Origin: a virus
Taxonomy: Duplodnaviria; Heunggongvirae; Uroviricota; Caudoviricetes
IMG/VR virus record: IMGVR_UViG_2721755658_000002
Reading direction: 5' to 3' (one strand)
Length of the DNA stretch: 34,014 nt
The notes beneath the pieces were generated by a model. The model did not search any database. It saw nothing but the letters and a program-made list of their open reading frames with translations, and was not told the origin of the DNA. Below are positions 1 through 34,014 of this stretch, piece by piece (the first letter of the stretch is position 1; the number at the start of each line of letters is the position of its first letter). The translations under genes were made by a program, and so were the position numbers.

Positions 1-276
1 GTGGCTTCTGTTTCTATCAGCTGTCCCTCCTGTTCAGCTACTGACGGGGTGGTGCGTAACGGCAAAAGCACCGCCGGACATCAGCGCTATCTCTGCTCTC
101 ACTGCCGTAAAACATGGCAACTGCAGTTCACTTACACCGCTTCTCAACCCGGTACGCACCAGAAAATCATTGATATGGCCATGAATGGCGTTGGATGCCG
201 GGCAACAGCCCGCATTATGGGCGTTGGCCTCAACACGATTTTACGTCACTTAAAAAACTCAGGCCGCAGTCGGTAA
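1..276 (+). CDS. insA: IS1 InsA (GTG start)
   Basis: 91-aa translation [37 protein letters not shown]... matches IS1 InsA as recalled. Confidence 0.93.
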
Positions 277-698
277 CCTCGCGCATACAGCCGGGCAGTG
301 ACGTCATCGTCTGCGCGGAAATGGACGAACAGTGGGGATACGTCGGGGCTAAATCGCGCCAGCGCTGGCTGTTTTACGCGTATGACAGGCTCCGGAAGAC
401 GGTTGTTGCGCACGTATTCGGTGAACGCACTATGGCGACGCTGGGGCGTCTTATGAGCCTGCTGTCACCCTTTGACGTGGTGATATGGATGACGGATGGC
501 TGGCCGCTGTATGAATCCCGCCTGAAGGGAAAGCTGCACGTAATCAGCAAGCGATATACGCAGCGAATTGAGCGGCATAACCTGAATCTGAGGCAGCACC
601 TGGCACGGCTGGGACGGAAGTCGCTGTCGTTCTCAAAATCGGTGGAGCTGCATGACAAAGTCATCGGGCATTATCTGAACATAAAACACTATCAATAA
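195..698 (+). CDS. insB: IS1 InsB transposase reading frame (made as InsAB' fusion by -1 frameshift)
   Basis: 167-aa translation [32 protein letters not shown]... matches IS1 InsB; overlaps insA 3' end in the -1 frame. Confidence 0.92.
252..258 (+). other. A6C slippery motif for IS1 programmed -1 ribosomal frameshift
   Basis: AAAAAAC within the insA/insB overlap (second copy at 27398-27404); the frameshift role is established IS1 biology. Confidence 0.7.
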
Positions 699-708
699 GT
701 TGGAGTCA

Positions 709-1278
709 TTACCACTGCGCCAGTTCGCCAGGCTTCGCGCGGGAATAAATTTTGTTGCCGGAAGCGTCATAAGCAACGATCCTCCCTTCTTCCACTTTGA
801 ATGCCTGCCCGAAGCGGGCTTGTAATAAATCTGCCGGGATCGCAATTTTATCGGCAATATATTTTGAACCCGCAAAACTACCGCCAATCATAGAATCGTA
901 AAGCTGCTTCTCCAGCATCTGAGAGCGTTGCTTTTCTTCATCTAATTGCTGCTGAAAATTTTTCGTAATTTCTGCCTTAACCTGGTCAACCTGTCCCGCA
1001 TCGAGCAGCTTTTTCTGGTCGATTTTTGACAGCATTTCCAGTGCCTCGATCGCCTTCTTCGGGTCTTCGATAGCGGCAAACTTAGCCAGTTTTTCCTCTG
1101 CAGCTTCTTTAGCCAGGCGATGATTTTTTGCCTCGCCATTAAGCTCTGTAATTTTTTTTGTCGCCAGCGGTGCATCGAAGCCAATTTCTTTACCATCGTC
1201 GTGCACATAAACTGGCAGGCCAGCAGTATCAATTTCTGCGTATTGTTTTCCGTTAATCTCGACCGTTTTCAGTTTCAT
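709..1278 (-). CDS. putative head scaffolding-like coiled-coil protein; last codon and stop (TAA 709-711) lie inside the IS1 end, so the native C-terminus is probably lost
   Basis: ORF downstream of the head morphogenesis gene; start taken as ATG 1276-1278 (MKLKTVEING...) because the upstream GTG overlaps a terminator hairpin; K/E/A-rich central region suggests coiled coil. Confidence 0.4.
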   Translation of the reverse strand: MKLKTVEINGKQYAEIDTAGLPVYVHDDGKEIGFDAPLATKKITELNGEAKNHRLAKEAAEEKLAKFAAIEDPKKAIEALEMLSKIDQKKLLDAGQVDQVKAEITKNFQQQLDEEKQRSQMLEKQLYDSMIGGSFAGSKYIADKIAIPADLLQARFGQAFKVEEGRIVAYDASGNKIYSRAKPGELAQW

Positions 1279-1336
1279 ATTAGTACCTGGTTTAAGTCTT
1301 CCGACAGTTACGCTGCTCACCATCCGGATCGCAGCA

Positions 1337-1363
1337 ATAAAAAAGGCCACCCGAAGGTAGCCT
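1337..1363 (-). terminator. intrinsic terminator on minus strand (7-bp stem GGCUACC/GGUGGCC with one G-U pair, UUCG loop, U6 tract)
   Basis: Hairpin then T-run read directly from the minus strand, 20 nt downstream of the head morphogenesis stop. Confidence 0.55.
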
Positions 1364-1382
1364 GTTGTAATAAATGATTTAT

Positions 1383-2498
1383 TTAAATCCCTGCTTTTCT
1401 GAATACCTGTGCATCACGCTCACGGAGCTGCTTCAGCGTCAGCCATTCGCCTTTATCGGTGTAAAATTCATCTGGCGACATACCACCATCCCGAATCAGC
1501 TTTGCTCGGGTTTCCCCCACAATCTGTTTTTGTCTGGTGTAAGGCTGACGCAAAAACCATTCCCTGTAGGTTGTATCTCCGGCCACCACGCCATCCATGC
1601 TGGCCCGCTCAGCCGGGGAAATATCGCGAACATCAATACCCAGTTCCTTCGCTGATTTCAGAATGAACGTTTCCGTTGAGCGGCAGCAGAAATGAATTTT
1701 TCCCGGCCCCTGCAAATAAGGCACGCTGTGACCTACAGGTTTATTATTCAGCGTATATTTGAGGCGATCCCTGATTCGACATTGTGGCGTAGTACGATTA
1801 TCAAGCGTTGATAACCATTGCTTACCCTTAATCAAATCATTATTCGCGCTGGCAAAACTCTCACGGGCAGTAGCAGCAAGATGTCCAACCGCTGTTTTTG
1901 CAATGCTGGCCGCATTAGCCCGGCTCATCTGCAATGCACCATCCTGAAATCCCTTACTGACATGTCCCCGAATTTTTCTTGCGATCTGCTCATTGGTATC
2001 CCCCAGCAAAAAACCCTGACGCACTGTATTTGTTATGCGTCTGAGCCGATCCGCCTCAAGATCTGAGGCCCACTCACTGAGCAGTCGTCCCTGGAATGGT
2101 CGCGCCATTGCAGCGGCATAAAGTGCATCAGGAGAGATACCAACCAGAGGGTGAACATCAGCAACAAAATCAGGTAGCATAGAATCAAACAGACTTAACT
2201 GATAACCAGCCTCATAAATTGCCAGCTCGTTCAGCTCTCCGGAGAGACTGGTAAACATGCTGTTAATAGCAGTGCGGTTAACCTTTCTGACGCTCGCCAG
2301 AAGTGACTCCAGGCGCTTAACGGTAAAATTACCTGGATCGAGGCTGTCCAGTGCTATCAGCAGGCGAGCAGTAAGTTCCGCATCGCTGTCATTCAGTATT
2401 TTCACCATTCTGGCAGCCACGCCAGTGCTATAGCGGGATATCCAGACTGCATGAGCAATTGATTCATCACGCAGCCGTTCATTCACGGTTTGCATCAT
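1383..2498 (-). CDS. phage head morphogenesis / minor head protein (SPP1 gp7 / Mu F-like)
   Basis: 371-aa ORF immediately after the portal gene (20-nt overlap); family assignment from recalled sequence character and position. Confidence 0.65.
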   Translation of the reverse strand: MMQTVNERLRDESIAHAVWISRYSTGVAARMVKILNDSDAELTARLLIALDSLDPGNFTVKRLESLLASVRKVNRTAINSMFTSLSGELNELAIYEAGYQLSLFDSMLPDFVADVHPLVGISPDALYAAAMARPFQGRLLSEWASDLEADRLRRITNTVRQGFLLGDTNEQIARKIRGHVSKGFQDGALQMSRANAASIAKTAVGHLAATARESFASANNDLIKGKQWLSTLDNRTTPQCRIRDRLKYTLNNKPVGHSVPYLQGPGKIHFCCRSTETFILKSAKELGIDVRDISPAERASMDGVVAGDTTYREWFLRQPYTRQKQIVGETRAKLIRDGGMSPDEFYTDKGEWLTLKQLRERDAQVFRKAGI

Positions 2499-3885
2499 TG
2501 ATTTCCATCAGCATTACACTCTGATTTTTTAATTCATCGATCACTTCCTCTGGACGGGAATCCTGATCGATAAATTTCAACGCCTGCAACACCCGAACCG
2601 CATCAATCTGACGTATATCACCGCCCTGACGCAATGACTGAACAGCCAGCGCGGAGGATGAGTCAAACACCTGGGCAGATACATCCAGTTCAGTGCGCAC
2701 ATCCACATTGCCACCGCAACTCTCTCCGATCCATTCCGCCATTATCTGGAGAATATTATCGAGGGCATCTTCGAGGGAGTTCGCCATTGTATAAAGCGGC
2801 GAGTTTTCCTGCATTCGCTCTTCATTAGTCTGATCAACAGATTTGGTGGATGTATTTTCAGCACGCAGAAGTTTAGCGCCGGCATGACGCATCTGATTTT
2901 CCAGCTTCTCAAGTGATGTTTCGCCAGATTCTATCGCTGCGCCACTATGTTCAACATATTCGAGGCCATTTTTTGTTCTGTCCTCAAAAATCGTAGCGGT
3001 GGATGCACCAACCGTCAGTTCTTCATTCCTGTCCAGCCCGTAGGCCACCAGCAATGGAACGCGGGCAACATGAAGAATATTGTCCTGCTCGCTCTGGCTT
3101 TGCCAGTGCTTGATATTCAGCAAGCCAAGATTAAGCAATGGCGGTGTACCACGCATAAATCCTGTTTTCTTCGTGTACAGTGTTACCAGAGGAATATCAT
3201 CACGGCTGGTATTCCATGACTCATGAAGCGTCCAGACAGATTCGCCATTAGTGCCTTCGCTACGTCGATAAATTTCAACTCGACGGGGCATAATATGGCG
3301 GATCTGCTCCACCTTCTTCTGCCCGAAATCATCACCATCAATAATGATGACCTCTTTTATACGCAAATCAGTGAGAACAACTTTCCCTTTTTCAACTTTC
3401 GATTTCCATCCAATAACCTGGCGTGGATTCAGCATCGTAACGTACGGACGACCACCGGTCGCGTTTTCATCGGCTTTTGTACGAATCTCTTTCATATCCG
3501 TTCGTGGATAGTCCACCAGCGCATGTGCCACACCATACTGAAATGCGAGGCTGAAAAATTGCTGCGCCCACACATCCAGTCGGCTCCCCTCCATGTCGAT
3601 ATTTTCTGCATATTCCCTGATTTTTGCCGGCGTTTCCTCACTCAATACTGTCGGCTCTGCAAATATGCGCCCAATATTTTGCTTGATGCTTTCTTCATAC
3701 ACAGGAAGTAGCGTAGCCACAGACAGGCGTTTTTTATAAGCGTCTTCATCTTCGTTAGGCCATTTTGGGAGATAATTTTCCCCCTGCCTGCGCATTTCAA
3801 GCGTACCGCCCATCAGTGCGTCGTTAATATCCCACGCCTCCAGCATATCGTTATAGTCGAGGTTGGGTGTTGATATATCAGCCAT
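2479..3885 (-). CDS. phage portal protein
   Basis: 468-aa ORF between terminase large subunit and head morphogenesis gene; size and synteny. Confidence 0.7.
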   Translation of the reverse strand: MADISTPNLDYNDMLEAWDINDALMGGTLEMRRQGENYLPKWPNEDEDAYKKRLSVATLLPVYEESIKQNIGRIFAEPTVLSEETPAKIREYAENIDMEGSRLDVWAQQFFSLAFQYGVAHALVDYPRTDMKEIRTKADENATGGRPYVTMLNPRQVIGWKSKVEKGKVVLTDLRIKEVIIIDGDDFGQKKVEQIRHIMPRRVEIYRRSEGTNGESVWTLHESWNTSRDDIPLVTLYTKKTGFMRGTPPLLNLGLLNIKHWQSQSEQDNILHVARVPLLVAYGLDRNEELTVGASTATIFEDRTKNGLEYVEHSGAAIESGETSLEKLENQMRHAGAKLLRAENTSTKSVDQTNEERMQENSPLYTMANSLEDALDNILQIMAEWIGESCGGNVDVRTELDVSAQVFDSSSALAVQSLRQGGDIRQIDAVRVLQALKFIDQDSRPEEVIDELKNQSVMLMEINDANRE

Positions 3886-3887
3886 AA

Positions 3888-5195
3888 TTAAATCCGAAGT
3901 GATGTGACTCTTCCGGTCGGTTTGACAATAGGGAATTGCTTAACGATGAAATAACCTCCGGCATCATTCGGGTGATCATTGCCAGATTTTTTATCAGGCT
4001 CCCCCTTCTCATCCCAGACCTGTTGCTCCAGAGATTCGGCATATAACGGGCAACGCTTCACATTAACTTTATAGCGACGCTCACCATTGGCATTGCAGAA
4101 CATTGCATTCATTGAGTTAACGCGATCTTTTACTGGCGGGTTCGAGCTGTTCACCACAACGTTAAAACCAGCCTGCTTAAGCTGGGCTATATCCGTCGTA
4201 CTTGCGTTACTTGATTTTCTGGAATCCCCGGAAGCATCTGGATAAATATAAATTTCCCTCACTTTCCGGTAATCATTCCCATCATACAGCCAGAAGCGTT
4301 CTTTAATGATGCGGATCATATCCGGCGTATCGTAGGCATTGATGATTTCAGTTACCGCACATGGAAGCCCCAAACGCAGCACATGGACGATTCCCGCCAT
4401 CTTTCCAACGTTAAAATCCATCCCAATATAAATCGGCTCCCCTGGCTGCTCCACTTCTTCGCAATTATTCAGTTTCCGGTCAAACTGATGGTAAACAGTA
4501 CCACTTGTCAGGTTAGTAAACTGTCCTCGAAGATAGGCTTTAATCAGCTCTGGAGGGTATGATTCAAGAAGCGAAGGAATGTAATCTGCTGGCAGGTTCT
4601 TTTCATTATCGAAAGTAGATGCCTGCACCAGACCATACAGTGAGGCCAGCTCTGTTTTTTCACGCACGGCTTTAACAAACTGCTCGTAGACAAATTTGAA
4701 TCCTTCCGGCGTGGTTGTAACGTCAATACCGTTGCGAAGTCCATCAATCTTATAACGCATACGTGCAATTATCTTGCGCCACGCCGTTCTGGCTTTTTCC
4801 TTCGGCAAAATGTCCAGTTCATCCACCAACGCATTACCAATTTTGAAACCGACGATCGTTTGTGGCTTCTCCATCGATCTGCAGATAGTGGTTCCCCGAT
4901 ACTGGCGTCCGTAATAAAAGTGAACCTCTTTATTTCCCTCATTAATTTTTACGTTCAATCCCCAGTCAGCAGCAACTTCTTCTACTGTAGGGTAAAAAAT
5001 ATCGCGAATTTGGGGATACGTTGGCGCAAAATATCCCTGATTTATACCTGGATGCTCCCAAATCCCCTTGCATATGCCGCCACACCCAACCCATATTTTG
5101 CCCGAGCCAAAACCAGCAATATAGGCTTTAAATTTATGGGGCATTGAAAGAAATCGCGCCTGAGGCACATTAAGCGTCGGAGAGATCATCTTCAT
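3888..5195 (-). CDS. terminase large subunit
   Basis: 435-aa ORF with Walker-A-like GFGSGK near N-terminus; start set to the first ATG (5193-5195) rather than the GTG at 5198; directly follows the small subunit. Confidence 0.75.
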   Translation of the reverse strand: MKMISPTLNVPQARFLSMPHKFKAYIAGFGSGKIWVGCGGICKGIWEHPGINQGYFAPTYPQIRDIFYPTVEEVAADWGLNVKINEGNKEVHFYYGRQYRGTTICRSMEKPQTIVGFKIGNALVDELDILPKEKARTAWRKIIARMRYKIDGLRNGIDVTTTPEGFKFVYEQFVKAVREKTELASLYGLVQASTFDNEKNLPADYIPSLLESYPPELIKAYLRGQFTNLTSGTVYHQFDRKLNNCEEVEQPGEPIYIGMDFNVGKMAGIVHVLRLGLPCAVTEIINAYDTPDMIRIIKERFWLYDGNDYRKVREIYIYPDASGDSRKSSNASTTDIAQLKQAGFNVVVNSSNPPVKDRVNSMNAMFCNANGERRYKVNVKRCPLYAESLEQQVWDEKGEPDKKSGNDHPNDAGGYFIVKQFPIVKPTGRVTSLRI

Positions 5196-6264
5196 CACTC
5201 CTTACTCTGGCATCAACCACATTAATATTGATCGCCACAGGCTGGGGATGTTCATTATCTTCCACCGTTTCGATCTCTTTGCGCAGCTTCTGGTTTTCCA
5301 TTCTGCGCCGTTCAATTTCCAGTTCCTGTAGCCGTTTATCTGCACATAAAGCCCCGCCAGCAGAAAACAAACGCAACAATTCACGCCGGGCGGCAGCCTT
5401 ATCCTCCAGCAGGATCTCAACGCCGAATTTTCCGAATTTTGCCCCTGCATATAATTGCCGCGCATCCCCATCAAGCAGAGTGGTATCAGCCATATAAAGC
5501 TGTCCCGTTCCCTCACCGCAGCACTTCGGGCAGTCCGGATTGGGTATGGCGTTATCAACAAAGCCGAGGCCTCCATATTCCGGTTCGGGTTTGCCATCTC
5601 TGGAAGCCTGCGCCGCTGCCTTGTCGAATTCTGCTATATCGCGCCACTGGTAGAGATGATTCTCGCCCCAGCAATAACGGCAGTTAACACGGCGAAATTG
5701 TGCAAGCTGATTGGGGTCGGCCAGGACAATAGCCATCAACTGACTCACTAGTAAATCCAGGTCTGCGGTATAGCGTTTCTGGTACTGATTGCGGAAGTAG
5801 CTGATAGCGCGAAAAACCCTGGCATTTCTAAGCATACGACTGGCGTTGCTGTTAGCTGTCGCACCTTGCCCCTCATAACCGGCTAGTCGGTACGCCTCTG
5901 TCGGCTTTTTACCCTGAGCAACAAGCATCGCAAACTTAGCCTGCTGGTCAGAAATGCCGAATTCATCGGGACAGAACGAAAATTCCTCCGCGTCGCCCTC
6001 ATTCAGGCCCGCATCGAATACTGGCTTTTTTTCCTGAGATTTTTCGTTCCGCTTTTGTGCAGTCTGCGCAGATTTTTTCTGCGCACTTTTTTGCGCAGTT
6101 TTGCACATTTCTGTCTGCGCATTTTTCGGAGTTTTTTTGATGTAACGACGGGCTGTTGCGTAATTCAGTCCCCTTGCTTCACACCATGCCACCGGAGATA
6201 TACCGGAGCGGGTGTATTCAGCAATATACTCCTGCTGCAACGCCCCCCAGTCCGGTCTGCTCAT
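5170..6264 (-). CDS. terminase small subunit-like protein with N-terminal HTH-like region and C-terminal Cys4 motif
   Basis: Central segment ...AKFAMLVAQGKKPTEAYRLAGYEGQGATANSNASRMLRNARV... resembles small terminase family motifs; CRYC...CPKCC cysteine pairs; SD AGGA before ATG at 6264. Confidence 0.55.
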   Translation of the reverse strand: MSRPDWGALQQEYIAEYTRSGISPVAWCEARGLNYATARRYIKKTPKNAQTEMCKTAQKSAQKKSAQTAQKRNEKSQEKKPVFDAGLNEGDAEEFSFCPDEFGISDQQAKFAMLVAQGKKPTEAYRLAGYEGQGATANSNASRMLRNARVFRAISYFRNQYQKRYTADLDLLVSQLMAIVLADPNQLAQFRRVNCRYCWGENHLYQWRDIAEFDKAAAQASRDGKPEPEYGGLGFVDNAIPNPDCPKCCGEGTGQLYMADTTLLDGDARQLYAGAKFGKFGVEILLEDKAAARRELLRLFSAGGALCADKRLQELEIERRRMENQKLRKEIETVEDNEHPQPVAININVVDARVRSDEDDLSDA

Positions 6265-6267
6265 CAG

Positions 6268-6519
6268 TTAGTCCTGATTTTTATCCACCCTGAGTAGTTC
6301 GCGCAGAGCAAAGGCATCCCCTTTTCTGGCAAGCTTAAACAATGCCGCTCGTAACTCGGCTTCACCTTTCGCTCTGCCCTTACGGATGGCCGCATAAAAA
6401 TCTGTCATTGCTTCCCGATTTTCTTTCAGTCGGTTCAGATCAACATCCAGAACGTCAGCGATTTGTTGTGCAGTCATCCGGCACGCTGCCAGAGACTCGA
6501 CTTTCGAATACGGAATCAT
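6268..6519 (-). CDS. small hypothetical protein (83 aa)
   Basis: ORF with SD GGGGGTGA 3 nt before the ATG; stop TAA three nt before the small terminase ATG; function unknown. Confidence 0.35.
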   Translation of the reverse strand: MIPYSKVESLAACRMTAQQIADVLDVDLNRLKENREAMTDFYAAIRKGRAKGEAELRAALFKLARKGDAFALRELLRVDKNQD

Positions 6520-7387
6520 TTGTCACCCCCATTGATATGCAGGGTGTCTTCTTCCTGTATTTTTCGTGAAGGATTTTTACTGCAGCGTTGTTCCAGGTGA
6601 CCTGATGGTGAATGCGTTTATGGCTGGCACCCATCAGTGAGATTTTTACGCACGACGGCGCATACATGACGGAGTAAAAACTTTTAACGTAGGTTCCGGA
6701 ATCCAGATACAGCTCGGTCATTCCGCCGCTGTTTTTCTGCGTCTGTTTCTGCCCTAACTGGACAGCACCGATCGTCATAAACAATTCACCACAGCGACCG
6801 AGATTCGTGTACGTATTCACATCCTCGTTAATGCGCCCCATGAATGAGAACGGTCGATCAACCGAACAGATAAAGCTGTTCATTGCCTTGCGTTTCACCC
6901 ACGAAGCATGGCCGCCATTGTCACCAAGAAAATCCCCGCCCTGCGACATAGCGATGGAAAGAGCAGGTATTGATTCGTAGTACGCCAGCATTTCAGAAAG
7001 GATCGCATCCAGTTTCCTTATCGGAAAATAGGCCTGGTCATAGTTGCGATCCACCCGAAACTGGAACTCGTGATAATCATCATCGAGCTGAATGAAGTAT
7101 TTACACCCGACCAGTTTTGCCAGGTCGAAACAGGCATTACGGGCGTAAAAAATTGAGCGGCGGTCACAGAAATTATCGGCTTCGTCAAAACGACTGGCGA
7201 TATCGGCTTTGGAAAACACCAGCACCTGTTCACCAAATTCAGCCATGTACTGATTCCGTGTCTTATCTTCATCATCAACAACGATAAAAATTTTCCCGGT
7301 ATAGCCAGCACGACGCAACGTCCGGTAAGTCAGAACTTTGTCCGGTCGCCCGTGAGTCAGAATAAAGGCGCAAAAATCATCACGCAT
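6455..7387 (-). CDS. GT-A-fold-like (nucleotide-sugar transferase-like) protein, translationally coupled to the upstream ParB-like gene
   Basis: Start ATG 7385-7387 preceded by GAGGAGG and overlapping the ParB-like stop by 8 nt; motifs FILTHGRPD...KIFIVVDDEDKT and LDDDYHEF resemble GT-A DxD signatures; no TM segments evident. Confidence 0.4.
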   Translation of the reverse strand: MRDDFCAFILTHGRPDKVLTYRTLRRAGYTGKIFIVVDDEDKTRNQYMAEFGEQVLVFSKADIASRFDEADNFCDRRSIFYARNACFDLAKLVGCKYFIQLDDDYHEFQFRVDRNYDQAYFPIRKLDAILSEMLAYYESIPALSIAMSQGGDFLGDNGGHASWVKRKAMNSFICSVDRPFSFMGRINEDVNTYTNLGRCGELFMTIGAVQLGQKQTQKNSGGMTELYLDSGTYVKSFYSVMYAPSCVKISLMGASHKRIHHQVTWNNAAVKILHEKYRKKTPCISMGVTNDSVFESRVSGSVPDDCTTNR

Positions 7388-8171
7388 ATTCCTCCTCCTC
7401 ACCACCATGCATGATCTCCACCATGCGCTGCGTCATCCGGACAAATCCATTTTCAATAGCCTGCTGATAATCAATGATCACCAGCGCCGACTCCTCGAAA
7501 AAACACTGAATTTCAGAGGGGGCGTGAGCGTAATAGTCCGCAATTCTGCTGAAATTAAACACCGTGTGACGTTCTGCCGCACACAGGAGGAATTTCTCAA
7601 TATCAGGCTCAAGGGACGCCGAACGTATCCGGCTGATCAGCTCCTGAGTTTTCGTATCGTCGTACAGTTCACTGATATCCGGTTTACCGCCCGACGGCTC
7701 ATAAACAGGCGTATCAATTTTCGTCGTATACGGCTCCTCCTCATTTCCTGTACCGGGCAAAACATCCGTCAACAGTTCATCAATTTCTGTCGGGATGAAG
7801 CCTGTCAGGGAGACATCAAAATCAGCATTGATTAGGTCCGACAGCTCCATCCGCAACAGATCTTCATCCCAGCCAGCATTCATCGGCAGGCGATTATCTG
7901 CCAGGCGGTACGCCTTTTTCTGCTCATCCGTCAGGCCAGACAGAACAATGACCGGAACAGAATCCATTTTGAGCATTTCAGCCGCCATAACACGACCGTG
8001 ACCCGCAATAATTTCGCCCTTTTCGTCAATCAGCACCGGATTAGTCCAGCCGAATTGCTTAATACTTTCTACCAGTTGTGCCACCTGCTCAGGGCTGTGC
8101 GTCCTGGCGTTGTGCGCATACGGTGACAATTCTTGTAATGGGCGATAGACTATCTTTAATTTCTCGCTCAT
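7380..8171 (-). CDS. ParB/Srx N-terminal domain (ParB-like nuclease domain) protein
   Basis: N-terminal KLKIVYRPLQELSPYAHNARTHSPEQVAQLVESIKQFGWTNPVLIDEKGEIIAGHGRVMAA fits the ParB N-terminal domain pattern. Confidence 0.7.
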   Translation of the reverse strand: MSEKLKIVYRPLQELSPYAHNARTHSPEQVAQLVESIKQFGWTNPVLIDEKGEIIAGHGRVMAAEMLKMDSVPVIVLSGLTDEQKKAYRLADNRLPMNAGWDEDLLRMELSDLINADFDVSLTGFIPTEIDELLTDVLPGTGNEEEPYTTKIDTPVYEPSGGKPDISELYDDTKTQELISRIRSASLEPDIEKFLLCAAERHTVFNFSRIADYYAHAPSEIQCFFEESALVIIDYQQAIENGFVRMTQRMVEIMHGGEEEEYA

Positions 8172-8308
8172 ACAGCCTTGCTTTATGAATAAAACGCACC
8201 CCAGCAGCCAGTGCTACTGGGGACGGAGGGGTTGCTGGTAAAGTTAGGTATTGGATCAATGAGTGAGTCAACATAATATTAAACTCACAATTATAAATCA
8301 GCCATATA

Positions 8309-9766
8309 TTAGGAGCGCCAAAAAAAACCTGAAAACAATATAATAACAGGATAAATTTCAAGGCGACCAAGAATCATAGCTATGCACATTAAACATTTTG
8401 CAATGTCATTAAGCACTCCGAATGACGATGCAGTAGCCCCAAAACCTAATCCCATATTATTAATACATGCAGCCACTGTTGCAAATGATGTAAGAAAATC
8501 ATATCCCATACCATTTAACACCAGTATAAAAAACACCGTGAAGAGAGTATAAAGAAAAAAGAAACTCCATACAGACCTCATTACACGATCTGTAACTATC
8601 TTCCCTCCTACATTTACACTCAACAACGCTCTGGGATGAGAAAGCTGATTTATCTCGTGTTTGCTTTGTTTGAAAAGTATAAGAAATCGAAGTGACTTAA
8701 TTCCACCACAAGTTGAACCTATACATCCCCCAAAGAAACTTGACAACAGCAAAAACACTATCGTGTGCGTGGGCCAACTTGCATAATCCTGCGTAGCTAA
8801 ACCATTATCAGTGAGCATGGAGCTGGCAAGAAAAAACGAATGAATAAAACTTCCATGCAAGTCATACATACCTATATGCCAGACCTGGAAAGAGGTAACA
8901 ATGATCACCCCTAAGGCTATTAACAGAAAGAAACGAAGTTCAATATCTCTGATTAAAGGTTTTATCGTTTTCCTGCTAATAACAATATACCAAAGAGTGA
9001 AGTTGAAAGCCGATAGCAGGGAAAAAGAACCAGCCACCAGCTCAACCAAATAGTTATTAAAATATCCGATACTCTCGCTATGAGTTGAGAAACCACCAAG
9101 CGAAACTGTGGAAATCCCGTGACAAATAGCATCAAACAAAGGCATTCCTGCAAGTCTATAACAGACAATACAAGCAATACCTAATAAAGAATAAGTTATC
9201 CACAGTGTCCGTGACGTATCGGCCAGGCGGGGAGTGAGTTTGTCATCCTTAAATGGCCCCGGCATTTCTGACTGATAAAGCTTTGCACCACCAATACCCA
9301 ATAATGGCAATACAGCAACCGCCAGAACAATAACTCCTAAACCACCTATAAAATTTAACTGTGACCGATAGTACAAATATGCCCGAGGTAATGAACTAAC
9401 ATCATCAATTACAGTTGCTCCTGTTGTTGTTATTCCAGAAACCCCTTCAAACAGAGCATCAATGAACGTTAAATTAAGTTCTGAGTCAATCCATAAAGGG
9501 AATGCACTAATAACAGAAAACAAAATCCAAAACATTACAATTATAATAAACCCATCACGGGTACGTAATTGAATGCCAGATTTCTTAGTTGTATACCACG
9601 CTCCGCCACCAATGCAAAAAAATATAACGAAAGTTATAAAGAAAACGAACAGGCTTTTTTCTTTATAAAACAATGCTACAACCATTGGTGGCAACATTGA
9701 AAGACTATAGAGCCAAACCAGGAACCCACACATATGAGTAACAACTCTTACATGAGATGTATTCAT
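8309..9766 (-). CDS. trkG: Trk-type K+ uptake membrane protein TrkG (prophage moron)
   Basis: 485-aa multi-TM protein from ATG at 9766 (MNTSHVRVVTHMCGFLVWLY...), matching Rac TrkG as recalled; flanked by AT-rich spacers. Confidence 0.88.
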   Translation of the reverse strand: MNTSHVRVVTHMCGFLVWLYSLSMLPPMVVALFYKEKSLFVFFITFVIFFCIGGGAWYTTKKSGIQLRTRDGFIIIVMFWILFSVISAFPLWIDSELNLTFIDALFEGVSGITTTGATVIDDVSSLPRAYLYYRSQLNFIGGLGVIVLAVAVLPLLGIGGAKLYQSEMPGPFKDDKLTPRLADTSRTLWITYSLLGIACIVCYRLAGMPLFDAICHGISTVSLGGFSTHSESIGYFNNYLVELVAGSFSLLSAFNFTLWYIVISRKTIKPLIRDIELRFFLLIALGVIIVTSFQVWHIGMYDLHGSFIHSFFLASSMLTDNGLATQDYASWPTHTIVFLLLSSFFGGCIGSTCGGIKSLRFLILFKQSKHEINQLSHPRALLSVNVGGKIVTDRVMRSVWSFFFLYTLFTVFFILVLNGMGYDFLTSFATVAACINNMGLGFGATASSFGVLNDIAKCLMCIAMILGRLEIYPVIILFSGFFWRS

Positions 9767-9903
9767 ATCTAAATATTCTTTCAATTATAACCACCTTGCT
9801 GCAATATTATGATTATACTGTATAAAATTTAACTCCTCTTAGATCTTACTTCACTGTTCCTTATGAAACAATCATCAAAATGAATCATATTGTAGTTAAG
9901 ATT

Positions 9904-10368
9904 TTACTTTAAACACTGCTCGGTTATGTATTGCTGAGCACCTTCAAGTTGGGCCTGCATCATTACCAGTCGTTCCCGGAGGGTGAAATAATCCCGTTCA
10001 GCGGTGTCTGCCAGTCGGGGGGAGGCTGCATTATCCACGCCGGAGGCGGTGGTGGCTTCACGCACTGACTGACAGACTGCTTTGATGTGCAACCGACGAC
10101 GACCAGCGGCAACATCATCACGCAGAACATCATTTTCAGCTTTCGCATCAGCTAACTCCTTCGTGTATTTTGCATCGAGCGCAGCAACATCACGCTGACG
10201 CATCTGCATGTCAGTAATTGCCGCGTTCGCCAGCTTCAGTTCTCTGGCATTTTTGTCGCGCTGTTCTTTGTAGGCGATGGCGTTATCACGGTAATGATTA
10301 ACACCCCATGACAGGCAGACGACGATGCAGATAACCAGAGCGGAGATAATCGCGGTTACTCTGTTCAT
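9904..10368 (-). CDS. rzpR: Rz-type i-spanin
   Basis: [21 protein letters not shown]... N-terminal TM plus coiled-coil periplasmic domain; ATGA overlap with endolysin stop. Confidence 0.85.
9963..10148 (-). CDS. rzoR: Rz1-type o-spanin lipoprotein, embedded in the +1 frame of Rz
   Basis: [20 protein letters not shown] lipobox then proline-rich ...[16 protein letters not shown]...; wholly inside the Rz ORF. Confidence 0.85.
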
Positions 10369-10862
10369 TGCTGACCCCACAAACAGATTTCACGCTCAAT
10401 CTCACGACGAGTCATGAGACCTTTCCATTGCTTACCGCCAGCATATGTCCAGCGACGTAGCTGATCACATGCGCCTTTGATATCGCCCTGGTTTATTTTG
10501 CGAAGAAGCGTCGATGTTCTGAAATTGCCAGCACCCACGTTGTAAACGAATGAGTAAAGAGCGCCGCGCGTTGTTTCCGGTATATCGACTTTGATGTACG
10601 GGTTAATTTGTCTGGCGACCGTGGCAAGGTCTTTATTCAGGAGGGCTTTGCATTCTGCTTTGGTATACGTTTTACCGAGCATGATGTCTTTTCCTGTATG
10701 CCCGTGACATACAGTCCATACACCAACAATATCTTTGTATGGTATGTAGCTGACACCTTCCAGACCATCGTTACCACTTGGGCCAGTGATTAACACTGAT
10801 GCTATAGCAATTGCTCCGCCACCAATAGCAGCAGCAACGACTTTTCGTAATGATGGAGGCAT
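10365..10862 (-). CDS. SAR endolysin (phage 21 R-type lysozyme)
   Basis: 165 aa with N-terminal signal-anchor-release segment [18 protein letters not shown] and lysozyme core; matches phage 21 R as recalled. Confidence 0.88.
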
Positions 10863-11077
10863 TATTCACCTCTCGCAGCCTTGCGCTTATCTTCTTTAAT
10901 CTTGAAATAAAGGTTTGTCAGGTACGTCAGCAGGCCAAATACCAGACTACCCAGCACACCGATTGCAGCCCACTGTGACGGAGTTACTCTATCGAGCAAC
11001 TGTAAAAACCAGTAGCCAGCACTGCCTGCGGAGGTGCCGTAGGCAATGCCTGTTGAAATTTTGTCCATGGATTTCAT
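10862..11077 (-). CDS. class II holin / pinholin (phage 21 S-type) with dual-start motif MKSMDK
   Basis: 71 aa [26 protein letters not shown]... from ATG 11075-11077 preceded by GGAGGTGAG; stop overlaps endolysin start. Confidence 0.85.
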
Positions 11078-11180
11078 AGCCTCACCTCCGCACGGAACGG
11101 ATGGCATAGTTATTATGTGTAGGCTTTCAGACACATCAATCAGAGCCTTAATTGATATATATGCTGGAGACGATGCAATA

Positions 11181-11203
11181 TAAAAAGCTCGCCGTAGCGA
11201 GCT
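11181..11203 (-). terminator. intrinsic terminator on minus strand between the lipoprotein moron and the holin
   Basis: 7-bp perfect stem AGCUCGC/GCGAGCU, UACG loop, then UUUUUA. Confidence 0.5.
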
Positions 11204-11328
11204 AATAAAATGTATTTCTCTGATATTATGTTTATTTGTATTAGCTCAGACTTGACATCACAGGTTTCGTATATAGAACATCATCAAATCTGTCAGTTTG
11301 CTATGAATGAGATATAGTAATTGAAGAG

Positions 11329-11724
11329 CTAACCTCGCATGTCAAAGCCAGATTTCTGAAAATCTCTGTAGACTTCCGGATTGTTGAAGGCCGGAAATTT
11401 GGCTTTATGAGCTGCGGACTTTATCGCTTCGCAATAGGCTTTATCACCGTTACTGGTAGATATTTTTAACGCCGTGCCATCCTGAGAGAATTCCATATGC
11501 AACCTGCATTTTTTCCCTTTCCAGTTATGCGGCTCATCAAGTTTGGCATTAATTGCAGCTCTGATTCCCCGCGCTTGCGCCCCCCATTCATCCTGATCAT
11601 CCCAGCGTCCTGAACTGCAACTACCTGTAGCAGTAGTTTTGTGGCAATCTGAAGGGTGTAAAGGTGTGCATCCCGCAACAAAACCGACCCAAAAAGTCAA
11701 CATAACGATTTTCTTTAATCCCAC
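11329..11724 (-). CDS. outer-membrane-type lipoprotein with divergent TolA domain-III-like C-terminal domain
   Basis: GTG start with GAGGAG SD; signal peptide MGLKKIVMLTFWVGFVAGC; C-terminal ...KKCRLHMEFSQDGTALKIS...CEAIKSAAHKAKFPAFNNPEVYRDFQ... shares the conserved pattern of its neighbour and of TolA C-terminus. Confidence 0.6.
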   Translation of the reverse strand: MGLKKIVMLTFWVGFVAGCTPLHPSDCHKTTATGSCSSGRWDDQDEWGAQARGIRAAINAKLDEPHNWKGKKCRLHMEFSQDGTALKISTSNGDKAYCEAIKSAAHKAKFPAFNNPEVYRDFQKSGFDMRG

Positions 11725-11874
11725 TTCTTGCTCCTCAATCCATTAAAATCTCAGCAATAGTAGTTGTTACGTCCGCCACTGGCTCAGAGCTGACTATCCG
11801 CTAAATTTAGCTCAGTGCCGTAGCTGTGTCAGAACAAACCTAAGCCGAAACCGTTTATTACAAAACAATAAATA

Positions 11875-12303
11875 TCAGGGTTTAAAATCCAGCACCCCAT
11901 TTTGAAATACTTTATATACTTCCGGCGAAGGGGGGGCAGGTATATCAGCATTCTTTATCGCATTCATCGCTTCACGACATAAATCGAGGTCTCCACTTTC
12001 TCTTTTAACCTCCAGTAGAAGGCCATTCGGGGCCATATGCATTCTCAGTGTACACTCTTTTCCTGAATACTTACTCGCATCCCCGAACTGTTTTTCGATG
12101 GCGCTCTTGATTTGATGGGCATACAGACGGATATCCTCACTAACATCAGAAGTACGTTCAGATGAACTCACATACTGTGTCTCTATTGCTTTATCGGAGT
12201 AATATGATGTACGGTCATGATAATTTGTCGATACAGCATCAGTGCACCCGATAATAATCCCACTAATAATCAACGTAAGAATTGATGCGCTACGAAAACC
12301 CAT
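11875..12303 (-). CDS. outer-membrane-type lipoprotein with TolA domain-III-like C-terminal domain
   Basis: Signal peptide MGFRSASILTLIISGIIIGC; C-terminal YAHQIKSAIEKQFGDASKYSGKECTLRMHMAPNGLLLEVK...IPAPPSPEVYKVFQNGVLDFKP aligns closely with recalled E. coli TolA C-terminus (...YAGQIKSAIESKF...GKTCTLRIKLAPDGMLLDIK...VYEVFKNAPLDFKP). Confidence 0.7.
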   Translation of the reverse strand: MGFRSASILTLIISGIIIGCTDAVSTNYHDRTSYYSDKAIETQYVSSSERTSDVSEDIRLYAHQIKSAIEKQFGDASKYSGKECTLRMHMAPNGLLLEVKRESGDLDLCREAMNAIKNADIPAPPSPEVYKVFQNGVLDFKP

Positions 12304-13240
12304 TTTTCCTCACATATGTCATATAGTAAAGGATTATATATACCGTTGTTTTGGACGCTCAAACAGCGAATCAGATCAAATAAAACGCACATTTGTTAAC
12401 ATTTACACAAAGTCTGCGTGGGATATTCTGAAAGAATATCCATAATGTGGAGAGAATCTATTGAAGTGCATGGTGCCGGGTGCCTCCCGGTGAACAAAAT
12501 GTTCGTGATACCTGTCGGCGACAGAAAAGGTTAATGGTATCACCCCACCGCACAGGGGGATTCACCATGCAGGAGTTTTCTTAGCAAACTCACTGCGCGC
12601 CCGGCAACTCCCAACCACATAAAATGCGGAGTTTGTGGTATTTATGCATATAACTCGCAGGAATTATCTTAAAAAACTGATGTCGATCCGGATTAAAAAG
12701 AAGCAGGTCATCATCAGATGACTGGAAAAAAGGAAAACAAAAAATACTCATCATACAGTTTTGATTGCAGGGATGAGCCTGCTATGCACAATATGCAGAA
12801 TATAAGCAAGATAAAAATATGCAGGCATATTATTTCGGATTTTGTTATTAACACAACCTTTTTAATAATCATTTGGCATACAATAAACCAGCCCAAAAAG
12901 AACCGCCTAAACAGGCGGTTGGTCAATACAAAGGATGCTTCGTCTTTATTATAGTAATCTGAGGCGTCGGGTGTCTTGTATCAGACAACATATTGTCCCG
13001 CTAAACAGCGAATTACAAACCACCCTGCAATGATCTCTCATCTCATTTTATATGAGTTGACGACATCAGGATAACGCATCATCAGCCCCTGCCAAGAAAT
13101 ATCAAAACTCCCGCCAGCAATGTGTTATCACAATATTGTAAAAAAAACACAGCACCGAAACTATAACTGGTCTCTGTTATAATTTGGAGCAGAAAGACCA
13201 GTTGCCCAACTAGCAGCATTCTCCCCTGCTTTCCTGACGT

Positions 13241-13267
13241 AAAAAAACCGCATTAAGCGGTTTTTTT
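13241..13267. terminator. bidirectional intrinsic terminator (A7-CCGC-ATTAA-GCGG-T7); candidate tR' downstream of the late promoter
   Basis: Symmetric hairpin with poly-A/poly-T flanks about 80 nt downstream of the putative Q gene stop. Confidence 0.65.
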
Positions 13268-13347
13268 ACGATGTCCATGTCTGCAATCCGCCTCGCGATA
13301 CAGCTTTGCGAAGCATAGCAAAATTGAAGCAGTTTATACGTAAGAAA
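13268..13347 (-). promoter_or_regulatory. putative late promoter PR' / Q-utilisation region
   Basis: 80-nt spacer between Q stop and terminator with TTGATT and TGcTATGCT promoter-like elements; assignment by analogy with lambdoid Q-PR'-tR' architecture. Confidence 0.3.
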
Positions 13348-13890
13348 TCAAGCCATTTTCTCAGCAAATGATTCACGCATGGGAATATATAGGGCATACT
13401 CAGCAACAGCTAACCAATTAGCAATCCGTTTTTCGCATGTGCTAAAACACCACTCTGGGTGTGCATCATTTAGCAATTCAGCCATTTTGCGCTTAGTCAT
13501 CCCCCGCCCTTCATAGCGTTGCCGGAGAATGCAAATCAATCCTGGATGCTCTGCCAGCACCTCACTTATGACTCGATCAATACATAACGCCTCTGCATCA
13601 GTACAATGCGCCAGCCAGCTCTTTTGCTTGCCGTTGATCATCTCTCGCAAAAACGCTTCCAGCTCAGCTTTCTCTATTCCCGCTTTTTTCATTCTGCGCA
13701 GGGCTTCATTAATGGCTGTTTTCGTCAGTTTTTTGGATGCCAACAACTGATTGAACATATTCCCTGACCTGCCACCGCCAATATACGACCAGCGCCCCCA
13801 CATACGTAGTTTTCCCTGAATCCAGACACTTTCCAGCGTGGTGAGGCGAAGGTGTTCTCCGCTTTTTCCTGTATTCGTTGGGTAAATCAT
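13348..13890 (-). CDS. putative late-gene antiterminator Q
   Basis: 180-aa ORF immediately upstream of a PR'/tR'-like region and the lysis module, downstream of nin-type genes; several Cys pairs; assigned mainly by position. Confidence 0.5.
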   Translation of the reverse strand: MIYPTNTGKSGEHLRLTTLESVWIQGKLRMWGRWSYIGGGRSGNMFNQLLASKKLTKTAINEALRRMKKAGIEKAELEAFLREMINGKQKSWLAHCTDAEALCIDRVISEVLAEHPGLICILRQRYEGRGMTKRKMAELLNDAHPEWCFSTCEKRIANWLAVAEYALYIPMRESFAEKMA

Positions 13891-14177
13891 AAATGACCTT
13901 TCTTTCTCCAGATTTCTTGTGTGCGAAAAACCCCTTCAGCATGCATCAGGCGCAATTCTTCTTTGGTGTAATCGCTGGTTTTTACCCGCCCGTCGATTAG
14001 ATCGTGGCATGAGCTACAGGCTATCGCCGCCTGCATATCGTGTGGTTTTGTCGCTGTTCCGCACGTCCCCGCCAGCCTGTAATGCGCCAGCACAGAGGTT
14101 TCGGGATTGTGATTGCAGTAGCCAGGGATTCTGATCTGGCACATCTGGCCTTTAGCCGCTTTACGTAAATTCACCAT
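13887..14177 (-). CDS. YbcO-like (DUF1364) nin-region protein, putative nuclease
   Basis: 96 aa with Cys/His-rich motif ...QMCQIRIPGYCNHNPETSVLAHYR...IACSSCHDLIDGR... resembling DLP12 YbcO as recalled; ATGA overlap with Q start. Confidence 0.55.
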   Translation of the reverse strand: MVNLRKAAKGQMCQIRIPGYCNHNPETSVLAHYRLAGTCGTATKPHDMQAAIACSSCHDLIDGRVKTSDYTKEELRLMHAEGVFRTQEIWRKKGHL

Positions 14178-14776
14178 TACGCAAACTCCAGTAGTTGTGC
14201 GGCCACATTTTCAACTTCCTCCTGAGAGGAGAATTTACGGAACAGAATCCAGTTCCACAGCACATTCAGTACAGATTTATAAACCTGCTGAAACTCGACT
14301 TCGTCCATATTCGCAAAAGCGATGGATTTTGCCCGACGCCCACGGCTACCGTCCGGATAAATATGCTCGGTGTAAAATCCGGCCTGAATGGTTACCCACT
14401 CGCGGAAAGCCTCAAACGACTTTAGCAACGCCGTATCCCGGGTTCTACGAGTCGCAACGGTGTTAAGGTATTGCTCTGCGGCATCACTCAGGGCTGGCGT
14501 GTGTTCCCGACCAACTGATTCGCACAGGTAATCAACGAAACCAGACAGCAGTTCTCGTTCGCGAGGCGTGATCGCCCCACCGACCGGAGTCCAGTAATCG
14601 AATCCCAGTTGCAGGAGTTTGAAAAAACGCTTGTGGAATGCGTAGTTACGCACACGCTTAAAGTCTGCGTGTATCCACTCACCTATTTTGATTTGATGCA
14701 GAAAATCGCAACTCTCCGGCGTCGCCGGGAGAAGTAAACCAGAAGAAGTTTGTTTGACCAGTTGTATATGCGCCAT
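14177..14776 (-). CDS. nin-region hypothetical protein (DUF1367-like)
   Basis: 199-aa ORF ending one nt into the ybcO-like start; family from weak recollection and position. Confidence 0.4.
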   Translation of the reverse strand: MAHIQLVKQTSSGLLLPATPESCDFLHQIKIGEWIHADFKRVRNYAFHKRFFKLLQLGFDYWTPVGGAITPRERELLSGFVDYLCESVGREHTPALSDAAEQYLNTVATRRTRDTALLKSFEAFREWVTIQAGFYTEHIYPDGSRGRRAKSIAFANMDEVEFQQVYKSVLNVLWNWILFRKFSSQEEVENVAAQLLEFA

Positions 14777-15244
14777 TTCTCAATCTCTCGATGGCGCAGT
14801 GCAGCAGATGCCAGTTGTTCAGGCTGACGTATAAAGTATAAATAAACTGGTTCCAGTGTAAAGCCCCCACCTTAATGGAATAAAAACCAAACAACAGATT
14901 GCTGGGATACAAACAACGCTTATTATTAAAAGCGGTTAAACAAATTAAATTTTAATGTTATGCAAATTTGTCAGATCACCATAATATCTCATTTGAAAAC
15001 CGCTGAAATAACAATCCTATCAGGATTAATCATATTAAGGTGAGTAAATATGGAAAACAACAAATCTGCACATTACGCTCCTTTTTTATCTGTAATACTT
15101 TTTGTTTTTTGCTGTGTATGGGCATTATTTTTATAAAAATATTCACAGATAAAATAAACTCGCCGAATCAGGTTAAGTGTGGGTGCGTTGAGGATGCCTG
15201 ACACATCAGAGGCGGCGAGGGATTTCTCCCTCGCCTAGTCACTC

Positions 15245-15400
15245 TTACTCCTCAGGTTCGTAAGCTGTGAAGACAGCGACCTCCGTCTGACCGGTTCGGA
15301 TTCGCACCTCGCAGAGGTCTTTCCTCGTTACCAGTGCCGTCACTATGACGGTTAAACAGATGACAATCAGTGCGACTAACATCGCCTTTTGCTGCTTCAT
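15245..15400 (-). CDS. hok: Hok/Gef family type I toxin (HokD/RelF-like)
   Basis: 51 aa MKQQKAMLVALIVICLTVIVTALVTRKDLCEVRIRTGQTEVAVFTAYEPEE; in-frame upstream extension to 15457 could be mok-like. Confidence 0.85.
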   Translation of the reverse strand: MKQQKAMLVALIVICLTVIVTALVTRKDLCEVRIRTGQTEVAVFTAYEPEE

Positions 15401-15880
15401 AGCCTGCTTCTCCTTGCCTTCCGGCGCGTAAGAGGCTAACCTACATGTGCAAAGCATGAAATTGGCCTCAGATTAATGTTAAGCGTCTTGCCGGACGCGT
15501 AATGTTATCTGGGGCTTTTCTCTATCTGCCTTTGGTGTTCATGCCTGAGGCAGATAGCCTCAAGCACCCGCAGCAATTCTACTTAACTCCCGTCACCTCG
15601 CCAATATAAAATCAATCAGAAAGGCGATCCATAAGAACAACAGCAAGACAATAAATTGCCATTACAGCCGCAATAGCTAGCGCACATTTGAGAACCAGCA
15701 CGACAACCTCCTGTATTGGACGTACACCAGTTCTGATAAATATGAGGCTGTCTCATCATTGATTCAATATAACTATTGGGTATAGTTTCTGTGATTTTGT
15801 TCTGTAGAAATGGAACACAACAACCAGTCACCACCAGCACTTCTTTAAATACGCCAAGTCCGACGCAAGCTAACCTTCTA

Positions 15881-15904
15881 GTCCGCTTTGAGCGAGGAGC
15901 GGAC
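15881..15904. repeat. 24-bp palindrome GTCCGCT-N10-AGCGGAC (copy 1 of 3)
   Basis: Perfect 7-bp inverted arms; same arm family and spacing as copies at 18947 and 22620. Confidence 0.6.
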
Positions 15905-16120
15905 CAAACCCGGCCAACTGACTCTTAAAGGGGCCGCAGGAATTTTTCGTCTGAACTTTCGAAGCTCCTCTCCCTGAAGACAGAAAACTTCTGTGTGCTG
16001 TGGGAATATTGAATCTTTGCCTTAGATATAAATAATTTTATCCCGCCTGAAGTTTACATTATTTTATTTATCTGTTTTTCTAAATCAGACTGCACTCCTT
16101 ACTTAAATCAGGAGCCAGTC

Positions 16121-17320
16121 ATGCCATTTGTTATTTATGTGTTTACTATCAGTGCCTTTGCGCTCGGACTCGCGGAATTTGTCCCCATTGGGCTGACAGA
16201 CGTTATGGCTCAGGGGTTGTGTGTGGGTGTGGAGCAGACCGGGGCAGCGGTTACAACCTATGCACTGGGGGCAACGTTCGCGGCACCCGTACTGTCTGCG
16301 CTGACAGCAAGCTGGAGCCGGAAAAATGTAATGCTTACAACTGCCGTTGTGTTTACTGCCGGTAGTCTGGCGGCCGCGTTTGCAGCCACATTACCTCAGC
16401 TCCTGTTAGCGCGGTTCATTGCTGGTCTGGGACACGGCCTGTTTCTGGCTGCGGCATCCAGTACCGCAGCTCGTCTTGCTGGACCGGGTAAAGCAGGCAG
16501 AGCGGTGGCTGTGGTATTTGGTGGCTTTACTCTGGCGATGGCAATCGGCGTACCGCTGAGTACATGGTTGGGGGGGGTGGTCTCATGGCGTCCAGTTCTC
16601 GGCGCTATTGCCGCTTTTGGCGCGTTCGGATTCCTTGGACTGTTGTTCGGTATGAAAGATCCCGTACGCAGCGTGCCCGGTGAACATAGTGACTCAGCAA
16701 TGCAGAATATCGGCATGCTGTTTAACCGTAAGTTGCTGGCCGGCGCGCTGGTTACGGTGCTGGCGTATGCAGGCTCGTTTACGGATTACACCTTTATCGC
16801 ACCTATTCTGACGCAGGTGACAGGGGTTACCGGAGCAACGGTGAGTCTGTTTATGCTGGTTTACGGTATTACAGCTGCGGTAGGTAATATTCTTGGTGGG
16901 AAACTTACCGACAGCATGGGGGTTAATCGTGCCAATATACTCATCATTAGCGGCATTGTTGTTGTCGTGCTTGGTATGTGGCTGCTGTCATCCTCACCGG
17001 TGAGCATGGGCATTCTGGTTGCGCTGCTGGGTATGGTGACATTTGCCGCAGTGCCGGCACTGCAGGCCCGTCTGATTGGTGTCGCTGAGCAACATGCTCC
17101 TCATGCGCATGGTGTTGCTGCCGGCCTGAATATTGCGGGCTTCAACTCAGGTATAGCGCTGGGATCAGTACTGGGCAGCATTACTATAAGCCACGCCGGT
17201 ATCGTGTATACCGGTATCAGCGGTGCGATTGTTTCTCTGCTCGGCCTGCTGTTGCTGCTTGCACAAATCCGTCGCAGCCACAGTCGTAAATTTCAACAGG
17301 TTAAAATCGTAGGCCAGTAA
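16121..17320 (+). CDS. MFS family transporter
   Basis: 399 aa, about 12 predicted hydrophobic helices, Gly/Ala-rich MFS-like composition; SD AGGAG. Confidence 0.75.
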   Translation: MPFVIYVFTISAFALGLAEFVPIGLTDVMAQGLCVGVEQTGAAVTTYALGATFAAPVLSALTASWSRKNVMLTTAVVFTAGSLAAAFAATLPQLLLARFIAGLGHGLFLAAASSTAARLAGPGKAGRAVAVVFGGFTLAMAIGVPLSTWLGGVVSWRPVLGAIAAFGAFGFLGLLFGMKDPVRSVPGEHSDSAMQNIGMLFNRKLLAGALVTVLAYAGSFTDYTFIAPILTQVTGVTGATVSLFMLVYGITAAVGNILGGKLTDSMGVNRANILIISGIVVVVLGMWLLSSSPVSMGILVALLGMVTFAAVPALQARLIGVAEQHAPHAHGVAAGLNIAGFNSGIALGSVLGSITISHAGIVYTGISGAIVSLLGLLLLLAQIRRSHSRKFQQVKIVGQ

Positions 17321-17331
17321 AGGGAGGTTAT

Positions 17332-18024
17332 ATGCTTACCCGTGAAAATATGCTTAATGGCACATTTGTCAGGGTGCATGAAGCGCTGCTCCCGGCGAAT
17401 ATGCTCTGGGACGCTGAAAAAATACGCGCATCAATGAACTCTACTCTGGAGGAGCGCCCGACGGGTGCTCCTGTCTGGATATTTGCCTACGGGTCATTGA
17501 TGTGGAATCCCGTGCTGGCGATTGAAGAAATGCAACGGGCCCGTCTGAAAGGATGGCAGCGCAGTTTCTGCATTCGTTTGATATCCGGACGAGCGACTCC
17601 TGATGTCCCCGGCAGGATGTTATCGCTCGACGAAGGTGGAATTACCGAAGGTATTGCGTTCAGACTGCCGGAATCGACTCTTATTAATGAGCTGGAAATT
17701 GTCTGGACGCGCGAGATGATAACCGGTCTTTACCGTCCGGTCTGGGCAGACGTTTCGCTAGGAAACGGTGAGGAAATTCAGGCGCTGGCTTTCGTATCAG
17801 ACAGACTGCATCCGCATTATGAACAGGACAATCTTACAGCGACCGTAGCGTTGAGCATCGCATCTGCCCGTGGAGACATTGGCACGAATGCAGATTATGT
17901 ATGGAAACTGCAGGCCACTCTGGGTGCGTTGGGAATACGGGATGATTACGTGAGTGAACTGGCCCTTGCTCTGCATGAGGCTCCCTGTAACGATAAACTT
18001 CATCAGCGAGGCGCTTCACTATGA
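17332..18024 (+). CDS. ChaC-like gamma-glutamylcyclotransferase family protein
   Basis: 230 aa with VWIFAYGSLMWNP motif and overall similarity to recalled E. coli ChaC; SD GGGAGG. Confidence 0.75.
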   Translation: MLTRENMLNGTFVRVHEALLPANMLWDAEKIRASMNSTLEERPTGAPVWIFAYGSLMWNPVLAIEEMQRARLKGWQRSFCIRLISGRATPDVPGRMLSLDEGGITEGIAFRLPESTLINELEIVWTREMITGLYRPVWADVSLGNGEEIQALAFVSDRLHPHYEQDNLTATVALSIASARGDIGTNADYVWKLQATLGALGIRDDYVSELALALHEAPCNDKLHQRGASL

Positions 18025-18902
18025 GCCATCTGAGCCATCTGCGAACGTTTCTTGAGGCCTATCGCTCTGGCTCCTTTTCAAAGGCGGCAGAACTACTGGG
18101 CATCACTCAGCCCGCGGCGTCACAGCATATCCAGTCTCTTGAGACTCTGGTTGGTAAGCGTCTGTTTATCAGGCAGGCCAGAGGCGTGACGGCAACCGAA
18201 GCTGCGGATGAGCTTGCCCGCTCAGTTTCACCCTTCATTGATGGTCTGGAAGAAAAGCTGTCCTCTTTCCGGTCAGGCTCTGTACGCGGGGGAACAATTA
18301 ATCTGGCAGGACCGCCAGATTTTATTCATTCCCGGCTTGGGACAGTAATGGCTCCACTAATGAAGGAGGGTTATCGCCTACGCTTTCATACCGGCAATAA
18401 GCAACGTATTTATTCCCTTTTGCATGACGGGAGCGCCGATCTCGCTGTTACCGCATCTATGCCTGATGACCGTCTGTACGGCTATGCACATCTACTGACT
18501 GAACGCATGCTCCTTGTTCATGCTCCCGCCATGTCAGAGATCATCGGATCAGAACCTGGTGCTGAAACGCTTGCCTCATTACCGCTGATTGCTTATGACG
18601 AAGAGTTGCCACTGATTAGAGCGCTCTGGGCCTCCATGTTTCAGAGAGCCCCTGAGATGCAGGCTACATTCACCATTCCGGATTTACGTATTATCCGCGA
18701 CTTGGTCTGTGACGGCCACGGGTGGACAGTGCTGCCGGATTATCACTGTGACAATGACCTGAAAAGTGGTCGCCTGATTTCAGTGACACCTGCAGACCTC
18801 GCTCCGACTAATCATCTTTATCTGGTCTGGAACAAAAGGACGGCTAATAACAGCCGAACCGCCTATGTTCGGGATTACATTCTTAAAACGTTTCCGCGTT
18901 GA
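18021..18902 (+). CDS. LysR-family transcriptional regulator
   Basis: N-terminal HTH LRTFLEAYRSGSFSKAAELLGITQPAASQHIQSLE typical of LysR regulators; ATGA overlap with upstream gene. Confidence 0.8.
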   Translation: MSHLSHLRTFLEAYRSGSFSKAAELLGITQPAASQHIQSLETLVGKRLFIRQARGVTATEAADELARSVSPFIDGLEEKLSSFRSGSVRGGTINLAGPPDFIHSRLGTVMAPLMKEGYRLRFHTGNKQRIYSLLHDGSADLAVTASMPDDRLYGYAHLLTERMLLVHAPAMSEIIGSEPGAETLASLPLIAYDEELPLIRALWASMFQRAPEMQATFTIPDLRIIRDLVCDGHGWTVLPDYHCDNDLKSGRLISVTPADLAPTNHLYLVWNKRTANNSRTAYVRDYILKTFPR

Positions 18903-18946
18903 TGTTTGAAACGGATGATTGGCGATGCGTATCATAAGTTACGTAT

Positions 18947-18970
18947 GTCCGCTTCTGGCACAAAGCAGAC
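18947..18970. repeat. 24-bp palindrome GTCCGCTTCTGGCACAAAGCAGAC (copy 2 of 3)
   Basis: 20/24 identical to copy 3; lies between the convergent LysR and DUF2254 genes. Confidence 0.6.
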
Positions 18971-19032
18971 GCCCACTCTCACGCGAATGCTTTGCCCTTG
19001 ACTTGCCAACAACCGTATCGCTTGCTCCGCAA

Positions 19033-20310
19033 CTATGGTTTTTTATTAGAATCTTCGCCACTAAATAAATTATAATAAATTGATTTTATTAGATATCTGT
19101 CAGAATCTATATGGTCAGCACGAGTAGCATGCTCTAATGTTTCAAATGCTAGGGTTTGTGCGGCTTCAGCAAAAATTCCAGGCCAACCCTTACTCAGCAT
19201 CGACAGTCCTTTAAGTACCCTTATCTGAATTTCCCTCATACTGGCACCATCGCGCGCAACAGGTGAGAAAAAGTCTTCAAGTAGATCGTTATTCTGAAGT
19301 GGTGCAACATGTACAGAAGGATATTTCACTTCTATTTCATCAGATTTATTCTGCGCGTAAGCGGAAAGTATACGTACACCTCTGCCAATGACATCAATGG
19401 CGGTTCCAGGATCGTTCACTGCGGGGGAAAGGGCTCGGCAGGCTATTTCGGCCATGACGCTAAGACAAAATCGGGGGTCCTGAGCAAATGAACGTACATC
19501 CGAGACAATAATCGTCTCAAGTAAATCGGTGCTGATTGATGACTCCTGGCCCTGACTCAGGTACAAAACTGGCGTGGACGGATGTATGAAACTGCCCGGC
19601 TGCGCCACGAGGTATACATGACGGGGATCATTGGTCAGCAGCTTGCTGAGTTTCACCATATCAACATATTCAACATAGCCAATCTTTTTCGGATAAACTG
19701 CAACCGTTCCTTTCGGCTGTTCATTGTTCTCAAGCCATGGATATCCGCCGAGACAGGGATTTCTTGCTCTCGCAATAAATGTTTCGATGGCCGCCTGTTC
19801 TACTTTTGCCGTTGTCTCACCAACCCTCCCCAGAGAGGTCAAATGCTGTATCCAGCGAAGCAATGTGATGAGGATTAAGGCAATGACAACCAGTGTTACA
19901 ATGAATAAAATGACTCTCCCCCTTTCTCCATAAGCTCCCATATTGAGGGCAATAATCCCTACCAGACTGAAGAGAAAAGAACCGATGAAGGTGGCCAGTA
20001 CATTTTGTGTGGTGACGTCTTCAACAACTAAACGAGTAGCTCTGGGAGTCACATTAGTAGTGGCTGAACCGTAGGCTGTGACCATGATGCTCAGCGAAAA
20101 TGTGGTCACTGCCAGCATACTCGATGCCAGTATGTTCAGAATGTTATCGACTGCTTCCGCACCAACCTTCACGGAAACCGACTCAGGTATCATTGATTTA
20201 AAAAGAATTGATAAAAGGGCCGTTATTATTGCGACAATTGCGAATAACGTTGCCCTGAACCATAGTTTTTTAAATGTCTGCTTCAGCATCCATTTCCAGC
20301 GTGAAATCAT
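19033..20310 (-). CDS. DUF2254-like predicted membrane protein
   Basis: ORF with N-terminal TM helices; start set to ATG 20308-20310 (GAGGGAA upstream); alternative ATG at 20325. Confidence 0.5.
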   Translation of the reverse strand: MISRWKWMLKQTFKKLWFRATLFAIVAIITALLSILFKSMIPESVSVKVGAEAVDNILNILASSMLAVTTFSLSIMVTAYGSATTNVTPRATRLVVEDVTTQNVLATFIGSFLFSLVGIIALNMGAYGERGRVILFIVTLVVIALILITLLRWIQHLTSLGRVGETTAKVEQAAIETFIARARNPCLGGYPWLENNEQPKGTVAVYPKKIGYVEYVDMVKLSKLLTNDPRHVYLVAQPGSFIHPSTPVLYLSQGQESSISTDLLETIIVSDVRSFAQDPRFCLSVMAEIACRALSPAVNDPGTAIDVIGRGVRILSAYAQNKSDEIEVKYPSVHVAPLQNNDLLEDFFSPVARDGASMREIQIRVLKGLSMLSKGWPGIFAEAAQTLAFETLEHATRADHIDSDRYLIKSIYYNLFSGEDSNKKP

Positions 20311-20373
20311 TCTGCATTCCCTCATATTGCAGCCGGGATAAATAAATGCCGCCTCTGTGGCGGCATGTTGCTG

Positions 20374-22377
20374 TTAACGAACCAGATGCAGGAAGTGCAG
20401 GTGTTTTTCGTACTGGTCCAGTATGTCATTAATCAGCTGTTCCTGATTCCAGCCCATTACATCATAATTTTGGCCGCCCTCTTTGAGATAGACTTCAGCG
20501 CGATAATATCGATGTTGTTCACTCTGCTGCTCATCATTATCCAGCGCAGCGAGCGCGAAGGTCGGTGAGTTATACCCGCGAAGCCTCACTTCATATATAT
20601 AATTCAGCTCGTTGCCCAAATCGACTTCAAGGCGAATACGATCCTCGGCGGCGTCACTGATGTGGCTTATCGTTCCCTGCTTGTTAAGTTCCTCCTGAAC
20701 CAGCGTCATGGCGGGTTGGATAATGTCGTCCATAAAACGTTTCACAAGAGAGCGCTTCGGCAAATACGCGATATTGCGTAACCTTCTCTGCCAGGGAATT
20801 GGGTTACGTGCAGCCGTAGGAGCAATAGTCGCCATGCTAAGGCTTTCACGCTTGGTCAAATCCCGACGCAGGGCTTTTAACAGTCCGTATATGGATATTA
20901 ATAAGATAACTGAGAAGGGCAATGCACTCGCTATCGTTACGGTTTGCAACGCACTCAGCCCCCCTGCGATCAGCAGGGCAATAGCAACAACGCCCATGAG
21001 CGATGCCCAGAAAATTCGCTGCCAGACGGGCGTGTTTGCCACCCCACCTGATGCCAGAGTATCCACAACCATTGCCCCCGAATCAGCAGACGTTACAAAG
21101 AAGACGATGACCATCGCCATTGCAATGAATGACAGCACGGAAGAGAACGGGAAATGCTCCAGGAAATTAAACAGGGCAAGCGCAACATCCTGCTGAACGG
21201 TATTGGCGAGGTCAGTGGCGCCCTGGTTCATGATGAGATAGATGGCGCTGTTTCCAAACACCGTCATCCACATGAGCGTAAAGCCGGCGGGAACAAACAA
21301 CACGCCAGTCACGAACTCACGAATTGTCCTGCCGCGGGAAACGCGTGCAATGAACATACCTACAAACGGCGACCATGAAAGCCACCATCCCCAGTATAAT
21401 AATGTCCAGCCCCCCAGCCAGTTGCTCGACTTGGGTTCATACGCGTAAAGGTTGAACGTTTTACTCACCAGTTCCGACAGATAACCACCCGTATTTTCCA
21501 CAAATGACTTCAGCAGAAGCACAGTGGGACCCAGGCACAAGACCAGCGCCAGGAGCAACACCGCCAGGCCCAGATTAAGCTCAGACAGGATGCGTATTCC
21601 CTTGTCCAGGCCGGACACCACCGAAATCGTCGCTAACCCCGTGATGACCACGATCAAAATGACCTGTACCGTTTCATTGATGGGCACGCCGAAAAGATGG
21701 TTCAAACCGGCATTCACCTGCAATACACCGTAACCCAGCGATGTTGCAACGCCAAAGACAGTGCCTATCACGGCGAAGATATCAACCGCGTGGCCTATAG
21801 GCCCGTAAATGCGATCGCCGATAATGGGATAGAGCGCAGAACGCAGCGTTAAAGGCAGACCGTGACGGTAACTGAAAAAGGCCAGAATCAGCGCCACGAT
21901 GGCATAAATTGCCCATGCGTGCAGACCCCAGTGGAAGAACGTCAGGCGCATGGCTTCCTTCGCTGCCGCAACGGTCTCTGGAGTGCCGACAGGTGGCGAA
22001 AGATAATGCATCACAGGTTCGGCAACGCCAAAGAACATCAGGCCGATCCCCATCCCTGCCGAAAAAAGCATCGCGAACCAGGAGTGGTAGCTGAAATCAG
22101 GCTGCGCATGGTCTGGGCCCAGCTTTATATCACCGTAACGTGAGAGTCCAAGGAACGTGACGCTCAGTAAAATCAGGGCCACAGCAAGTATGTAGAACCA
22201 GCTGGCATTCGTGAAGATTTGTTGCTGAAGTAGTTTAAAATTTTTGTCGGCGACATCCGGGAATACGGCGGCAAAGGCGACAAGAAGGAAAATTAGCAAA
22301 GCAGATGTAAAGAATACCGCTTTGTTAATCTGGCTTGTAGACTTCTTTGGGGTTGTATCATTTTCACTCATAATCAT
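20374..22377 (-). CDS. BCCT-family transporter (BetT-like choline/betaine transporter)
   Basis: 667 aa multi-TM; C-terminal ...QEQLINDILDQYEKHLHFLHL... resembles BetT C-terminal extension as recalled; start may be the ATG at 22371. Confidence 0.8.
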   Translation of the reverse strand: MIMSENDTTPKKSTSQINKAVFFTSALLIFLLVAFAAVFPDVADKNFKLLQQQIFTNASWFYILAVALILLSVTFLGLSRYGDIKLGPDHAQPDFSYHSWFAMLFSAGMGIGLMFFGVAEPVMHYLSPPVGTPETVAAAKEAMRLTFFHWGLHAWAIYAIVALILAFFSYRHGLPLTLRSALYPIIGDRIYGPIGHAVDIFAVIGTVFGVATSLGYGVLQVNAGLNHLFGVPINETVQVILIVVITGLATISVVSGLDKGIRILSELNLGLAVLLLALVLCLGPTVLLLKSFVENTGGYLSELVSKTFNLYAYEPKSSNWLGGWTLLYWGWWLSWSPFVGMFIARVSRGRTIREFVTGVLFVPAGFTLMWMTVFGNSAIYLIMNQGATDLANTVQQDVALALFNFLEHFPFSSVLSFIAMAMVIVFFVTSADSGAMVVDTLASGGVANTPVWQRIFWASLMGVVAIALLIAGGLSALQTVTIASALPFSVILLISIYGLLKALRRDLTKRESLSMATIAPTAARNPIPWQRRLRNIAYLPKRSLVKRFMDDIIQPAMTLVQEELNKQGTISHISDAAEDRIRLEVDLGNELNYIYEVRLRGYNSPTFALAALDNDEQQSEQHRYYRAEVYLKEGGQNYDVMGWNQEQLINDILDQYEKHLHFLHLVR

Positions 22378-22619
22378 TTATTCCATTAATTAAATCCGCA
22401 CTGGATAGAAGGTACTACCTCTCACAGAGTAGCAAAGTTCAACTGGCTATGCGGGGTTAATCGGAATGCATGGTGGAATGAGTGCCGATACAAATCATCC
22501 TATATTCTAAGGAGTTTTAAGTTACTCAGCCTGCCAATTACTGGGGCATTTAATTTGTATGATCTGTATCAAAGCTGGGATATAAGTTAAGTGAAGTATA
22601 TTAGGCACGAATTACCAGC

Positions 22620-22643
22620 GTCTGCTCTTGGCACAAAGCGGAC
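22620..22643. repeat. 24-bp palindrome GTCTGCTCTTGGCACAAAGCGGAC (copy 3 of 3)
   Basis: Direct repeat of copy 2; lies between the BCCT gene start and the replication module. Confidence 0.6.
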
Positions 22644-22711
22644 AACCACGCTAGCTCTACCCTGTGCCACAAAATGTCAATTTGCATCTGAACTAATGCA
22701 CTTTAATCTCG

Positions 22712-23134
22712 TCACTTCAATAAATACCGAACATCCCCCTGATAAAACGACAATATGCGCTGCATAACTTCGCTCTTCCGGCACTCGCGACAGATTATGT
22801 TTAGGCGACTGTCGTAGCGACGTATTTCTCCGTCAGGTAATGACCAGATAAGGTCCGGATCAACCACAACCGGTTTCTTCAGCTTTGCCCTCGATAATTT
22901 TTTGCGGGCATTTTGCCAGTCTTTACGAGCCTGTTCAGACGGGAATAACCCGTAGCCAGAATTGTATACATCGCCACTGGCAACCAGCTCTCTGGCCAGA
23001 ACGCTCATCAGATATCTTGTTGCCCCAGTTTTAGCTTCCAGTTGTCGTAACGTCTCGCGCCCACTCTGGCGTACGAGTTCAAGAACCTGCCCTTTAATTT
23101 TTTCCCGCTCTTCTTGTGTAAAAACTTTTGCCAC
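22712..23134 (-). CDS. hypothetical protein of the replication module
   Basis: 140-aa ORF with GTG start preceded by AGGAGG; follows the replication initiator-like gene. Confidence 0.35.
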   Translation of the reverse strand: MAKVFTQEEREKIKGQVLELVRQSGRETLRQLEAKTGATRYLMSVLARELVASGDVYNSGYGLFPSEQARKDWQNARKKLSRAKLKKPVVVDPDLIWSLPDGEIRRYDSRLNIICRECRKSEVMQRILSFYQGDVRYLLK

Positions 23135-23174
23135 AAGCCCTCCTGAAAATTACCTCATGACCAGAAATTAACAC

Positions 23175-24245
23175 TTACCCCCTGAAGCCCGGCGGAATTT
23201 CGTTATCCGGTTCAGAAATATGATTCACACAACGCTGGTTGTTCGTGCCGCTTACCGGGAGCAACCAGGGGTTCTCAAAATTCCGGTCCGGTCCAAAAAA
23301 CGTCGTCGCTCGCTGAACAAATTCCGTTCCCGTTTTCCCGGTAGCCGCCAAGTATCTTGCGTAACGCCTCACGCCATCCAGCATGGCCTCTGGTGACACC
23401 CCCTCGCGTAATCTGGCCTTCCAGGCACTGAAAGCGGATTTCTTCGGGTTTGCCCCAGCACGCAACGGGTACTCCCGCCAGACCTGTTCGAACACATCCG
23501 GATAATCCACTCGTCCCACAGACTGCCCGGTGTTTTCCGGGACTACCCGATCGGCTTCCCGCTGAATGGCGGAATCGGCTTCAGGCTGCTGCAGTTGGTG
23601 TGATTGCTCCGCCCTTGCGGTCATCACCTGCTGCACAGCGCCCGAATCGGCTTTCAGCGCATACGCTGAATCGGCTTCCGGTGTCGTGCCTGCTGGCTGA
23701 CCAAGATTGACGGTCTGAACATCCCCTGCCTGGTTCGTGGCGTTTTTTACGCCATGGACCATAGTGTTTTGATCTTCTTGATCTGTATCTTTATCTGTAT
23801 CTTTATCTGTCGTGACTCGTCGTGACATGTGCGTGACATTTCGTGACGCGCCGTGACAATCGCCATTTTGTTCCCGCTTTCTTTCCCTCTCTCGCTGCGC
23901 CCTCTTGCGCTCTGCAGGAGATTTTGCGGTTTGCGAAATATTGCCGTTGTCCTCTTTAAGCACCTGGCGTTTTTCCCATCCAGTGATTAAATCACCATCA
24001 AGTACCCGCCCCTGCATCGTCTGCAAAATTGAATCAATTACCTCTTCTGTCACGTCGAGCGCACTTGCCAAATCTTCTGTCGTGACATCAATGTGACCTC
24101 GCGTGACATTTCGTGACGCGCTCACCAGGAGGTGGATATACACTGCCATCACTGTTGCAATTGGCTGTCCTGACACCCTGGCAATTGTTCGCCACTTAGG
24201 GTCATTTGGCATGTCATGCCATAATCTGAGCCAGGCGTTAGCCAT
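23175..24245 (-). CDS. putative replication initiation protein (YdaU/O-like) containing internal iteron arrays
   Basis: Start ATG 24243-24245 preceded by AGAGGTGAG; position after ydaS/ydaT; two clusters of CGTGAC direct repeats inside the ORF, as for lambda ori inside O. Confidence 0.5.
   Translation of the reverse strand: MANAWLRLWHDMPNDPKWRTIARVSGQPIATVMAVYIHLLVSASRNVTRGHIDVTTEDLASALDVTEEVIDSILQTMQGRVLDGDLITGWEKRQVLKEDNGNISQTAKSPAERKRAQRERERKREQNGDCHGASRNVTHMSRRVTTDKDTDKDTDQEDQNTMVHGVKNATNQAGDVQTVNLGQPAGTTPEADSAYALKADSGAVQQVMTARAEQSHQLQQPEADSAIQREADRVVPENTGQSVGRVDYPDVFEQVWREYPLRAGANPKKSAFSAWKARLREGVSPEAMLDGVRRYARYLAATGKTGTEFVQRATTFFGPDRNFENPWLLPVSGTNNQRCVNHISEPDNEIPPGFRG
23811..23857. repeat. 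iteron array 1: five CGTGAC repeats at 10-11 bp spacing
   Basis: CGTGAC at 23811, 23821, 23832, 23842, 23852. Confidence 0.6.
24081..24117. repeat. iteron array 2: CGTGAC / TGTGAC repeats at 10-11 bp spacing, plus an inverted GTCACG at 24050
   Basis: CGTGAC at 24081, 24102, 24112 and TGTGAC at 24092. Confidence 0.6.
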
Positions 24246-24316
24246 ACTCACCTCTTTTGATACCGAATCTTTTTACTCACAAATTGCCGGAAGTGATCCG
24301 GTATGAATATTGCGAG

Positions 24317-24742
24317 TCAATGCACAGCCACAATATTTCCTGCAGGGCCACCACGATTCATCTGGTTGAAACCAGCGATCGCCACTGCGACAAAATCATC
24401 AGCGTCTCTCACCAGTCGTTCCCGCGTCTCCACTAGTTCCCGAAAATAGGCTGAGCTATGGCTGCGCATTCGGGCCACCAGCAGAGGTGGCATTGCTTTT
24501 TCGATAGCTGGTAACAACGCCTGAATTTTTTCAACTGCATCAGGGGTGTCTTTCTCTACCCAGCGGAAAATTTTCTGGGTATTGCGAGCCAGGGCTTCCG
24601 GATGGCTGTCGTCATACAGTTCTGGGAACGTCATACCCAGTTCAAAATAAGCCCTGGTTATTTCAGCTGCCGGAACTTTTTCACCGTCCGGATGCGCCCA
24701 GGCATTCATCGCCATGCGGATGTGTTCATGCTTGATTTTCAT
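24317..24742 (-). CDS. ydaT: YdaT-like protein
   Basis: 141-aa ORF after the Cro-like ydaS, same order as Rac ydaS-ydaT; identity mainly by position. Confidence 0.55.
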   Translation of the reverse strand: MKIKHEHIRMAMNAWAHPDGEKVPAAEITRAYFELGMTFPELYDDSHPEALARNTQKIFRWVEKDTPDAVEKIQALLPAIEKAMPPLLVARMRSHSSAYFRELVETRERLVRDADDFVAVAIAGFNQMNRGGPAGNIVAVH

Positions 24743-25007
24743 GAATCAAGCTCCTAGAAAGTGGTTGTGTTAACATTTTGGTATCTTCCAGCTCGGGCCA
24801 AATATTCATCCAATCAAAAGGCCTTAGTTGCTGACGTGTAACTTCACCATTACTGGCTCGCTCAATAAGGACACATAACGATGCCCCTAACACTTGACCT
24901 TTACTCAATGCCTTTCTTAGATAACCGATGCTGGTACCACACTCGCATGCAAACATACGCTGTTCATCTGACGAAAGAGAATTGAGAAATATTCTTAATT
25001 CTTCCAT
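24726..25007 (-). CDS. ydaS: YdaS-like Cro/cII-type HTH protein
   Basis: 93 aa, divergent from the repressor gene across a 100-bp operator-bearing spacer; SD AAGGAG. Confidence 0.55.
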   Translation of the reverse strand: MEELRIFLNSLSSDEQRMFACECGTSIGYLRKALSKGQVLGASLCVLIERASNGEVTRQQLRPFDWMNIWPELEDTKMLTQPLSRSLIHENQA

Positions 25008-25038
25008 AGCTACTCCTTAGTAAACACAGCAAAGAACA

Positions 25039-25111
25039 CCCATAGGTAAACAAAAGTCAATACCCACAGGTTGTTTACCTTGCAGTAATCGCATCTATTA
25101 TTTACCTATGG
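25039..25111. promoter_or_regulatory. divergent promoter/operator region with three copies of CCATAGGTAAA(CA)
   Basis: CCCATAGGTAAACA (25039-25052), inverted TGTTTACCT (25072-25080), inverted TTTACCTATGG (25101-25111) overlapping the repressor ATG. Confidence 0.45.
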
Positions 25112-25527
25112 ACAAATATGAATTTAGACGACAGCAACTCATCAAAATTCGTGATGAGAAATGCGATGGTAAAGCGGTTAACGTGGCCAGAAAGATCGGG
25201 CGCGAGCCTTCTTATGTATCAAGAATGTTGTACCCAGAGGGGAAAAAGGGAAAAAAACGGATCGCTGATGATATGGTGGAGATTATCGAAGAGTCCTTTG
25301 GGTTACCCCGGGGATGGATGGATGGTATCGTTTCATCATCAACGAACACAGCCTCCAGTTATGAAACAAGGGTTCTAACGCCACGACAACGTATTTTTTT
25401 AGATCTCTTAGACGAACTGCCAGAAAGTGAAGCGGATAACTTATTAAAAACTCTTGAAGAGAAAAAACAGTATTACAATATGATCTACGAAGAAATCCGT
25501 AAAAAGAAAGCACAAAACGCATCATAG
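25108..25527 (+). CDS. racR: prophage repressor (RacR-like, XRE-type HTH)
   Basis: 139 aa with HTH-like AVNVARKIGREPSYVSRML; divergent from ydaS; flanked on both sides by related operator-like repeats. Confidence 0.55.
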   Translation: MDKYEFRRQQLIKIRDEKCDGKAVNVARKIGREPSYVSRMLYPEGKKGKKRIADDMVEIIEESFGLPRGWMDGIVSSSTNTASSYETRVLTPRQRIFLDLLDELPESEADNLLKTLEEKKQYYNMIYEEIRKKKAQNAS

Positions 25528-25781
25528 CTCACCAAACAACTAGTCACCAGTTAAGACACCGCAAAAAGTTACCCATGGGTATTTACTTTTTAAATACCTA
25601 TGGGTATCCTTCTTTTCATACCAACCCACCCCGCCCCACAGAATGCAGGGCAATACTTCGAGTTACCAGGCAGTGGTCAGGGGTTAAGTAGCCAGCCCGA
25701 GGCGTAAGAACATGACGGCGGGATTCAAATTTTGCAGTGCAGCAGTTAGTTCCGCCACCCGGCGTTAAGGGGAGAGATAAG

Positions 25782-25916
25782 ATGGTGCATTACGAAGTAG
25801 TTCAGTATTTGATGGATTGTTGCGGTATCACTTACAACCAGGCTGTGCAGGCTTTACGCAGCAACGACTGGGATCTCTGGCAGGCAGAAGTCGCTATACG
25901 TAGCAACAAGATGTGA
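25782..25916 (+). CDS. ydaG: small protein YdaG-like (44 aa)
   Basis: ORF MVHYEVVQYLMDCCGITYNQAVQALRSNDWDLWQAEVAIRSNKM with SD AAGGGGAG; below the ORF-track size cutoff; length and position match Rac ydaG. Confidence 0.5.
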   Translation: MVHYEVVQYLMDCCGITYNQAVQALRSNDWDLWQAEVAIRSNKM

Positions 25917-25926
25917 GATTCGCAAA

Positions 25927-26082
25927 ATGCAAAAAATCGACCTCGGCAACAACGAATCCCTGGTGTGCGGCGTGTTCCCCAACCAGGATGGAACGTTCAC
26001 TGCCATGACGTATACCAAAAGCAAAACATTTAAAACCGAAACTGGTGCGCGCCGATGGTTGGAGAAGCACACAGTAAGCTAA
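25927..26082 (+). CDS. ydaF: small protein YdaF-like (51 aa)
   Basis: ORF MQKIDLGNNESLVCGVFPNQDGTFTAMTYTKSKTFKTETGARRWLEKHTVS right after ydaG; length and position match Rac ydaF. Confidence 0.5.
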   Translation: MQKIDLGNNESLVCGVFPNQDGTFTAMTYTKSKTFKTETGARRWLEKHTVS

Positions 26083-26567
26083 CGATTAAAACGTCTACTC
26101 CTGCTGTTCCAGAATAACTTCATAAAATGGGAGTATTTTTCGGTGACGAGATAATAAGAACAGTTTGCGCTATCACTCTGATGTTGAATGATGCCCTTCC
26201 GTTCTAATTTTTTCATAACCGGGTTACGGCAAGGAGAAGTGATAATAAGATTTCCTGTTTTAAGGAAATCTTTAAATACAGCGATTTCTTTCTCAGATAA
26301 ACGAAGCAATACTCGTTGCTCTGGTAGTAATGAATAATGCTTTTGAATATGTGCTCGCAATCTTGAGAAGGAAATGGCGACCACGAAAGAAAAGGCAAAA
26401 ACGATAATCTGAAAGAGCCAAGGCATTTCAGTATAAGCATTGAATGCGACAGTAAACTCTTTCGGTATCAGCCAGAGAGTGAGACCAAAAATGATAATCG
26501 TATACATAAGTCTTTCGAGTGGCTCGTTAGCAAAAAGTTTCAACAATGGAGTAAATACATCCAACAT
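26079..26567 (-). CDS. sieB: superinfection exclusion protein SieB
   Basis: 162 aa from ATG 26565-26567 (MLDVFTPLLKLFANEPLERLMYTIIIFGLTLWLIPKEF...), matching Rac SieB as recalled. Confidence 0.8.
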   Translation of the reverse strand: MLDVFTPLLKLFANEPLERLMYTIIIFGLTLWLIPKEFTVAFNAYTEMPWLFQIIVFAFSFVVAISFSRLRAHIQKHYSLLPEQRVLLRLSEKEIAVFKDFLKTGNLIITSPCRNPVMKKLERKGIIQHQSDSANCSYYLVTEKYSHFMKLFWNSRSRRFNR

Positions 26568-27082
26568 ATCAATAACTCTCAACTGTAAGGGTATTGAAAT
26601 GTTAACACAAGCTCTCGCTGTAGGGGTATAGCCGAGACCACCGAAGCCCGGAGGTGGTGAAATAAAACCGGGCACAACACGAAGGCGCATTTCCGATATC
26701 CATAAAGAGTCGGTCTTGTCTGTTAAATTTAAATGGTGGAGTGCGCCTCCGGTTGTAAATAACGACATTGCTGTGTGTAGTCCTGGCGGCATCAGTTTTT
26801 TTCTTGAAGTTCGGCTGATGTCCGCCCTTTTTAAAGTGAATTTTGTGATGCGGTGAATGCGGCTAAGCGCACGTGGCACAGTTAAAAGTCATGTTAGTCC
26901 TTATTGGTTTGGGTGGGAAAGCCGACTGTAATTGTTAACTGGTTGCAGTCACCTGGAGGCACCAGGCACCGCATCAACAAAGTTCATTTGTAAAAATGGA
27001 GATAATTATGATTGCACATCACTTCGGAACTGATGAAATACCACGTCAGTGTGTGACTCCTGGCGATTATGTTCTTCATGAA

Positions 27083-27091
27083 GGCCGGACA
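27083..27091. repeat. 9-bp target-site duplication GGCCGGACA, left copy
   Basis: Identical 9-mer directly abuts both IS1 copy B termini. Confidence 0.9.
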
Positions 27092-27146
27092 GGTGATGCT
27101 GCCAACTTACTGATTTAGTGTATGATGGTGTTTTTGAGGTGCTCCA

Positions 27147-27422
27147 GTGGCTTCTGTTTCTATCAGCTGTCCCTCCTGTTCAGCTACTGACGGGGTGGTG
27201 CGTAACGGCAAAAGCACCGCCGGACATCAGCGCTATCTCTGCTCTCACTGCCGTAAAACATGGCAACTGCAGTTCACTTACACCGCTTCTCAACCCGGTA
27301 CGCACCAGAAAATCATTGATATGGCCATGAATGGCGTTGGATGCCGGGCAACAGCCCGCATTATGGGCGTTGGCCTCAACACGATTTTACGTCACTTAAA
27401 AAACTCAGGCCGCAGTCGGTAA
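27147..27422 (+). CDS. insA: IS1 InsA
   Basis: Identical translation to copy A InsA. Confidence 0.93.
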
Positions 27423-27844
27423 CCTCGCGCATACAGCCGGGCAGTGACGTCATCGTCTGCGCGGAAATGGACGAACAGTGGGGATACGTCGGGGCTAAAT
27501 CGCGCCAGCGCTGGCTGTTTTACGCGTATGACAGGCTCCGGAAGACGGTTGTTGCGCACGTATTCGGTGAACGCACTATGGCGACGCTGGGGCGTCTTAT
27601 GAGCCTGCTGTCACCCTTTGACGTGGTGATATGGATGACGGATGGCTGGCCGCTGTATGAATCCCGCCTGAAGGGAAAGCTGCACGTAATCAGCAAGCGA
27701 TATACGCAGCGAATTGAGCGGCATAACCTGAATCTGAGGCAGCACCTGGCACGGCTGGGACGGAAGTCGCTGTCGTTCTCAAAATCGGTGGAGCTGCATG
27801 ACAAAGTCATCGGGCATTATCTGAACATAAAACACTATCAATAA
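27341..27844 (+). CDS. insB: IS1 InsB reading frame
   Basis: Identical translation to copy A InsB. Confidence 0.92.
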
Positions 27845-27859
27845 GTTGGAGTCATTACC

Positions 27860-27868
27860 GGCCGGACA
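27860..27868. repeat. 9-bp target-site duplication GGCCGGACA, right copy
   Basis: See left copy. Confidence 0.9.
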
Positions 27869-28005
27869 TATATTGCCTCGGCAAACAATATTAAAAAGCG
27901 AAAACTATATATTCGTAACCTGACCACAAAAACATGCATTACTGACCGCATGATTAAAGTCTTCCTCGGTCGTGATGGTTTACCTGTAAAGGCGGAGTCA
28001 TGGTG

Positions 28006-28176
28006 ATGACTAAGAAAATAAAATGTGCTTACCACCTTTGCAAAAAAGACGTTGAAGAAAGCAAAGCTATTGAAAGAATGCTTCACTTCATGCACGGGAT
28101 TTTATCAAAAGACGAACCGAGAAAATATTGCAGTGAAGCTTGTGCCGAAAAAGACCAGATGGCACATGAACTTTAA
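28006..28176 (+). CDS. ydaE: small Cys-containing protein YdaE-like (56 aa)
   Basis: ORF MTKKIKCAYHLCKKDVEESKAIERMLHFMHGILSKDEPRKYCSEACAEKDQMAHEL between kilR and racC; below ORF-track cutoff. Confidence 0.6.
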   Translation: MTKKIKCAYHLCKKDVEESKAIERMLHFMHGILSKDEPRKYCSEACAEKDQMAHEL

Positions 28177-28250
28177 TTAATTGACTATTCGAAACTGAAT
28201 TTATGCCAGAAATGGCAGGTATTCGCTCAACCTTAATTAAGGAGAAAAAC

Positions 28251-28526
28251 ATGATTACCAATTATGAAGCCACTGTTGTAACTACCGATGACATTGTTCA
28301 CGAGGTGAATCTGGAAGGAAAGCGCATTGGCTACGTAATTAAAACAGAAAATAAAGAAACCCCATTCACTGTGGTTGATATCGATGGTCCATCAGGCAAC
28401 GTAAAAACACTTGATGAAGGTGTCAAAAAAATGTGCCTGGTGCATATCGGAAAGAATCTGCCCGCAGAAAAAAAAGCCGAATTTCTGGCAACTCTAATTG
28501 CAATGAAATTAAAAGGTGAAATCTGA
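28251..28526 (+). CDS. racC: RacC
   Basis: 91 aa from ATG 28251 (MITNYEATVVTTDDIVHEVNLEGKRIGYVIK...) with SD GGAG; directly upstream of recE. Confidence 0.8.
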   Translation: MITNYEATVVTTDDIVHEVNLEGKRIGYVIKTENKETPFTVVDIDGPSGNVKTLDEGVKKMCLVHIGKNLPAEKKAEFLATLIAMKLKGEI

Positions 28527-28627
28527 AAGAAATAGCCTGCGTATGGCGCAGGCTATGAACAGTGTGTATCCGGCAAGATCATTCACTGAACAAAACGAAT
28601 TTTAATCTGAGTTGAGGTTAAAAAACA

Positions 28628-31228
28628 ATGAGCACAAAACCACTCTTCCTGTTACGGAAAGCGAAAAAATCATCCGGTGAACCTGACGTCGTCCTGTGGG
28701 CAAGCAACGATTTTGAATCGACCTGTGCCACTCTGGACTACCTGATCGTTAAGTCAGGTAAAAAACTGAGCAGCTATTTTAAAGCTGTTGCCACGAATTT
28801 TCCTGTCGTTAATGACCTGCCCGCTGAAGGTGAGATCGATTTTACCTGGAGTGAACGCTATCAACTCAGCAAAGACTCCATGACATGGGAACTAAAACCG
28901 GGAGCAGCACCAGACAACGCTCACTATCAAGGCAATACCAACGTCAACGGCGAAGACATGACTGAGATTGAGGAGAATATGCTACTCCCAATTTCTGGCC
29001 AGGAACTGCCCATTCGTTGGCTTGCTCAACACGGCAGCGAAAAACCGGTAACGCACGTTTCACGCGACGGACTCCAGGCATTACACATTGCTCGGGCTGA
29101 AGAACTACCGGCTGTTACTGCCCTGGCTGTTTCCCACAAAACCAGCCTGCTCGACCCGCTGGAAATTCGCGAACTCCACAAACTGGTTCGTGACACTGAC
29201 AAAGTTTTCCCTAATCCTGGTAATTCAAACCTGGGACTGATAACTGCTTTTTTCGAAGCATACCTGAACGCTGACTACACCGATCGAGGACTGCTGACAA
29301 AAGAGTGGATGAAGGGTAATCGTGTTTCACACATCACTCGCACGGCTTCCGGTGCTAATGCTGGCGGCGGAAACCTCACCGATCGCGGCGAAGGTTTCGT
29401 ACACGATCTGACGTCACTGGCGCGCGACGTAGCCACTGGCGTACTGGCCCGTTCAATGGATCTGGACATCTATAACCTTCATCCGGCACACGCTAAACGC
29501 ATTGAGGAAATTATCGCTGAAAATAAACCGCCCTTTTCTGTTTTCCGCGACAAATTCATCACCATGCCTGGCGGGCTGGATTATTCCCGCGCCATCGTGG
29601 TTGCGTCCGTAAAAGAAGCACCAATTGGGATCGAGGTCATCCCCGCGCACGTCACTGAATATCTGAACAAAGTACTGACTGAAACCGATCATGCCAACCC
29701 TGATCCGGAAATCGTGGATATTGCCTGCGGTCGCTCCTCTGCCCCGATGCCGCAGCGAGTAACAGAAGAAGGAAAACAGGATGATGAAGAAAAACCGCAA
29801 CCATCTGGAACAACGGCAGTTGAACAGGGAGAGGCTGAAACAATGGAACCGGACGCAACTGAACATCATCAGGACACGCAGCCGCTGGATGCTCAGTCAC
29901 AGGTAAATTCTGTTGATGCGAAATATCAGGAACTGCGGGCAGAACTCCATGAAGCCCGGAAAAACATTCCATCAAAAAATCCTGTCGATGCCGATAAATT
30001 GCTTGCTGCATCACGTGGTGAATTTGTTGACGGAATTAGCGACCCGAACGATCCGAAATGGGTAAAGGGGATCCAGACTCGCGATTGTGTGTACCAGAAC
30101 CAGCCAGAAACGGAAAAAACCAGCCCAGATATGAATCAACCTGAGCCAGTAGTGCAACAGGAACCGGAAATAGCCTGCAATGCCTGCGGCCAGACTGGCG
30201 GGGATAACTGCCCTGACTGTGGTGCGGTGATGGGCGACGCAACATACCAGGAAACATTCGCTGAAGAGAGTCAGGTTGAAGCTAAGGAAAATGATCCGGA
30301 GGAAATGGAAGGCGCTGAACATCCGCACAATGAGAATGCTGGCAGCGATCCGCATCGCGATTGCAGTGATGAAACTGGCGAAGTCGCAGATCCCGTAATC
30401 GTAGAAGACATAGAGCCAGGTATTTATTACGGAATTTCGAATGAGAATTACCACGCGGGTCCCGGTATCAGTAAGTCTCAGCTCGATGACATTGCTGATA
30501 CTCCGGCACTATATTTGTGGCGTAAAAATGCCCCCGTGGACACCACAAAGACAAAAACGCTCGATTTAGGAACTGCTTTCCACTGCCGGGTACTTGAACC
30601 GGAAGAATTCAGTAACCGCTTTATCGTAGCACCTGAATTTAACCGCCGTACAAACGCCGGAAAAGAAGAAGAGAAAGCGTTTCTGATGGAATGCGCAAGC
30701 ACAGGAAAAACGGTTATCACTGCGGAAGAAGGCCGGAAAATTGAACTCATGTATCAAAGCGTTATGGCTTTGCCGCTGGGGCAATGGCTTGTTGAAAGCG
30801 CCGGACACGCTGAATCATCAATTTACTGGGAAGATCCTGAAACAGGAATTTTGTGTCGGTGCCGTCCGGACAAAATTATCCCTGAATTTCACTGGATCAT
30901 GGACGTGAAAACTACGGCGGATATTCAACGATTCAAAACCGCTTATTACGACTACCGCTATCACGTTCAGGATGCATTCTACAGTGACGGTTATGAAGCA
31001 CAGTTTGGAGTGCAGCCAACTTTCGTTTTTCTGGTTGCCAGCACAACTATTGAATGCGGACGTTATCCGGTTGAAATTTTCATGATGGGCGAAGAAGCAA
31101 AACTGGCAGGTCAACAGGAATATCACCGCAATCTGCGAACCCTGTCTGACTGCCTGAATACCGATGAATGGCCAGCTATTAAGACATTATCACTGCCCCG
31201 CTGGGCTAAGGAATATGCAAATGACTAA
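28628..31228 (+). CDS. recE: exodeoxyribonuclease VIII RecE
   Basis: 866-aa [33 protein letters not shown]...; length, sequence and synteny with recT match Rac recE. Confidence 0.95.
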
Positions 31229-32030
31229 GCAACCACCAATCGCAAAAGCCGATCTGCAAAAAACTCAGGGAAACCGTGCACCAGCAGCAGTTAAAAATAG
31301 CGACGTGATTAGTTTTATTAACCAGCCATCAATGAAAGAGCAACTGGCAGCAGCTCTTCCACGCCATATGACGGCTGAACGTATGATCCGTATCGCCACC
31401 ACAGAAATTCGTAAAGTTCCGGCGTTAGGAAACTGTGACACTATGAGTTTTGTCAGTGCGATCGTACAGTGTTCACAGCTCGGACTTGAGCCAGGTAGCG
31501 CCCTCGGTCATGCATATTTACTGCCTTTTGGTAATAAAAACGAAAAGAGCGGTAAAAAGAACGTTCAGCTAATCATTGGCTATCGCGGCATGATTGATCT
31601 GGCTCGCCGTTCTGGTCAAATCGCCAGCCTGTCAGCCCGTGTTGTCCGTGAAGGTGACGAGTTTAGCTTCGAATTTGGCCTTGATGAAAAGTTAATACAC
31701 CGCCCGGGAGAAAACGAAGATGCCCCGGTTACCCACGTCTATGCTGTCGCAAGACTGAAAGACGGAGGTACTCAGTTTGAAGTTATGACGCGCAAACAGA
31801 TTGAGCTGGTGCGCAGCCTGAGTAAAGCTGGTAATAACGGGCCGTGGGTAACTCACTGGGAAGAAATGGCAAAGAAAACGGCTATTCGTCGCCTGTTCAA
31901 ATATTTGCCCGTATCAATTGAGATCCAGCGTGCAGTATCAATGGATGAAAAGGAACCACTGACAATCGATCCTGCAGATTCCTCTGTATTAACCGGGGAA
32001 TACAGTGTAATCGATAATTCAGAGGAATAA
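31221..32030 (+). CDS. recT: RecT single-strand annealing protein
   Basis: 269 aa from ATG 31221 ([32 protein letters not shown]...); 8-nt overlap with recE end. Confidence 0.95.
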
Positions 32031-32086
32031 TTCAGCCTGGCGGTGTAATGCACCGCCAACTTGAAATATTTTTTATGAGAAAAATT

Positions 32087-32281
32087 ATGAGATATGACAA
32101 TGTTAAACCATGTCCATTTTGTGGTTGTCCATCAGTAACGGTGAAAGCCATTTCAGGATATTACCGAGCGAAGTGTAACGGATGCGAATCCCGAACCGGT
32201 TATGGTGGAAGTGAAAAAGAAGCACTCGAAAGATGGAATAAACGAACCACTGGAAATAATAATGGAGGTGTTCATGTATAA
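32087..32281 (+). CDS. ralR: RalR (Lar) restriction-alleviation protein / type I toxin
   Basis: 64 aa MRYDNVKPCPFCGCPSVTVKAISGYYRAKCNGCESRTGYGGSEKEALERWNKRTTGNNNGGVHV. Confidence 0.85.
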   Translation: MRYDNVKPCPFCGCPSVTVKAISGYYRAKCNGCESRTGYGGSEKEALERWNKRTTGNNNGGVHV

Positions 32282-32483
32282 AATTACCGCCACTATTGAA
32301 AAGGAAGGTGGCACTCCTACTAACTGGACAAGATATTCAAAATCTAAACTAACGAAATCAGAATGCGAAAAAATGCTCTCAGGTAAAAAAGAAGCAGGCG
32401 TTTCCAGAGAGCAGAAAGTAAAACTGATAAATTTTAATTGCGAGAAACTTCAGTCCTCGAGAATTGCATTGTATTCAAATTAA
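32274..32483 (+). CDS. ydaC: YdaC
   Basis: 69 aa from ATG 32274 (MYKITATIEKEGGTPTNWTRYSKSKLTKSECEKML...), SD GGAGGTG; overlaps ralR 3' end by 8 nt. Confidence 0.7.
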   Translation: MYKITATIEKEGGTPTNWTRYSKSKLTKSECEKMLSGKKEAGVSREQKVKLINFNCEKLQSSRIALYSN

Positions 32484-32561
32484 AACTTCATAGCTGATTA
32501 TTAATAATCAACATCGGGCGTCAATTTCAGTCTAACATTGGCGCCTGCCAGAGGTGATGCG

Positions 32562-32777
32562 ATGGCACAAGTAATCTTTAATGAAGAGTGGATGGTTGAA
32601 TACGGCCTGATGCTTCGCACTGGTCTGGGGGCCAGACAAATTGAAGCATACCGCCAGAACTGTTGGGTGGAGGGCTTCCACTTCAAACGAGTATCTCCTT
32701 TAGGTAAGCCAGACAGCAAACGAGGGATTATCTGGTACAACTATCCAAAGATAAATCAGTTTATCAAAGACTCATGA
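32562..32777 (+). CDS. xisR: excisionase XisR (YdaQ)
   Basis: 71 aa from ATG 32562 ([44 protein letters not shown]...), SD GAGGTG; stop one nt before the integrase start. Confidence 0.7.
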
Positions 32778-32778
32778 T

Positions 32779-34014
32779 ATGTCTAAATTACCAACAGGTG
32801 TCGAGATTAGAGGTAGATACATTCGCATCTGGTTCATGTTTCGAGGAAAACGATGTCGGGAAACATTAAAAGGCTGGGAGATTACAAACAGTAATATTAA
32901 AAAGGCCGGAAATTTAAGAGCGCTGATAGTTCATGAAATAAACTCCGGTGAATTTGAGTATTTAAGACGTTTTCCCCAGTCCAGCACTGGGGCAAAAATG
33001 GTGACAACGAGAGTCATAAAAACGTTCGGAGAGCTTTGTGATATCTGGACAAAAATTAAAGAGACAGAGTTAACAACAAACACAATGAAGAAAACGAAAT
33101 CACAATTAAAAACACTCAGAATAATAATTTGTGAAAGTACCCCGATATCACATATTCGTTATAGCGATATCTTAAACTACCGGAATGAACTGCTGCATGG
33201 AGAAACGCTTTACCTGGATAATCCAAGATCCAACAAAAAAGGAAGAACCGTGCGCACAGTTGATAACTATATCGCCCTGCTCTGTTCGCTGTTGCGTTTT
33301 GCGTATCAGTCGGGATTTATATCAACCAAACCATTTGAAGGAGTAAAAAAATTACAGCGAAACAGAATAAAGCCTGATCCGTTATCTAAAACAGAATTCA
33401 ATGCATTAATGGAAAGTGAAAAAGAACAGAGCCAGAACTTGTGGAAATTTGCCGTTTACTCAGGACTTCGTCACGGGGAACTGGCAGCTCTGGCGTGGGA
33501 GGATGTGGATCTCGAAAAGGGAATAGTGAATGTCAGAAGAAACCTGACGATACTTGATATGTTCGGTCCCCCAAAAACAAATGCCGGGATCCGAACAGTA
33601 ACACTACTGCAGCCTGCTCTTGAAGCACTGAAGGAGCAATACAAACTGACCGGGCATCATCGCAAAAGCGAAATCACCTTTTATCATCGGGAGTACGGCA
33701 GAACCGAAAAGCAAAAACTGCATTTTGTTTTCATGCCCAGGGTGTGTAACGGAAAACAAAAACCTTATTACTCGGTAAGCAGTTTGGGGGCAAGGTGGAA
33801 TGCAGCAGTAAAACGTGCTGGTATTCGCCGCCGTAATCCGTACCATACGCGGCATACTTTTGCCTGCTGGCTGTTGACGGCAGGAGCGAACCCGGCATTT
33901 ATAGCCAGCCAAATGGGGCATGAAACTGCGCAGATGGTGTATGAAATTTACGGTATGTGGATTGATGACATGAACGACGAACAGATAGCCATGTTGAATG
34001 CGCGGTTATCGTAG
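32779..34014 (+). CDS. intR: tyrosine integrase IntR
   Basis: 411 aa MSKLPTGVEIRGRYIRIWFMF...; C-terminal catalytic region with ...YHTRHTFACWLL... and ...MGHETAQMVYEIYGMW...; window ends at its stop codon. Confidence 0.9.
   Translation: MSKLPTGVEIRGRYIRIWFMFRGKRCRETLKGWEITNSNIKKAGNLRALIVHEINSGEFEYLRRFPQSSTGAKMVTTRVIKTFGELCDIWTKIKETELTTNTMKKTKSQLKTLRIIICESTPISHIRYSDILNYRNELLHGETLYLDNPRSNKKGRTVRTVDNYIALLCSLLRFAYQSGFISTKPFEGVKKLQRNRIKPDPLSKTEFNALMESEKEQSQNLWKFAVYSGLRHGELAALAWEDVDLEKGIVNVRRNLTILDMFGPPKTNAGIRTVTLLQPALEALKEQYKLTGHHRKSEITFYHREYGRTEKQKLHFVFMPRVCNGKQKPYYSVSSLGARWNAAVKRAGIRRRNPYHTRHTFACWLLTAGANPAFIASQMGHETAQMVYEIYGMWIDDMNDEQIAMLNARLS

Follow-up and report, generated by a model that had tools for sequence, protein, structure and literature searches.

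A translationally coupled ParB-like/TAGT glycosyltransferase cassette near phage terminase genes as a candidate DNA glycosylation module

Organization of the locus

The stretch of DNA analyzed here (IMG/VR record IMGVR_UViG_2721755658_000002; its entire 34,014 nt are referred to as the window) contains the intact form of the ynaK region of the E. coli Rac prophage, i.e., it represents a Rac-type prophage, and a nearly whole copy of the locus is present in ~16% (about one in six) of complete E. coli genomes. An earlier note, made from the letters of the window, had singled out a two-gene “ParB-like/GT-A-like” pair without giving its strand; the pair is real, and both of its ORFs are located on the minus strand. 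The upstream one (7380..8171, minus strand) encodes a 263-aa ParB-like partner, the intact form of K-12 ynaK (Pfam ParB_N, E-value 1.2e-6; phrog_620, 8.5e-91), which is named “ynaK: ParB/Srx family N-terminal domain-containing protein” in RefSeq and is flanked by trkG and the second gene of the pair. The latter (6455..7387, minus strand) encodes a 310-aa TAGT-family GT-A glycosyltransferase; its ORF has an alternative, first ATG at 7408, from which the product would be 317 aa long (6455-7408), and the RefSeq start results in 310 aa too (WP_001204037.1).

The pair had also been placed “immediately upstream” of the terminase genes, which is correct insofar as the genes for the small (5170..6264, minus strand; Pfam Terminase_2, phrog_51) and large (3888..5198, minus strand; Pfam Terminase_6N and Terminase_6C) terminase subunits do follow it, but “immediately” has to be given up, as one small ORF (6268..6519, minus strand; 83 aa, or 69 aa in RefSeq) intervenes between TAGT and TerS. 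This ORF overlaps the 3′ end of the TAGT gene and resembles a part of the terminase small subunit (phrog_309, 8.3e-23); ORFs of ~85 aa are found at the equivalent position in enterobacterial relatives (loci L047-L064), outside of which the small ORF is not a part of the cassette. On the other side of the pair, a terminator-like hairpin (8199..8222, minus strand; a 10-bp stem with 7 GC pairs, then the T-run TGCGTTTTAT) lies between the trkG moron and the ParB-like start, 28 nt ahead of the latter, and the pair is probably transcribed within the late operon via antitermination.

The minus-strand reading at the junction of the two genes is ...GGT GGT GAG GAG GAG GAA TAT GCG TGA, and both of its previously reported peculiarities, the 8-nt start/stop overlap and the Shine-Dalgarno sequence, can be found there: the ATG of TAGT (7387-7385) and the TGA of its partner, which ends at 7380, have ATGCGTGA in common, and the purine run GAGGAGGAGGAA (7389-7400) ends 1 nt before that ATG. 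Direct reading of the codons reveals that those specifying the acidic C-terminal tail of the ParB-like protein (GGEEEEYA; 7383..7406, minus strand) double as the Shine-Dalgarno sequence for TAGT, and both acidic tails and purine-rich sequences preceding the ATG are seen in the relatives as well. The coupling is no chance feature, as an overlap of the stop codon of the partner gene with the start of TAGT is seen at 39 of the 41 non-redundant loci from unrelated phages (8 nt at 19 and 11 nt at 16 of them), and it would allow the two proteins to be made in a 1:1 ratio.

The glycosyltransferase

The suggestion that the second protein is “GT-A-like” can be sharpened, as its family already has a name: it is a TAGT (PF20691; 121 bits versus a cutoff of 27.5, E-value 8.4e-35, residues 15-229; phrog_842 at 1.2e-103), the family having reportedly been defined by Iyer et al. 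in 2013. The match is thus to a glycosyltransferase family rather than to some unrelated one, and both of the acidic motifs pointed out previously are present (VVDDEDKT, residues 36-43, and LDDDYHEF, residues 101-108), the DDD within the latter being conserved. An AF2 model built from a 74-sequence alignment (single-sequence AF2 gave a pLDDT of 37.7) has a globular GT-A fold devoid of any long helical segment, in which the DXD motif is found at the end of strand beta4, right after model strand E97-101; the motif (D102-D103-D104; codons at 7076..7084, minus strand) is invariant in alignments A1, A2 and A3. Among the 74 diverse sequences, a total of 38 residues are invariant, including R14, D102-104 and D189, and E188 is conserved in at least 90%. 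Active phage DNA GT-A enzymes and JGT have been described to possess an R...DDD...ED(Y/F) active-site motif (10.1101/2023.12.21.572611), and the TAGT of the window carries R...DDD...ED, with a V as the residue following the ED. Judging by the sequence, this ED-type acidic pair ~85 residues past the DXD suggests an inverting mechanism.

The protein is under purifying selection, with dN values of 0.14-0.37 at a saturated dS (for which reason a dN/dS ratio is mostly not computable). Its C-terminal extension (residues ~281-310; 6455..6547, minus strand) is lineage-specific and of low confidence in the model (pLDDT < 60), and it overlaps the next ORF; TAGT relatives stop at about 285-290 aa. Some long “TAGT” proteins that had been considered as candidate ParB-TAGT fusions turned out to be TAGT-TAGT tandems or truncated chimeras.

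The name “beta-glucosyl-HMC-alpha-glucosyltransferase”, attached to PHROG 842 and used by RefSeq, should not be transferred to this protein, because a tblastn search at 1e-5 retrieved 36 phage records with no T-even phage among them, the structural match to a T4-like homologue (E-value 1e-7) is at 12% identity, and no alpha-GT/hydroxymethylase accompanies it. Searching the TAGT profile against PDB sequences yielded chance-level matches only. What the protein has in common with the TAGT family, including the T2/T6 enzyme of that name and the GT-As of C5-MT/5mYOX clusters, is the family match itself, the GT-A fold, the R...DDD...ED residues and the format of a soluble phage enzyme of ~285 aa. 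In contrast to the T-even system, however, no alpha-GT or beta-GT, hmC synthesis or 5mYOX gene was detected here, and the T-even enzymes lie beyond the tblastn 1e-5 threshold; the sub-clade in question stands out for its conservation (40-66% identity between domains of life) and is preceded by a dedicated partner domain at all but one locus.

Could such an enzyme do without a macromolecular target altogether, hydrolyzing a nucleotide-sugar or transferring it to a small molecule/nucleotide (e.g., draining UDP-glucose or changing a signalling nucleotide against a host defence), with the ParB fold as a regulator? We regard this as very unlikely: Pfam and PHROG place the 310-aa protein with glycosyltransferases, not with nucleotidyltransferases, no known anti-defence family is matched (PADLOC was negative for TAGT), and the fixed position of the cassette in the packaging module would be left unexplained. 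A reading of the pair as a prophage-encoded defence system was dropped as well, given that PADLOC found no defence-system match for TAGT.

The ParB-like partner

The ParB N-terminal domain claimed for the partner is indeed there (Pfam ParB_N, 28.9 bits versus a cutoff of 26.3); this ParB/Srx (CTPase-fold) domain comprises residues ~1-100 (7872..8171, minus strand), as delimited by alignment A4 and the PDB profile matches. The latter are to Noc (4.9e-11), Spo0J (1.3e-10) and other members of the Noc/Spo0J/ParB range (5e-11 to 1e-8) and are essentially confined to the N-domain (mostly residues 4-96), with a weak extension in Noc. The domain carries HNARTH (box I-like), IIAGHGR (box II, with GERR turned into GHGR) and LADN (box III-like); in terms of the nucleotide-box residues of alignment A4, N21 never varies, R60 and N93 hardly do, R23 occurs as well, and box II reads G-H-G-R, i.e., neither the Glu nor the first Arg is retained. 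The fold of the N-domain and the box I and box III-like residues are shared with ParABS ParB, Noc and KorB, whereas the absence of a ParA gene and of an HTH/parS-binding domain, the GHGR box II and the strong acidity all set the protein apart from ParABS ParB, which makes the “chromosome (plasmid) partitioning protein” label found in GenBank misleading. A partition role was rejected on these grounds (the missing ParA gene and HTH domain) and on that of the late-operon position. The partner is strongly acidic in general (median pI of 4.6, net charge of about -21), and neither Pfam (beyond ParB_N) nor the PDB profile search recognized a DNA-binding domain in it.

The closest counterparts of this domain are found elsewhere: when the next ~45 residues are included, the match is to the N-module of phage DNA methyltransferases (PADLOC MTase_II, 2.2e-38; phrog_498, 1.2e-50), the N-terminal ~145 residues being homologous to those of phage ParB_N-DNA methyltransferase fusions and sharing 30-54% identity with methylases annotated in phages of Streptococcus and Ruminococcus. 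Such homology supports a DNA-linked reading of the pair. Unlike in the fusions, however, the place of the catalytic domain is taken by another C-terminal domain (CTD), and catalysis would be left to a second polypeptide that is translationally coupled to the first; in residues 147-263, Pfam recognizes neither a methyltransferase nor any other family.

It is this unannotated CTD, rather than the ParB_N domain, that is the conserved partner of TAGT. It spans residues ~147-250 (7422..7733, minus strand), is acidic and ~105-115 aa long, and shows the highest conservation within alignment A4, with the motifs YTTKIDTPVYEP...AAERHTVFNF...IADYYAHA...SALVIID...AIENG and a conserved Tyr/Thr-rich YTxKIxxPxYEP. 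No significant Pfam or PDB match to it was found, and a Pfam search with eight CTD sequences at E ≤ 5 resulted in sub-threshold noise only. The CTD occurs in 1189 cluster representatives, nearly always at the protein C-terminus. Its coding sequence immediately precedes TAGT at each of the 79 informative species loci and, with a single exception, at 45 others; at some loci, the CTD is a stand-alone gene. The ParB N-domain, on the other hand, is retained in about 85-90% of the partners, and ~10% of the cassettes do without it, meaning that the DNA link it might provide is not obligatory.

Distribution of the cassette

The cassette was found in phages infecting Enterobacteriaceae, Lactobacillus, Nocardia and Porphyromonas, in one haloarchaeal virus and, in addition, in 80 species genomes. 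It is thus present in viruses of Gram-negative and Gram-positive bacteria as well as archaea, with 40-47% identity across these three groups, and such a wide range argues for a universal acceptor. Co-function of the two genes, which the earlier note had read from their overlap, is supported by the synteny conserved across distant viruses, and the pair does co-occur in relatives; no paper on a ParB-TAGT pair was found in the literature. The usual position is just upstream of the terminases, which belong to at least four families, and the terminase, portal and capsid types found beside the cassette vary widely.

This distribution also speaks against cell-envelope (serotype-converting) glycosylation, in the manner of prophage TarP/Gtr enzymes, leading to superinfection exclusion. 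Such an explanation was rejected, and we deem it extremely improbable, as the cassette is conserved across host kingdoms, the envelopes of which have no common acceptor; furthermore, the TAGT model is a globular GT-A without any long helical segment, the locus is a late/packaging operon behind a terminator and not a lysogenic-conversion one, and the enzyme is constantly paired with a ParB-like CTD.

Possible acceptors of the sugar

The characterized members of the TAGT/JGT clade, to which the enzyme belongs, glycosylate phage or kinetoplastid DNA. To our knowledge, every DNA glycosyltransferase characterized so far needs a hydroxymethyl-type handle, and every known case rests on a hydroxylated base. 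A source of such a base was, therefore, looked for at several levels: no TET/JBP, thymidylate-synthase-like hydroxymethylase or DNA methyltransferase genes were found in the window, none of these is annotated in the complete 31.8-kb genome of Lactobacillus phage c5, Tet_JBP was absent from the hits in contexts annotated with Pfam (±10 kb or less), and no enzyme family recurs among the upstream neighbours of the cassette (25 commonest Pfam families of neighbour ORFs, a summary in which one weak Tet_JBP hit could go unnoticed). As far as 5mYOX is concerned, the check consisted of Pfam hits in per-gene contexts and of record annotations, by which a very divergent hydroxylase could be missed. As no hydroxymethyl-pyrimidine source was detected, an acceptor other than the classic 5hmC/5hmU handle is indicated.

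The pair might nevertheless include a classical hydroxymethyl-pyrimidine glycosyltransferase supplied by an unrecognized phage/host hydroxylase or by a co-resident element, or it might be a relic of a TET/JBP-GT pathway. The family owes its name, after all, to the association with TET/JBP, and the substrates that its members glycosylate are 5hmC, 5hmU or glucosyl-hmC; the genes found most often next to phage 5mYOX genes are those for GTs, ParBs and terminases (PMC13229309), and in two contexts (L096 and L099) the cassette has radical SAM genes at its side. Apart from the lack of a 5mYOX/hydroxymethylase gene in any inspected context or complete genome, however, the main associations of the ParB-dependent 5mYOX subclass are with kinases, GATases and amino-acid transferases, GTs being linked mainly to the ParB-independent one (PMC13229309), and a relic would hardly be expected to show strong purifying selection and 38 invariant residues, all of which renders this explanation quite unlikely.

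Protein glycosylation is another explanation that we weighed, and an unlikely one, though less so than the preceding: TAGT would modify its own partner (e.g., at the YTxKIxxPxYEP of the CTD), a packaging/virion protein or a host protein, and the ParB-like protein would be the substrate or an adaptor. Against it stand the methyltransferase-type ParB N-domain kept by most of the partners, the nearest characterized TAGT relatives, which act on DNA, and, the partner itself aside, the lack of an evident conserved virion acceptor, because the terminase, portal and capsid types vary.

Our preferred reading, to which we would assign slightly less than an even chance, is that of a self-contained, late, two-protein module for ParB-assisted DNA glycosylation, the acceptor of which would be something other than 5hmC/5hmU. 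The 310-aa TAGT would be a soluble GT-A enzyme using a nucleotide-sugar donor; the CTD of its partner would bind the enzyme and activate or target it, and the ParB-fold N-domain might provide NTP-gated engagement of double-stranded DNA. Being located at the head of the packaging operon, the cassette would have replicated phage DNA as its target, shortly before packaging or in the course of it, and shielding of the phage DNA from host nucleases would be the likely benefit. A bolder version, tentative and in our opinion rather doubtful, is that the CTD-TAGT cassette (usually with the ParB N-domain) performs DNA glycosylation without any prior hydroxymethylation: the sugar would be put straight onto canonical DNA (onto one of its bases or possibly onto the backbone), perhaps sparsely/site-specifically, at packaging, with the CTD as an obligatory GT-activating subunit. 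If true, this would be the first case of a sugar attached to unmodified DNA, and the system would reside in a common E. coli prophage as well as in bacterial and archaeal viruses. Against a DNA-directed role, it can be said that Pyle et al. regarded GTs without such hydroxylating neighbours as less obviously DNA-directed (10.1101/2023.12.21.572611), that the partner is strongly acidic and has no recognizable DNA-binding domain, and that GREB1, a TAGT homologue, has been reported to glycosylate protein as an O-GlcNAc transferase (PMC7968844).

Comparison with known systems and implications

A module composed of a ParB-like activator and a DNA-modifying enzyme would not be without precedent. In the ParB-dependent thymine dioxygenases (5mYOX176/ParB176; O’Toole et al., PNAS 2026, PMC13229309), activity of the dioxygenase on dsDNA requires the ParB-like activator, which is likewise an orphan ParB-like protein consisting of an NBD, a linker and a CTD with no DNA-binding domain, and the gene of which is located beside that of a post-replicative DNA-modifying enzyme, often near the terminase; the enzyme of the cassette described here, however, is a glycosyltransferase and not a dioxygenase. 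JGT of kinetoplastids and GREB1 share, by their literature description, the GT-A clade and the active-site motif with the TAGT of the window, whereas JGT acts on 5hmU made by JBP1/2, and neither of the two has a ParB-like partner. The emerging idea of orphan ParB-fold proteins as accessory factors of DNA-modifying enzymes (methyltransferase fusions, dioxygenase activators) would thereby be extended to a glycosyltransferase partner.

Glycosylation of phage DNA is a main means of escape from restriction and is itself targeted by type IV enzymes and DNA glycosylases. Most phage GT-A/TAGT genes have no hydroxylating neighbour, and their function has been left open (10.1101/2023.12.21.572611; PMC13216743); “solitary” TAGT homologues of undefined function were counted in 288 of the 753 phage genomes encoding a T-even-type GT homologue (NAR 2026, PMC13216743). 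A large share of these “solitary” enzymes belong, in fact, to a two-protein cassette that is sharply defined, strongly conserved and equipped with a partner domain of its own; this also corrects the misleading labels, “partitioning protein” and that of the T-even alpha-glucosyltransferase, under which its two components are currently filed. The question of what the cassette does is directly testable in the best genetic system there is, as an intact copy of it resides in a prophage of about one-sixth of the complete E. coli genomes.

Layout of the gene pair

On the minus strand, the gene of the 263-aa ParB-like protein (7380-8171) is followed by that of a TET-associated glycosyltransferase (TAGT), which encodes 317 aa from its first ATG (6455-7408) and 310 aa from the ATG at 7387, the RefSeq product being the same 310 aa. 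The junction sequence (GGT GGT GAG GAG GAG GAA TAT GCG TGA) means that the ATG of the second gene and the TGA of the first have 8 nt in common, ATGCGTGA, behind a Shine-Dalgarno-like GAGGAGGAGGAA made of codons for the acidic tail (EEEE) of the first protein, and the coupling proposed in an earlier note can thus be read directly from it. The purine-rich stretch encoding this tail (7383-7406, with homologous positions in contexts L002-L100) doubles as the TAGT ribosome-binding site, and the conservation of the tail may be partly due to such dual use rather than to protein function.

The same note had placed the pair, on an unstated strand, directly upstream of the terminase genes, and these do lie downstream (large subunit, Terminase_6N/6C, 3888-5198; small subunit, Terminase_2, 5170-6264), with a small ORF resembling part of a terminase small subunit (6268-6519) intervening. 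Its overlap with the TAGT gene is 65 nt long, or 23 nt if the RefSeq start is used, and the ~30-residue C-terminal extension of the E. coli TAGT (6455-6547), which is lineage-specific, absent from relatives and of low confidence, may be a by-product of that overlap. Upstream of the pair are the lysis genes and a trkG moron (8309-9784), closed by a strong terminator-like hairpin (8199-8222) only 28 nt ahead of the ParB start codon, so that late transcription could extend into the pair and the terminase genes only by reading through it.

Assignment of the second protein

The second protein matches Pfam PF20691 (TAGT, 8.4e-35) and PHROG 842 (1e-103), and an AlphaFold2 model predicted from an alignment of 74 diverse homologues (pLDDT 87.6, pTM 0.83) has low confidence only in the last ~30 residues. 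Among the 38 positions invariant in these 74 sequences are R14, D38, D41, D102-D103-D104 (a DXD motif, after beta4), K167, D189 (INEDVN) and H261, the same R...DDD...ED pattern as in the base-J glucosyltransferase and in phage DNA GT-A enzymes of demonstrated activity (10.1101/2023.12.21.572611). The GT-A-like nature suspected from two acidic motifs (VVDDEDKT and LDDDYHEF) is therefore confirmed, and so are the two motifs.

TAGT is the family of the T2/T6 second glucosyltransferase, and 288 of the 753 phage genomes encoding a T-even-type GT homologue have "solitary" TAGT homologues of undefined function (PMC13216743). Naming the second gene after the T2/T6 enzyme, the namesake of PHROG 842, was rejected, as that enzyme is too distant to be reached by tblastn with TAGT and the prophage has neither an alpha-GT nor an hmC pathway.

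The ParB-like partner and its C-terminal domain

The partner, as seen in an alignment of 30 diverse sequences, consists of a ParB/Srx N-domain (residues ~1-100; motifs NxR, AGHGR and ADN), a very acidic linker, and a C-terminal domain (CTD, residues ~147-250) with an acidic tail behind it. The ParB-type identity of the N-domain holds, with matches to Noc, Spo0J and ParB structures; together with the next ~45 residues, it has a further match in phage DNA methyltransferases, to their N-terminal module (PADLOC MTase_II, 2.2e-38; phrog_498, 1.2e-50), being 30-54% identical to annotated Streptococcus and Ruminococcus phage methylases. The CTD is more conserved than the ParB domain (YTxKIxxPxYEPxGxKP...FLxxAAxRHTVFNFxKIADYYAHA...SALVIID..AIENG), and Pfam and structure-profile searches returned neither a family nor a homologue of solved structure for it; a 50%-clustered protein library holds 1189 representatives, almost always at the C-terminus of 250-300-aa proteins.

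The main new point of the analysis is that the invariant neighbour of TAGT is this CTD: when the two domains were scored with separate HMMs, it was found directly upstream of TAGT in all 79 informative species loci (66 with the ParB N-domain, 7 CTD-only, 5 cut by a contig end and 1 arranged TAGT-CTD-TAGT). It is a stand-alone gene in Vibrio phages and in contigs L095 and L096, and other ParB_N proteins of the phage represented by L091 are devoid of it. Around its cassette, that Firmicutes-type phage (L091-L093; 5817-10846 and 16673-17632) encodes a SAM methyltransferase, a PAPS-reductase-like protein and three ParB_N proteins (200, 500 and 258 aa), of which only the one adjoining TAGT bears the CTD.

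Distribution of the cassette

Many E. coli chromosomes carry the 2.1-kb region of the pair at 100% identity; it is matched in 1609 of 5426 complete genomes (at least 80% covered in 866 of them), and ten deposited phage records contain it as well. The copy of E. coli SE11 sits inside an intact Rac-type lambdoid prophage ordered recE, kilR, sieB, ydaU/V, Q-like, lysis, trkG, pair, terminase, P22-type head and lambda-type tail. RefSeq names the first gene ynaK, of which K-12 retains only an 87-aa remnant, and the second "hypothetical protein". Many E. coli database proteins (P0021-P0045; loci L048, L049, L052 and L084) join TAGT residues 1 to ~231-239 to unrelated sequence, including tail-fibre-type Pfam domains, which suggests that a deletion endpoint within the TAGT gene of degraded Rac prophages is recurrent or was inherited widely.

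The same gene order and overlap recur in Lactobacillus gasseri phage phi jlb1, haloarchaeal virus HHTV-2, L. delbrueckii phage c5 (ORF1 and ORF2, directly after cos), Nocardia phage NTR1, a Porphyromonas phage and unrelated metagenomic phages, with TAGT 40-47% identical to the E. coli protein in most of these and lower values in the Porphyromonas phages (27.5%) and Lactobacillus phage Ld17 (32%). The expected co-occurrence of the pair in related prophages and phages was seen in 35 of the 36 non-redundant loci (<90% TAGT identity) among the first 90 (L001-L090), where a first-gene homologue is directly upstream, and the stop/start overlap is present in 39 of 41 non-redundant loci (8 nt in 19, 11 nt in 16). 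A one-genome-per-species scan gave 80 loci, spanning Enterobacteriaceae, Bacteroidota, Clostridia, Veillonella, Desulfovibrionaceae, Planctomycetota, Verrucomicrobiota, Acidobacteriota, Alphaproteobacteria, Saccharibacteria and an archaeon. Measured against the window's genes, dN is 0.14-0.37 with synonymous sites saturated, a sign that the two genes are under strong purifying selection.

The usual position of the cassette is 0-3 kb upstream of terminase genes of at least four large-subunit families (Terminase_6N, Terminase_3, TerL_ATPase and GpA), its carriers including cos as well as headful phages. It thus travels independently of the packaging machinery and yet stays at the front of the late/packaging operon. 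Exceptions are the 191-kb Vibrio phages and contig L096, where it is found amid replication genes, and L098, with no recognisable terminase near the cassette. Tandem forms (CTD-TAGT-CTD-TAGT) and TAGT-TAGT fusions also exist. Loci L129 and L170 carry CTD-TAGT-CTD-TAGT/TAGT-CTD-TAGT arrays; L096 (9233-13555), whose phage encodes a DNA polymerase of its own, combines two stand-alone CTD genes with a TAGT-TAGT fusion, a third TAGT and a radical SAM gene; and in L099 (8052-10855), the second gene upstream of the pair encodes a radical SAM protein. One cassette (L121, NZ_CP097348.1) is on Virgibacillus plasmid pCBA3643-01 (49,973 bp), deposited as a plasmid and possibly a phage-plasmid.

Possible function of the cassette

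Overall, the observation of the earlier note was confirmed and its interpretation supported, the best-supported reading being a two-component module glycosylating DNA late in infection. TAGT would be the catalytic part, transferring from a UDP-sugar, probably with inversion; the CTD would serve it as a dedicated subunit for binding, activation or targeting; the ParB N-domain, common to methyltransferase fusions, would provide an NTP-dependent link between the enzyme and dsDNA; and the placement ahead of the terminase genes would time the reaction to just before packaging. Experiments by O'Toole et al. (2026) showed that one phage thymine dioxygenase subclass requires a cognate ParB-like protein (NBD and CTD, no DNA-binding domain) on dsDNA, GTs being associated mainly with the ParB-independent subclass (PMC13229309), and Kaljevic et al. 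described prophage orphan ParB-CTPase folds fused to methyltransferases.

The main weakness of the DNA-glycosylation reading is chemical. No gene for a TET/JBP dioxygenase, a thymidylate-synthase-like hydroxymethylase or a DNA methyltransferase was found within the window, the rest of its gene content being common lambdoid early genes, lysis genes, cargo of transporter type and IS1; none is annotated in the complete 31.8-kb genome of phage c5; Tet_JBP had no match in any Pfam-annotated cassette context; and no enzyme family recurs upstream of the cassette (101 ORFs, 35 non-redundant loci). The cassette thus appears self-contained, and none of the known DNA glycosyltransferase reactions can apply where a hydroxymethyl handle is lacking. 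Pyle et al. (10.1101/2023.12.21.572611) showed that GT-A enzymes of C5-MT/5mYOX clusters (5mYOX being a TET/JBP dioxygenase) glycosylate 5hmC, and noted that in ~65% of the GT contigs they mined, neither 5mYOX nor ThyS is a neighbour. Against these searches, a supply of hydroxymethylated bases that is hidden or lost seems quite improbable, while glycosylation of canonical DNA, for which no such supply would be needed, is doubtful yet deserves to be entertained.

The link to DNA is itself weakened by the CTD-only variants and by the acidity of the partner, which has no DNA-binding domain. Partners are consistently acidic, with a median pI of 4.6 and a net charge of about -21, the median pI of TAGT, a mildly basic protein, being 8.5. 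Glycosylation of protein, the partner itself included, is considered unlikely given the ParB-type N-domain. Small-molecule or NDP-sugar chemistry is very improbable, and envelope modification by a cassette so regularly placed next to packaging genes is barely credible.

Neither the enzyme family nor the general link to ParB is new. The literature search found no paper on a ParB-TAGT pair without 5mYOX, the TAGT-defining 2013 paper, which may already mention the ParB linkage, being outside its scope. The cassette is an uncharacterised, 5mYOX-free variant with a dedicated unannotated partner domain, widespread among viruses of bacteria and archaea and present in an E. coli prophage that is itself common, and merits experiment.

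Other features of this prophage copy

Two IS1 copies in direct orientation (1-713, cut by the window start, and 27092-27859) flank a 26-kb segment that could behave as a composite element. The inner end of the first abuts a shortened scaffold-like ORF (709-1350; 213 aa versus 254 aa in SE11), and this prophage copy is therefore probably defective. A cargo island between the Q-like region and the replication genes (16121-22377) encodes an MFS transporter, a ChaC-like protein, a LysR regulator, a DUF2254 membrane protein and a BCCT betaine/choline transporter; the corresponding site of SE11 (L001:29209-34130) is occupied by an IS3 and by genes for a TPR protein and a DUF262 (GmrS-like) protein. 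Upstream of the lysis cassette, two small lipoprotein-like ORFs (11329-11724 and 11875-12303), listed for SE11 in RefSeq as TolA C-terminal-domain proteins, are possible superinfection-exclusion or colicin-related morons.

Follow-up and report, generated by a model that had tools for sequence, protein, structure and literature searches.

The window analysed here, a stretch of 34,014 nucleotides from a member of the Caudoviricetes (IMG/VR record IMGVR_UViG_2721755658_000002), carries two adjacent minus-strand open reading frames, referred to below as geneA and geneB, and their translation places them where the sequence-only reading had drawn them (Table 1). They lie outside the tolQRAB-pal operon, in a Rac-type E. 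coli prophage, where they occupy the slot between a Q-like gene and the holin gene. The earlier description of this slot as lying between Q and the holin is correct, since a Q-like DUF1133 gene is found upstream and the P21-type lysis genes (holin, lysozyme and Rz) are found downstream. In a profile search, the DUF1133 protein scores 26.1 bits against Phage_antitermQ, for which the cut-off is 26. The prophage that hosts the two genes is partly degraded; a close relative has an IS5-truncated tape-measure gene and a sieB pseudogene.

Table 1. Features of the geneA-geneB locus and its surroundings, in window coordinates
Feature	Position	Strand	Basis and remarks
geneA	11875..12303	(-)	ORF, 142 aa; PF06519 82.6 bits; PDB phmmer 5e-28; AF2 + Foldseek match 2x9a_B
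geneA signal peptide and lipobox	12244..12303	(-)	Residues 1-20, IIGC, Thr at +2; sequence
geneA TolA-III domain	11878..12144	(-)	Residues 54-142; alignment to TolA
geneB	11329..11724	(-)	ORF, 131 aa, GTG start; PF06519 54.6 bits; AF2 + Foldseek match 3qdp
geneB signal peptide and lipobox	11668..11724	(-)	Residues 1-19, VAGC, Thr at +2; sequence
geneB Cys-x8-Cys loop in tether	11617..11646	(-)	C27...C36; alignment; kept in distant representatives
geneB TolA-III domain	11332..11592	(-)	Residues 45-131; AF2 model, Foldseek
Q-like late regulator, DUF1133	13348..13890	(-)	Borderline Phage_antitermQ match
STnc100-family prophage sRNA element	12414..12600	(-)	Rfam RF02076, directly upstream of geneA
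Sigma-70 promoter-like site TTGAGC-18-TATAAT	12333..12362	(-)	Consensus 10/12, ~30 nt upstream of geneA
Intrinsic-terminator-like hairpin and T-run	11186..11203	(-)	Between geneB and holin
Complete phage-21-type lysis cassette	9904..11134	(-)	Downstream of geneB
P21 holin	10862-11134	(-)	RefSeq essD is 216 nt, giving a start at 11077
Lysozyme	10365-10862	(-)	Hydrophobic N terminus, read as SAR-type
Rz	9904-10380	(-)	Part of lysis cassette
Rz1 embedded in Rz	9963-10148	(-)	Lipobox VVGC, Pro-rich

The possibility that geneA and geneB encode o-spanins of the Rz1 type was considered and rejected: the cassette already contains Rz with its embedded Rz1, and the two products are folded-domain proteins encoded upstream of the holin. 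RAST-style phage annotation calls a 216-nt gene in the holin position a 'tail fiber protein'.

Both products begin with a lipoprotein signal peptide made up of an n-region, an h-region and a lipobox conforming to [LVI][ASTVI][GAS]C. The N terminus of geneA is MGFRSASILTLIISGIIIGC followed by TD, so that the cysteine is succeeded by Thr at +2, and its n-region begins MGFR; that of geneB is MGLKKIVMLTFWVGFVAGC followed by TP, with MGLKK as the n-region and VAGC as the lipobox. The lipoboxes VAGC and IIGC with Thr at +2, which had been picked out at the first inspection, are canonical in both frames, and the Shine-Dalgarno sequences reported at that stage were located at 12307-12311 for geneA (GAGGA) and at 11731-11736 for geneB (GAGGAG). 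The GTG start of geneB at 11724 retains the Lys-Lys of the n-region, which the RefSeq ATG at 11703 drops; the annotated length of the gene is 375 nt in RefSeq, compared with 396 nt in the phage record. With a residue other than Asp at +2, the two proteins are predicted to be outer-membrane lipoproteins, and Asp is found at this position in none of the lipobox-bearing short representatives of the wider family of TolA-III lipoproteins.

That both proteins carry domain III of TolA is confirmed by profile and by predicted fold. Each exceeds the gathering cut-off of 25 bits for PF06519, the TolA C-terminal family, geneA with 82.6 bits (E 2.4e-23) and geneB with 54.6 bits (E 1.3e-14). The alignment of geneA to residues 334-421 of E. 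coli TolA is gapless (E ~5e-28; 1s62, 3qdp, 2x9a and 1tol) and takes in both cysteines together with the terminal VYxVFxN..LDFKP, the resemblance on which the sequence-only reading had been founded; identity to TolA-III chains is 57-60% (Foldseek). The description of geneB as a more divergent paralogue with the same cysteine spacing and a PEVY..FQ motif holds equally well, in that it contains PEVYRDFQ and is 27-28% identical to geneA and 31% identical to TolA-III. The two cysteines are 25 residues apart in geneA (C84-C109), in geneB (C73-C98) and in TolA (C363-C388), and the pair is invariant in the alignments.

In the AF2 models the domains (pLDDT ~90) are of the alpha/beta type, with a sheet of three strands, and superpose on solved structures of TolA-III. 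According to Foldseek, geneA matches 2x9a_B with an rmsd of 0.6 Å and a TM score of 0.96 at 59% identity, and geneB, which has the same secondary structure as TolA-III, matches 3qdp with 1.2 Å and 0.91. Profile search and structural superposition had been proposed as checks on the assignment to TolA-III, and both proteins pass the two of them. The models can also be superposed on the TolA-III chains of the IF1 g3p (2x9a) and ColA (3qdr) complexes.

The remainder of TolA, namely the N-terminal inner-membrane anchor and the long helical domain II, is absent, and in its place is a disordered tether of 25-35 residues (residues 1-50 of the geneA model are of low confidence and disordered). The TolA equivalog profile NF007065, with a cut-off of 213, returns 107.8 bits for geneA and 53.7 bits for geneB, with only its last ~95 positions matched. 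Against TIGR02794 (cut-off 59.45), geneA passes with 75.6 on the C-terminal ~100 positions alone, which is the reason that PGAP names it 'tolA', whereas geneB fails with 47.2. The labels 'tolA' and 'tolA pseudogene' attached to members of this family in genome records are misleading. The geneB segment PLHPSxCHKTTATGSCSSGRWDDQDEWG is without a counterpart in TolA, and the Cys-x8-Cys loop within it is strongly conserved and a hallmark of the geneB family. The colicin TolB box has the form DGSGW...W, and the motif SSGRWDDQDEWG in the geneB tether was considered as a mimic of it. This was rejected: the second Trp aligns with Y340 of TolA, at the start of helix 1, the helix in the geneB model starts at residue 46, and the Trp residues are lost in distant homologues.

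TolA-III is where filamentous phages and many colicins dock in the periplasm. Strand beta3 (residues 415-420, APLDFK) takes g3p-N1, ColN and TolB by strand addition, using the backbone hydrogen bonds of D418 and K420 (PMC4339652; PMC7391070), and this mode of binding is promiscuous (PMC4339652). ColA is bound at another strand, LLDIKP, with cation-pi lysines in the interface (PMC3365938). In the alignment, the counterpart of beta3 is GVLDFK in geneA, where LDFK is identical, and SGFDMR in geneB. The ColA-site strand of geneA is LLEVKR, and K379 and K396 are retained; geneB is without all three of the cation-pi lysines (K368 to E, K379 to S, K396 to H). The divergence of the ColA site, together with the difference of its beta3 from that of TolA at five of six positions, makes the ligands of geneB uncertain. 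The paralogues probably differ in ligand range, with both known edges present in geneA and only a beta3-like edge in geneB.

The promoter-like site upstream of geneA is a candidate only, as a consensus scan found 11 such sites where 7.5 are expected by chance; the region containing it is conserved in other geneA loci. The STnc100 element, with 86.6 bits, exceeds its gathering score of 47. Its terminal hairpin lacks, in the window, the U-run of the family consensus, and the element is linked to geneA in other prophages too. The terminator that had been placed downstream of the pair corresponds to a consensus match past geneB, a putative hairpin (AGCTCGC-TACG-GCGAGCT) followed by TTTTAT. The ciprofloxacin-induced 'tail fiber protein' EDL933_2012 (PMC11125564) was considered as evidence of expression and set aside, as no link to a TolA-III gene was established.

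The tandem module is present in 771 of 5426 complete E. coli genomes (14%). Genes of the geneA type are always found in the Q-to-holin slot, which elsewhere contains geneA alone with other cargo, and in EDL933 contains tRNAs, TerB and an esterase, and no TolA gene. Presence thus varies at the same position among related phages, as is characteristic of morons. Recombination has also brought the module of the window into phage mEp460_ev081, where the Q upstream of it is a different one, and in the phage databases the genes occur in only one sequenced phage record. Genes of the geneB type are carried by 604 plasmids. In all four I-complex plasmids sampled, such a gene follows the nikB relaxase gene 68 nt on; another is found on pO157, and in a third type of plasmid the gene is paired with one for a thioredoxin-fold protein. 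A further example is located in the cargo region at the end of a Citrobacter prophage. These locations, on plasmids including pO157 and in the Citrobacter cargo region, argue for a function that is independent of the lysis cassette. Carrier plasmids include pO157, IncI1/IncK plasmids and Klebsiella IncF resistance plasmids.

Two plasmids provide data points of the opposite kind: a tblastn search (E up to 0.1) of the complete sequences of F and R64, the plasmids classically used in the laboratory to grow Ff and I-pilus filamentous phages, respectively, returned no TolA-III homologue, and in R64 nikB abuts trbC. The two proteins belong to a wide family of short TolA-III lipoproteins in enterobacteria, the lipobox architecture being present in 62 representative clusters, with diverged yet intact homologues in many clusters and genera. 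The sequence-only reading knew of no characterised function for such proteins, and our searches agree: the assignment to PHROG 5772 carries the label 'unknown function', neither protein matches a PADLOC defence model (E up to 1), and the literature searched, mostly full texts from outside the subscription journals, contains no description of prophage or plasmid TolA-III lipoproteins. The distribution of the tandem module, the plasmid copies, the wider enterobacterial family and the selection described below are new here.

Both domains are under purifying selection, as judged from the ratio of substitution rates. For the TolA-III part, dN/dS is 0.07-0.12 in geneB and 0.09-0.34 in geneA (at dS 0.2-0.57), and the sole relaxed part is the geneA tether, at 0.4-0.8. 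Copies of geneB from the window, pO157, an IncI1 plasmid and Citrobacter do not differ in their last 36 residues. Diversifying selection, a sign of an arms race, was looked for, and purifying selection was found instead.

We infer from these data that the two proteins are best read as periplasmic, outer-membrane-tethered competitors of host TolA. With a lipoprotein signal and a tether in place of an inner-membrane helix, the domain is predicted to hang from the outer membrane; with neither a TolQR membrane anchor nor domain II, force transduction would be impossible, and only competition for the ligands of the TolA tip would be left. Of the effects considered, the likeliest is that the tethered domain serves as a decoy that confers tolerance to Tol-dependent colicins and filamentous phages, a proposal that we advance tentatively and rate a little short of an even chance. 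In essence, each lipoprotein would hang a folded TolA-III domain into the periplasm on its flexible tether of 25-35 residues. The N-terminal domains of pIII from incoming filamentous phages and the translocation domains of group A colicins appear on the periplasmic side of the outer membrane, where the tethered mimic would capture them before the real, energised TolA is reached, rendering the lysogen or plasmid host tolerant. We infer, rather than observe, that geneA and geneB are so localised, are expressed in the lysogen, bind these ligands and protect the cell. As the host of a prophage need not carry a conjugative pilus, filamentous phages would not be the sole target; the family is found on plasmids that make conjugative pili, though it is absent from F and R64.

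Precedent for such competition is experimental. TolA-III exported by fusion to the signal of ribose-binding protein is likewise a free periplasmic domain that competes with native TolA, and in the 1993 work of Levengood-Freyermuth it reportedly made cells colicin-tolerant. That construct is artificial, soluble and overproduced, whereas geneA and geneB are natural, diverged, mobile-element-borne, under purifying selection and, it is predicted, lipid-anchored. Conversely, periplasmic pIII-N1 sequesters TolA; the cells become resistant to colicin A, and their uptake of fd falls by 4 logs (PMC10424213). Exclusion by the pIII of filamentous phages uses the same interaction surface to block entry of phage and colicin A, and is the mirror image of what is proposed here: in that case the host receptor is blocked by a ligand of the invader, and in the present one the invader's ligand would be absorbed by a copy of the receptor domain (PMC10424213). 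The KD of TolA-III is 1 uM for ColN and 40 uM for TolB, a ~40-fold difference (PMC4339652), such that a modest amount of decoy could trap ColN at little cost to Tol-Pal. A decoy or Tol-Pal modulator had been suggested from the letters of the sequence, and the conserved LDFK strand, purifying selection, plasmid distribution and experimental precedents make this proposal more plausible than it was.

Some considerations point the other way. The genes lie on a late transcript path and may be made mainly after induction, by which time protection of the lysogen no longer matters. Furthermore, the outer-membrane tether puts the domain next to TolB-Pal, where it could titrate the TolB N terminus and damage the envelope. 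The latter is the basis of the main rival explanation, which we regard as unlikely though deserving of serious attention: that tethered TolA-III is a dominant-negative of Tol-Pal, binding the TolB N terminus and blocking its capture by energised TolA, so that Pal stays sequestered and the outer membrane loosens. In the prophage this would aid the last step of lysis or boost the release of vesicles and cargo after induction; in plasmid carriers, the permeability of the envelope or its vesiculation could change. The location of the genes directly upstream of the holin on the Q-dependent late path, and the confinement of geneA-type genes to the Q-to-holin slot, would be readily accounted for, as would the identity of the TolB-binding LDFK strand in geneA and a tether that is expected to place the domain at the TolB-Pal site. 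Mutants in TolA beta3 that do not bind TolB have a tol phenotype (PMC4339652), modulated TolB interactions could regulate vesicle production (PMC7391070), and cells exporting TolA-III are reported to release periplasmic protein (PMC6195910, where Levengood-Freyermuth 1993 and Wan & Baneyx 1998 are cited). However, the lysis cassette is already complete, with holin, lysozyme, Rz and embedded Rz1, and there is a terminator-like site between geneB and the holin, while the geneB-type genes of plasmids and cargo regions have no lysis genes nearby. TolB also binds TolA-III weakly (KD 40 uM; PMC4339652), and constitutive damage to the envelope would be costly, which is difficult to reconcile with purifying selection and presence in 14% of complete E. 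coli genomes.

A second alternative, which we consider improbable, is that the TolA-III fold has been recruited for some other partner, a periplasmic protein of phage, plasmid or host unrelated to the known ligands; a role in conjugative transfer or mating-pair formation next to nikB, or the binding of an unknown bacteriocin or effector, would be examples. It is geneB that invites this explanation, being just 31% identical to TolA-III and having a conserved Cys-x8-Cys loop and surrounding segment that TolA does not, a fixed post-relaxase position in the four I-complex plasmids sampled and, in the third plasmid type, a thioredoxin-fold gene as neighbor; the promiscuity of strand addition at TolA-III (PMC4339652) would make recruitment easier to envisage. 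Yet geneA, a near copy of E. coli TolA-III, keeps both known binding edges, for which it is difficult to account if the native ligands are of no importance, and R64 transfers without a geneB-type gene, so that a core transfer function is not indicated. Finally, that the genes are non-functional leftovers, decaying fragments of a captured tolA in a cryptic prophage, is extremely improbable and at odds with the selection on the genes and with their architecture: although PGAP flags geneA in some genomes as a partial tolA pseudogene 'missing N-terminus' and the Rac-type prophage is partly degraded, both frames are intact and have gained a lipoprotein signal peptide and a Shine-Dalgarno sequence each, dN/dS lies far below 1, and intact diverged homologues occur in many clusters and genera, with the architecture repeated in 62 representative clusters.

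The relationship of the two proteins to known systems can be summarized as follows. With TolA-III of the Tol-Pal system (1TOL, 2X9A, 3QDP/3QDR, 1S62) they have the fold and disulfide in common; they differ from TolA in having a lipoprotein signal and short tether instead of the TolQR-coupling transmembrane helix and domain II, and in being encoded on a prophage or plasmid outside tolQRAB-pal. Llp of T5, Cor of phi80, HK022 and N15, TraT of F and Bor of lambda are likewise small outer-membrane lipoproteins of mobile elements, often encoded by morons near lysis genes, and protect the host from further attack; Llp and Cor bind the outer-membrane receptor FhuA and thereby block it. To our knowledge, none of them copies a domain of a host periplasmic coreceptor.

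If the decoy proposal is true, a cheap, single-gene shield against bacteriocins that depend on Tol and against pilus-specific filamentous phages would be present in roughly one in seven complete E. coli genomes and on plasmids of clinical relevance in the hundreds. This would bear on bacteriocin-mediated competition in the gut and on strategies that use colicins or phages against plasmid-bearing bacteria, would suggest why some conjugative plasmids might resist 'male-specific' phages, and would make receptor-domain mimicry a further mechanism of exclusion. Were the dominant-negative explanation true instead, the genes would be natural, tunable inhibitors of Tol-Pal, with a bearing on vesicle production, toxin release and phage lysis.

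The same design recurs with the other force transducer. The lipoprotein EDL933_RS11180 (WP_000828070.1), which is found in Stx1a phages and others, combines a lipobox (VMGC followed by T) with the C-terminal domain of TonB, and its gene occupies a moron position beside the lysis genes, in a prophage inserted at this same chromosomal site. It differs in having TonB_C rather than TolA_C, and in being located downstream of Rz, whereas geneA and geneB are upstream of the holin. A broader proposal, which is doubtful but not without appeal, is that mobile elements of the Enterobacterales, among them lambdoid prophages and plasmids of the I-complex and F-type, carry a widespread class of outer-membrane-anchored copies of the TolA-III and TonB-CTD tips as periplasmic receptor decoys. 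These would intercept the translocation domains of Tol- or Ton-dependent colicins, and pIII, just inside the outer membrane, and so make the carrier broadly tolerant. If this is true, mimicry of host coreceptor domains would constitute a defence principle distinct from receptor blocking, restriction and abortive infection. The family of the TonB-CTD lipoprotein is labelled 'Rz-like spanin' in PHROGs, and the EHEC prophage protein has been detected in the proteome.

Both of the minus-strand genes placed here by the sequence-only reading are present as intact open reading frames (geneA and geneB in the table), and each opens, as had been claimed, with a textbook lipoprotein signal in which Thr occupies position +2. 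In E. coli, the residue after the lipobox Cys decides outer-membrane sorting, and from this +2 rule both proteins are predicted to reach the outer membrane. Each scores well in the Pfam model for the TolA C terminus (82.6 bits for geneA and 54.6 for geneB, cut-off 25). The alignment of geneA with E. coli TolA 334-421 in solved structures is gapless (E about 5e-28) and takes in both cysteines and the C-terminal LDFKP, bearing out the almost residue-for-residue match proposed in the sequence-only reading. AlphaFold2 models of the two show 40-50 disordered N-terminal residues and a domain with pLDDT of about 90. When these predicted structures were superposed on TolA-III, the C-terminal tip domain of host TolA, using Foldseek, geneA matched 2x9a_B (the TolA-III chain of the complex with IF1 g3p) with an rmsd of 0.6 Å across 88 columns (TM 0.96, 59% identity) and geneB matched 3qdp at 1.2 Å (31% identity, TM 0.91); runners-up were TolA-III of Vibrio and Pseudomonas, followed by TonB C-terminal domains. 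At 27-28% identity to geneA, geneB is indeed a divergent paralogue. Neither is a TolA orthologue, because both come far short of the NF007065 equivalog cut-off, have neither the membrane anchor nor domain II, and are located outside tolQRAB-pal.

Coordinates and properties of features in the window and in comparison loci
Feature	Location	Strand	Properties
geneA	12303..11875	minus	intact ORF, 142 aa; N terminus MGFRSASILTLIISGIIIGC followed by TD
geneB	11724..11329	minus	intact ORF, 131 aa; GTG start with GAGGAG before it; N terminus MGLKKIVMLTFWVGFVAGC followed by TP
Promoter-like site TTGAGC-18-TATAAT	about 30 nt before geneA		consensus match
Hairpin and T-run	after geneB		putative terminator
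STnc100-family prophage sRNA element	12414-12600	minus	directly upstream of geneA; 86.6 bits
sok antisense RNA	15395-15569	minus	Rfam 116 bits; hokD-type toxin-antitoxin locus upstream of DUF1367/YbcO/DUF1133
IS1 copies	1-713 and 27092-27859		InsA/InsB-sized ORFs, 91 and 167 aa; absent from ECCHD184 prophage
TonB C-terminal lipoprotein EDL933_RS11180	L027 (EDL933 chromosome piece):6919-7245; NZ_CP008957.1 2148918-2149244	minus	108 aa; MKRNLPLIILLSSLVMGC followed by TQ; Pfam TonB_C 56 bits
Third-type TolA-III lipoprotein	L008 (plasmid pMR0617ctx):6812-7246	plus	K. pneumoniae, IncFIB/IncFII; 144 aa; lipobox ITAC followed by S; Pfam TolA 85.9 bits; C terminus ALDFRL

Strand beta3 of TolA (415-420, APLDFK) is the site of strand addition for g3p-N1, colicin N, and the TolB N terminus, acting via the backbone amides of D418 and K420 (PMC4339652; PMC7391070). 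In the alignment (TolA residue numbers being those of geneA plus 279), geneA has GVLDFK at this strand and geneB has SGFDMR. The colicin A site comprises TolA 375-380 (LLDIKP) and the cation-pi lysines K368, K379, and K396 (PMC3365938); the corresponding strand reads LLEVKR in geneA and ALKIST in geneB, and the lysine positions are occupied by H, K, K and E, S, H, respectively. On this comparison, geneA retains both known docking edges and geneB a beta3-like edge only. An extra, very conserved tether segment of geneB, PLHPSxC-HKTTATGS-C-SSGRWDDQDEWG, includes a Cys-x8-Cys loop that has no TolA counterpart and is also found in distant relatives.

Of 5426 complete E. coli genomes, 771 contain at least 80% of the 1.5-kb geneA-geneB module, nearly always at an identity of at least 99%. 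The sole phage to carry it, out of 50,697 phage records, is mEp460_ev081, where it stands behind a different Q gene. Variants of the geneA type (91% and 66% identical) were seen in no species but E. coli. At each of the eight loci sampled, a Q gene of the lambda or DUF1133 type stands before them, and after them comes a P21-type holin or, if the prophage has decayed or the contig ends, its expected region; the 330 nt upstream of geneA are conserved, the accompanying cargo is esterase, DUF826, AraC, and PmrD, and geneB is absent. Genes of the geneB type are much more mobile. They form more than 370 protein clusters across Citrobacter, Enterobacter, Klebsiella, Serratia, and Raoultella, with one copy among the cargo at the end of a Citrobacter prophage, and are found on 604 plasmids. 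All four sampled I-complex plasmids (IncI1/B/O, IncK2/Z) have the gene 68 nt after that for the NikB relaxase, and in pO157 it is flanked by toxB and the hok/psiA leading region. A third type of TolA-III lipoprotein is carried by about 310 further plasmids, mostly from Klebsiella; in pMR0617ctx, the sole sample, its gene is immediately downstream of one encoding a thioredoxin fold. When 1.84 billion representatives were searched with a profile, 577 matched, and the best 150 of these include 62 short proteins (at most 170 aa) bearing a lipobox, none of those tallied having Asp at +2, and a few proteins with ordinary signal peptides. Named members belong to Erwinia, Klebsiella, Enterobacter, Serratia, and Dryocola. 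This distribution among plasmids, prophages, and database representatives makes stand-alone secreted TolA-III a broad enterobacterial family, largely borne by mobile elements.

The Rac-type prophage of the window is 99.8% identical to that of strain ECCHD184 and carries intR, xisR, recET, kilR, sieB, and trkG; positions 24755-25623 have no match in this relative. Upstream of the gene pair lies a DUF1367/YbcO/DUF1133 trio, the last of which is the Q-like late regulator, given its borderline match to Phage_antitermQ (26.1 bits, cut-off 26). The genes downstream make up a complete phage-21-type lysis cassette, with P21 holin, lysozyme (which we read as SAR-type from its hydrophobic N terminus), Rz, and embedded Rz1. 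The proposed position between Q and holin is thus upheld; where a terminator had been claimed lies a terminator-like hairpin and T-run, as judged from sequence. The terminal hairpin of the STnc100 copy is without the U-run of the family consensus, making read-through into geneA conceivable. Elsewhere, prophage genes of the geneA type have further STnc100 copies on either side (4704-4877, 5599-5803, and 5854-6061 in comparison loci L014 and L015, 2589-2802 in L014, and 5444-5634 in L002), and homology with mEp460_ev081 breaks at window position 12494, inside the element, which might serve the cargo of this slot as a leader or as a recombination linker. Between the Q-like gene and STnc100 (12600-13348) are about 750 nt of AT-rich DNA (GC 0.35-0.42), in which neither a recognisable ORF match nor a late promoter was found; a strong hairpin and T-run with weak isrK-like matches stands straight after the Q stop (about 13250-13275), and a further terminator-like site at 12920-12901. 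A metabolic and transport cargo island (16121-22377) separates hokD/sok from the replication genes and, going by the annotation of a near-identical relative, encodes an MFS transporter, gamma-glutamylcyclotransferase, a LysR regulator, DUF2254, and a BCCT transporter.

We consider it probable that geneA and geneB are, in general terms, competitive mimics of TolA-III (confidences attached to the separate readings need not sum to one). Possessing the TolA tip and an outer-membrane anchor, and without TolQR coupling, they could act only as competitors of host TolA. As decoys, they would catch filamentous-phage pIII and Tol-dependent colicins on the periplasmic side of the outer membrane, a protective outcome that we hold tentatively, with slightly less than even confidence. 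Related constructs show that such competition has consequences. Cells exporting TolA-III are reported to leak periplasmic proteins (PMC6195910), and in the mirror-image case, where the ligand of an invader sequesters host TolA, periplasmic pIII-N1 brings about colicin A resistance and a 4-log fall in fd uptake (PMC10424213). The affinity of TolA-III for colicin N is about 40 times that for TolB (1 μM versus 40 μM; PMC4339652), so that a low level of decoy could protect at little cost. The decoy is favored by this affinity and also by the nature of the plasmids. Members of the family are carried by plasmids making F-type and I-type mating-pair systems, the pili of which are receptors of TolA-dependent filamentous phages, and neither F nor R64, on which these phages are classically grown, has a TolA-III homologue anywhere in its complete sequence. 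The main rival is that the proteins loosen the outer membrane through a dominant-negative effect on TolB-Pal; the genes do sit in the late transcript path, and the anchor would place the domain close to TolB-Pal. This we judge unlikely, the decoy being favored because geneB-type genes occur far from any lysis genes and the lysis cassette in the window lacks no component. The two make different predictions and can be told apart by experiment. That the TolA-III fold serves a different partner is more doubtful still.

Non-function is scarcely credible. By Nei-Gojobori estimates, dN/dS is 0.07-0.12 (dS 0.4-0.57) for the TolA-III part of geneB and 0.09-0.34 (dS 0.2-0.46) for that of geneA, and no residue differs among the prophage, pO157, IncI1, and Citrobacter copies over the final 36 positions of geneB, a stretch spanning helix 3, helix 4, and beta3; decaying tolA fragments are therefore excluded. 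The geneA tether has dN/dS of 0.4-0.8, a relaxed constraint of the kind expected from a spacer.

A parallel case comes from the EHEC EDL933 prophage at the same chromosomal site (Rac/ttcA), where the Q-to-holin slot holds no TolA-III gene. Just downstream of Rz, it carries EDL933_RS11180, which has the same design but is built on TonB, the other force transducer. The gene is found in 15 phage records, Stx1a phages included, and its family is labeled 'Rz-like spanin' in PHROGs; the protein has been detected in the EDL933 proteome at a level unaltered by ciprofloxacin (PMC11125564, S1 table). Prophages thus carry lipid-anchored tip copies of both periplasmic force transducers, which argues for a general strategy and not an accident.

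The family is entered in PHROGs as phrog_5772 ('unknown function') and is named in NCBI after its domain only, so that the TolA domain homology is already visible in database annotations; PADLOC has no model for these lipoproteins. Two known groups are akin to geneA and geneB, namely the outer-membrane exclusion lipoproteins of mobile elements and the TolA-III domain family. A literature search, in which most subscription-journal papers were not searchable, found no study of TolA-III lipoproteins, and their architecture, distribution, selection, and possible role as decoys appear to be undescribed so far. The PGAP annotation of geneA is either 'tolA: cell envelope integrity protein TolA' or that of a tolA pseudogene 'missing N-terminus', and the tolA label is a misnomer. 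RefSeq starts geneB at ATG 11703, thereby cutting off a Lys-Lys n-region; the GTG used in the mEp460_ev081 record fits the signal peptide better. This naming of geneA and the ATG start of geneB are probably annotation errors that have spread through hundreds of genomes.

Follow-up and report, generated by a model that had tools for sequence, protein, structure and literature searches.

In integrons, accessory or defence gene cassettes that are unrelated to one another stand in arrays. Palindromic recombination sites separate them, and the cassette borders fall within these sites. Next to the gene for the tyrosine recombinase is a special, half-conserved site, and arrays without an enzyme of their own can be served by this recombinase in trans (compare CALINs). 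The sites, attC, are folded and 60-140 nt long, with R and L boxes. In Xer/dif modules (the pdif modules of Acinetobacter plasmids; IMEX such as the CTX phage), cargo is bounded by 28-bp sites in which a 6-bp centre separates two inverted arms of 11 bp each, the dif consensus being GGTGCGCATAA-TGTATA-TTATGTTAAAT. Short conserved linkers are an established explanation of mosaicism in lambdoid phages. In T4-type phages, "mobile regulatory cassettes" called PeSLs are reportedly promoter plus stem-loop units; their short conserved stem-loop sequences are said to flank novel ORFs in hyperplastic regions and to mediate modular shuffling by homologous recombination within one phage group. Finally, temperate phages have cargo hotspots, among them the lambdoid "morons" and the P2/P4 defence hotspots (Rousset et al. 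2022, PMC9122126; also PMC13586616, which makes no mention of a palindrome, hairpin, inverted repeat, or recombination site). At these, a fixed backbone position holds highly variable, mostly anti-phage cargo that moves among phages, satellites, plasmids, and chromosomes.

Here we analyze a 34,014-nt stretch of DNA (IMG/VR virus record IMGVR_UViG_2721755658_000002; hereafter the window) in which transporter and regulator genes occupy such a backbone position. Our reading, to which we give a probability of roughly 0.55, is that this Rac slot holds swappable, site-bounded cassettes that would be inserted and exchanged site-specifically by a small tyrosine recombinase (sYR, a name coined here) acting in trans, the cargo in the window being a BetT-like transporter and an MFS-ChaC-LysR operon.

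Organization of the locus

The window is a defective Rac-family lambdoid prophage of E. coli at ttcA, in which we recognized the ttcA site, intR/xisR, recET, kilR, sieB, and trkG; ttcA adjoins intR in genomes identical to the window. From intR to kilR (27860-34014) it is 99.9% identical to the Rac prophage of K-12, which otherwise shares with it only 7918-10348 (the trkG match) and 25617-27091. The cargo is missing from K-12 Rac in this alignment, as a preliminary description of the window had held, and so is the whole DUF977-hok-nin-Q stretch. Some 280-295 of 5,426 complete E. coli genomes have this arrangement as one contiguous stretch; about 5% carry the cargo. Interval 14000-23500 (9.5 kb) is at least 80% covered at ~100% identity in 281 closed genomes from many laboratories and sequencing platforms. 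The gene order in the closed genomes inspected is uspF ... head genes-trkG-lysis-Q-ybcO-DUF1367-hok-cargo-DUF977-rep-immunity-recET-xis-int-ttcA, and in strains 13C1065T and TOE3, whose contexts were inspected, the segment lies between uspF/ompN and intR-ttcA. Both cassettes are present in 295 genomes, in identical order in all of them; this constancy fits one ancient event that spread clonally.

The genes named in the preliminary description are all present where it had placed them, flanked on the left by DUF1367, YbcO, and DUF1133 (Q-like) and on the right by DUF977 and a replisome organiser (Table 1), and its account of the transporter and regulator genes as accessory cargo between the replication and nin/Q modules of one contiguous Rac-family prophage stands. 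As in a phage moron, non-phage genes lie between conserved phage modules and are missing from close relatives: Tritos, 640R1, Rac-SA53, and strain 4114 have different DNA at this position, and none of the cargo genes was found in any deposited phage genome searched. Other parts of that description need revision. The segment is not a single 8-kb insert; it consists of hok backbone, cassette A (about 15.9-18.95 kb), and cassette B (about 18.95-22.64 kb). Judged from the alignments, A and B are two separate, independently mobile cassettes with sharp, site-defined borders. Nor is cargo at this position unusual. The slot between the hok/sok and DUF977/replication modules holds one to three cassettes in related prophages (two in the window; three, bounded by four sites, in strain 4114), and among the sampled relatives with both backbone signatures it always holds at least one. 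No empty slot was found among these relatives, and insertion as such was therefore never seen.

Table 1. Positions of backbone genes, junction sites, and cassettes in the window
Feature	Position	Strand	Evidence
DUF1367 (irsA-like) gene; left backbone flank; first gene of the nin/Q-side module (DUF1367-YbcO-DUF1133/Q)	14177..14776	-	Pfam PF07105, 327 bits; same annotation in loci L001, L004
hok toxin gene 15245-15400 (51 aa) and overlapping mok frame to 15457 (70 aa); phage backbone	15245..15457	-	PGAP HokD in identical genomes; same position in Tritos, 640R1, Rac-SA53
hok mRNA leader/sok antisense region	15395..15569	-	Rfam RF01794 (sok), 116 bits vs gathering score 59
Junction J1, GAGCGA-centre: GTCCGCT TT GAGCGA GG AGCGGAC; end of hok-side backbone	15881..15904	+	Motif search; Tritos and strain-4114 homology stop exactly at 15904
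Cassette A body (type K2), repeat unit 3066 bp: MFS 16121-17320, ChaC-like gamma-glutamylcyclotransferase 17332-18024, LysR 18021-18902	15905..18946	+	Pfam, NCBIfam
Junction J2, TGGCAC-centre: GTCCGCT TC TGGCAC AA AGCAGAC; A/B border	18947..18970	+	Motif search; plasmid and strain-4114 homology begin at 18945
Cassette B body (type K0), repeat unit 3673 bp: DUF2254 membrane protein 19033-20310, BetT-like BCCT 20374-22371, upstream region to about 22619	18971..22619	-	Pfam, NCBIfam
Junction J3, TGGCAC-centre: GTCTGCT CT TGGCAC AA AGCGGAC; start of replication-side backbone	22620..22643	+	Motif search; plasmid homology stops at 22644, Tritos backbone resumes at 22612
Right backbone flank: DUF977 (lygF-like) 22712-23134 and replisome organiser 23175-24251	22712..24251	-	Pfam PF06163; "phage replisome organizer" in locus L002; 97% identity to Tritos

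Junction sites and exchange points

All three junctions carry the same 24-bp inverted repeat, GTCYGCT-N10-AGCRGAC. A motif search gave three matches in the window against 0.01 expected, all at the junctions and none elsewhere. With its conserved flanks (AT-GTCCGCT-WT-TGGCAC-AA-AGCGGAC-AT), the site has two 11-bp arms and an asymmetric 6-bp centre, which is TGGCAC or GAGCGA; the consensus of 290 distinct sites is ATGTCCGCTWT-TGGCAC-AAAGCGGACAT. The exact site occurs in at least 120 loci of alpha-, beta-, and gammaproteobacterial genomes, a set in which we would expect about four chance matches (our own estimate, from the information content of the pattern and the size of the collection). Besides slot cassettes, it forms the borders of anti-phage defence genes and of cargo on resistance plasmids and in islands. 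In Alphaproteobacteria it looks like an intergenic doublet downstream of ordinary genes, REP-like and not a cassette border. REP repeats are species-specific extragenic palindromes with a 5' GTAG and a RAYT in the genome; the alphaproteobacterial doublets are like REPINs, while the site has no GTAG and is conserved across classes rather than being species-specific.

The 132 loci surveyed fall into about 30 cassette types with constant ends in each, including cassette A (n = 11) and cassette B (n = 22, with five different left neighbours). Over 20 different cassette starts adjoin the left half of J1, and over 20 different cassette ends the right half of J3. Each type keeps its own half-sites whatever its neighbour, and every exchange point therefore lies inside the 6-bp centre, at all three window junctions and in about 30 cassette types. 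A resemblance between both ends of one cassette, as hybrid att sites would show, found weak support.

A candidate recombinase

The sYR protein is a tyrosine recombinase of 200 aa that comprises the catalytic domain only, with the catalytic residues R-K-HxxR-H-Y readable in its sequence. The protein is highly conserved, with 77-95% identity between genera. Its gene is present in 924 of the 5,426 complete E. coli genomes and lies inside arrays in prophages, on plasmid pPO125, in the CFT073 island, and in another Rac slot. Most arrays are without it: sYR is absent from the whole window, whose slot contains no integrase, and for 120 genome loci with the site, no sYR lies within about 8 kb of any. 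Directly after the sYR stop codon, a hairpin and a half-site (GTGCCA-NN-AGCGGAC) follow at every one of the 10 loci inspected, which come from E. coli, Providencia, Idiomarina, and a marine ICE, and the sequences of these loci diverge right after the half-site arm. Of the 11 distinct homologues in IMG/VR that are at least 83% identical, 10 also have hairpin and half-site after the gene; at 55-66% identity a covarying hairpin is kept, with variant half-sites in some homologues. This arrangement would resemble that of an integron integrase gene beside attI.

Comparison with described systems

The integron features set out above all have counterparts here, with sYR as the enzyme that may serve arrays in trans, and we infer an integron-like exchange system as the candidate mechanism. 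The differences are nevertheless substantial. No IntI-type integrase adjoins the array, and the 200-aa sYR reaches only 17 bits against integron-integrase models. The sites have a double-stranded-looking core of 24-28 bp (11-6-11) with a different consensus, unlike the folded single strand of attC (57-141 nt, boxes R''-L''...L'-R'), and their arms show no compensatory covariation in support of a hairpin (CG 152, TG 60, CA 52, TA 6). Cassettes of 1-6 kb, often multigene, lie in either orientation and are presumably self-expressed, with no Pc promoter logic, and the arrays are found inside prophages, islands, and plasmids.

With Xer/dif modules the site shares its 28-bp 11-6-11 layout and its place at the borders of cargo modules; its heterologous centres would permit one strand-pair exchange followed by replication, as for CTX. 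However, its arms are unrelated to the dif consensus and include no recognizable XerC or XerD arm, and sYR, which scores 45 and 28 bits against XerC/D (cut-offs about 330), is not one of these enzymes. The slot behaves like the cargo hotspots of temperate phages in its fixed backbone position, and many of its other cassettes match anti-phage defence systems, both known (PD-T7-1, Tmn, and SIR2/ThsA-like models) and candidate (PDC-S06, S15, S33, S39), of the kind shuffled between phages, satellites, plasmids, and chromosomes. It differs from them in the short recombination-type site at every border and the proposed dedicated recombinase, and the cargo of the window itself concerns metabolism and transport, not defence. 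Unlike PeSLs, the site keeps its sequence from one proteobacterial class to another and is linked with a tyrosine recombinase.

Possible mechanism of exchange

From the comparison of genomes, we propose that cassettes are inserted and exchanged by site-specific recombination at the sites rather than by random illegitimate events, and that the enzyme would be sYR, encoded elsewhere and acting in trans. Against this proposal stand the fixed order of the two cassettes in all 295 genomes, the rarity of sYR near the sites, and the lack of covariation between the arms. Some of the same observations suit a passive role for the sites, as REP- or terminator-like palindromes between which RecET/Red or RecA would swap cargo by short homology (24-28 bp) during co-infection or prophage-prophage encounters, with no dedicated recombinase. 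Rac encodes RecE and RecT, which could use short conserved sequences for homology-driven exchange; sYR is missing from most arrays; the alphaproteobacterial doublets have no recombinase nearby; and the lack of an empty slot fits replacement by double crossover. We nonetheless regard this explanation as the less likely one. Exchange points fall only within the 6-bp centre, whereas it is the 7-bp arms that are best conserved and offer the longest identical stretches, and the two centre types differ, yet the junctions are precise. A passive spacer would not be expected to keep 28 bp base for base across alpha-, beta-, and gammaproteobacteria, and a half-site stands at the 3' end of a conserved recombinase gene.

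Cassette B also occurs on IncY and IncF qnrS1 plasmids, where 18945-22644 is found at 99.8-99.9% identity with the same borders. The plasmid copies lie in regions rich in IS26, IS903, and ISKpn19, some copies of the prophage region in other genomes are interrupted by IS903, IS3, or IS1, and the window itself has two copies of IS1 (1-713 and 27147-27859). Ordinary transposition or IS capture, for example from a resistance plasmid by IS26, IS903, or IS1 with the motif merely part of the DNA moved, could be read from these facts, but we consider it very improbable: the three window junctions have no IS, inverted terminal repeats, or target-site duplication, and junctions of one structure are common to about 30 unrelated cassettes. 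The plasmid segment is itself site-bounded like a prophage array, with cassette K1 followed by cassette B and, as in Qin, by relB, and this organization points to transfer from prophage to plasmid, not the reverse. That the replication and nin/Q modules belong to two elements or meet at an assembly join, with ordinary chromosome between them as the cargo, was the outcome that the preliminary description said would overturn it; the prophage is indeed defective and IS-ridden (in TOE3, IS1 truncates the tail region), but the contiguity in closed genomes rules out a join for practical purposes, and the free phages Tritos and 640R1 have hok and DUF977/rep in the same order 1.8-2 kb apart.

More tentatively, and at somewhat less than even odds, the sites and sYR may form an unrecognized Proteobacteria-wide system of cassette capture and exchange, with integron-like logic and a dif-like double-stranded core. 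Such a system would stock the Rac/Qin-type defence hotspot and carry metabolic operons from chromosomes into phages, as with cassette A. It would also supply resistance plasmids, with cassette B and relBE reaching those that carry qnrS1, and pathogenicity islands, with an iron-uptake operon reaching that of CFT073. Our literature searches returned no description of such a system; their coverage was incomplete, so it may already have been described. Taken alone, the cargo amounts to ordinary if uncommon prophage-borne accessory genes, and its packaging matters more. If the sites and sYR do work together, they would provide a mechanism by which one lambdoid slot gathers interchangeable defence systems and a route by which a chromosomal operon of another genus became phage cargo, and would explain why uropathogenic islands and the clinically important plasmids with qnrS1 and mph(A) have the same cassettes. 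Searches of proteobacterial genomes for mobile cassettes and new defence genes could then use site plus sYR as a simple signature, and the compact recombinase/site pair would be a candidate genetic tool.

Cassette contents and the hok/sok module

In cassette A, the ChaC-like gene (PF04752, 122 bits; no NCBIfam equivalog match) overlaps LysR by 4 bases. The chromosome of Enterobacter sp. BIGb0383 has the same three-gene operon, at 87% nucleotide identity over 16008-18905 and with no flanking sites, and by this comparison the native home of the cassette A operon is an Enterobacter-like chromosome. LysR travels with MFS-ChaC in Enterobacter and Citrobacter chromosomes, with no BCCT gene nearby. 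It had been taken for the regulator of the BCCT transporter; it is instead part of the MFS-ChaC operon, in a separate cassette. Family membership predicts that cassette A would supply a LysR-controlled transporter and a gamma-glutamyl-cleaving enzyme.

The operons of cassettes A and B are convergent (18902/19033). The BCCT protein (PF02028, 662 bits) belongs to the BetT subfamily, which is marked by a long C-terminal cytoplasmic domain: it scores 752 bits against NF007399 (NCBIfam cut-off 695) and is 42% identical to K-12 BetT over its full length (residues 4-665). The glycine-betaine BCCT model also matches, at 594 bits, under its cut-off of 650. No fold match was obtained for DUF2254. As a BetT relative, the transporter would import choline or a related quaternary amine, which would osmoprotect where host bet genes convert the substrate; an osmoprotection phenotype from the cargo is plausible.

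The mosaic base composition noted earlier is real but modest by gene: GC is 0.547 for MFS, 0.521 for ChaC, 0.519 for LysR, 0.447 for DUF2254, and 0.512 for BCCT, against 0.470 for the whole window. Because gene orientation is mixed, the cassettes would carry their own promoters; in a consensus scan, promoter-like and terminator-like sites were no commoner than about the shuffled expectation.

The hok/sok module has the parts of a type I toxin-antitoxin locus, namely, a Hok ORF of ~50 aa, an overlapping mok, and a sok/leader RNA; its NCBIfam Hok family matches (48 and 39 bits) are below the cut-offs (73 and 89). It occupies the same position in Tritos, Rac-SA53, 640R1, Stx phages of the 933W type, and K-12 Qin; rather than an imported plasmid-style toxin, as first thought, hok is normal backbone of Rac/Qin-type lambdoid phages and probably stabilizes the prophage, as its family would suggest. 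The hokD/relF locus of K-12 Qin and hokW/sokW of 933W likewise have a Hok ORF, an overlapping mok, and a sok-type leader in the replication-Q interval. Nothing notable sets the window copy apart from these, and it looks complete. In K-12, hokD sits directly downstream of relBE.

Organization of the cargo

The preliminary description treated the transporter and regulator genes, together with hok, as a single insert of about 8 kb (14777-22711). Recurring sharp breakpoints in BLAST comparisons with related loci instead split the cargo at 18945 into two cassettes: cassette A (15905-18946; MFS, ChaC-like, and LysR genes) and cassette B (18971-22619; BetT-like BCCT and DUF2254 genes). Backbone homology with Tritos covers 15156-15904 and begins again at 22612, with one 1.3-kb gene in between; homology with the Rac prophage of strain 4114 runs up to 15904 and from 18945, with different genes in between. 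IncY and IncF plasmids carrying qnrS1/mph(A), from E. coli, Shigella, Klebsiella, and Enterobacter hosts, share 18945-22644 only, at 99.8%-99.9% identity. The LysR gene, earlier paired with the BCCT transporter, belongs with the MFS and ChaC-like genes in cassette A. Nor is hok an imported plasmid-style toxin: the hok/sok module (15156-15904) is phage backbone, present in the same position in Tritos, 640R1, Rac-SA53, Stx phages (hokW), and K-12 Qin (hokD), and the Rfam sok model adjoins hok at 116 bits.

In strain 4114, the hok/sok module (window 15138-15596) is replaced by ~1 kb with a DUF1971 gene (7156-8136 of that locus, L002). The left border of this replacement has no junction site, and the hok module is therefore also exchangeable, by a different route.

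The window represents a Rac-family lambdoid prophage of E. coli that is defective; complete chromosomes have identical or near-identical copies with uspF/ompN on one side and ttcA on the other. Its gene order is tail-fiber remnants/IS1, P22-like head genes, trkG, lysis genes, two TolA-domain genes, Q-like DUF1133, YbcO, DUF1367, hok, cargo, DUF977, replisome organizer, ydaT/ydaS-like genes, repressor, sieB, kilR, recET, ralR, xisR, and intR. The genes named in the preliminary description are real, with strong family support, and lie where it placed them inside one prophage. The segment 14000-23500 is unbroken at ~100% identity in closed genomes of many sources, which excludes that the replication and nin modules come from an assembly join or from two distinct elements. 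Among 5,426 complete genomes of E. coli, 281 cover at least 80% of this segment and 295 carry the 6.75-kb cargo. The cargo is indeed missing from K-12 Rac, which aligns with the window only at 7918-10348 (trkG), 25617-27091, and 27860-34014 (kilR to intR); K-12 Rac has a different replication module (ydaU/ydaV), and all that lay between it and the lysis genes has been lost. The mosaic base composition noted earlier is present but mild: GC computed per gene is 0.55 for MFS, 0.52 for ChaC and LysR, 0.51 for BCCT, and 0.45 for DUF2254, with 0.47 for the window.

The window start cuts the first of its two IS1 copies; in strain TOE3, IS1 truncates the head/tail region. The second copy, missing in K-12, separates the kilR- and sieB-side regions that the window shares with K-12 Rac. 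A degenerate site-like palindrome between the two TolA genes may mark a further old cassette border, this one in the late region.

Positions of junction sites, candidate recombinase (sYR) genes, and other features
Feature	Sequence	Position	Strand	Remarks
J1 (hok side/A)	window	15881-15904		GTCCGCT-ttgagcgagg-AGCGGAC
J2 (A/B)	window	18947-18970		GTCCGCT-tctggcacaa-AGCAGAC
J3 (B/replication side)	window	22620-22643		GTCTGCT-cttggcacaa-AGCGGAC
Site-like palindrome	window	11771-11794		GTCCGCC actggctcag AGCTGAC, 2 mismatches
IS1, two copies	window	1-713 and 27147-27859		100% identical
TolA C-terminal-domain genes, two	window	11329-12303	-	Between Q and lysis genes
STnc100	window	12414-12600	-	Downstream of Q-like gene; Rfam 87 bits
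GC-rich strong stem-loop	window	20346-20366	-	ATGCCGCC...GGCGGCAT, T-rich tail; between BCCT and DUF2254 genes
RalA antitoxin RNA	window	32280-32458	-	With ralR; Rfam 225 bits
sYR	L215	9384-9986	+	
sYR	L340 (CFT073)	14062-14664		
sYR	L342	12098-12670		
sYR	L005 (pPO125)	4299-4901	-	
Example MAG site copy	L119	523-546		
Example MAG site copy	L120	3028-3051		
Example MAG site copies	L110	1919-1942 and 2816-2839		

The junction site

The three cassette borders coincide with the only matches in the window to GTCYGCT-N10-AGCRGAC with one mismatch allowed, where shuffled sequences give an expectation of 0.01. Four site copies bound three cassettes in strain 4114, and the plasmids have three copies. 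The consensus of 290 distinct copies, AT-GTCCGCT-WT-TGGCAC-AA-AGCGGAC-AT, is a 28-bp site with two 11-bp inverted arms and an asymmetric 6-bp center. This is the layout of tyrosine-recombinase core sites such as dif, although the sequence is not known to be related to the dif consensus. The sites are likewise not known to match dif, cer, hix/gix, sfx, attC, or loxP, apart from seven bases, GTGCCAA, shared with the shufflon core, which we take to be coincidental.

Several other readings of the site were rejected. Rfam gives no match at gathering or permissive E-values, which speaks against a known RNA family, and neither strand has a T-run after the sites, as intrinsic terminators would. A requirement for a hairpin, in single-stranded DNA or RNA, is not supported, since the arms lack compensatory covariation: pairs at arm position 4 are CG (152), TG (60), CA (52), and TA (6), with no compensatory excess. 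Reading J2 and J3 as hybrid attL/attR sites, with C-type and T-type arms paired between the two ends of a cassette, was dropped, the match being weak (A-start, two T vs. four C; G-start, one T vs. 11 C; ~18 types).

A cassette slot in related prophages

We catalogued every inter-site interval in 80 IMG/VR loci encoding DUF977 and ~110 site-carrying loci, and found ~30 cassette types of 0.5-5.8 kb with mixed gene orientation. Each type has a constant start (center, two bases, right arm) and a constant end (left arm, two or three bases), regardless of its neighbor. Five different left neighbors were seen for cassette B (3673 bp, n = 22); cassette A (3066 bp, n = 11) comes first in every case, with B next. 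More than 20 different cassettes are joined to each backbone half, GTCCGCT tt on the hok side and aa AGCGGAC aaccacgc on the replication side. Bases of the left partner end at loop position 2-3 and those of the right partner begin at position 9, so that every exchange maps inside the 6-bp center (TGGCAC or GAGCGA). In none of the sampled loci with both backbone signatures was the slot empty.

Many of the other cassettes match defense systems (PD-T7-1, Tmn, SIR2/ThsA-like, Hp1/Hp2) or candidate anti-phage systems (PDC-S06, S15, S33, S39). In K-12 Qin, degenerate site copies (locus 9982-10005 and 10973-10996) flank relBE and flxA/ydfV; relBE, bounded in this way, looks like one more cassette of the slot, directly upstream of hokD. 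Plasmids pPO125 and S. sonnei p59 (locus ~3249-11050) carry a cassette of type K1, then cassette B, then relB, in a segment that adjoins qnrS1/ISKpn19 and mph(A)/IS26 (IncY and IncF); this segment was captured from a cassette array of the prophage type.

A candidate recombinase

A 200-amino-acid protein, here called sYR, is encoded in two of the cassette types and on plasmid pPO125. It consists of a tyrosine-recombinase catalytic domain only, with the residues R, K, HxxR, H, and Y readable in its sequence. It matches no curated family and has no sequence relative in the PDB. Its sequence is 77%-95% identical among E. coli, Providencia, Proteus, Pantoea, Idiomarina, and Pseudoalteromonas, and 924 of the 5,426 complete E. 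coli genomes have the gene.

At all 10 loci inspected (E. coli prophages, a plasmid, the CFT073 island, another Rac slot, Providencia islands, an Idiomarina chromosome, and a marine ICE), the sYR stop codon is followed by CAGGGCTG-N5-6-CAGCCCT-GTGCCA-NN-AGCGGAC. This sequence is a hairpin whose 3′ limb takes the place of the left site arm; beyond it come a TGGCAC-type center, read on the opposite strand, and a right arm of the usual form, and the loci diverge immediately after the arm. Hairpin and half-site also occur at 10 of 11 distinct IMG/VR homologs at least 83% identical; homologs of 55%-66% identity keep the hairpin with compensatory changes, some with variant half-sites. The arrangement is that of an integron integrase with its adjacent attI. 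In the CFT073 island (L340 12497-22508), sYR (WP_001305361) precedes three site-bounded pieces of cargo, namely an ETEC_3214-family gene, a K1-like gene, and a TonB-receptor/ABC iron-uptake operon, indicating that virulence-associated cargo also uses this packaging.

We favor site-specific exchange of cassettes by sYR, at slightly better than even odds (about 0.55). The sYR gene is absent from the window, and the repeats might be passive, with exchange driven by their homology, an account that we consider less likely. As accessory genes the cargo is ordinary, and its packaging is the interesting part: a conserved 28-bp site bounds all cassettes, exchange is restricted to the site center, the same cassettes are held by prophages, resistance plasmids, and islands, and a conserved mini-recombinase carries a half-site. 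In the searchable literature, with its incomplete coverage, we found no description of the site or of sYR.

Origin and content of the two cassettes

The cassette A operon occurs in the chromosome of Enterobacter sp. BIGb0383 at 87% nucleotide identity over 16008-18905, with a more distant MFS-ChaC-LysR copy in Citrobacter. No flanking sites were found around either. Cassette A is therefore a captured chromosomal operon. Its MFS protein comes nearest to DHA1-type exporters (Cmx/CmrA, AraJ, NepI), with scores well short of every family cut-off. Enzymes of the ChaC family cleave gamma-glutamyl compounds.

The cassette B transporter scores above the BetT subfamily cut-off and is 42% identical to K-12 BetT, including the C-terminal domain. 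Our best guess at its role, from this family assignment, is import of choline or a related quaternary amine; osmoprotection would arise only together with the host betBA genes. The predicted DUF2254 structure (pLDDT 79) is a helical membrane bundle with a C-terminal alpha/beta domain; its fold was ruled out as a lead to function, no PDB match being better than E = 0.1. The BCCT-DUF2254 pairing was likewise discarded as a conserved unit, since it is not conserved in distant homologs. The stem-loop between the two genes may limit read-through into DUF2254. E. coli islands and >1,200 Klebsiella IncF plasmids carry older copies of cassette B (93%-94% identity); the O104:H4 island copy has a degenerate site at one border.

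The site outside E. coli phages

Scanning one genome per species, we found the exact site pattern in at least 120 stretches, where a hand estimate from pattern information content and collection size gives ~4 chance matches. Among the matches listed are Pantoea, Serratia, Rahnella, Klebsiella, Citrobacter, and Pseudomonas, and MAGs of Hyphomicrobiales, Xanthobacteraceae, and Nitrosomonadaceae. No recombinase was found near the sites in 120 genome loci, and clustering of their ORFs enriched only an ABC substrate-binding protein. Enterobacterales chromosomes have units of a GAGCGA site, cargo, and a TGGCAC site in series, ~18 bp apart; a TauE-type exporter and a Citrobacter autotransporter cluster are among the cargo. 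In Alphaproteobacteria, site copies resemble REP-like doublets located after ordinary genes.

Alpha- and betaproteobacterial MAGs keep the 28-bp site ATGTCCGCTWTTGGCACAAAGCGGACAT with hardly a base changed. These copies are usually REP/REPIN-like doublets downstream of ordinary genes, with a second palindrome ~20 nt away; in one MAG locus (L110), a single MBL-fold-like gene lies between two site copies.

Follow-up and report, generated by a model that had tools for sequence, protein, structure and literature searches.

What are three 24-bp palindromes doing between the cargo genes of a Rac-like Escherichia coli prophage? An earlier note on this stretch of DNA had proposed that these elements are recombination or insertion junctions of independently acquired cassettes, or else shared regulatory or RNA-processing sites. 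We examined the whole stretch of 34,014 nucleotides (hereafter the window) and compared it with 5,426 E. coli genomes. The palindromes are real and mark the exact edges of swappable cargo-gene cassettes. They look like target sites of a small, apparently undescribed tyrosine recombinase, although the link between enzyme and sites rests on genomic association and no catalysis has been shown.

Three palindromes bound the cargo cassettes

We first asked whether the palindromes could have arisen by chance. The pattern GTCYGCT-N10-AGCRGAC gives three matches in the window, P1 at 15881-15904 (GTCCGCTTTGAGCGAGGAGCGGAC), P2 at 18947-18970 (GTCCGCTTCTGGCACAAAGCAGAC) and P3 at 22620-22643 (GTCTGCTCTTGGCACAAAGCGGAC), whereas the mean over 100 dinucleotide-preserving shuffles was 0.01 and no shuffle reached three. 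The arms of P1 are perfectly complementary. P2 and P3 are identical at 20 of 24 positions and share TGGCACAAAGC. None of the copies is followed by a T run, and a terminator scan did not pick any of them; the note was thus also right that these are not ordinary terminators.

The hotspot lies between two conserved backbone anchors. On the replication side is the DUF977 (LygF / Ren-like) gene (22712-23134, minus strand). On the other side, ending at P1, is a minus-strand segment (15246-15880) comprising hokD (15246-15401), sok RNA (15395-15569) and about 300 bp upstream. P3 lies between DUF977 and BCCT, 68 bp after the DUF977 stop codon; P2 lies between DUF2254 and LysR, and P1 upstream of the MFS gene on the hokD/sok side. 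The first cassette (18971-22619, minus strand, 3649 bp) encodes a BCCT transporter (20374-22377) and a DUF2254 membrane protein (19033-20325), and is bounded by two sites in direct orientation. The second (15905-18946, plus strand, 3042 bp) encodes an MFS transporter (16121-17320), a ChaC-like gamma-glutamylcyclotransferase (17332-18024) and a LysR regulator (18021-18902), and its bounding sites are inverted. When inter-site segments were clustered across related loci, the first cassette formed a cluster (C0) present in 20 loci with constant ends AGAGCAGAC...GTCTGCTTT, and the second a cluster (C3) present in 10 loci, again with constant ends.

Comparison with related prophages lacking the cargo was the test suggested in the note, and its outcome supports the cassette-junction reading. 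Similarity of thousands of prophages with other cargo to the window starts at 22620/22621, and the same position and left half of P3 occur in 95 distinct arrays. At P2, breakpoints fall at 18945 in a prophage with ParA cargo and at 18951 in a chromosomal island. At P1, similarity on the hokD side ends at 15895-15904; in two of the loci (L002 and L003), GTCCGCTTTGAGCGA is kept and the sequence diverges after it. The same BCCT-DUF2254 cassette, at 99.4-99.8% identity, sits next to at least five different neighbouring cassettes, with the junction always at the site centre, and is also found on a pNDM plasmid.

In about 280 related loci, roughly 50 unrelated cargo cassettes are bounded by the same element, and 66 clusters of inter-site segments were found. 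The sites also occur in a cultured phage, mEp460, in a P2-like hotspot, in K-12 Qin around flxA, in genomic islands and on a pNDM plasmid; the loci as a whole include lambdoid and P2-like phages. A weaker fourth copy lies in the window itself at 11771-11794, where the minus strand reads GTCAGCT CT GAGCCA GT GGCGGAC, with two mismatches in the arms (12/14) and a rare centre. It is located between two adjacent TolA-C-terminal cargo genes (11329-11724 and 11875-12303), which sit between the Q-like gene and the lysis genes. The same site ends the hokD-nin-Q backbone segment in 9 other loci (clusters C13, C14, C58, C60 and C61).

The sites have the architecture of tyrosine-recombinase core sites

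The description of the element as a palindrome with a 10-nt loop needed refining, because the supposed loop is not free sequence. Sequence logos revealed a 7-2-6-2-7 layout: a 7-bp arm (GTCCGCT), 2 variable bp, an invariant asymmetric 6-bp centre, 2 variable bp, and the inverted arm (AGCGGAC). The centre is either GTGCCA (type A) or GAGCGA (type B); among 338 sites detected by their arms alone, 293 had exactly one of these two words. P3 (minus strand GTCCGCT TT GTGCCA AG AGCAGAC) and P2 (minus strand GTCTGCT TT GTGCCA GA AGCGGAC) are of type A, whereas P1 (plus strand GTCCGCT TT GAGCGA GG AGCGGAC) is of type B and is inverted relative to the other two. Such inverted-arm architecture around an asymmetric centre is that of a canonical tyrosine-recombinase site.

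In contrast to what would be expected of a hairpin, the arms are not constrained to pair. Of 513 sites, only 82 (16%) have fully complementary arms. One-sided changes numbered 983, while double changes numbered 97 against 100 expected under independence. The alternative offered in the note, that these are shared regulatory or RNA-processing sites, is therefore not supported.

Each site is a hybrid of halves belonging to the two units that it joins. As read on the strands given above, the left arm of P3 belongs to the phage backbone and its right arm to the BCCT-DUF2254 cassette; the left arm of P2 belongs to the BCCT-DUF2254 cassette and its right arm to the MFS-ChaC-LysR cassette; the left part of P1 belongs to the hokD/sok backbone and its right part to the MFS-ChaC-LysR cassette. 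After the BCCT-DUF2254 cassette the site always reads GTCTGCT TT GTGCCA, followed by a neighbour-specific dinucleotide and arm. More generally, a unit found beside different neighbours keeps its own arm and dinucleotide and shares only the centre. This was seen when cluster C12 adjoins either the recombinase module described below or the hok backbone, when cluster C41 adjoins either BCCT or the module, and when the relBE flank lies beside either flxA or BCCT. Interestingly, P3 (GTCCGCT...AGCAGAC) and P2 (GTCTGCT...AGCGGAC) carry reciprocal arm variants. Swapping their halves restores two perfect palindromes, as expected if a circle carrying GTCTGCT...AGCAGAC had integrated into GTCCGCT...AGCGGAC.

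A candidate recombinase is associated with the sites

A highly conserved tyrosine recombinase of roughly 200 aa lies between a B site and an A site in about 70 species, and in related prophages it occupies the same DUF977-hokD hotspot. The protein matches Pfam Phage_integrase at 7e-18; residues R51, K79, H148, R151, H174 and Y183 are invariant, and all catalytic residues are present. It has more than 8000 homologues at 78-97% identity across Gammaproteobacteria. In 74 species examined, TCGCTC lies 47-50 nt before the start codon in 62, and GTGCCA plus arm lies 26-27 nt after the stop codon in 56; overall, the flanking sites occur at fixed distances in 49-62 of the 74 species. The 1.18 Mb of sequence around the gene contain 154 sites, against 0.5 in shuffles.

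The recombinase is not encoded in the window and would thus have to act in trans. Only 932 of the 5,426 E. coli genomes have it, whereas the sites are far more widespread, the P3 flank being present in 4250 genomes, and the gene is essentially absent from cultured phage genomes.

A proposed cassette-exchange system

We consider it more likely than not that P1, P2 and P3 are double-stranded core sites of an integron-like or pdif-like cassette-exchange system, for which we found no description in the searchable literature. A typical cargo unit is [A> cargo B<], with two sites of different centres in inverted orientation, and units can also be stacked as A> X A> Y B<, the arrangement in this window. 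By inference, two recombinase monomers would bind the arms, and strands would be exchanged at the edges of the 6-bp centre. A x A plus B x B events between two replicons (phage, plasmid or island) would swap whatever lies between them, while A x A within one molecule would excise or integrate a circle; here, P3 x P2 would release the 3.67-kb BCCT-DUF2254 cassette. Some observations fit this scheme less well. Complementarity between the two ends of a cassette, expected if every cassette had passed through a circle, is seen for only a few cassettes (clusters C0, C7, C41 and C57) and not in general, and the scheme does not explain how an A...B unit first forms around a new gene. Moreover, junctions confined to a shared 6-bp centre would also arise from homologous exchange within a short conserved element.

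Alternative explanations

The latter possibility is the strongest alternative, although we regard it as unlikely. The 24-bp elements, and the roughly 66-bp B-linker-A units, might be portable homology used by phage or host homologous recombination (RecET of Rac, Red, RecA) to shuffle cassettes, as may be the case for PeSL elements of T4-type phages; the small recombinase would then be just another passenger or a site-hunting selfish gene. Indeed, the prophage in the window encodes RecE and RecT, hybrid sites are what short-homology crossovers would give, most arrays lack the recombinase, and linkers are semi-conserved (for example CTTYAGCTCAGT). However, this view does not explain the inverted arms with an invariant asymmetric centre, nor the existence of exactly two centres, nor why a tyrosine recombinase gene is flanked by a B site and an A site at fixed distances in about 70 species, including Idiomarina and Colwellia. 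In all junction comparisons made, the cassette-specific dinucleotides stay with their cassette, which puts exchange in the central 6 bp.

A role as RNA or DNA hairpins, be they non-canonical terminators, RNase processing sites or insulators separating cargo genes from the phage early operon, is improbable. The sites do lie in intergenic positions at operon ends, and P1 folds stably as RNA on both strands (-14 to -15 kcal/mol, z about -3.5 to -3.9). P2 and P3, however, fold no better than shuffles on some strands (z -0.4 to -1.4). There is no T tract and no Rfam family, the arms change independently, the most conserved part is the unpaired centre, and cargo genes lie in either orientation relative to the sites.

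It is slightly less probable still that the sites are operators for a dimeric transcription factor, encoded by the phage or the host, that co-regulates the cargo modules. Dyad symmetry with conserved half-sites and the LysR regulator of the second cassette would suit such a model, but the same sites flank about 50 unrelated cassettes in unrelated mobile elements and species, they sit at unit edges rather than at a fixed distance from promoters, genes lie in both orientations, and the asymmetric centre and hybrid composition have no role in it.

Finally, although the element is a short palindromic repeat present in many copies across enterobacterial genomes, a functionless REP/MITE-like dispersed repeat or leftover transposon end seems very unlikely from the loci scanned, given that all 204 sites in the 133 phage loci carrying both DUF977 and hokD lie inside the cargo interval and none outside, that the 49 kb of K-12 Qin plus DLP12 sequence scanned hold only the two sites flanking flxA, that no target-site duplications are visible at unit edges, and that the sequence is conserved from E. 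coli to Idiomarina.

Relation to known systems

The arrangement recalls the pdif modules of Acinetobacter plasmids, which appear to be likewise flanked by inverted core sites, strung together through shared sites and found in many replicon contexts. In our loci, A> X B< units are chained through 15-18-bp linkers, and the same cassette occurs in different arrays, mainly in prophage hotspots. By eye, however, the sites bear no resemblance to dif or pdif, whose arms are probably distinct XerC and XerD sequences in an 11-6-11 layout. Here both arms are the same word, directionality comes from the two alternative centres, and XerC and XerD models score the dedicated 200-aa candidate recombinase far below their cut-offs.

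As in integrons, a tyrosine recombinase gene is adjacent to a special site and followed by arrays of unrelated cassettes, each bounded by a conserved imperfect palindrome; many arrays lack the enzyme, as in CALIN arrays, and the cargo is rich in defence-like genes. Yet there is no GTTRRRY core, and the sites are 24-bp duplex-type cores rather than folded single-strand attC sites of 57-141 nt, with no excess of compensatory change in the arms. Cassettes lie in both orientations and often carry several genes with their own regulators, and the enzyme gene sits between two outward-facing sites rather than at one end. The best NCBIfam hit of the recombinase, and the only one to a model naming integron integrases (recomb_XerA_Arch, described as site-specific tyrosine recombinase/integron integrase), scores 53.9 bits against a cut-off of 220.

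Extra genes inserted between conserved phage modules and shuffled among related phages are also reminiscent of morons and PeSL-type cassettes, which seem to be defined by their own promoters with terminators or stem-loops; the present element has recombinase-site architecture, is shared with plasmids and islands, and is linked to a recombinase gene. The R64 shufflon offers a match in sequence, since the crossover core of its sfx sites, recognised by Rci, is GTGCCAA (PMC4176322), nearly identical to the type-A centre. In both cases one arm is better conserved than the other and multiple sites occur in both orientations. Only the core is shared, however: the sfx right arm TCCGGTNNNTGG is absent from the site logos, and in our loci unrelated cargo is exchanged between replicons. 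The core resemblance may be coincidence. FimB/FimE-type minimal recombinases, in turn, resemble the candidate enzyme in being about 200 aa long and consisting of a catalytic domain only, but they invert one promoter segment and are not associated with cassette arrays, and the weak NCBIfam hits of the candidate to tyrosine-type DNA invertase models are far below the family cut-offs (24 against 222 bits).

The palindromes lie at the edges of cargo modules

We confirmed the three 24-mers described in the earlier note, P1 at 15881-15904 (GTCCGCTTTGAGCGAGGAGCGGAC), P2 at 18947-18970 (GTCCGCTTCTGGCACAAAGCAGAC) and P3 at 22620-22643 (GTCTGCTCTTGGCACAAAGCGGAC). The degenerate pattern gave exactly these three matches in the window, against a mean of 0.01 in 100 dinucleotide-preserving shuffles. 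When two mismatches were allowed, a fourth copy appeared at 11771-11794. None of the three is followed by a T run, and none was called in a terminator and promoter scan. A search of the whole window with Rfam returned only three matches above gathering score, all on the minus strand: the sok antitoxin RNA next to hokD (15395-15569), the RalA antitoxin RNA next to ralR (32280-32458) and the sRNA STnc100 (12414-12600). Nothing was found at the palindromes.

The window is a Rac-like lambdoid prophage of E. coli, with intR/ttcA at the right end and with recET, kilR and sieB present. Read along the minus strand, which is the direction of the early operon, a replication initiator (23175-24251) and DUF977/LygF (22712-23134) are followed by P3, the BCCT transporter and DUF2254, P2, then LysR, ChaC and MFS on the other strand, P1, about 300 bp of conserved sequence, sok and hokD, and finally DUF1367, YbcO and a Q-like protein. 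The conserved stretch between P1 and sok contains, on the minus strand at 15612-15701, a 29-codon ORF (VLVLKCALAIAAVMAIYCLAVVLMDRLSD) preceded by AGGAGG which, as read by eye, is hydrophobic like a small membrane or toxin peptide. The same pair of ORFs (91 aa and 167 aa) occurs twice, at 1-698 and 27147-27844. Judging from ORF sizes only, which fit IS1 InsA and InsB, these are probably two IS1 copies, one of them inserted in the early-left region of the prophage.

To determine where similarity to related prophages breaks, we ran megablast against 5,426 complete E. coli genomes. Thousands of prophages with different cargo align to the DUF977 side starting at position 22620 or 22621, the outer edge of P3, and to the hokD side ending at 15895-15904, within or at the edge of P1. 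At P2, a prophage carrying ParA plus two unknown genes in place of MFS-ChaC-LysR breaks at 18945, and a chromosomal acuR-DUF2254-BCCT island at 94% identity breaks at 18951, where the site has decayed to GTATGCT TT GTGTCA AA AGCAAAC. About 970 E. coli genomes carry the BCCT-DUF2254 pair at this identity in a non-prophage island, represented by the O104:H4 chromosome, with the decayed A site downstream of DUF2254 and an IS3 upstream. The earlier note had proposed, as one of two possibilities, that the palindromes are junctions of independently acquired cassettes, and the comparison that it suggested thus gave the predicted answer.

The same sites bound many unrelated cassettes

We then fetched 80 IMG/VR loci through DUF977 and more than 110 through the site pattern. 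Among 95 distinct DUF977-to-hokD intervals of 1.1 to 6.9 kb, the cargo starts with a site 68-85 bp after the DUF977 stop codon, which keeps GTCCGCT TT GTGCCA and varies in the next 2 nt plus arm, and ends with a site that varies in its first arm plus 2 nt and keeps TCGCTC AA AGCGGAC. Longer arrays have internal sites. No "empty" hotspot, that is, a single site between DUF977 and hokD, was found among these 95 arrays. In loci that have both anchors, all 204 sites lie inside the interval and none outside.

Clustering gave 66 kinds of inter-site segment, about 50 of them unrelated cargo units, with genes in either orientation. Judged by eye from their sequences and from record annotations, the products include defence-like proteins (AbiH, KAP-type NTPase, SIR2-like, ParA) as well as transport and metabolic genes; only the proteins of the window itself were run against family libraries. 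The same sites also bound cargo next to umuDC, lysozyme or NinB/NinG genes, in the cultured phage mEp460, in chromosomal islands and on a pNDM plasmid. In P2-like myovirus loci (L100 at 439-2240; also L117 and L131), they form arrays between the tail-fibre-assembly and tail-sheath genes. A common arrangement, found in these loci, is A> X B<, a linker of 15-18 bp, then A> Y B<, where A and B denote the two site types described below. In E. coli K-12 Qin (NC_000913.3, about 1645981-1646995), flxA is a cassette bounded by GTCCGCT TT GTGCCA GG AGCAGCC and TTCCGCT TC TTGCTC TT AGCGGAC; the annotated ORF ydfV overlaps the first site, and relBE-hokD lies next to the cassette. No target-site duplications flank the A...B units, which argues against a transposon, and the apparent 8-bp "duplication" around the BCCT cassette is simply the shared site centre.

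The sites have an asymmetric conserved centre

Logos from 148 distinct sites around the candidate recombinase described below gave GTCCGCT-NT-GTGCCA-NN-AGCGGAC for type A and GTCCGCT-NT-GAGCGA-NN-AGCGGAC for type B. When sites were detected by their arms alone (at least 12/14 matches), 293 of 338 had exactly GTGCCA (159) or GAGCGA (134) as the central 6 bp. What the earlier note had taken for a loop is therefore the most conserved part, and it is asymmetric, giving each site a direction. In the window, P2 and P3 are type A on the minus strand and P1 is type B on the plus strand. The fourth site, at 11771-11794, has the rare centre GAGCCA (minus strand GTCAGCT CT GAGCCA GT GGCGGAC) and lies between two adjacent TolA-C-terminal cargo genes (11329-11724 and 11875-12303). 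The same site recurs at the end of the hokD-nin-Q backbone in 9 other loci, so a second cargo hotspot may use the same kind of site.

Importantly, the arms do not behave like a selected helix. Of 513 sites, only 82 have seven complementary pairs; 983 changes are one-sided, and there are 97 double changes against 100 expected if the arms vary independently. The arm 3' of the centre is better conserved than the 5' arm. RNA folding of P2 and P3 is unremarkable on some strands.

Neighbouring units share only the centre

One composite array shows the same unit beside different neighbours. Unit C12 (units are numbered by segment cluster) ends ...GTCCACT CC TCGCTCA, then A AGCGGAC next to the hok backbone, or T AAGGGAC next to another module. 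Unit C41 begins TA AGCGGAA after either GTCTGCT T TGTGCCA or GCAGCC C TGTGCCA. The BCCT-DUF2254 unit is followed by GA AGCGGAC, GG AGCGGAA, GT AGCGGAC, TG AGCGGAC, TA AGCGGAA or AA AGCGGGC, depending on its neighbour, and the relBE flank ...GTCCGCT TT GTGCCA continues into flxA in K-12 and into BCCT on a plasmid. In every case only the centre is common to both partners.

Interestingly, P3 (GTCCGCT...AGCAGAC) and P2 (GTCTGCT...AGCGGAC) are reciprocal hybrids, and exchanging their halves yields two perfect palindromes. This is what integration of a circle carrying GTCTGCT...AGCAGAC into a resident GTCCGCT...AGCGGAC site would leave behind. Complementarity of cassette ends is, however, not a general rule, as it holds for only 4 of about 45 cassettes, and we therefore use it only as a local observation for P2 and P3.

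A candidate recombinase is associated with the sites

The 709-bp module inside the composite array encodes a 200-aa protein of the Phage_integrase family (7e-18), which no specific NCBIfam model fits. An alignment of 14 homologues shows invariant R51, K79, H148, R151, H174 and Y183, the catalytic set of tyrosine recombinases. The family has more than 8000 members at 78-97% identity from Escherichia to Idiomarina and Pseudoalteromonas. More distant relatives, at 45-63% identity, occur on plasmids of Sinorhizobium, Agrobacterium, Phaeobacter, Cupriavidus, Acetobacter and Vibrio. In E. coli the gene is present in 932 of 5,426 genomes, at many loci, with constant module ends, and in related prophages it lies in this very DUF977-hokD hotspot. 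None of the neighbouring backbone genes (DUF977, replication initiator, YbcO, DUF1367, Q-like) is a recombinase, and arrays occur in unrelated backbones.

We next examined one genome per species, giving 74 loci where the gene was located. TCGCTC lies 47-50 nt before the start codon in 62 of these, GTGCCA plus a recognisable arm lies 26-27 nt after the stop codon in 56, and 60 loci hold further canonical sites. The 1.18 Mb around the gene holds 154 sites, against 0.5 in shuffles, and centres and arms are the same in Yersinia, Providencia and Idiomarina. The gene therefore occupies the "linker" position, B<[recombinase]A>, with both of its flanking sites facing outwards. About 15-45 nt upstream of the start codon, a 14-bp inverted repeat, ATACTCAAATCTCC...GGAGATTTGAGTAT, overlaps the ribosome-binding site and ATG, is conserved in about 70 species, and may control translation or transcription of the enzyme. 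After the stop codon, the terminator-like hairpin shows compensatory changes in Colwellia and Pseudoalteromonas. Plasmid NZ_CP085076.1 (pNDM_2_P21_SE1_04.20), an NDM plasmid, carries relBE, an A site, BCCT/DUF2254, an A site, an unknown gene, a B site, the recombinase, an A site, an unknown gene, a B site and IS26, in this order; it thus holds the BCCT-DUF2254 cassette of the window in a plasmid array together with the recombinase.

A model for cassette exchange

That these elements are conserved cassette-boundary sites at which cargo is exchanged, and are neither terminators nor chance occurrences, is in our view very likely. With less certainty, although we consider it more likely than not, we propose that they are core sites of the 200-aa tyrosine recombinase. 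The 24-bp element has the layout of such a site, it lies at the edges of about 50 unrelated units, exchange points fall at the centre, and a tight genomic link connects it to a dedicated recombinase. Everything about catalysis is inference. In this model, the recombinase would bind the arms and exchange strands at the borders of the 6-bp centre; identical centres would be required, so that A pairs with A and B with B. An A x A event followed by a B x B event between two replicons would swap the unit between them, whereas A x A within a molecule would excise or insert a circle, although the origin of A...B units around new genes remains unexplained by this scheme. For this window the model predicts that P3 x P2 releases a 3,673-bp BCCT-DUF2254 circle. 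Because the window has no recombinase gene, its array would be serviced in trans, much as integrase-less attC arrays are thought to be.

A broader reading, which is possible but which we hold only tentatively, is that this represents a previously undescribed, natural two-site cassette-exchange platform. Here the minimal recombinase would use two heterospecific core sites, set in inverted orientation around each cargo unit, to swap defence, transport and metabolic gene cassettes between lambdoid and P2-like prophage hotspots, plasmids (including a pNDM plasmid) and chromosomal islands across Gammaproteobacteria, with prophage arrays such as the present one acting as enzyme-less reservoirs. How cargo and anti-phage defence genes move so quickly between unrelated mobile elements is an open question. 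A 2026 study of P2 and P4 hotspots states that homologous recombination would need flanking homologous genes, which is unlikely between phages and plasmids, and leaves the mechanism unresolved (PMC13586616). A short portable site plus a trans-acting recombinase would explain the exact hotspot boundaries, the sharing of identical cassettes between phage, plasmid and island, and the stacking of cassettes. It would also provide a simple sequence rule for delimiting cargo units in enterobacterial prophages (for example flxA in K-12 Qin), a way to find new cargo and defence genes, and a possible small recombinase and site pair for cassette-exchange engineering.

Alternative explanations

The main alternative, which we regard as unlikely but not dismissed, is that the sites are short portable homology used by RecET, Red or RecA, which would produce similar hybrids. 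This does not explain the site architecture, the two discrete centres, or the recombinase association. Regulatory RNA hairpins are disfavoured more strongly, by the missing T tract, by the independent variation of the arms, and by cargo genes lying in either orientation. Operators are similarly improbable because the sites lie at unit edges across unrelated cargo, with genes in both orientations. A sigma-54 promoter (TGGCAC in P2 and P3) was rejected by eye, because the GC of the -12 element is not at the required spacing, and a boxA/nut-like element (CGCTCTTA appears in a few B sites) was rejected because most B sites read CGCTCAAAG. A dispersed REP-like repeat is disfavoured by the confinement of the sites to cargo boundaries in the sequences examined, which did not include a whole chromosome.

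Relation to known systems

We found no description of these sites or of this recombinase by sequence or by concept, although the literature searched was incomplete and prior description cannot be excluded. The proposed system would work most like the pdif modules of Acinetobacter and like integrons, and it shares a core word with the R64 shufflon (GTGCCAA; PMC4176322), which may be coincidence. It nevertheless lacks features that define each of these. Relative to pdif modules, there are, as judged by eye, no dif-like arms; relative to integrons, there is no attC or GTTRRRY, and no IntI; and relative to the shufflon, the sfx right arm is missing. The enzyme is the size of FimB and FimE but scores far below those family thresholds.

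Follow-up and report, generated by a model that had tools for sequence, protein, structure and literature searches.

The LysR-type regulator gene in the 34,014-nt window (the whole stretch of viral DNA that was analysed) is the last cistron of a self-contained cassette, in which the regulator probably activates the promoter of the MFS transporter gene through a conserved dyad and is thereby autoregulated. The MFS, ChaC-like and LysR genes form one tight head-to-tail unit, with all three on the plus strand in the list of open reading frames (Table 1), as the sequence-only reading had described. An 11-nt gap that contains AGGGAGG separates MFS from ChaC, and the ATG of LysR (18021-18023) and the TGA of ChaC (18022-18024) overlap as ATGA within the junction sequence cttcactATGAgcc, which leaves no room for a terminator between the two genes. 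The ATGA junction and an upstream (G/A)AGG were kept in the Enterobacter (L004), Pantoea (L005) and Klebsiella plasmid (L082) copies, with the overlap and the Shine-Dalgarno sequence (SD) retained up to a dS of 0.9, and the junction was also kept in a remnant of the cassette (L003). The 4-base overlap is confined to one enterobacterial cassette. In the nhaAR operon of E. coli, nhaA and nhaR are not known to overlap. Ribosomes finishing ChaC could restart on LysR through the ATGA, and LysR might also be initiated from its own SD, GAGG. The proposal that this arrangement would express the regulator in a fixed ratio with the transporter and the cyclotransferase was not supported as obligatory coupling: the predicted RNA fold of the junction (MFE -26 kcal/mol) was not more stable than that of shuffled sequences (z = +0.92) and revealed no coupling-enforcing structure, and LysR carries an SD of its own. 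A fixed ratio is also doubtful because an internal promoter of the nhaR type (PMC4222967) could operate here too.

Table 1. Features of the MFS-ChaC-LysR cassette and its borders (window coordinates)
Feature	Position	Strand	Details
Left 24-nt hairpin	15881..15904	.	GTCCGCTTTGAGCGAGGAGCGGAC; marks the edge of the cargo slot and of the DNA in common with the Klebsiella plasmid
Conserved operator-MFS-ChaC-LysR cassette	16008..18905	+	blastn: Enterobacter (16008-18905) and Pantoea (16028-18902) chromosomes
Predicted LysR recognition site	16028..16041	+	ATAAATAATTTTAT; perfect dyad ATAAA-N4-TTTAT at a conserved position
Second conserved A/T-rich block	16054..16072	+	TTACATTATTTTATTTATC; two overlapping 2-mismatch copies of the dyad, at 16054 and 16058
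Putative -10 element	16086..16091	+	CAGACT; aligns with the TAGACT / TACGAT / TAGCCT block of orthologous promoters
MFS transporter gene	16121..17320	+	399 aa; SD AGGAG 16110-16114
ChaC-like gamma-glutamylcyclotransferase gene	17332..18024	+	230 aa; SD AGGGAGG 17321-17327
ChaC/LysR junction	18008..18024	+	LysR SD GAGG 18008-18011, 9-nt spacer, ATGA 18021-18024
LysR-type transcriptional regulator gene	18021..18902	+	293 aa; last cistron of the cassette
Middle hairpin	18947..18970	.	in the opposite orientation to the left copy; 45 nt past the LysR stop; right-hand edge of the DNA in common with the Klebsiella plasmid

The start of the LysR gene is unambiguous, because its ATG is the first start codon past the preceding in-frame stop, Met1 is invariant and Ser2 nearly so in 18 LysR homologues (those of divergent loci included), and the helix-turn-helix domain (HTH) begins at residue 4. 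LysR-type transcriptional regulators (LTTRs) have an N-terminal winged HTH and a C-terminal LysR_substrate domain in about 300 residues. By its domain make-up the 293-aa window protein is an LTTR, with Pfam HTH_1 at residues 4-62 (4.4e-21, 75 bits; cut-off 26.6) and LysR_substrate at residues 89-290 (3.6e-26, 92 bits; cut-off 28). The HTH residues T29, Q30, P31, A33, S34, H36, I37 and Q38 were (near-)invariant across both gene layouts found in the family, and the LysR dN/dS was 0.07-0.08. ArgP/LysG was the best-scoring named NCBIfam model, yet assignment to this subfamily was rejected with scores far under the cut-offs (NF002964, 88.5 bits vs 197; TIGR03298, 84.9 vs 273.6).

The MFS protein is a generic MFS_1 member (2.8e-42, 145 bits; cut-off 33.4) of DHA1-like type, whose nearest models were Cmx/CmrA, AraJ and sugar-efflux transporters; it fell below every equivalog cut-off, and the Cmx/CmrA chloramphenicol-efflux equivalog NF033135 was rejected at 207 bits vs a cut-off of 400. 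The ChaC-like protein is, by sequence, a member of the ChaC family, with a PF04752 match above the gathering score (3e-35, 122 bits; cut-off 21), the YGSL motif and the conserved Glu; it matched no NCBIfam model, and no signal peptide was seen. Residues Y53, G54, S55 and L56, and R127, E128 and M129, were invariant in 22 homologues. From knowledge of the motif we take E128 to be the catalytic Glu of ChaC1/2, at a place where the HMMER alignment is uncertain. The domain, the YGSL and the conserved Glu are shared with glutathione-specific gamma-glutamylcyclotransferases (human ChaC2, PDB 6K95; Francisella ChaC), although human ChaC2 gave a weak local alignment only (E = 5e-08) and, unlike theirs, the window gene is embedded in an MFS-LysR cassette. 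Since the transporter resembles exporters of the DHA1 type, and ChaC enzymes act by cleaving glutathione or gamma-glutamyl compounds, one might guess, and only guess, at a thiol or gamma-glutamyl-related efflux or salvage role for the cassette. The Francisella pathway is only a loose analogy, because there glutathione is imported by NgtA, an MFS protein of the Pht family, and ChaC is periplasmic (bioRxiv 10.1101/2023.02.02.526638).

In a set of 36 close orthologous loci, with LysR identities of 51% or more, 22 were co-oriented with MFS preceding LysR, 12 were divergent, one had LysR before MFS and one was without an MFS gene. The LysR-MFS pairing was thus conserved in 34 of the 36, and it spans gamma-, beta- and alphaproteobacteria in two different layouts. 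Carriage of ChaC is optional, and wherever the gene occurs it comes after MFS, in either layout; an accessory enzyme is often found alongside, namely ChaC in beta- and gammaproteobacteria and DJ-1/PfpI in alphaproteobacteria and cyanobacteria. Divergent transcription from the target is typical of LTTRs, not obligatory. The window gene, co-oriented and overlapping, departs from that pattern, to which the 12 divergent loci conform. It had been called atypical, which is right with regard to the textbook divergent LysR genes but not within its own family, where co-orientation is the majority layout of the sampled species; the term is overstated because nhaAR (PMC6307784) is a textbook precedent for an operon of a transporter and a LysR gene. 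A LysR gene inside the operon is uncommon among textbook LysR genes, yet it has well-studied precedents. The Klebsiella loci of the family were co-oriented with gaps of 28-29 nt. Several other co-oriented relatives demonstrated gaps of 88-170 nt with strong hairpins, and in Acinetobacter guillouiae (L031) a terminator-like hairpin with a T-run lies between MFS and LysR, indicating that co-orientation in this family does not always mean co-transcription.

Of 33 orthologous loci, 28 had the dyad at the same place ahead of MFS, divergent and co-oriented loci alike. In the window its centre lies 86 nt upstream of the MFS ATG, at about -63 from the inferred transcription start. When 406 kb were searched for matches with at most one mismatch, 30 of 48 fell within -60..-125 of an MFS start, a band equal to 0.5% of the DNA searched, and the homology of the Pantoea cassette begins exactly at the dyad. 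The dyad has the form T-N10-A, one base under the canonical T-N11-A, and distant relatives have a related dyad, ATA(G/A)A-N4-T(C/T)TAT, some 19 nt ahead of LysR. The 34-kb window contains two exact matches to ATAAA-N4-TTTAT; the second (32751-32764, at the 3' end of xis and upstream of int) was judged to be chance because four matches at no more than one mismatch were found vs 1.9 expected. In a stack of 32 promoters anchored on the box, the second A/T-rich block read tAAAtaaTAATTt in divergent loci and AtTTTatTTat in co-oriented loci, and its placement is that expected of an LTTR activation site which overlaps the -35. The LTTR model places a dyad-symmetric regulatory site at -80 to -50 and a weaker activation site near -35 (PMC11495319), which the inferred positions of the dyad and of the second A/T site would fit.

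The putative -10 element, CAGACT, was missed by the consensus promoter scan, which would be expected of an activator-dependent promoter. The only promoter-like scan match upstream of MFS was TTGAAT 16009 / AATAAT 16036, which would place the -10 inside the dyad and would therefore imply repression; its -35 was not conserved in the Pantoea or the Klebsiella sp. copy. The pairing in 34 of 36 loci and the single dyad operator upstream of MFS in both layouts support the suggestion that LysR controls the MFS/ChaC promoter, most probably through the dyad. Because the position of the dyad is the same in both layouts, control of the MFS promoter, and hence of the regulator's own gene, is the best reading.

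In the proposed mechanism, LysR would bind the dyad together with the neighbouring A/T-rich site that covers the -35 of the MFS promoter, and on sensing a presumed effector it would activate transcription from that promoter. In the ancestral divergent layout the same site would repress the regulator's own promoter; in the lineage of the window the regulator gene would have been relocated downstream in the same orientation. The LysR-controlled promoter would then give a transcript of MFS, ChaC and LysR, and the regulator level would track that of its targets, amounting to an inducible positive autoregulation of the nhaAR kind. In the classical model, LTTR levels are low and constant. Positive autoregulation is known for several LTTRs (PMC11495319). 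In E. coli nhaAR, the transporter gene nhaA is followed by the gene for the LysR-type NhaR, which belongs to its own regulon because it activates a promoter, the NhaR-dependent P1, upstream of the transporter gene in the same operon (PMC6307784); in all, nhaAR has two upstream promoters and an internal nhaR promoter (PMC4222967). The window cassette is alike in that the regulator lies downstream of, and co-oriented with, the transporter that it is predicted to control. It differs in the enzyme gene placed in between, in protein families that are unrelated bar the LTTR fold, and in that its co-transcription and activation are presumed only.

LysG-LysE and ArgP-ArgO are classical divergent LTTR-transporter pairs, in which the activator is dedicated to the adjacent efflux transporter and its operator lies in the upstream region that the two genes share; SxtR-SxtP is a further pair of this kind. 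Divergent members of the window LysR family (Paraburkholderia, L006; Comamonas, L030) look exactly like such pairs, whereas the window regulator gene is downstream and co-oriented. A LysR-activated MFS pump was demonstrated experimentally for SxtPR, which is divergent with a 130-bp spacer and an EMSA-verified box (PMC13436341). Compared by published layout and box, the SxtR box TTAGGGTATGAAA differs from ATAAA-N4-TTTAT, and SxtPR of Acinetobacter/Klebsiella is divergent, whereas the Klebsiella loci of the window family are co-oriented. The understanding of LTTRs is left unchanged, because operon-embedded members such as NhaR are already known. The gain is that an uncharacterised accessory cassette, with relatives in many proteobacteria, receives a concrete and testable regulatory model with an operator sequence, a promoter position and an autoregulatory loop. 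One LTTR family that uses both layouts with the same operator would also lend itself to a comparison of autoregulatory dynamics, negative against positive.

The cassette is mobile. It was carried by Enterobacter and Pantoea chromosomes, a Klebsiella IncF plasmid and a Rac-like E. coli prophage, the last, with its cassette, in approximately 6% of complete E. coli genomes. Judged by the homology to the Enterobacter and Pantoea copies, which runs exactly from the putative operator to the LysR stop, the cassette is a self-contained unit. The Enterobacter, Pantoea and Klebsiella plasmid copies were separated from the window by a dS of 0.2-0.9, and all three genes were under purifying selection across these copies (dN/dS 0.03-0.17). 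ChaC was deleted in Klebsiella sp. R390. A megablast of INPHARED with the cassette gave no match, and the sightings were confined to prophages of bacterial genomes and IMG/VR contigs; literature searches with the RefSeq protein accessions, ChaC+LysR+MFS and Rac+BetT found no paper on this MFS-ChaC-LysR cassette. Tentatively, the move of the regulator from divergent to downstream might have produced a cassette of about 2.9 kb that activates itself from one promoter and one operator and so would function in any new location. Such portability would explain why the co-oriented, not the divergent, version is on the IncF plasmid and in the hairpin-bounded Rac-like slot. If so, the family would be a natural experiment in which gene order rewired LTTR autoregulation from negative to positive and promoted horizontal spread.

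It is also conceivable, if rather unlikely, that LysR is expressed mainly from a constitutive promoter of its own inside ChaC (or MFS), in which case the overlap would reflect genome compaction and the level of the regulator would depend little on the operon. A promoter within ChaC is plausible because nhaR, the best-studied operon-embedded LTTR, has an extra one within nhaA (PMC4222967). However, the scan found no promoter-like (sigma-70-like) plus-strand site at its threshold in 16037-18905, which covers MFS and ChaC, and the 3' end of ChaC evolves as coding sequence (dN/dS 0.09-0.17). The relatives with terminator-like hairpins between MFS and LysR (L031, L032, L016) would need a separate promoter or read-through. 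Two deletion variants (L003, L095) lost MFS and most of ChaC and kept an intact LysR open reading frame together with some 100 nt from the 3' end of ChaC, as an own promoter would allow, but at 99% identity or more this may reflect recency. That the E. coli cassette is prophage cargo in decay or silent, without present regulatory effect in its host, we consider very unlikely. MFS was frameshifted in Shigella and one viral contig (L002, L086), IS1 and IS3 insertions interrupted cassette copies (H1, H59), and there were a deletion variant (L095) and an MFS-LysR fusion protein (P0101); the cassette is also antisense to every flanking phage gene. Yet in 298 of 310 carrier genomes no less than 80% of the cassette was present with an identity of at least 99%, and strong purifying selection acts on its orthologues in other genera.

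Regulation in trans or on a global scale is found in many LTTRs (PMC11495319), and genes for BetT and DUF2254 adjoin the cassette in the prophage, so the adjacency could be incidental, with LysR hitch-hiking behind MFS-ChaC and regulating DUF2254-BetT or host genes. This we regard as highly improbable, given that the LysR-MFS pairing persists across three proteobacterial classes in two layouts and that the operator stands upstream of MFS. A LysR box near the promoter of the BCCT (BetT) operon (22378-22711), raised by the sequence-only reading, was absent, since the family operator did not occur there even at two mismatches. At the same stringency none was found in the DUF2254-BetT spacer, the LysR-DUF2254 spacer or the ChaC interior. 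The generic T-N11-A motif is so degenerate that matches to it would say little. DUF2254 and BetT make up a cargo module of their own, which was missing beside the cassette in Enterobacter and Pantoea, and neither gene was annotated near the Klebsiella plasmid copy, where the shared DNA (window 15880-18971) ends at the hairpins. The regulation of MFS by LysR through the dyad, with LysR as part of its own operon, is the reading we retain.

The middle hairpin lies between the cassette and the DUF2254-BetT module; it lacks a T-run and so does not qualify as a canonical terminator, and no convincing intrinsic terminator was found after LysR. The slot that holds the cassette lies between hokD/sok and a DUF977 gene of the replication region, and an Rfam scan of 14500-23500 found sok only. 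PADLOC and Pfam gave no defence-system assignment for the alternative cargo proteins of the same slot. The cassette resembles the 'moron' or cargo units of lambdoid (Rac-like) prophages in being an independently regulated non-phage unit that lies antisense between phage modules. Unlike the usual 'moron' modules, it carries its own dedicated regulator and is bounded by 24-nt hairpin repeats. These hairpins form a set that borders the cargo modules of the prophage, and other cargos were bounded likewise.

The MFS, ChaC-like and LysR genes of the cassette were head-to-tail in the ORF listing of the window (coordinates are collected in the table), and the overlap of the ChaC stop codon with the LysR start codon, proposed in the sequence-only reading, was confirmed as an ATGA at 18021-18024. 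The LysR start is secure because its ATG is the first start codon past the preceding in-frame stop, Met1 is invariant and Ser2 nearly so in an alignment of 18 homologues, and the HTH domain (Pfam) begins at residue 4. The MFS-ChaC spacer was 11 nt long with AGGGAGG inside, and the ATGA junction and its Shine-Dalgarno sequence were retained in all compared cassette copies beyond the window (Enterobacter, Pantoea and a Klebsiella plasmid). The ChaC protein retained the YGSL motif and the conserved Glu, and the MFS protein demonstrated likeness to DHA1 exporters in a profile search; the same kind of search rejected MFS as a Cmx/CmrA equivalog and LysR as a member of the ArgP/LysG subfamily.

Features of the cassette and its neighbours in the window
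Feature	Position	Strand	Description
hokD toxin gene and full-length sok antisense RNA	15245-15569	-	Rfam RF01794, 116 bits; immediately left of the cargo slot
Hairpin copies	15881-15904, 18947-18970, 22620-22643		exactly at the borders of two cargo modules
Predicted LysR operator	16028-16041		perfect dyad ATAAATAATTTTAT; centre 86 nt upstream of MFS ATG
Second conserved A/T-rich block	16054-16072		12-30 nt downstream of dyad in the 32-promoter stack
-10-like block CAGACT	16086-16091		aligned with conserved TAGACT / TACGAT / TAGCCT of related promoters
MFS ORF	16121-17320	+	399 aa; Pfam MFS_1, far above gathering score
ChaC-like ORF	17332-18024	+	230 aa; Pfam ChaC PF04752, far above gathering score
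LysR Shine-Dalgarno GAGG	18008-18011	+	9 nt 5' of LysR ATG
LysR ORF	18021-18902	+	293 aa; Pfam HTH_1 and LysR_substrate, far above gathering scores
DUF2254	19033-20325	-	separate convergent cargo module with BetT
BetT	20374-22377	-	separate convergent cargo module with DUF2254

A promoter scan of the window detected no sigma-70-like site on the plus strand within MFS or ChaC, and the three genes are likely co-transcribed there. On folding, the ChaC/LysR junction RNA was not unusually structured, and obligatory translational coupling is therefore not indicated; the strict coupling or fixed ratio of LysR that had been suggested from the overlap is unlikely.

Divergent transcription is the classical layout of LysR-type transcriptional regulators (LTTRs). 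To compare gene order, LysR homologues were aligned, 80 loci were fetched with one genome per species, and MFS, ChaC and LysR were located by tblastn and ORF tracing. In the close set of 36 loci (L002-L037, LysR identity at least 51%), an orthologous MFS (58-100% identity) directly adjoined LysR in 34. Twelve loci were divergent, one of them with a truncated MFS; one had LysR then MFS, and one was without MFS. The co-oriented order, MFS or MFS-ChaC then LysR, was found in 22 of the 36 and has a precedent in nhaAR of E. coli, the closest functional analogue of the cassette, in which a transporter gene is followed by its LysR activator and P1 is NhaR-dependent (PMC6307784). The layout, earlier regarded as atypical, is thus a known kind of exception and not a surprise. 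The deep branches of a neighbour-joining LysR tree had the divergent layout and most co-oriented loci clustered (Enterobacterales, one Pseudomonas group and an Aeromonadaceae MAG), while Acinetobacter and Pasteurellaceae branched apart from them. By this tree co-orientation appears to be derived, having arisen once or a few times and remained stable afterwards.

ChaC was present in some close loci only and always after MFS, either as LysR<>MFS-ChaC (Paraburkholderia, Comamonas and one MAG) or as MFS-ChaC-LysR (the window, Shigella, Enterobacter, Pantoea, Citrobacter and the Klebsiella IncF plasmid). Loss of ChaC is directly documented in Klebsiella sp. R390 (L003), where the equivalent of window 17310-17924 was cleanly deleted and 100 nt of the ChaC 3' end were left before LysR. 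Distant LysR relatives (40-51% identity; alphaproteobacteria, cyanobacteria and Pseudoalteromonas; L038-L081) were paired with a divergent DJ-1/PfpI gene (e.g., L038 5192-5950, minus strand), followed by MFS in many alphaproteobacteria, indicating from gene neighbourhoods that the accessory enzyme accompanying LysR and MFS varies by lineage, being either DJ-1/PfpI or ChaC. The 4-base overlap was limited to the ChaC-containing enterobacterial cassette, and other co-oriented loci had gaps of 28-170 nt. Short MFS-LysR gaps (28-49 nt; Klebsiella, Raoultella and some Pseudomonas) left little space for signals, and longer ones often contained strong hairpins. A terminator-like hairpin with a T-run between co-oriented MFS and LysR in Acinetobacter guillouiae (L031 5903-6000) suggests that LysR is expressed separately or under attenuation there. 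Co-oriented loci of this family thus differ, some being probably co-transcribed and others probably expressed separately or with attenuation.

In co-oriented loci the dyad ATAAA-N4-TTTAT preceded MFS by 85-98 nt; in most divergent loci the distance was 108-113 nt (86 nt in L034). When up to one mismatch was allowed, 30 of 48 matches in 33 loci (406 kb) fell inside the 66-nt band from -60 to -125 of the MFS start, spread over 28 of the 33 loci. When 32 distinct promoters were stacked with the box as anchor, the second A/T-rich block emerged, which in the window contains two overlapping 2-mismatch dyad copies. Taking CAGACT as the -10 places the centre of the dyad at about -63, with the second block over the -35; by position, this is the geometry of the LTTR regulatory site and activation site (PMC11495319). 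In distant relatives LysR was preceded, at about 19 nt, by ATA(G/A)A-N4-T(C/T)TAT, and the HTH recognition-helix residues were invariant in the divergent and co-oriented layouts alike. A search for LysR boxes had been suggested near both MFS and BetT; the conserved dyad upstream of MFS is T-N10-A, one base less than the canonical T-N11-A, and at up to two mismatches the dyad was not found in the BetT upstream region, both DUF2254-flanking spacers or ChaC. The only other exact match in the window (32751-32764) falls in the excisionase ORF, at its 3' end and just upstream of int; it is A/T-rich and was judged a chance occurrence.

The MFS promoter is very probably the target of LysR, as judged from these comparisons, and activation is somewhat favoured over repression. 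LysR bound at the dyad and the second block would control this promoter and, because lysR is the distal cistron of the induced unit, induction would raise LysR too and create positive feedback, with basal LysR supplied by leaky or internal transcription. In the divergent relatives, LysR at the same site would act as a repressor of its own promoter. Several other LTTRs show positive autoregulation (PMC11495319), and in nhaAR an internal promoter coexists with operon transcription (PMC4222967). SxtPR is an MFS pump activated by a LysR regulator, but it is divergent and its own box differs from the dyad (PMC13436341). Control of MFS/ChaC by LysR, as first proposed, is plausible given the conserved pairing and operator; the fixed ratio and the BetT link were not supported. 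Our literature searches found no paper on the MFS-ChaC-LysR cassette, and handling of gamma-glutamyl, thiol or electrophile-related compounds is our guess at its role.

The window is a Rac-like E. coli prophage integrated beside ttcA, with recET, kilR, sieB, hokD/sok, DUF977, DUF1367, lysis genes and P22-type head genes. The cassette lies between hokD/sok and the DUF977 gene, antisense to every flanking phage gene, and is followed by the convergent DUF2254-BetT pair. It was carried by 310 of 5,426 complete E. coli genomes (identity at least 99% in 309 of 311 matching records), Shigella (L002) and 11 IMG/VR viral contigs, and was not found among deposited phage genomes. Homology with the chromosomes of Enterobacter sp. 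BIGb0383 and Pantoea rwandensis ran from 16008/16028 to 18905/18902, bordered exactly by the operator and the LysR stop; the cassette is therefore mobile as one self-contained unit with its own regulation. Against the copies in other genera, all three genes had dN/dS of 0.03-0.17 at dS 0.2-0.9, demonstrating purifying selection.

The region from hokD/sok to the DUF977 gene (window ~15635-22620) serves as a cargo slot whose contents differ among Rac-like prophages. Here it holds MFS-ChaC-LysR and DUF2254-BetT; other prophages have QueH (strain 582), a NUDIX+HAD pair, or one of three single proteins (269, 484 and 447 aa) that lack any Pfam or PADLOC assignment. A 24-nt hairpin (GTCCGCTTTG..AGCGGAC; GTCYGCTTTGNGCNANNAGCRGAC) with a 7-bp stem and 10-nt loop, lacking a T-run and any Rfam match, was also present in loci L082, L083, L096 and L097-L176; >120 IMG/VR viral-contig stretches contained it. 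The Klebsiella IncF plasmid shared window 15880-18971, one hairpin to the next; E. coli M1 prophage carried other cargo between the same outer hairpins; and hairpin pairs bracketed five or more distinct cargos (1.0, 1.5, 2.5, 3.7 and 5.3 kb). The element may be a module-exchange site. The DUF2254 3' end (last ~156 nt of the query) matched >1,300 plasmid records, mostly Klebsiella, at 90-99% identity, indicating that plasmids commonly carry DUF2254, possibly with BetT, irrespective of the LysR cassette.

Decayed cassette copies were observed in E. coli/Shigella (loci L002, L086 and L095, genome matches H1 and H59, and protein entries P0101 and P0007), with frameshifted MFS, IS1 and IS3 insertions, an MFS-LysR fusion protein and, in one copy, a deletion sparing just ChaC residues 193-230 and an intact LysR. 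Also among the decayed forms was an HTH-less LysR of 245 aa, a cluster with 331 member sequences.

Follow-up and report, generated by a model that had tools for sequence, protein, structure and literature searches.

A natural IS1 insertion in the kilR gene of an Escherichia coli Rac-type prophage

IS1 insertions are classically polar, for example in gal and lac. The inverted repeat (IR) of the element carries an outward -35 hexamer, and a hybrid promoter arises when a -10 hexamer is suitably spaced from it (PMC8764528); PMC9330008 tabulates such IS1 hybrid promoters for bla TEM-1, acrEF and TEM-6. In the Rac prophage of E. coli K-12, kilR and recET are repressed during normal growth. KilR kills Rac-carrying E. 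coli when Rho/NusG silencing fails and gives an OxyS-triggered arrest after oxidative damage. A KilR protein without its last 12 residues (delta12C) is non-toxic (PMC12482147), and the removal of kilR confers bicyclomycin tolerance according to PMC4632033, which cites Cardinale 2008. Transcripts that start at the racR promoter enter kilR by reading through a Rho/NusG-dependent terminator within racR (PMC4150792, PMC5793797), and the gene is also fed by the KilS/5'UTR promoter, with KilS being a Northern-verified transcript with its own transcription start site (PMC8175672). Further downstream, recET is normally not expressed and is switched on by sbcA changes ahead of it (PMC3945230, PMC6379578), and the original prediction was accurate in describing RecET as classically activated by upstream rearrangements.

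We analysed a window of 34,014 nucleotides (the whole stretch of prophage DNA, to which all positions refer) in which kilR of a Rac-type prophage is split by IS1. The insertion is genuine, but as an IS1 knockout it is ordinary and adds one more case to a familiar type of mutation.

A complete IS1 copy within kilR

A complete IS1 (copy B) was read at 27092-27859 (+), exactly 768 bp in length and on the strand of kilR, with the 9-bp sequence GGCCGGACA present on both sides. This reproduced the complete 768-bp element and the perfect flanking duplication of the original prediction, and its label "copy B" was also right, as a second IS1 (copy A) occupies the start of the window. The features of the two copies are as follows.

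27083-27091 and 27860-27868: left and right copies of the target-site duplication GGCCGGACA, 9 bp and perfect, flanking IS1 copy B
27092-27114 and 27837-27859: IRL and IRR, the ends of IS1 copy B
27099-27126, + strand: sigma-70-like site CTGCCA-16-TATGAT in the IS1 left end, found by the promoter scan
27147-27422, + strand: insA, 91 aa, with NCBIfam IS1 and Zn-binding domain matches
27396-27404, + strand: TTAAAAAAC, the programmed -1 frameshift motif (A6C) that joins insA to insB'
27401-27844, + strand: insB' frame, encoding the DDE catalytic part and reached by ribosomes only through the frameshift
1-713, + strand: IS1 copy A, IS1 positions 56-768, with its left end outside the window edge and the same orientation as copy B

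Copy B has the length, the imperfect ~23-bp inverted repeats, the frameshifted insA/insB' and the 9-bp target duplication of the IS1 family. Its terminal inverted repeats (GGTGATGCTGCCAACTTACTGAT and GGTAATGACTCCAACTTATTGAT) are alike at 18 of 23 positions and it has 765 of 768 nt identical to K-12 IS1A (3 nt differ). The modelled InsAB' fusion (232 aa) contained Zn_ribbon_InsA, HTH_Tnp_IS1 and DDE_Tnp_IS1 domains (PF03811, 69.9 bits; PF12759, 98.4; PF03400, 260.7), with the InsB' part matching the IS1 transposase family NF033558 (145.6 bits). The sigma-70-like site in the left end is, we take it, where IS1's own transposase promoter is located. The chance of a given 9-mer recurring exactly at the opposite end of an IS1 is 4^-9 (~4e-6), and GGCCGGACA has one further occurrence in the 34-kb window (at 21609). 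Copy A displayed 0 mismatches over 713 bp when compared to 27147-27859, and it truncates a DUF6651 head-module gene in which the DUF6651 match ends at profile position 75/113, at the IS1 edge. The intact reading frames and ends of copy B, together with an identical second copy 27 kb away, fit a transposition-competent element with recent activity.

The interrupted gene is represented by three features.

27008-27091, + strand: kilR 5' fragment, codons 1-28
27008-27118, + strand: in-situ ORF of 36 aa, in which KilR residues 1-28 are followed by GDAANLLI, encoded by the IS1 left end, and a stop codon
27869-28006, + strand: kilR 3' fragment, codons 29-73 and TGA

Conceptual excision joined 27008-27091 to 27869-28006, resulting in 222 nt (73 codons and a stop), and the last base of the restored TGA (28004-28006) is also the first of the ydaE ATG (28006-28008), reproducing to the base the predicted 73-codon kilR whose stop overlaps the ydaE start. 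The restored protein matched NCBIfam NF008465, "FtsZ inhibitor protein", over positions 1-73 of 73 with 161.5 bits (cutoff 92); the KilR family was taken as NF008465/Pfam PF27398, with a precomputed PF27398 match on record. It is identical to WP_000560223.1, the KilR of strain GS04, and only one residue (F51C) sets it apart from K-12 KilR. The restored KilR is the common E. coli allele. The gene lies between sieB and ydaE-racC-recE in a Rac-type prophage, a gene order shared with K-12 and GS04. Many E. coli genomes contained a sequence 100% identical to the reconstructed empty site (724 bp). GS04, whose complete genome is the closest, has an intact kilR and 100.0% identity over 24.9 kb.

In place, the gene has lost 45 residues including the C-terminal region needed for toxicity. 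The sole plausible independent start in the 3' fragment is an in-frame ATG giving 18 codons, and no record was found of an alternative 40-aa fusion ORF starting at 26996. As the loss of just 12 C-terminal residues already abolishes toxicity (see above), kilR::IS1 should be a null allele with the toxin disarmed, which supports the predicted removal of the toxic FtsZ inhibitor function.

The history that we propose is an ordinary one. IS1 transposed into kilR at codons 26-28, inside a Rac prophage of E. coli, and made the usual 9-bp duplication; its source was most likely either the identical copy that this prophage carries 27 kb away or another identical genomic copy. The 36-residue product has neither the beta-sheet core nor the C-terminal tail, and we strongly infer that the FtsZ/MreB-inhibiting toxin was lost. 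From work on K-12, the strain would escape killing by KilR upon failure of Rho/NusG silencing (bicyclomycin, nusG or rho defects) and would lose the OxyS-NusG-KilR growth-arrest checkpoint. Taken as a whole, this explanation (ordinary IS1 transposition, toxin loss, Rho-dependent polarity on the genes downstream and target preference) is in our judgement very probably correct.

Recurrence of IS1 near kilR and possible neutral decay

The exact kilR/IS1 junction was absent from 5,426 complete E. coli genomes, searched with left- and right-junction queries built so that the IS1 portion alone could not seed a match. A set of 46 matches to the junction queries at ">=80%" was rejected, as all were intact kilR aligned from query nt 18 and contained no junction. 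The exact junction pattern gave nothing in GTDB species representatives or JGI metagenomes, nor in the same two collections did a gapped pattern that let IS1(+) sit at any point of the 30 nt that follow, and a published description of a kilR::IS1 allele was not found in the literature.

Other IS1 insertions were located close to the site at the following window positions.

After 27883: IS1 in GCA_003292545.1
Abutting 27893, + strand: IS1 in HCP6S3_I1
27940-27948: IS1 in TUM10008
26991-26999, + strand: IS1 in JX21CE35

Together with EEC_W5 and GCA_036910355.1, these four carry the same element in the same sieB-kilR-ydaE-racC stretch as the window, and each arose independently, differing in target duplication, orientation or prophage background. 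Adjacent deletions accompany some of them, whereas the window allele has none. GCA_036910355.1 has IS1 at the same nucleotide and in the same orientation, in a 94%-identical Rac-like prophage, and its annotated product is identical to the 36-aa in-situ ORF; if that insertion was independent, GGTCGGACA is the duplication predicted at its right junction. The same-position hit in a diverged prophage and the other IS1 insertions 15-25 bp from the window site suggest a local IS1 hotspot in kilR. An IHF site accompanies the known IS1 hotspot in pBR322, and no IHF site (WATCAANNNNTTR, at most 1 mismatch) was found within ~200 bp of the target here. IS1 has hit this short stretch of kilR repeatedly and independently, and we attribute the location of the window insertion to target preference, possibly aided by selection against a toxic gene. 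The enrichment of IS1 around kilR was approximately 2.5-fold over a genome average that is itself a crude estimate, and because this is modest, selection is not demonstrated.

The KilR proteins marked "partial" at contig edges (P0026, P0030, P0032-P0034 and others) were not counted as IS insertions, since genomes carry a median of 2 kilR-like stretches and assemblies break there anyway; the odd KilR tail of P0024 is a Nextera adapter. Many frameshifted or deleted KilR variants were present in public data.

The most probable alternative to the proposed history is that IS1 entered a dispensable, silent region of a defective prophage by target preference, with no selective or regulatory consequence, and we regard this neutral decay as having somewhat less than an even chance. 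It is consistent with the repression of both kilR and recET in normal growth, with a head module already damaged by IS1 copy A, with related strains that carry IS1 at many other places in Rac along with adjacent deletions, and with the many broken KilR variants. The enrichment being only ~2.5-fold agrees with it, and the independent hit at the same site favours target preference over selection. Against strict neutrality, KilR is conditionally lethal (failure of Rho/NusG) yet protective under oxidative and nalidixic-acid stress; with fitness effects that run both ways, its loss is unlikely to be strictly neutral in every environment.

Transcription into ydaE-racC-recE-recT

The consequences of the insertion for the genes downstream depend on the following features.

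26738-26832, + strand: KilS sRNA/kilR 5'UTR segment with a terminator-like hairpin, a promoter-proximal transcript marker
27846-27874, + strand: candidate hybrid outward promoter TTGGAG-17-TATATT, read from the sequence, facing ydaE-racC-recET
28006-28176, + strand: ydaE, 56 aa, 100% aa identity to K-12, NF041288
28251-28526, + strand: racC, 91 aa, 100% aa identity to K-12
28628-31228, + strand: recE, exonuclease VIII, 866 aa, intact, 99.77% aa identity to K-12, Exonuc_VIII and PDDEXK
31221-32030, + strand: recT, 269 aa, intact, 100% aa identity to K-12, NF007351

The two routes by which transcription is known to enter kilR, racR read-through and the KilS/5'UTR promoter, both lie upstream of IS1. 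The KilS segment is 100% identical over 95 nt to K-12 kilS (b4833) and folds with -33.7 kcal/mol (z = -3.1). No match to K-12 RacR was found in the window, whose repressor gene differs from K-12 racR. With an immunity region unlike that of K-12, the K-12 racR-internal Rho terminator and read-through route may not apply exactly. The predicted separation of the promoter-proximal region from ydaE-racC-recET by IS1 fits the published promoters, of which only the KilS part is shown to be conserved here.

Transcripts from upstream would have to cross the 768-bp element, and the stop/start coupling between kilR and ydaE would be broken. Approximately 584 nt lie untranslated between the insA stop and ydaE. 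A scan of the + strand found no intrinsic terminator within IS1, so any polarity would be Rho-dependent. The strong polarity of IS1 put forward in the original prediction is plausible for the downstream genes, and given the untranslated ~584 nt and the broken coupling, the output of ydaE-racC-recE-recT from upstream promoters should drop via Rho-dependent polarity. As recET is already silent in the wild type, such a block would alter little during normal growth. A promoter formed at the junction could offset or reverse the predicted polarity.

Transcription from upstream enters kilR mainly when Rho/NusG is compromised, which is also when Rho-dependent polarity is weakest.

The candidate promoter at the right junction has its -35 hexamer (TTGGAG) inside IRR, 8 nt from the IS1 tip, a spacer made up of 8 nt of IS1 and the 9-nt duplication, and a -10 hexamer (TATATT) that corresponds to kilR codons 29-30 and starts directly after the duplication. 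In a post hoc test, 1.2% of the window's possible insertion positions/orientations had a -10 hexamer with at least 5/6 matches at 16-18 nt; for a spacing of exactly 17 nt the share was 0.39%. An approximate sigma-70 PWM ranked the candidate 12 among 203,904 hexamer pairs in the window; with the same matrix it was the top + strand site in 26.5-28.7 kb and outscored the consensus site in the IS1 left end. The candidate matches the consensus at 8/12 positions, under the 9/12 threshold of the promoter scan and hence unlisted by it, with 3/6 matches in the -35 and no extended -10 TG. From the IS1 right end to the recE ATG is 768 bp, and ydaE has a GGAG 8 nt before its ATG.

This geometry raises a second alternative, that the insertion activates the genes downstream. 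The locus would then be a natural sbcA-like allele in which the hybrid promoter gives repressor-independent, constitutive RecET while the toxin is removed, with transcription of a harmless kilR 3' remnant, ydaE, racC, recE and recT. The promoter geometry visible in the sequence, the rarity of the position (1.2%) and the high rank in the approximate PWM point in this direction, as do the IS1 hybrid promoters documented in PMC8764528 and PMC9330008, the GGAG of ydaE, the intact recE and recT and the known response of recET to upstream sbcA changes. We nevertheless consider activation unlikely, given the 3/6 -35 without an extended -10, the miss in the promoter scan, a matrix that is only approximate and a post hoc test. 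A ~125-nt untranslated C-rich leader ahead of ydaE could recruit Rho, AT-rich prophage DNA is commonly silenced by H-NS, and other IS1(+) alleles near kilR (HCP6S3_I1, JX21CE35) have no correctly spaced -10 in flanks read by eye. Transcription derived from the element was the more interesting branch of the alternatives in the original prediction, and it now has a concrete candidate promoter.

A broader version would combine both effects: kilR codons 26-36 would be an IS1 hotspot where insertion at once removes the toxin and makes a repressor-independent promoter for ydaE-racC-recE-recT, and selection for both would help to explain two independent hits at the same site and in the same orientation in diverged Rac prophages. 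We find this combination more doubtful still; if true, E. coli strains with a natural kilR::IS1 would be spontaneously sbcA-like and proficient in RecET.

Finally, two identical direct IS1 copies bracket 714-27091 and repeats commonly cause misassembly, but it is extremely improbable that copy B is a misassembled repeat or the end of a 27-kb IS1-flanked composite transposon moved as a unit, since a misplaced repeat would create no target duplication, the duplication of a Tn9-like composite would flank the pair whereas copy B alone is flanked on both sides by its own perfect duplication, precise removal restores an ORF identical to the wild type, and the segment enclosed by the pair is colinear with the Rac sequence of GS04.

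Under the proposed history, a natural null allele of kilR predicts that strains differ in how well they tolerate bicyclomycin or other Rho inhibitors and in how they recover from oxidative or quinolone stress. Should the junction promoter be active, constitutive RecET would be expected to affect prophage mosaicism, recombination with incoming linear DNA and recombineering, and the locus would show in nature, at the molecular level, what underlies a classical sbcA phenotype. Failing both, the insertion is one more step of IS1-driven decay of a cryptic prophage and its use lies in annotation, with kilR as a pseudogene and IS1 with exact coordinates.

Comparison with known systems

Copy B resembles K-12 IS1A in its 768 bp, its imperfect ~23-bp inverted repeats, its insA/insB' with an A6C -1 frameshift and its 9-bp duplication. 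As in the classical K-12 IS1 insertions, a gene within an operon is interrupted, and the only difference is the location.

The right junction shares an outward -35 in the inverted repeat and a host -10-like hexamer at 17 nt with the IS1 hybrid promoters of bla TEM-1 (Prentki et al. 1986), acrEF (Olliver et al. 2005) and afaA of ST131 (PMC8764528). Those three promoters are reported to be active, whereas the kilR junction is a sequence prediction with a weak -35 (TTGGAG, 3/6). The sbcA mutations sbcA23 and sbcA8 switch on recE/recT, and kilR::IS1 likewise damages the recE transcription unit ahead of recE itself, with recE and recT both intact. It could supply a new promoter, for which the right junction offers a candidate. 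Tn5/IS50 insertions upstream of recE, in work by Clark et al. from 1994, reportedly drove recE from an IS50 promoter.

The engineered kilR/rac deletions of K-12 (Cardinale 2008, Barshishat 2018, Wang 2010) likewise lose the 73-aa FtsZ/MreB inhibitor, and the phenotypes expected of the window allele are those of these deletions, namely tolerance to failure of Rho/NusG and loss of the OxyS-dependent growth arrest. Unlike the engineered deletions, kilR::IS1 is natural, retains codons 1-28 together with every flanking gene, and separates ydaE-recT from the promoters upstream by a 768-bp IS1 that brings promoter signals of its own.

IS1 copy B and the kilR gene it interrupts

The window, which ends at the intR stop codon, is an E. 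coli Rac-type prophage, and its gene order is that annotated in GS04, the closest complete genome (100.0% identity to the window across 24.9 kb), and in K-12. The features around the insertion are as follows:

25108-25527, + strand: repressor-like gene
Between the repressor-like gene and sieB: two small ORFs, including ydaF
26079-26567, opposite strand: sieB
After sieB, + strand, in this order: kilR, ydaE, racC, recE, recT, ralR, rcbA, xisR, intR

Within kilR lies a complete IS1 (copy B, 768 bp, 27092-27859) with insA and insB' on the kilR strand, the ends GGTGATGCTGCCAACTTACTGAT and the complement of GGTAATGACTCCAACTTATTGAT, and the 9-bp target duplication GGCCGGACA on both sides (27083-27091 and 27860-27868), as the original prediction described. 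A given 9-mer would reappear at the opposite end by chance with a probability of approximately 4e-6. Copy B matches K-12 IS1A except at 3 of its 768 nt and contains the frameshift motif TTAAAAAAC, and its modelled InsAB' product has the Zn-ribbon, HTH and DDE domains of the IS1 transposase. With every sequence-level defining feature tested and present, copy B is a genuine IS1. Its own duplication flanks it on both sides, so copy B came by simple transposition rather than as one end of a composite transposon. A second IS1 (copy A, window 1-713) lies in the same orientation, shows no mismatches to copy B in the shared 713 bp, and is a plausible donor of it. Copy A cuts short a DUF6651 head-module gene.

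Removal of IS1 and one copy of the duplication joined 27008-27091 to 27869-28006, giving exactly 73 codons and a TGA that shares one base with the ydaE ATG at 28006, which reproduces the predicted 73-codon frame with a stop overlapping the ydaE start. The original prediction thus held in all its details, coordinates included. The restored protein aligned over the full length of the NCBIfam 'FtsZ inhibitor protein' model (161.5 bits; cutoff 92), was identical to GS04 KilR and differed from K-12 KilR by F51C only, identifying it as KilR. The reconstructed empty site was found at 100% identity in many E. coli genomes, and the kilR locus is carried by approximately 1,700 of 5,426 complete genomes.

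As interrupted, kilR encodes its first 28 residues, then GDAANLLI, and terminates. KilR is a small protein of predicted beta-sheet structure with an essential 12-residue C-terminal tail, KilR-delta12C being completely non-toxic (PMC12482147). Since 45 residues are lost here, kilR in the window should be a null allele, in agreement with the original prediction that its inactivation removes a toxic function. An active fragment from the downstream remnant appears unlikely, as the sole in-frame ATG opens only 18 codons. The interrupted gene is a bona fide kilR that, as it stands, lacks a feature required for function.

IS1 insertions in related prophages

The exact junctions of the window allele were detected in none of the 5,426 complete E. 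coli genomes, nor in one-genome-per-species bacterial and archaeal contigs or JGI metagenomes, and a literature search found no description of IS1 in kilR. The 36-aa fusion product was also encoded by the draft assembly GCA_036910355.1 (locus L012, JATAHC010000064.1, 3001-3194, equivalent to window 27008-27201), where IS1 occupies the very same nucleotide position and has the window's orientation. The Rac-like DNA around it is only 94% identical, the immunity genes are different, and kilR nt 1-84 carries four synonymous changes, one inside the target (C-to-T, GGTCGGACA); the insertion is therefore best read, from these differences, as an independent hit at the same site. Further independent IS1 insertions were located as follows:

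GCA_003292545.1: after window 27883, opposite orientation, same Rac type as the window
HCP6S3_I1: abutting window 27893, with the kilR 5' part and upstream DNA deleted
TUM10008: window 27940-27948, inverted, duplication TACTGACCG
JX21CE35: window 26991-26999, inverted, 9 bp upstream of the kilR start codon
Others: within ydaE, between ydaE and racC, within sieB, and upstream, accompanied by deletions

The window site and the insertions in GCA_003292545.1, HCP6S3_I1 and TUM10008 cluster in kilR codons 26-55; four of the six kilR IS1 events fall within approximately 35 bp and two coincide exactly. Rough arithmetic puts the chance of an exact coincidence among six events, under uniform insertion, at approximately 3%. 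This suggests a local IS1 hotspot near kilR, possibly aided by selection against the toxic gene, with an IS1 density around kilR only approximately 2.5 times a crude genome average. A terminator-like hairpin with a T-run (window 27933-27952, - strand) lies antisense within the kilR 3' part, and the TUM10008 target falls in its loop. In JX21CE35, two IS1 copies (locus 1700-2467 and 2893-3660, at window 26991-26999 and 28184-28192) bracket an intact kilR-ydaE, the second lying in the ydaE-racC spacer and pointing at racC-recE.

IS1 also abuts the kilR region with no target duplication and with adjoining DNA missing in B19695 (locus L004), GDSC2239PM (L002) and TUM9757 (L010), and these look like IS1-mediated adjacent deletions. 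The missing DNA comprises ydaS-racR-sieB in B19695, leaving kilR intact directly downstream of IS1 with the repressor region gone, and, in TUM9757, the stretch from racC into the 5' part of intR. In GS04, an IS1 with 1 nt different from the window copies (locus L001, 10003-10771) runs straight into window position 8062, and window 714-8061 is absent (7.3 kb: head, portal and terminase genes, TAGT and ParB_N), apparently lost in a deletion adjoining the counterpart of copy A. A further IS1 in GS04 sits between trkG and the lysis genes, flanked by a duplication of window 9898-9906. Public KilR-like proteins (P0028, P0031, P0036-P0057) include many with frameshifts (several of them around the A-run of codons 35-39) or with kilR-ydaE fusion deletions, and some of these variants may be sequencing errors; the tail of P0024 is Nextera adapter read-through.

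Transcription into ydaE-racC-recET

In K-12, read-through transcription that starts at the racR promoter can enter kil but is normally halted by a Rho/NusG-dependent terminator within racR (PMC4150792), and under oxidative stress OxyS lowers NusG, allowing racR read-through into kil (PMC5793797). KilS, a northern-verified small RNA from the kilR 5'UTR, has its own start site (PMC8175672) and is conserved at window 26738-26832 together with its terminator-like hairpin. Both K-12 transcription sources map upstream of IS1 here, so the prediction that the promoter-proximal region is cut off from ydaE-racC-recET was apt, with the caveat that the window has a repressor gene other than K-12 racR.

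Transcripts running into IS1 could be translated across the short kilR' ORF and insA, after which approximately 584 nt are untranslated until the ydaE ATG. Because of this stretch, its C-rich, G-poor kilR remnant and the finding of no intrinsic terminator on the kilR (+) strand within IS1 and the remnant, polarity on ydaE-racC-recET is expected and would be Rho-dependent. Classical work on polar IS1 mutations points the same way. There is, however, a tension: transcripts from upstream arrive at kilR chiefly under weakened Rho/NusG, exactly when Rho-dependent polarity is relieved. IS1 also breaks the stop/start overlap coupling ydaE translation to kilR, and ydaE retains its own GGAG.

Alternatively, the junction may itself supply transcription as a natural sbcA-like allele, sbcA being the classical upstream changes in Rac that switch on recE/recT. 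An outward -35 has been reported within the IS1 inverted repeat, giving a hybrid promoter when a -10 is suitably spaced (PMC8764528), with examples given in PMC9330008. The right junction reads AAGTTGGAGTCATTACC, then GGCCGGACA, then TATATTGCC; TTGGAG lies 8 nt from the IS1 tip and, with the 9-bp duplication, has a 17-nt spacer to TATATT (kilR codons 29-30). Of all the insertion positions that the window offers, only 1.2% would yield a -10 matching at least 5/6 positions at 16-18 nt, although this test was post hoc, and the pair ranks 12 of approximately 204,000 hexamer pairs, and top in the kilR region, on an approximate weight matrix. Against this, the candidate -35 matches only 3/6 consensus positions and the promoter scan did not list the TTGGAG-17-TATATT site; we regard a natural sbcA-like allele with a functional junction promoter as a less likely rival reading. 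Transcription lost from upstream through polarity would matter under derepression only, because recET is fully silent in the wild type (PMC3945230).

Comparison with K-12 Rac

The region from approximately 25617 to 32100 has 99.8% DNA identity to K-12 Rac, with YdaE, RacC and RecT 100% and RecE 99.77% identical. The immunity module (24726-25527), in contrast, is unlike that of K-12: K-12 RacR had no tblastn match anywhere in the window, and the 139-aa repressor-like protein had no Pfam match and a weak DicA-like match at its C-terminal part only. The racR-internal Rho terminator of K-12 may therefore not be present in the same form.

Two further blocks are not present in K-12 Rac. A cargo block (16121-22377; gene names from the GS04 annotation) between hokD and the replication genes encodes an MFS transporter, a gamma-glutamylcyclotransferase, a LysR regulator, a DUF2254 protein and a BCCT transporter. 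The second block (6455-8171, - strand) lies between trkG and the small terminase gene. There, overlapping genes encode a TET-associated glycosyltransferase (TAGT, PF20691, 121 bits) and a protein with a ParB_N domain, and the pair could be a phage DNA-modification module.

Based on published K-12 work, the insertion probably removes the toxin, abolishes the OxyS-NusG-KilR checkpoint and makes the strain tolerant of Rho/NusG failure, and the apparent hotspot and possible junction promoter add slightly to the significance of the kilR::IS1 allele. The event itself is a classical IS1 insertion mutation in an operon, ordinary and well explained.
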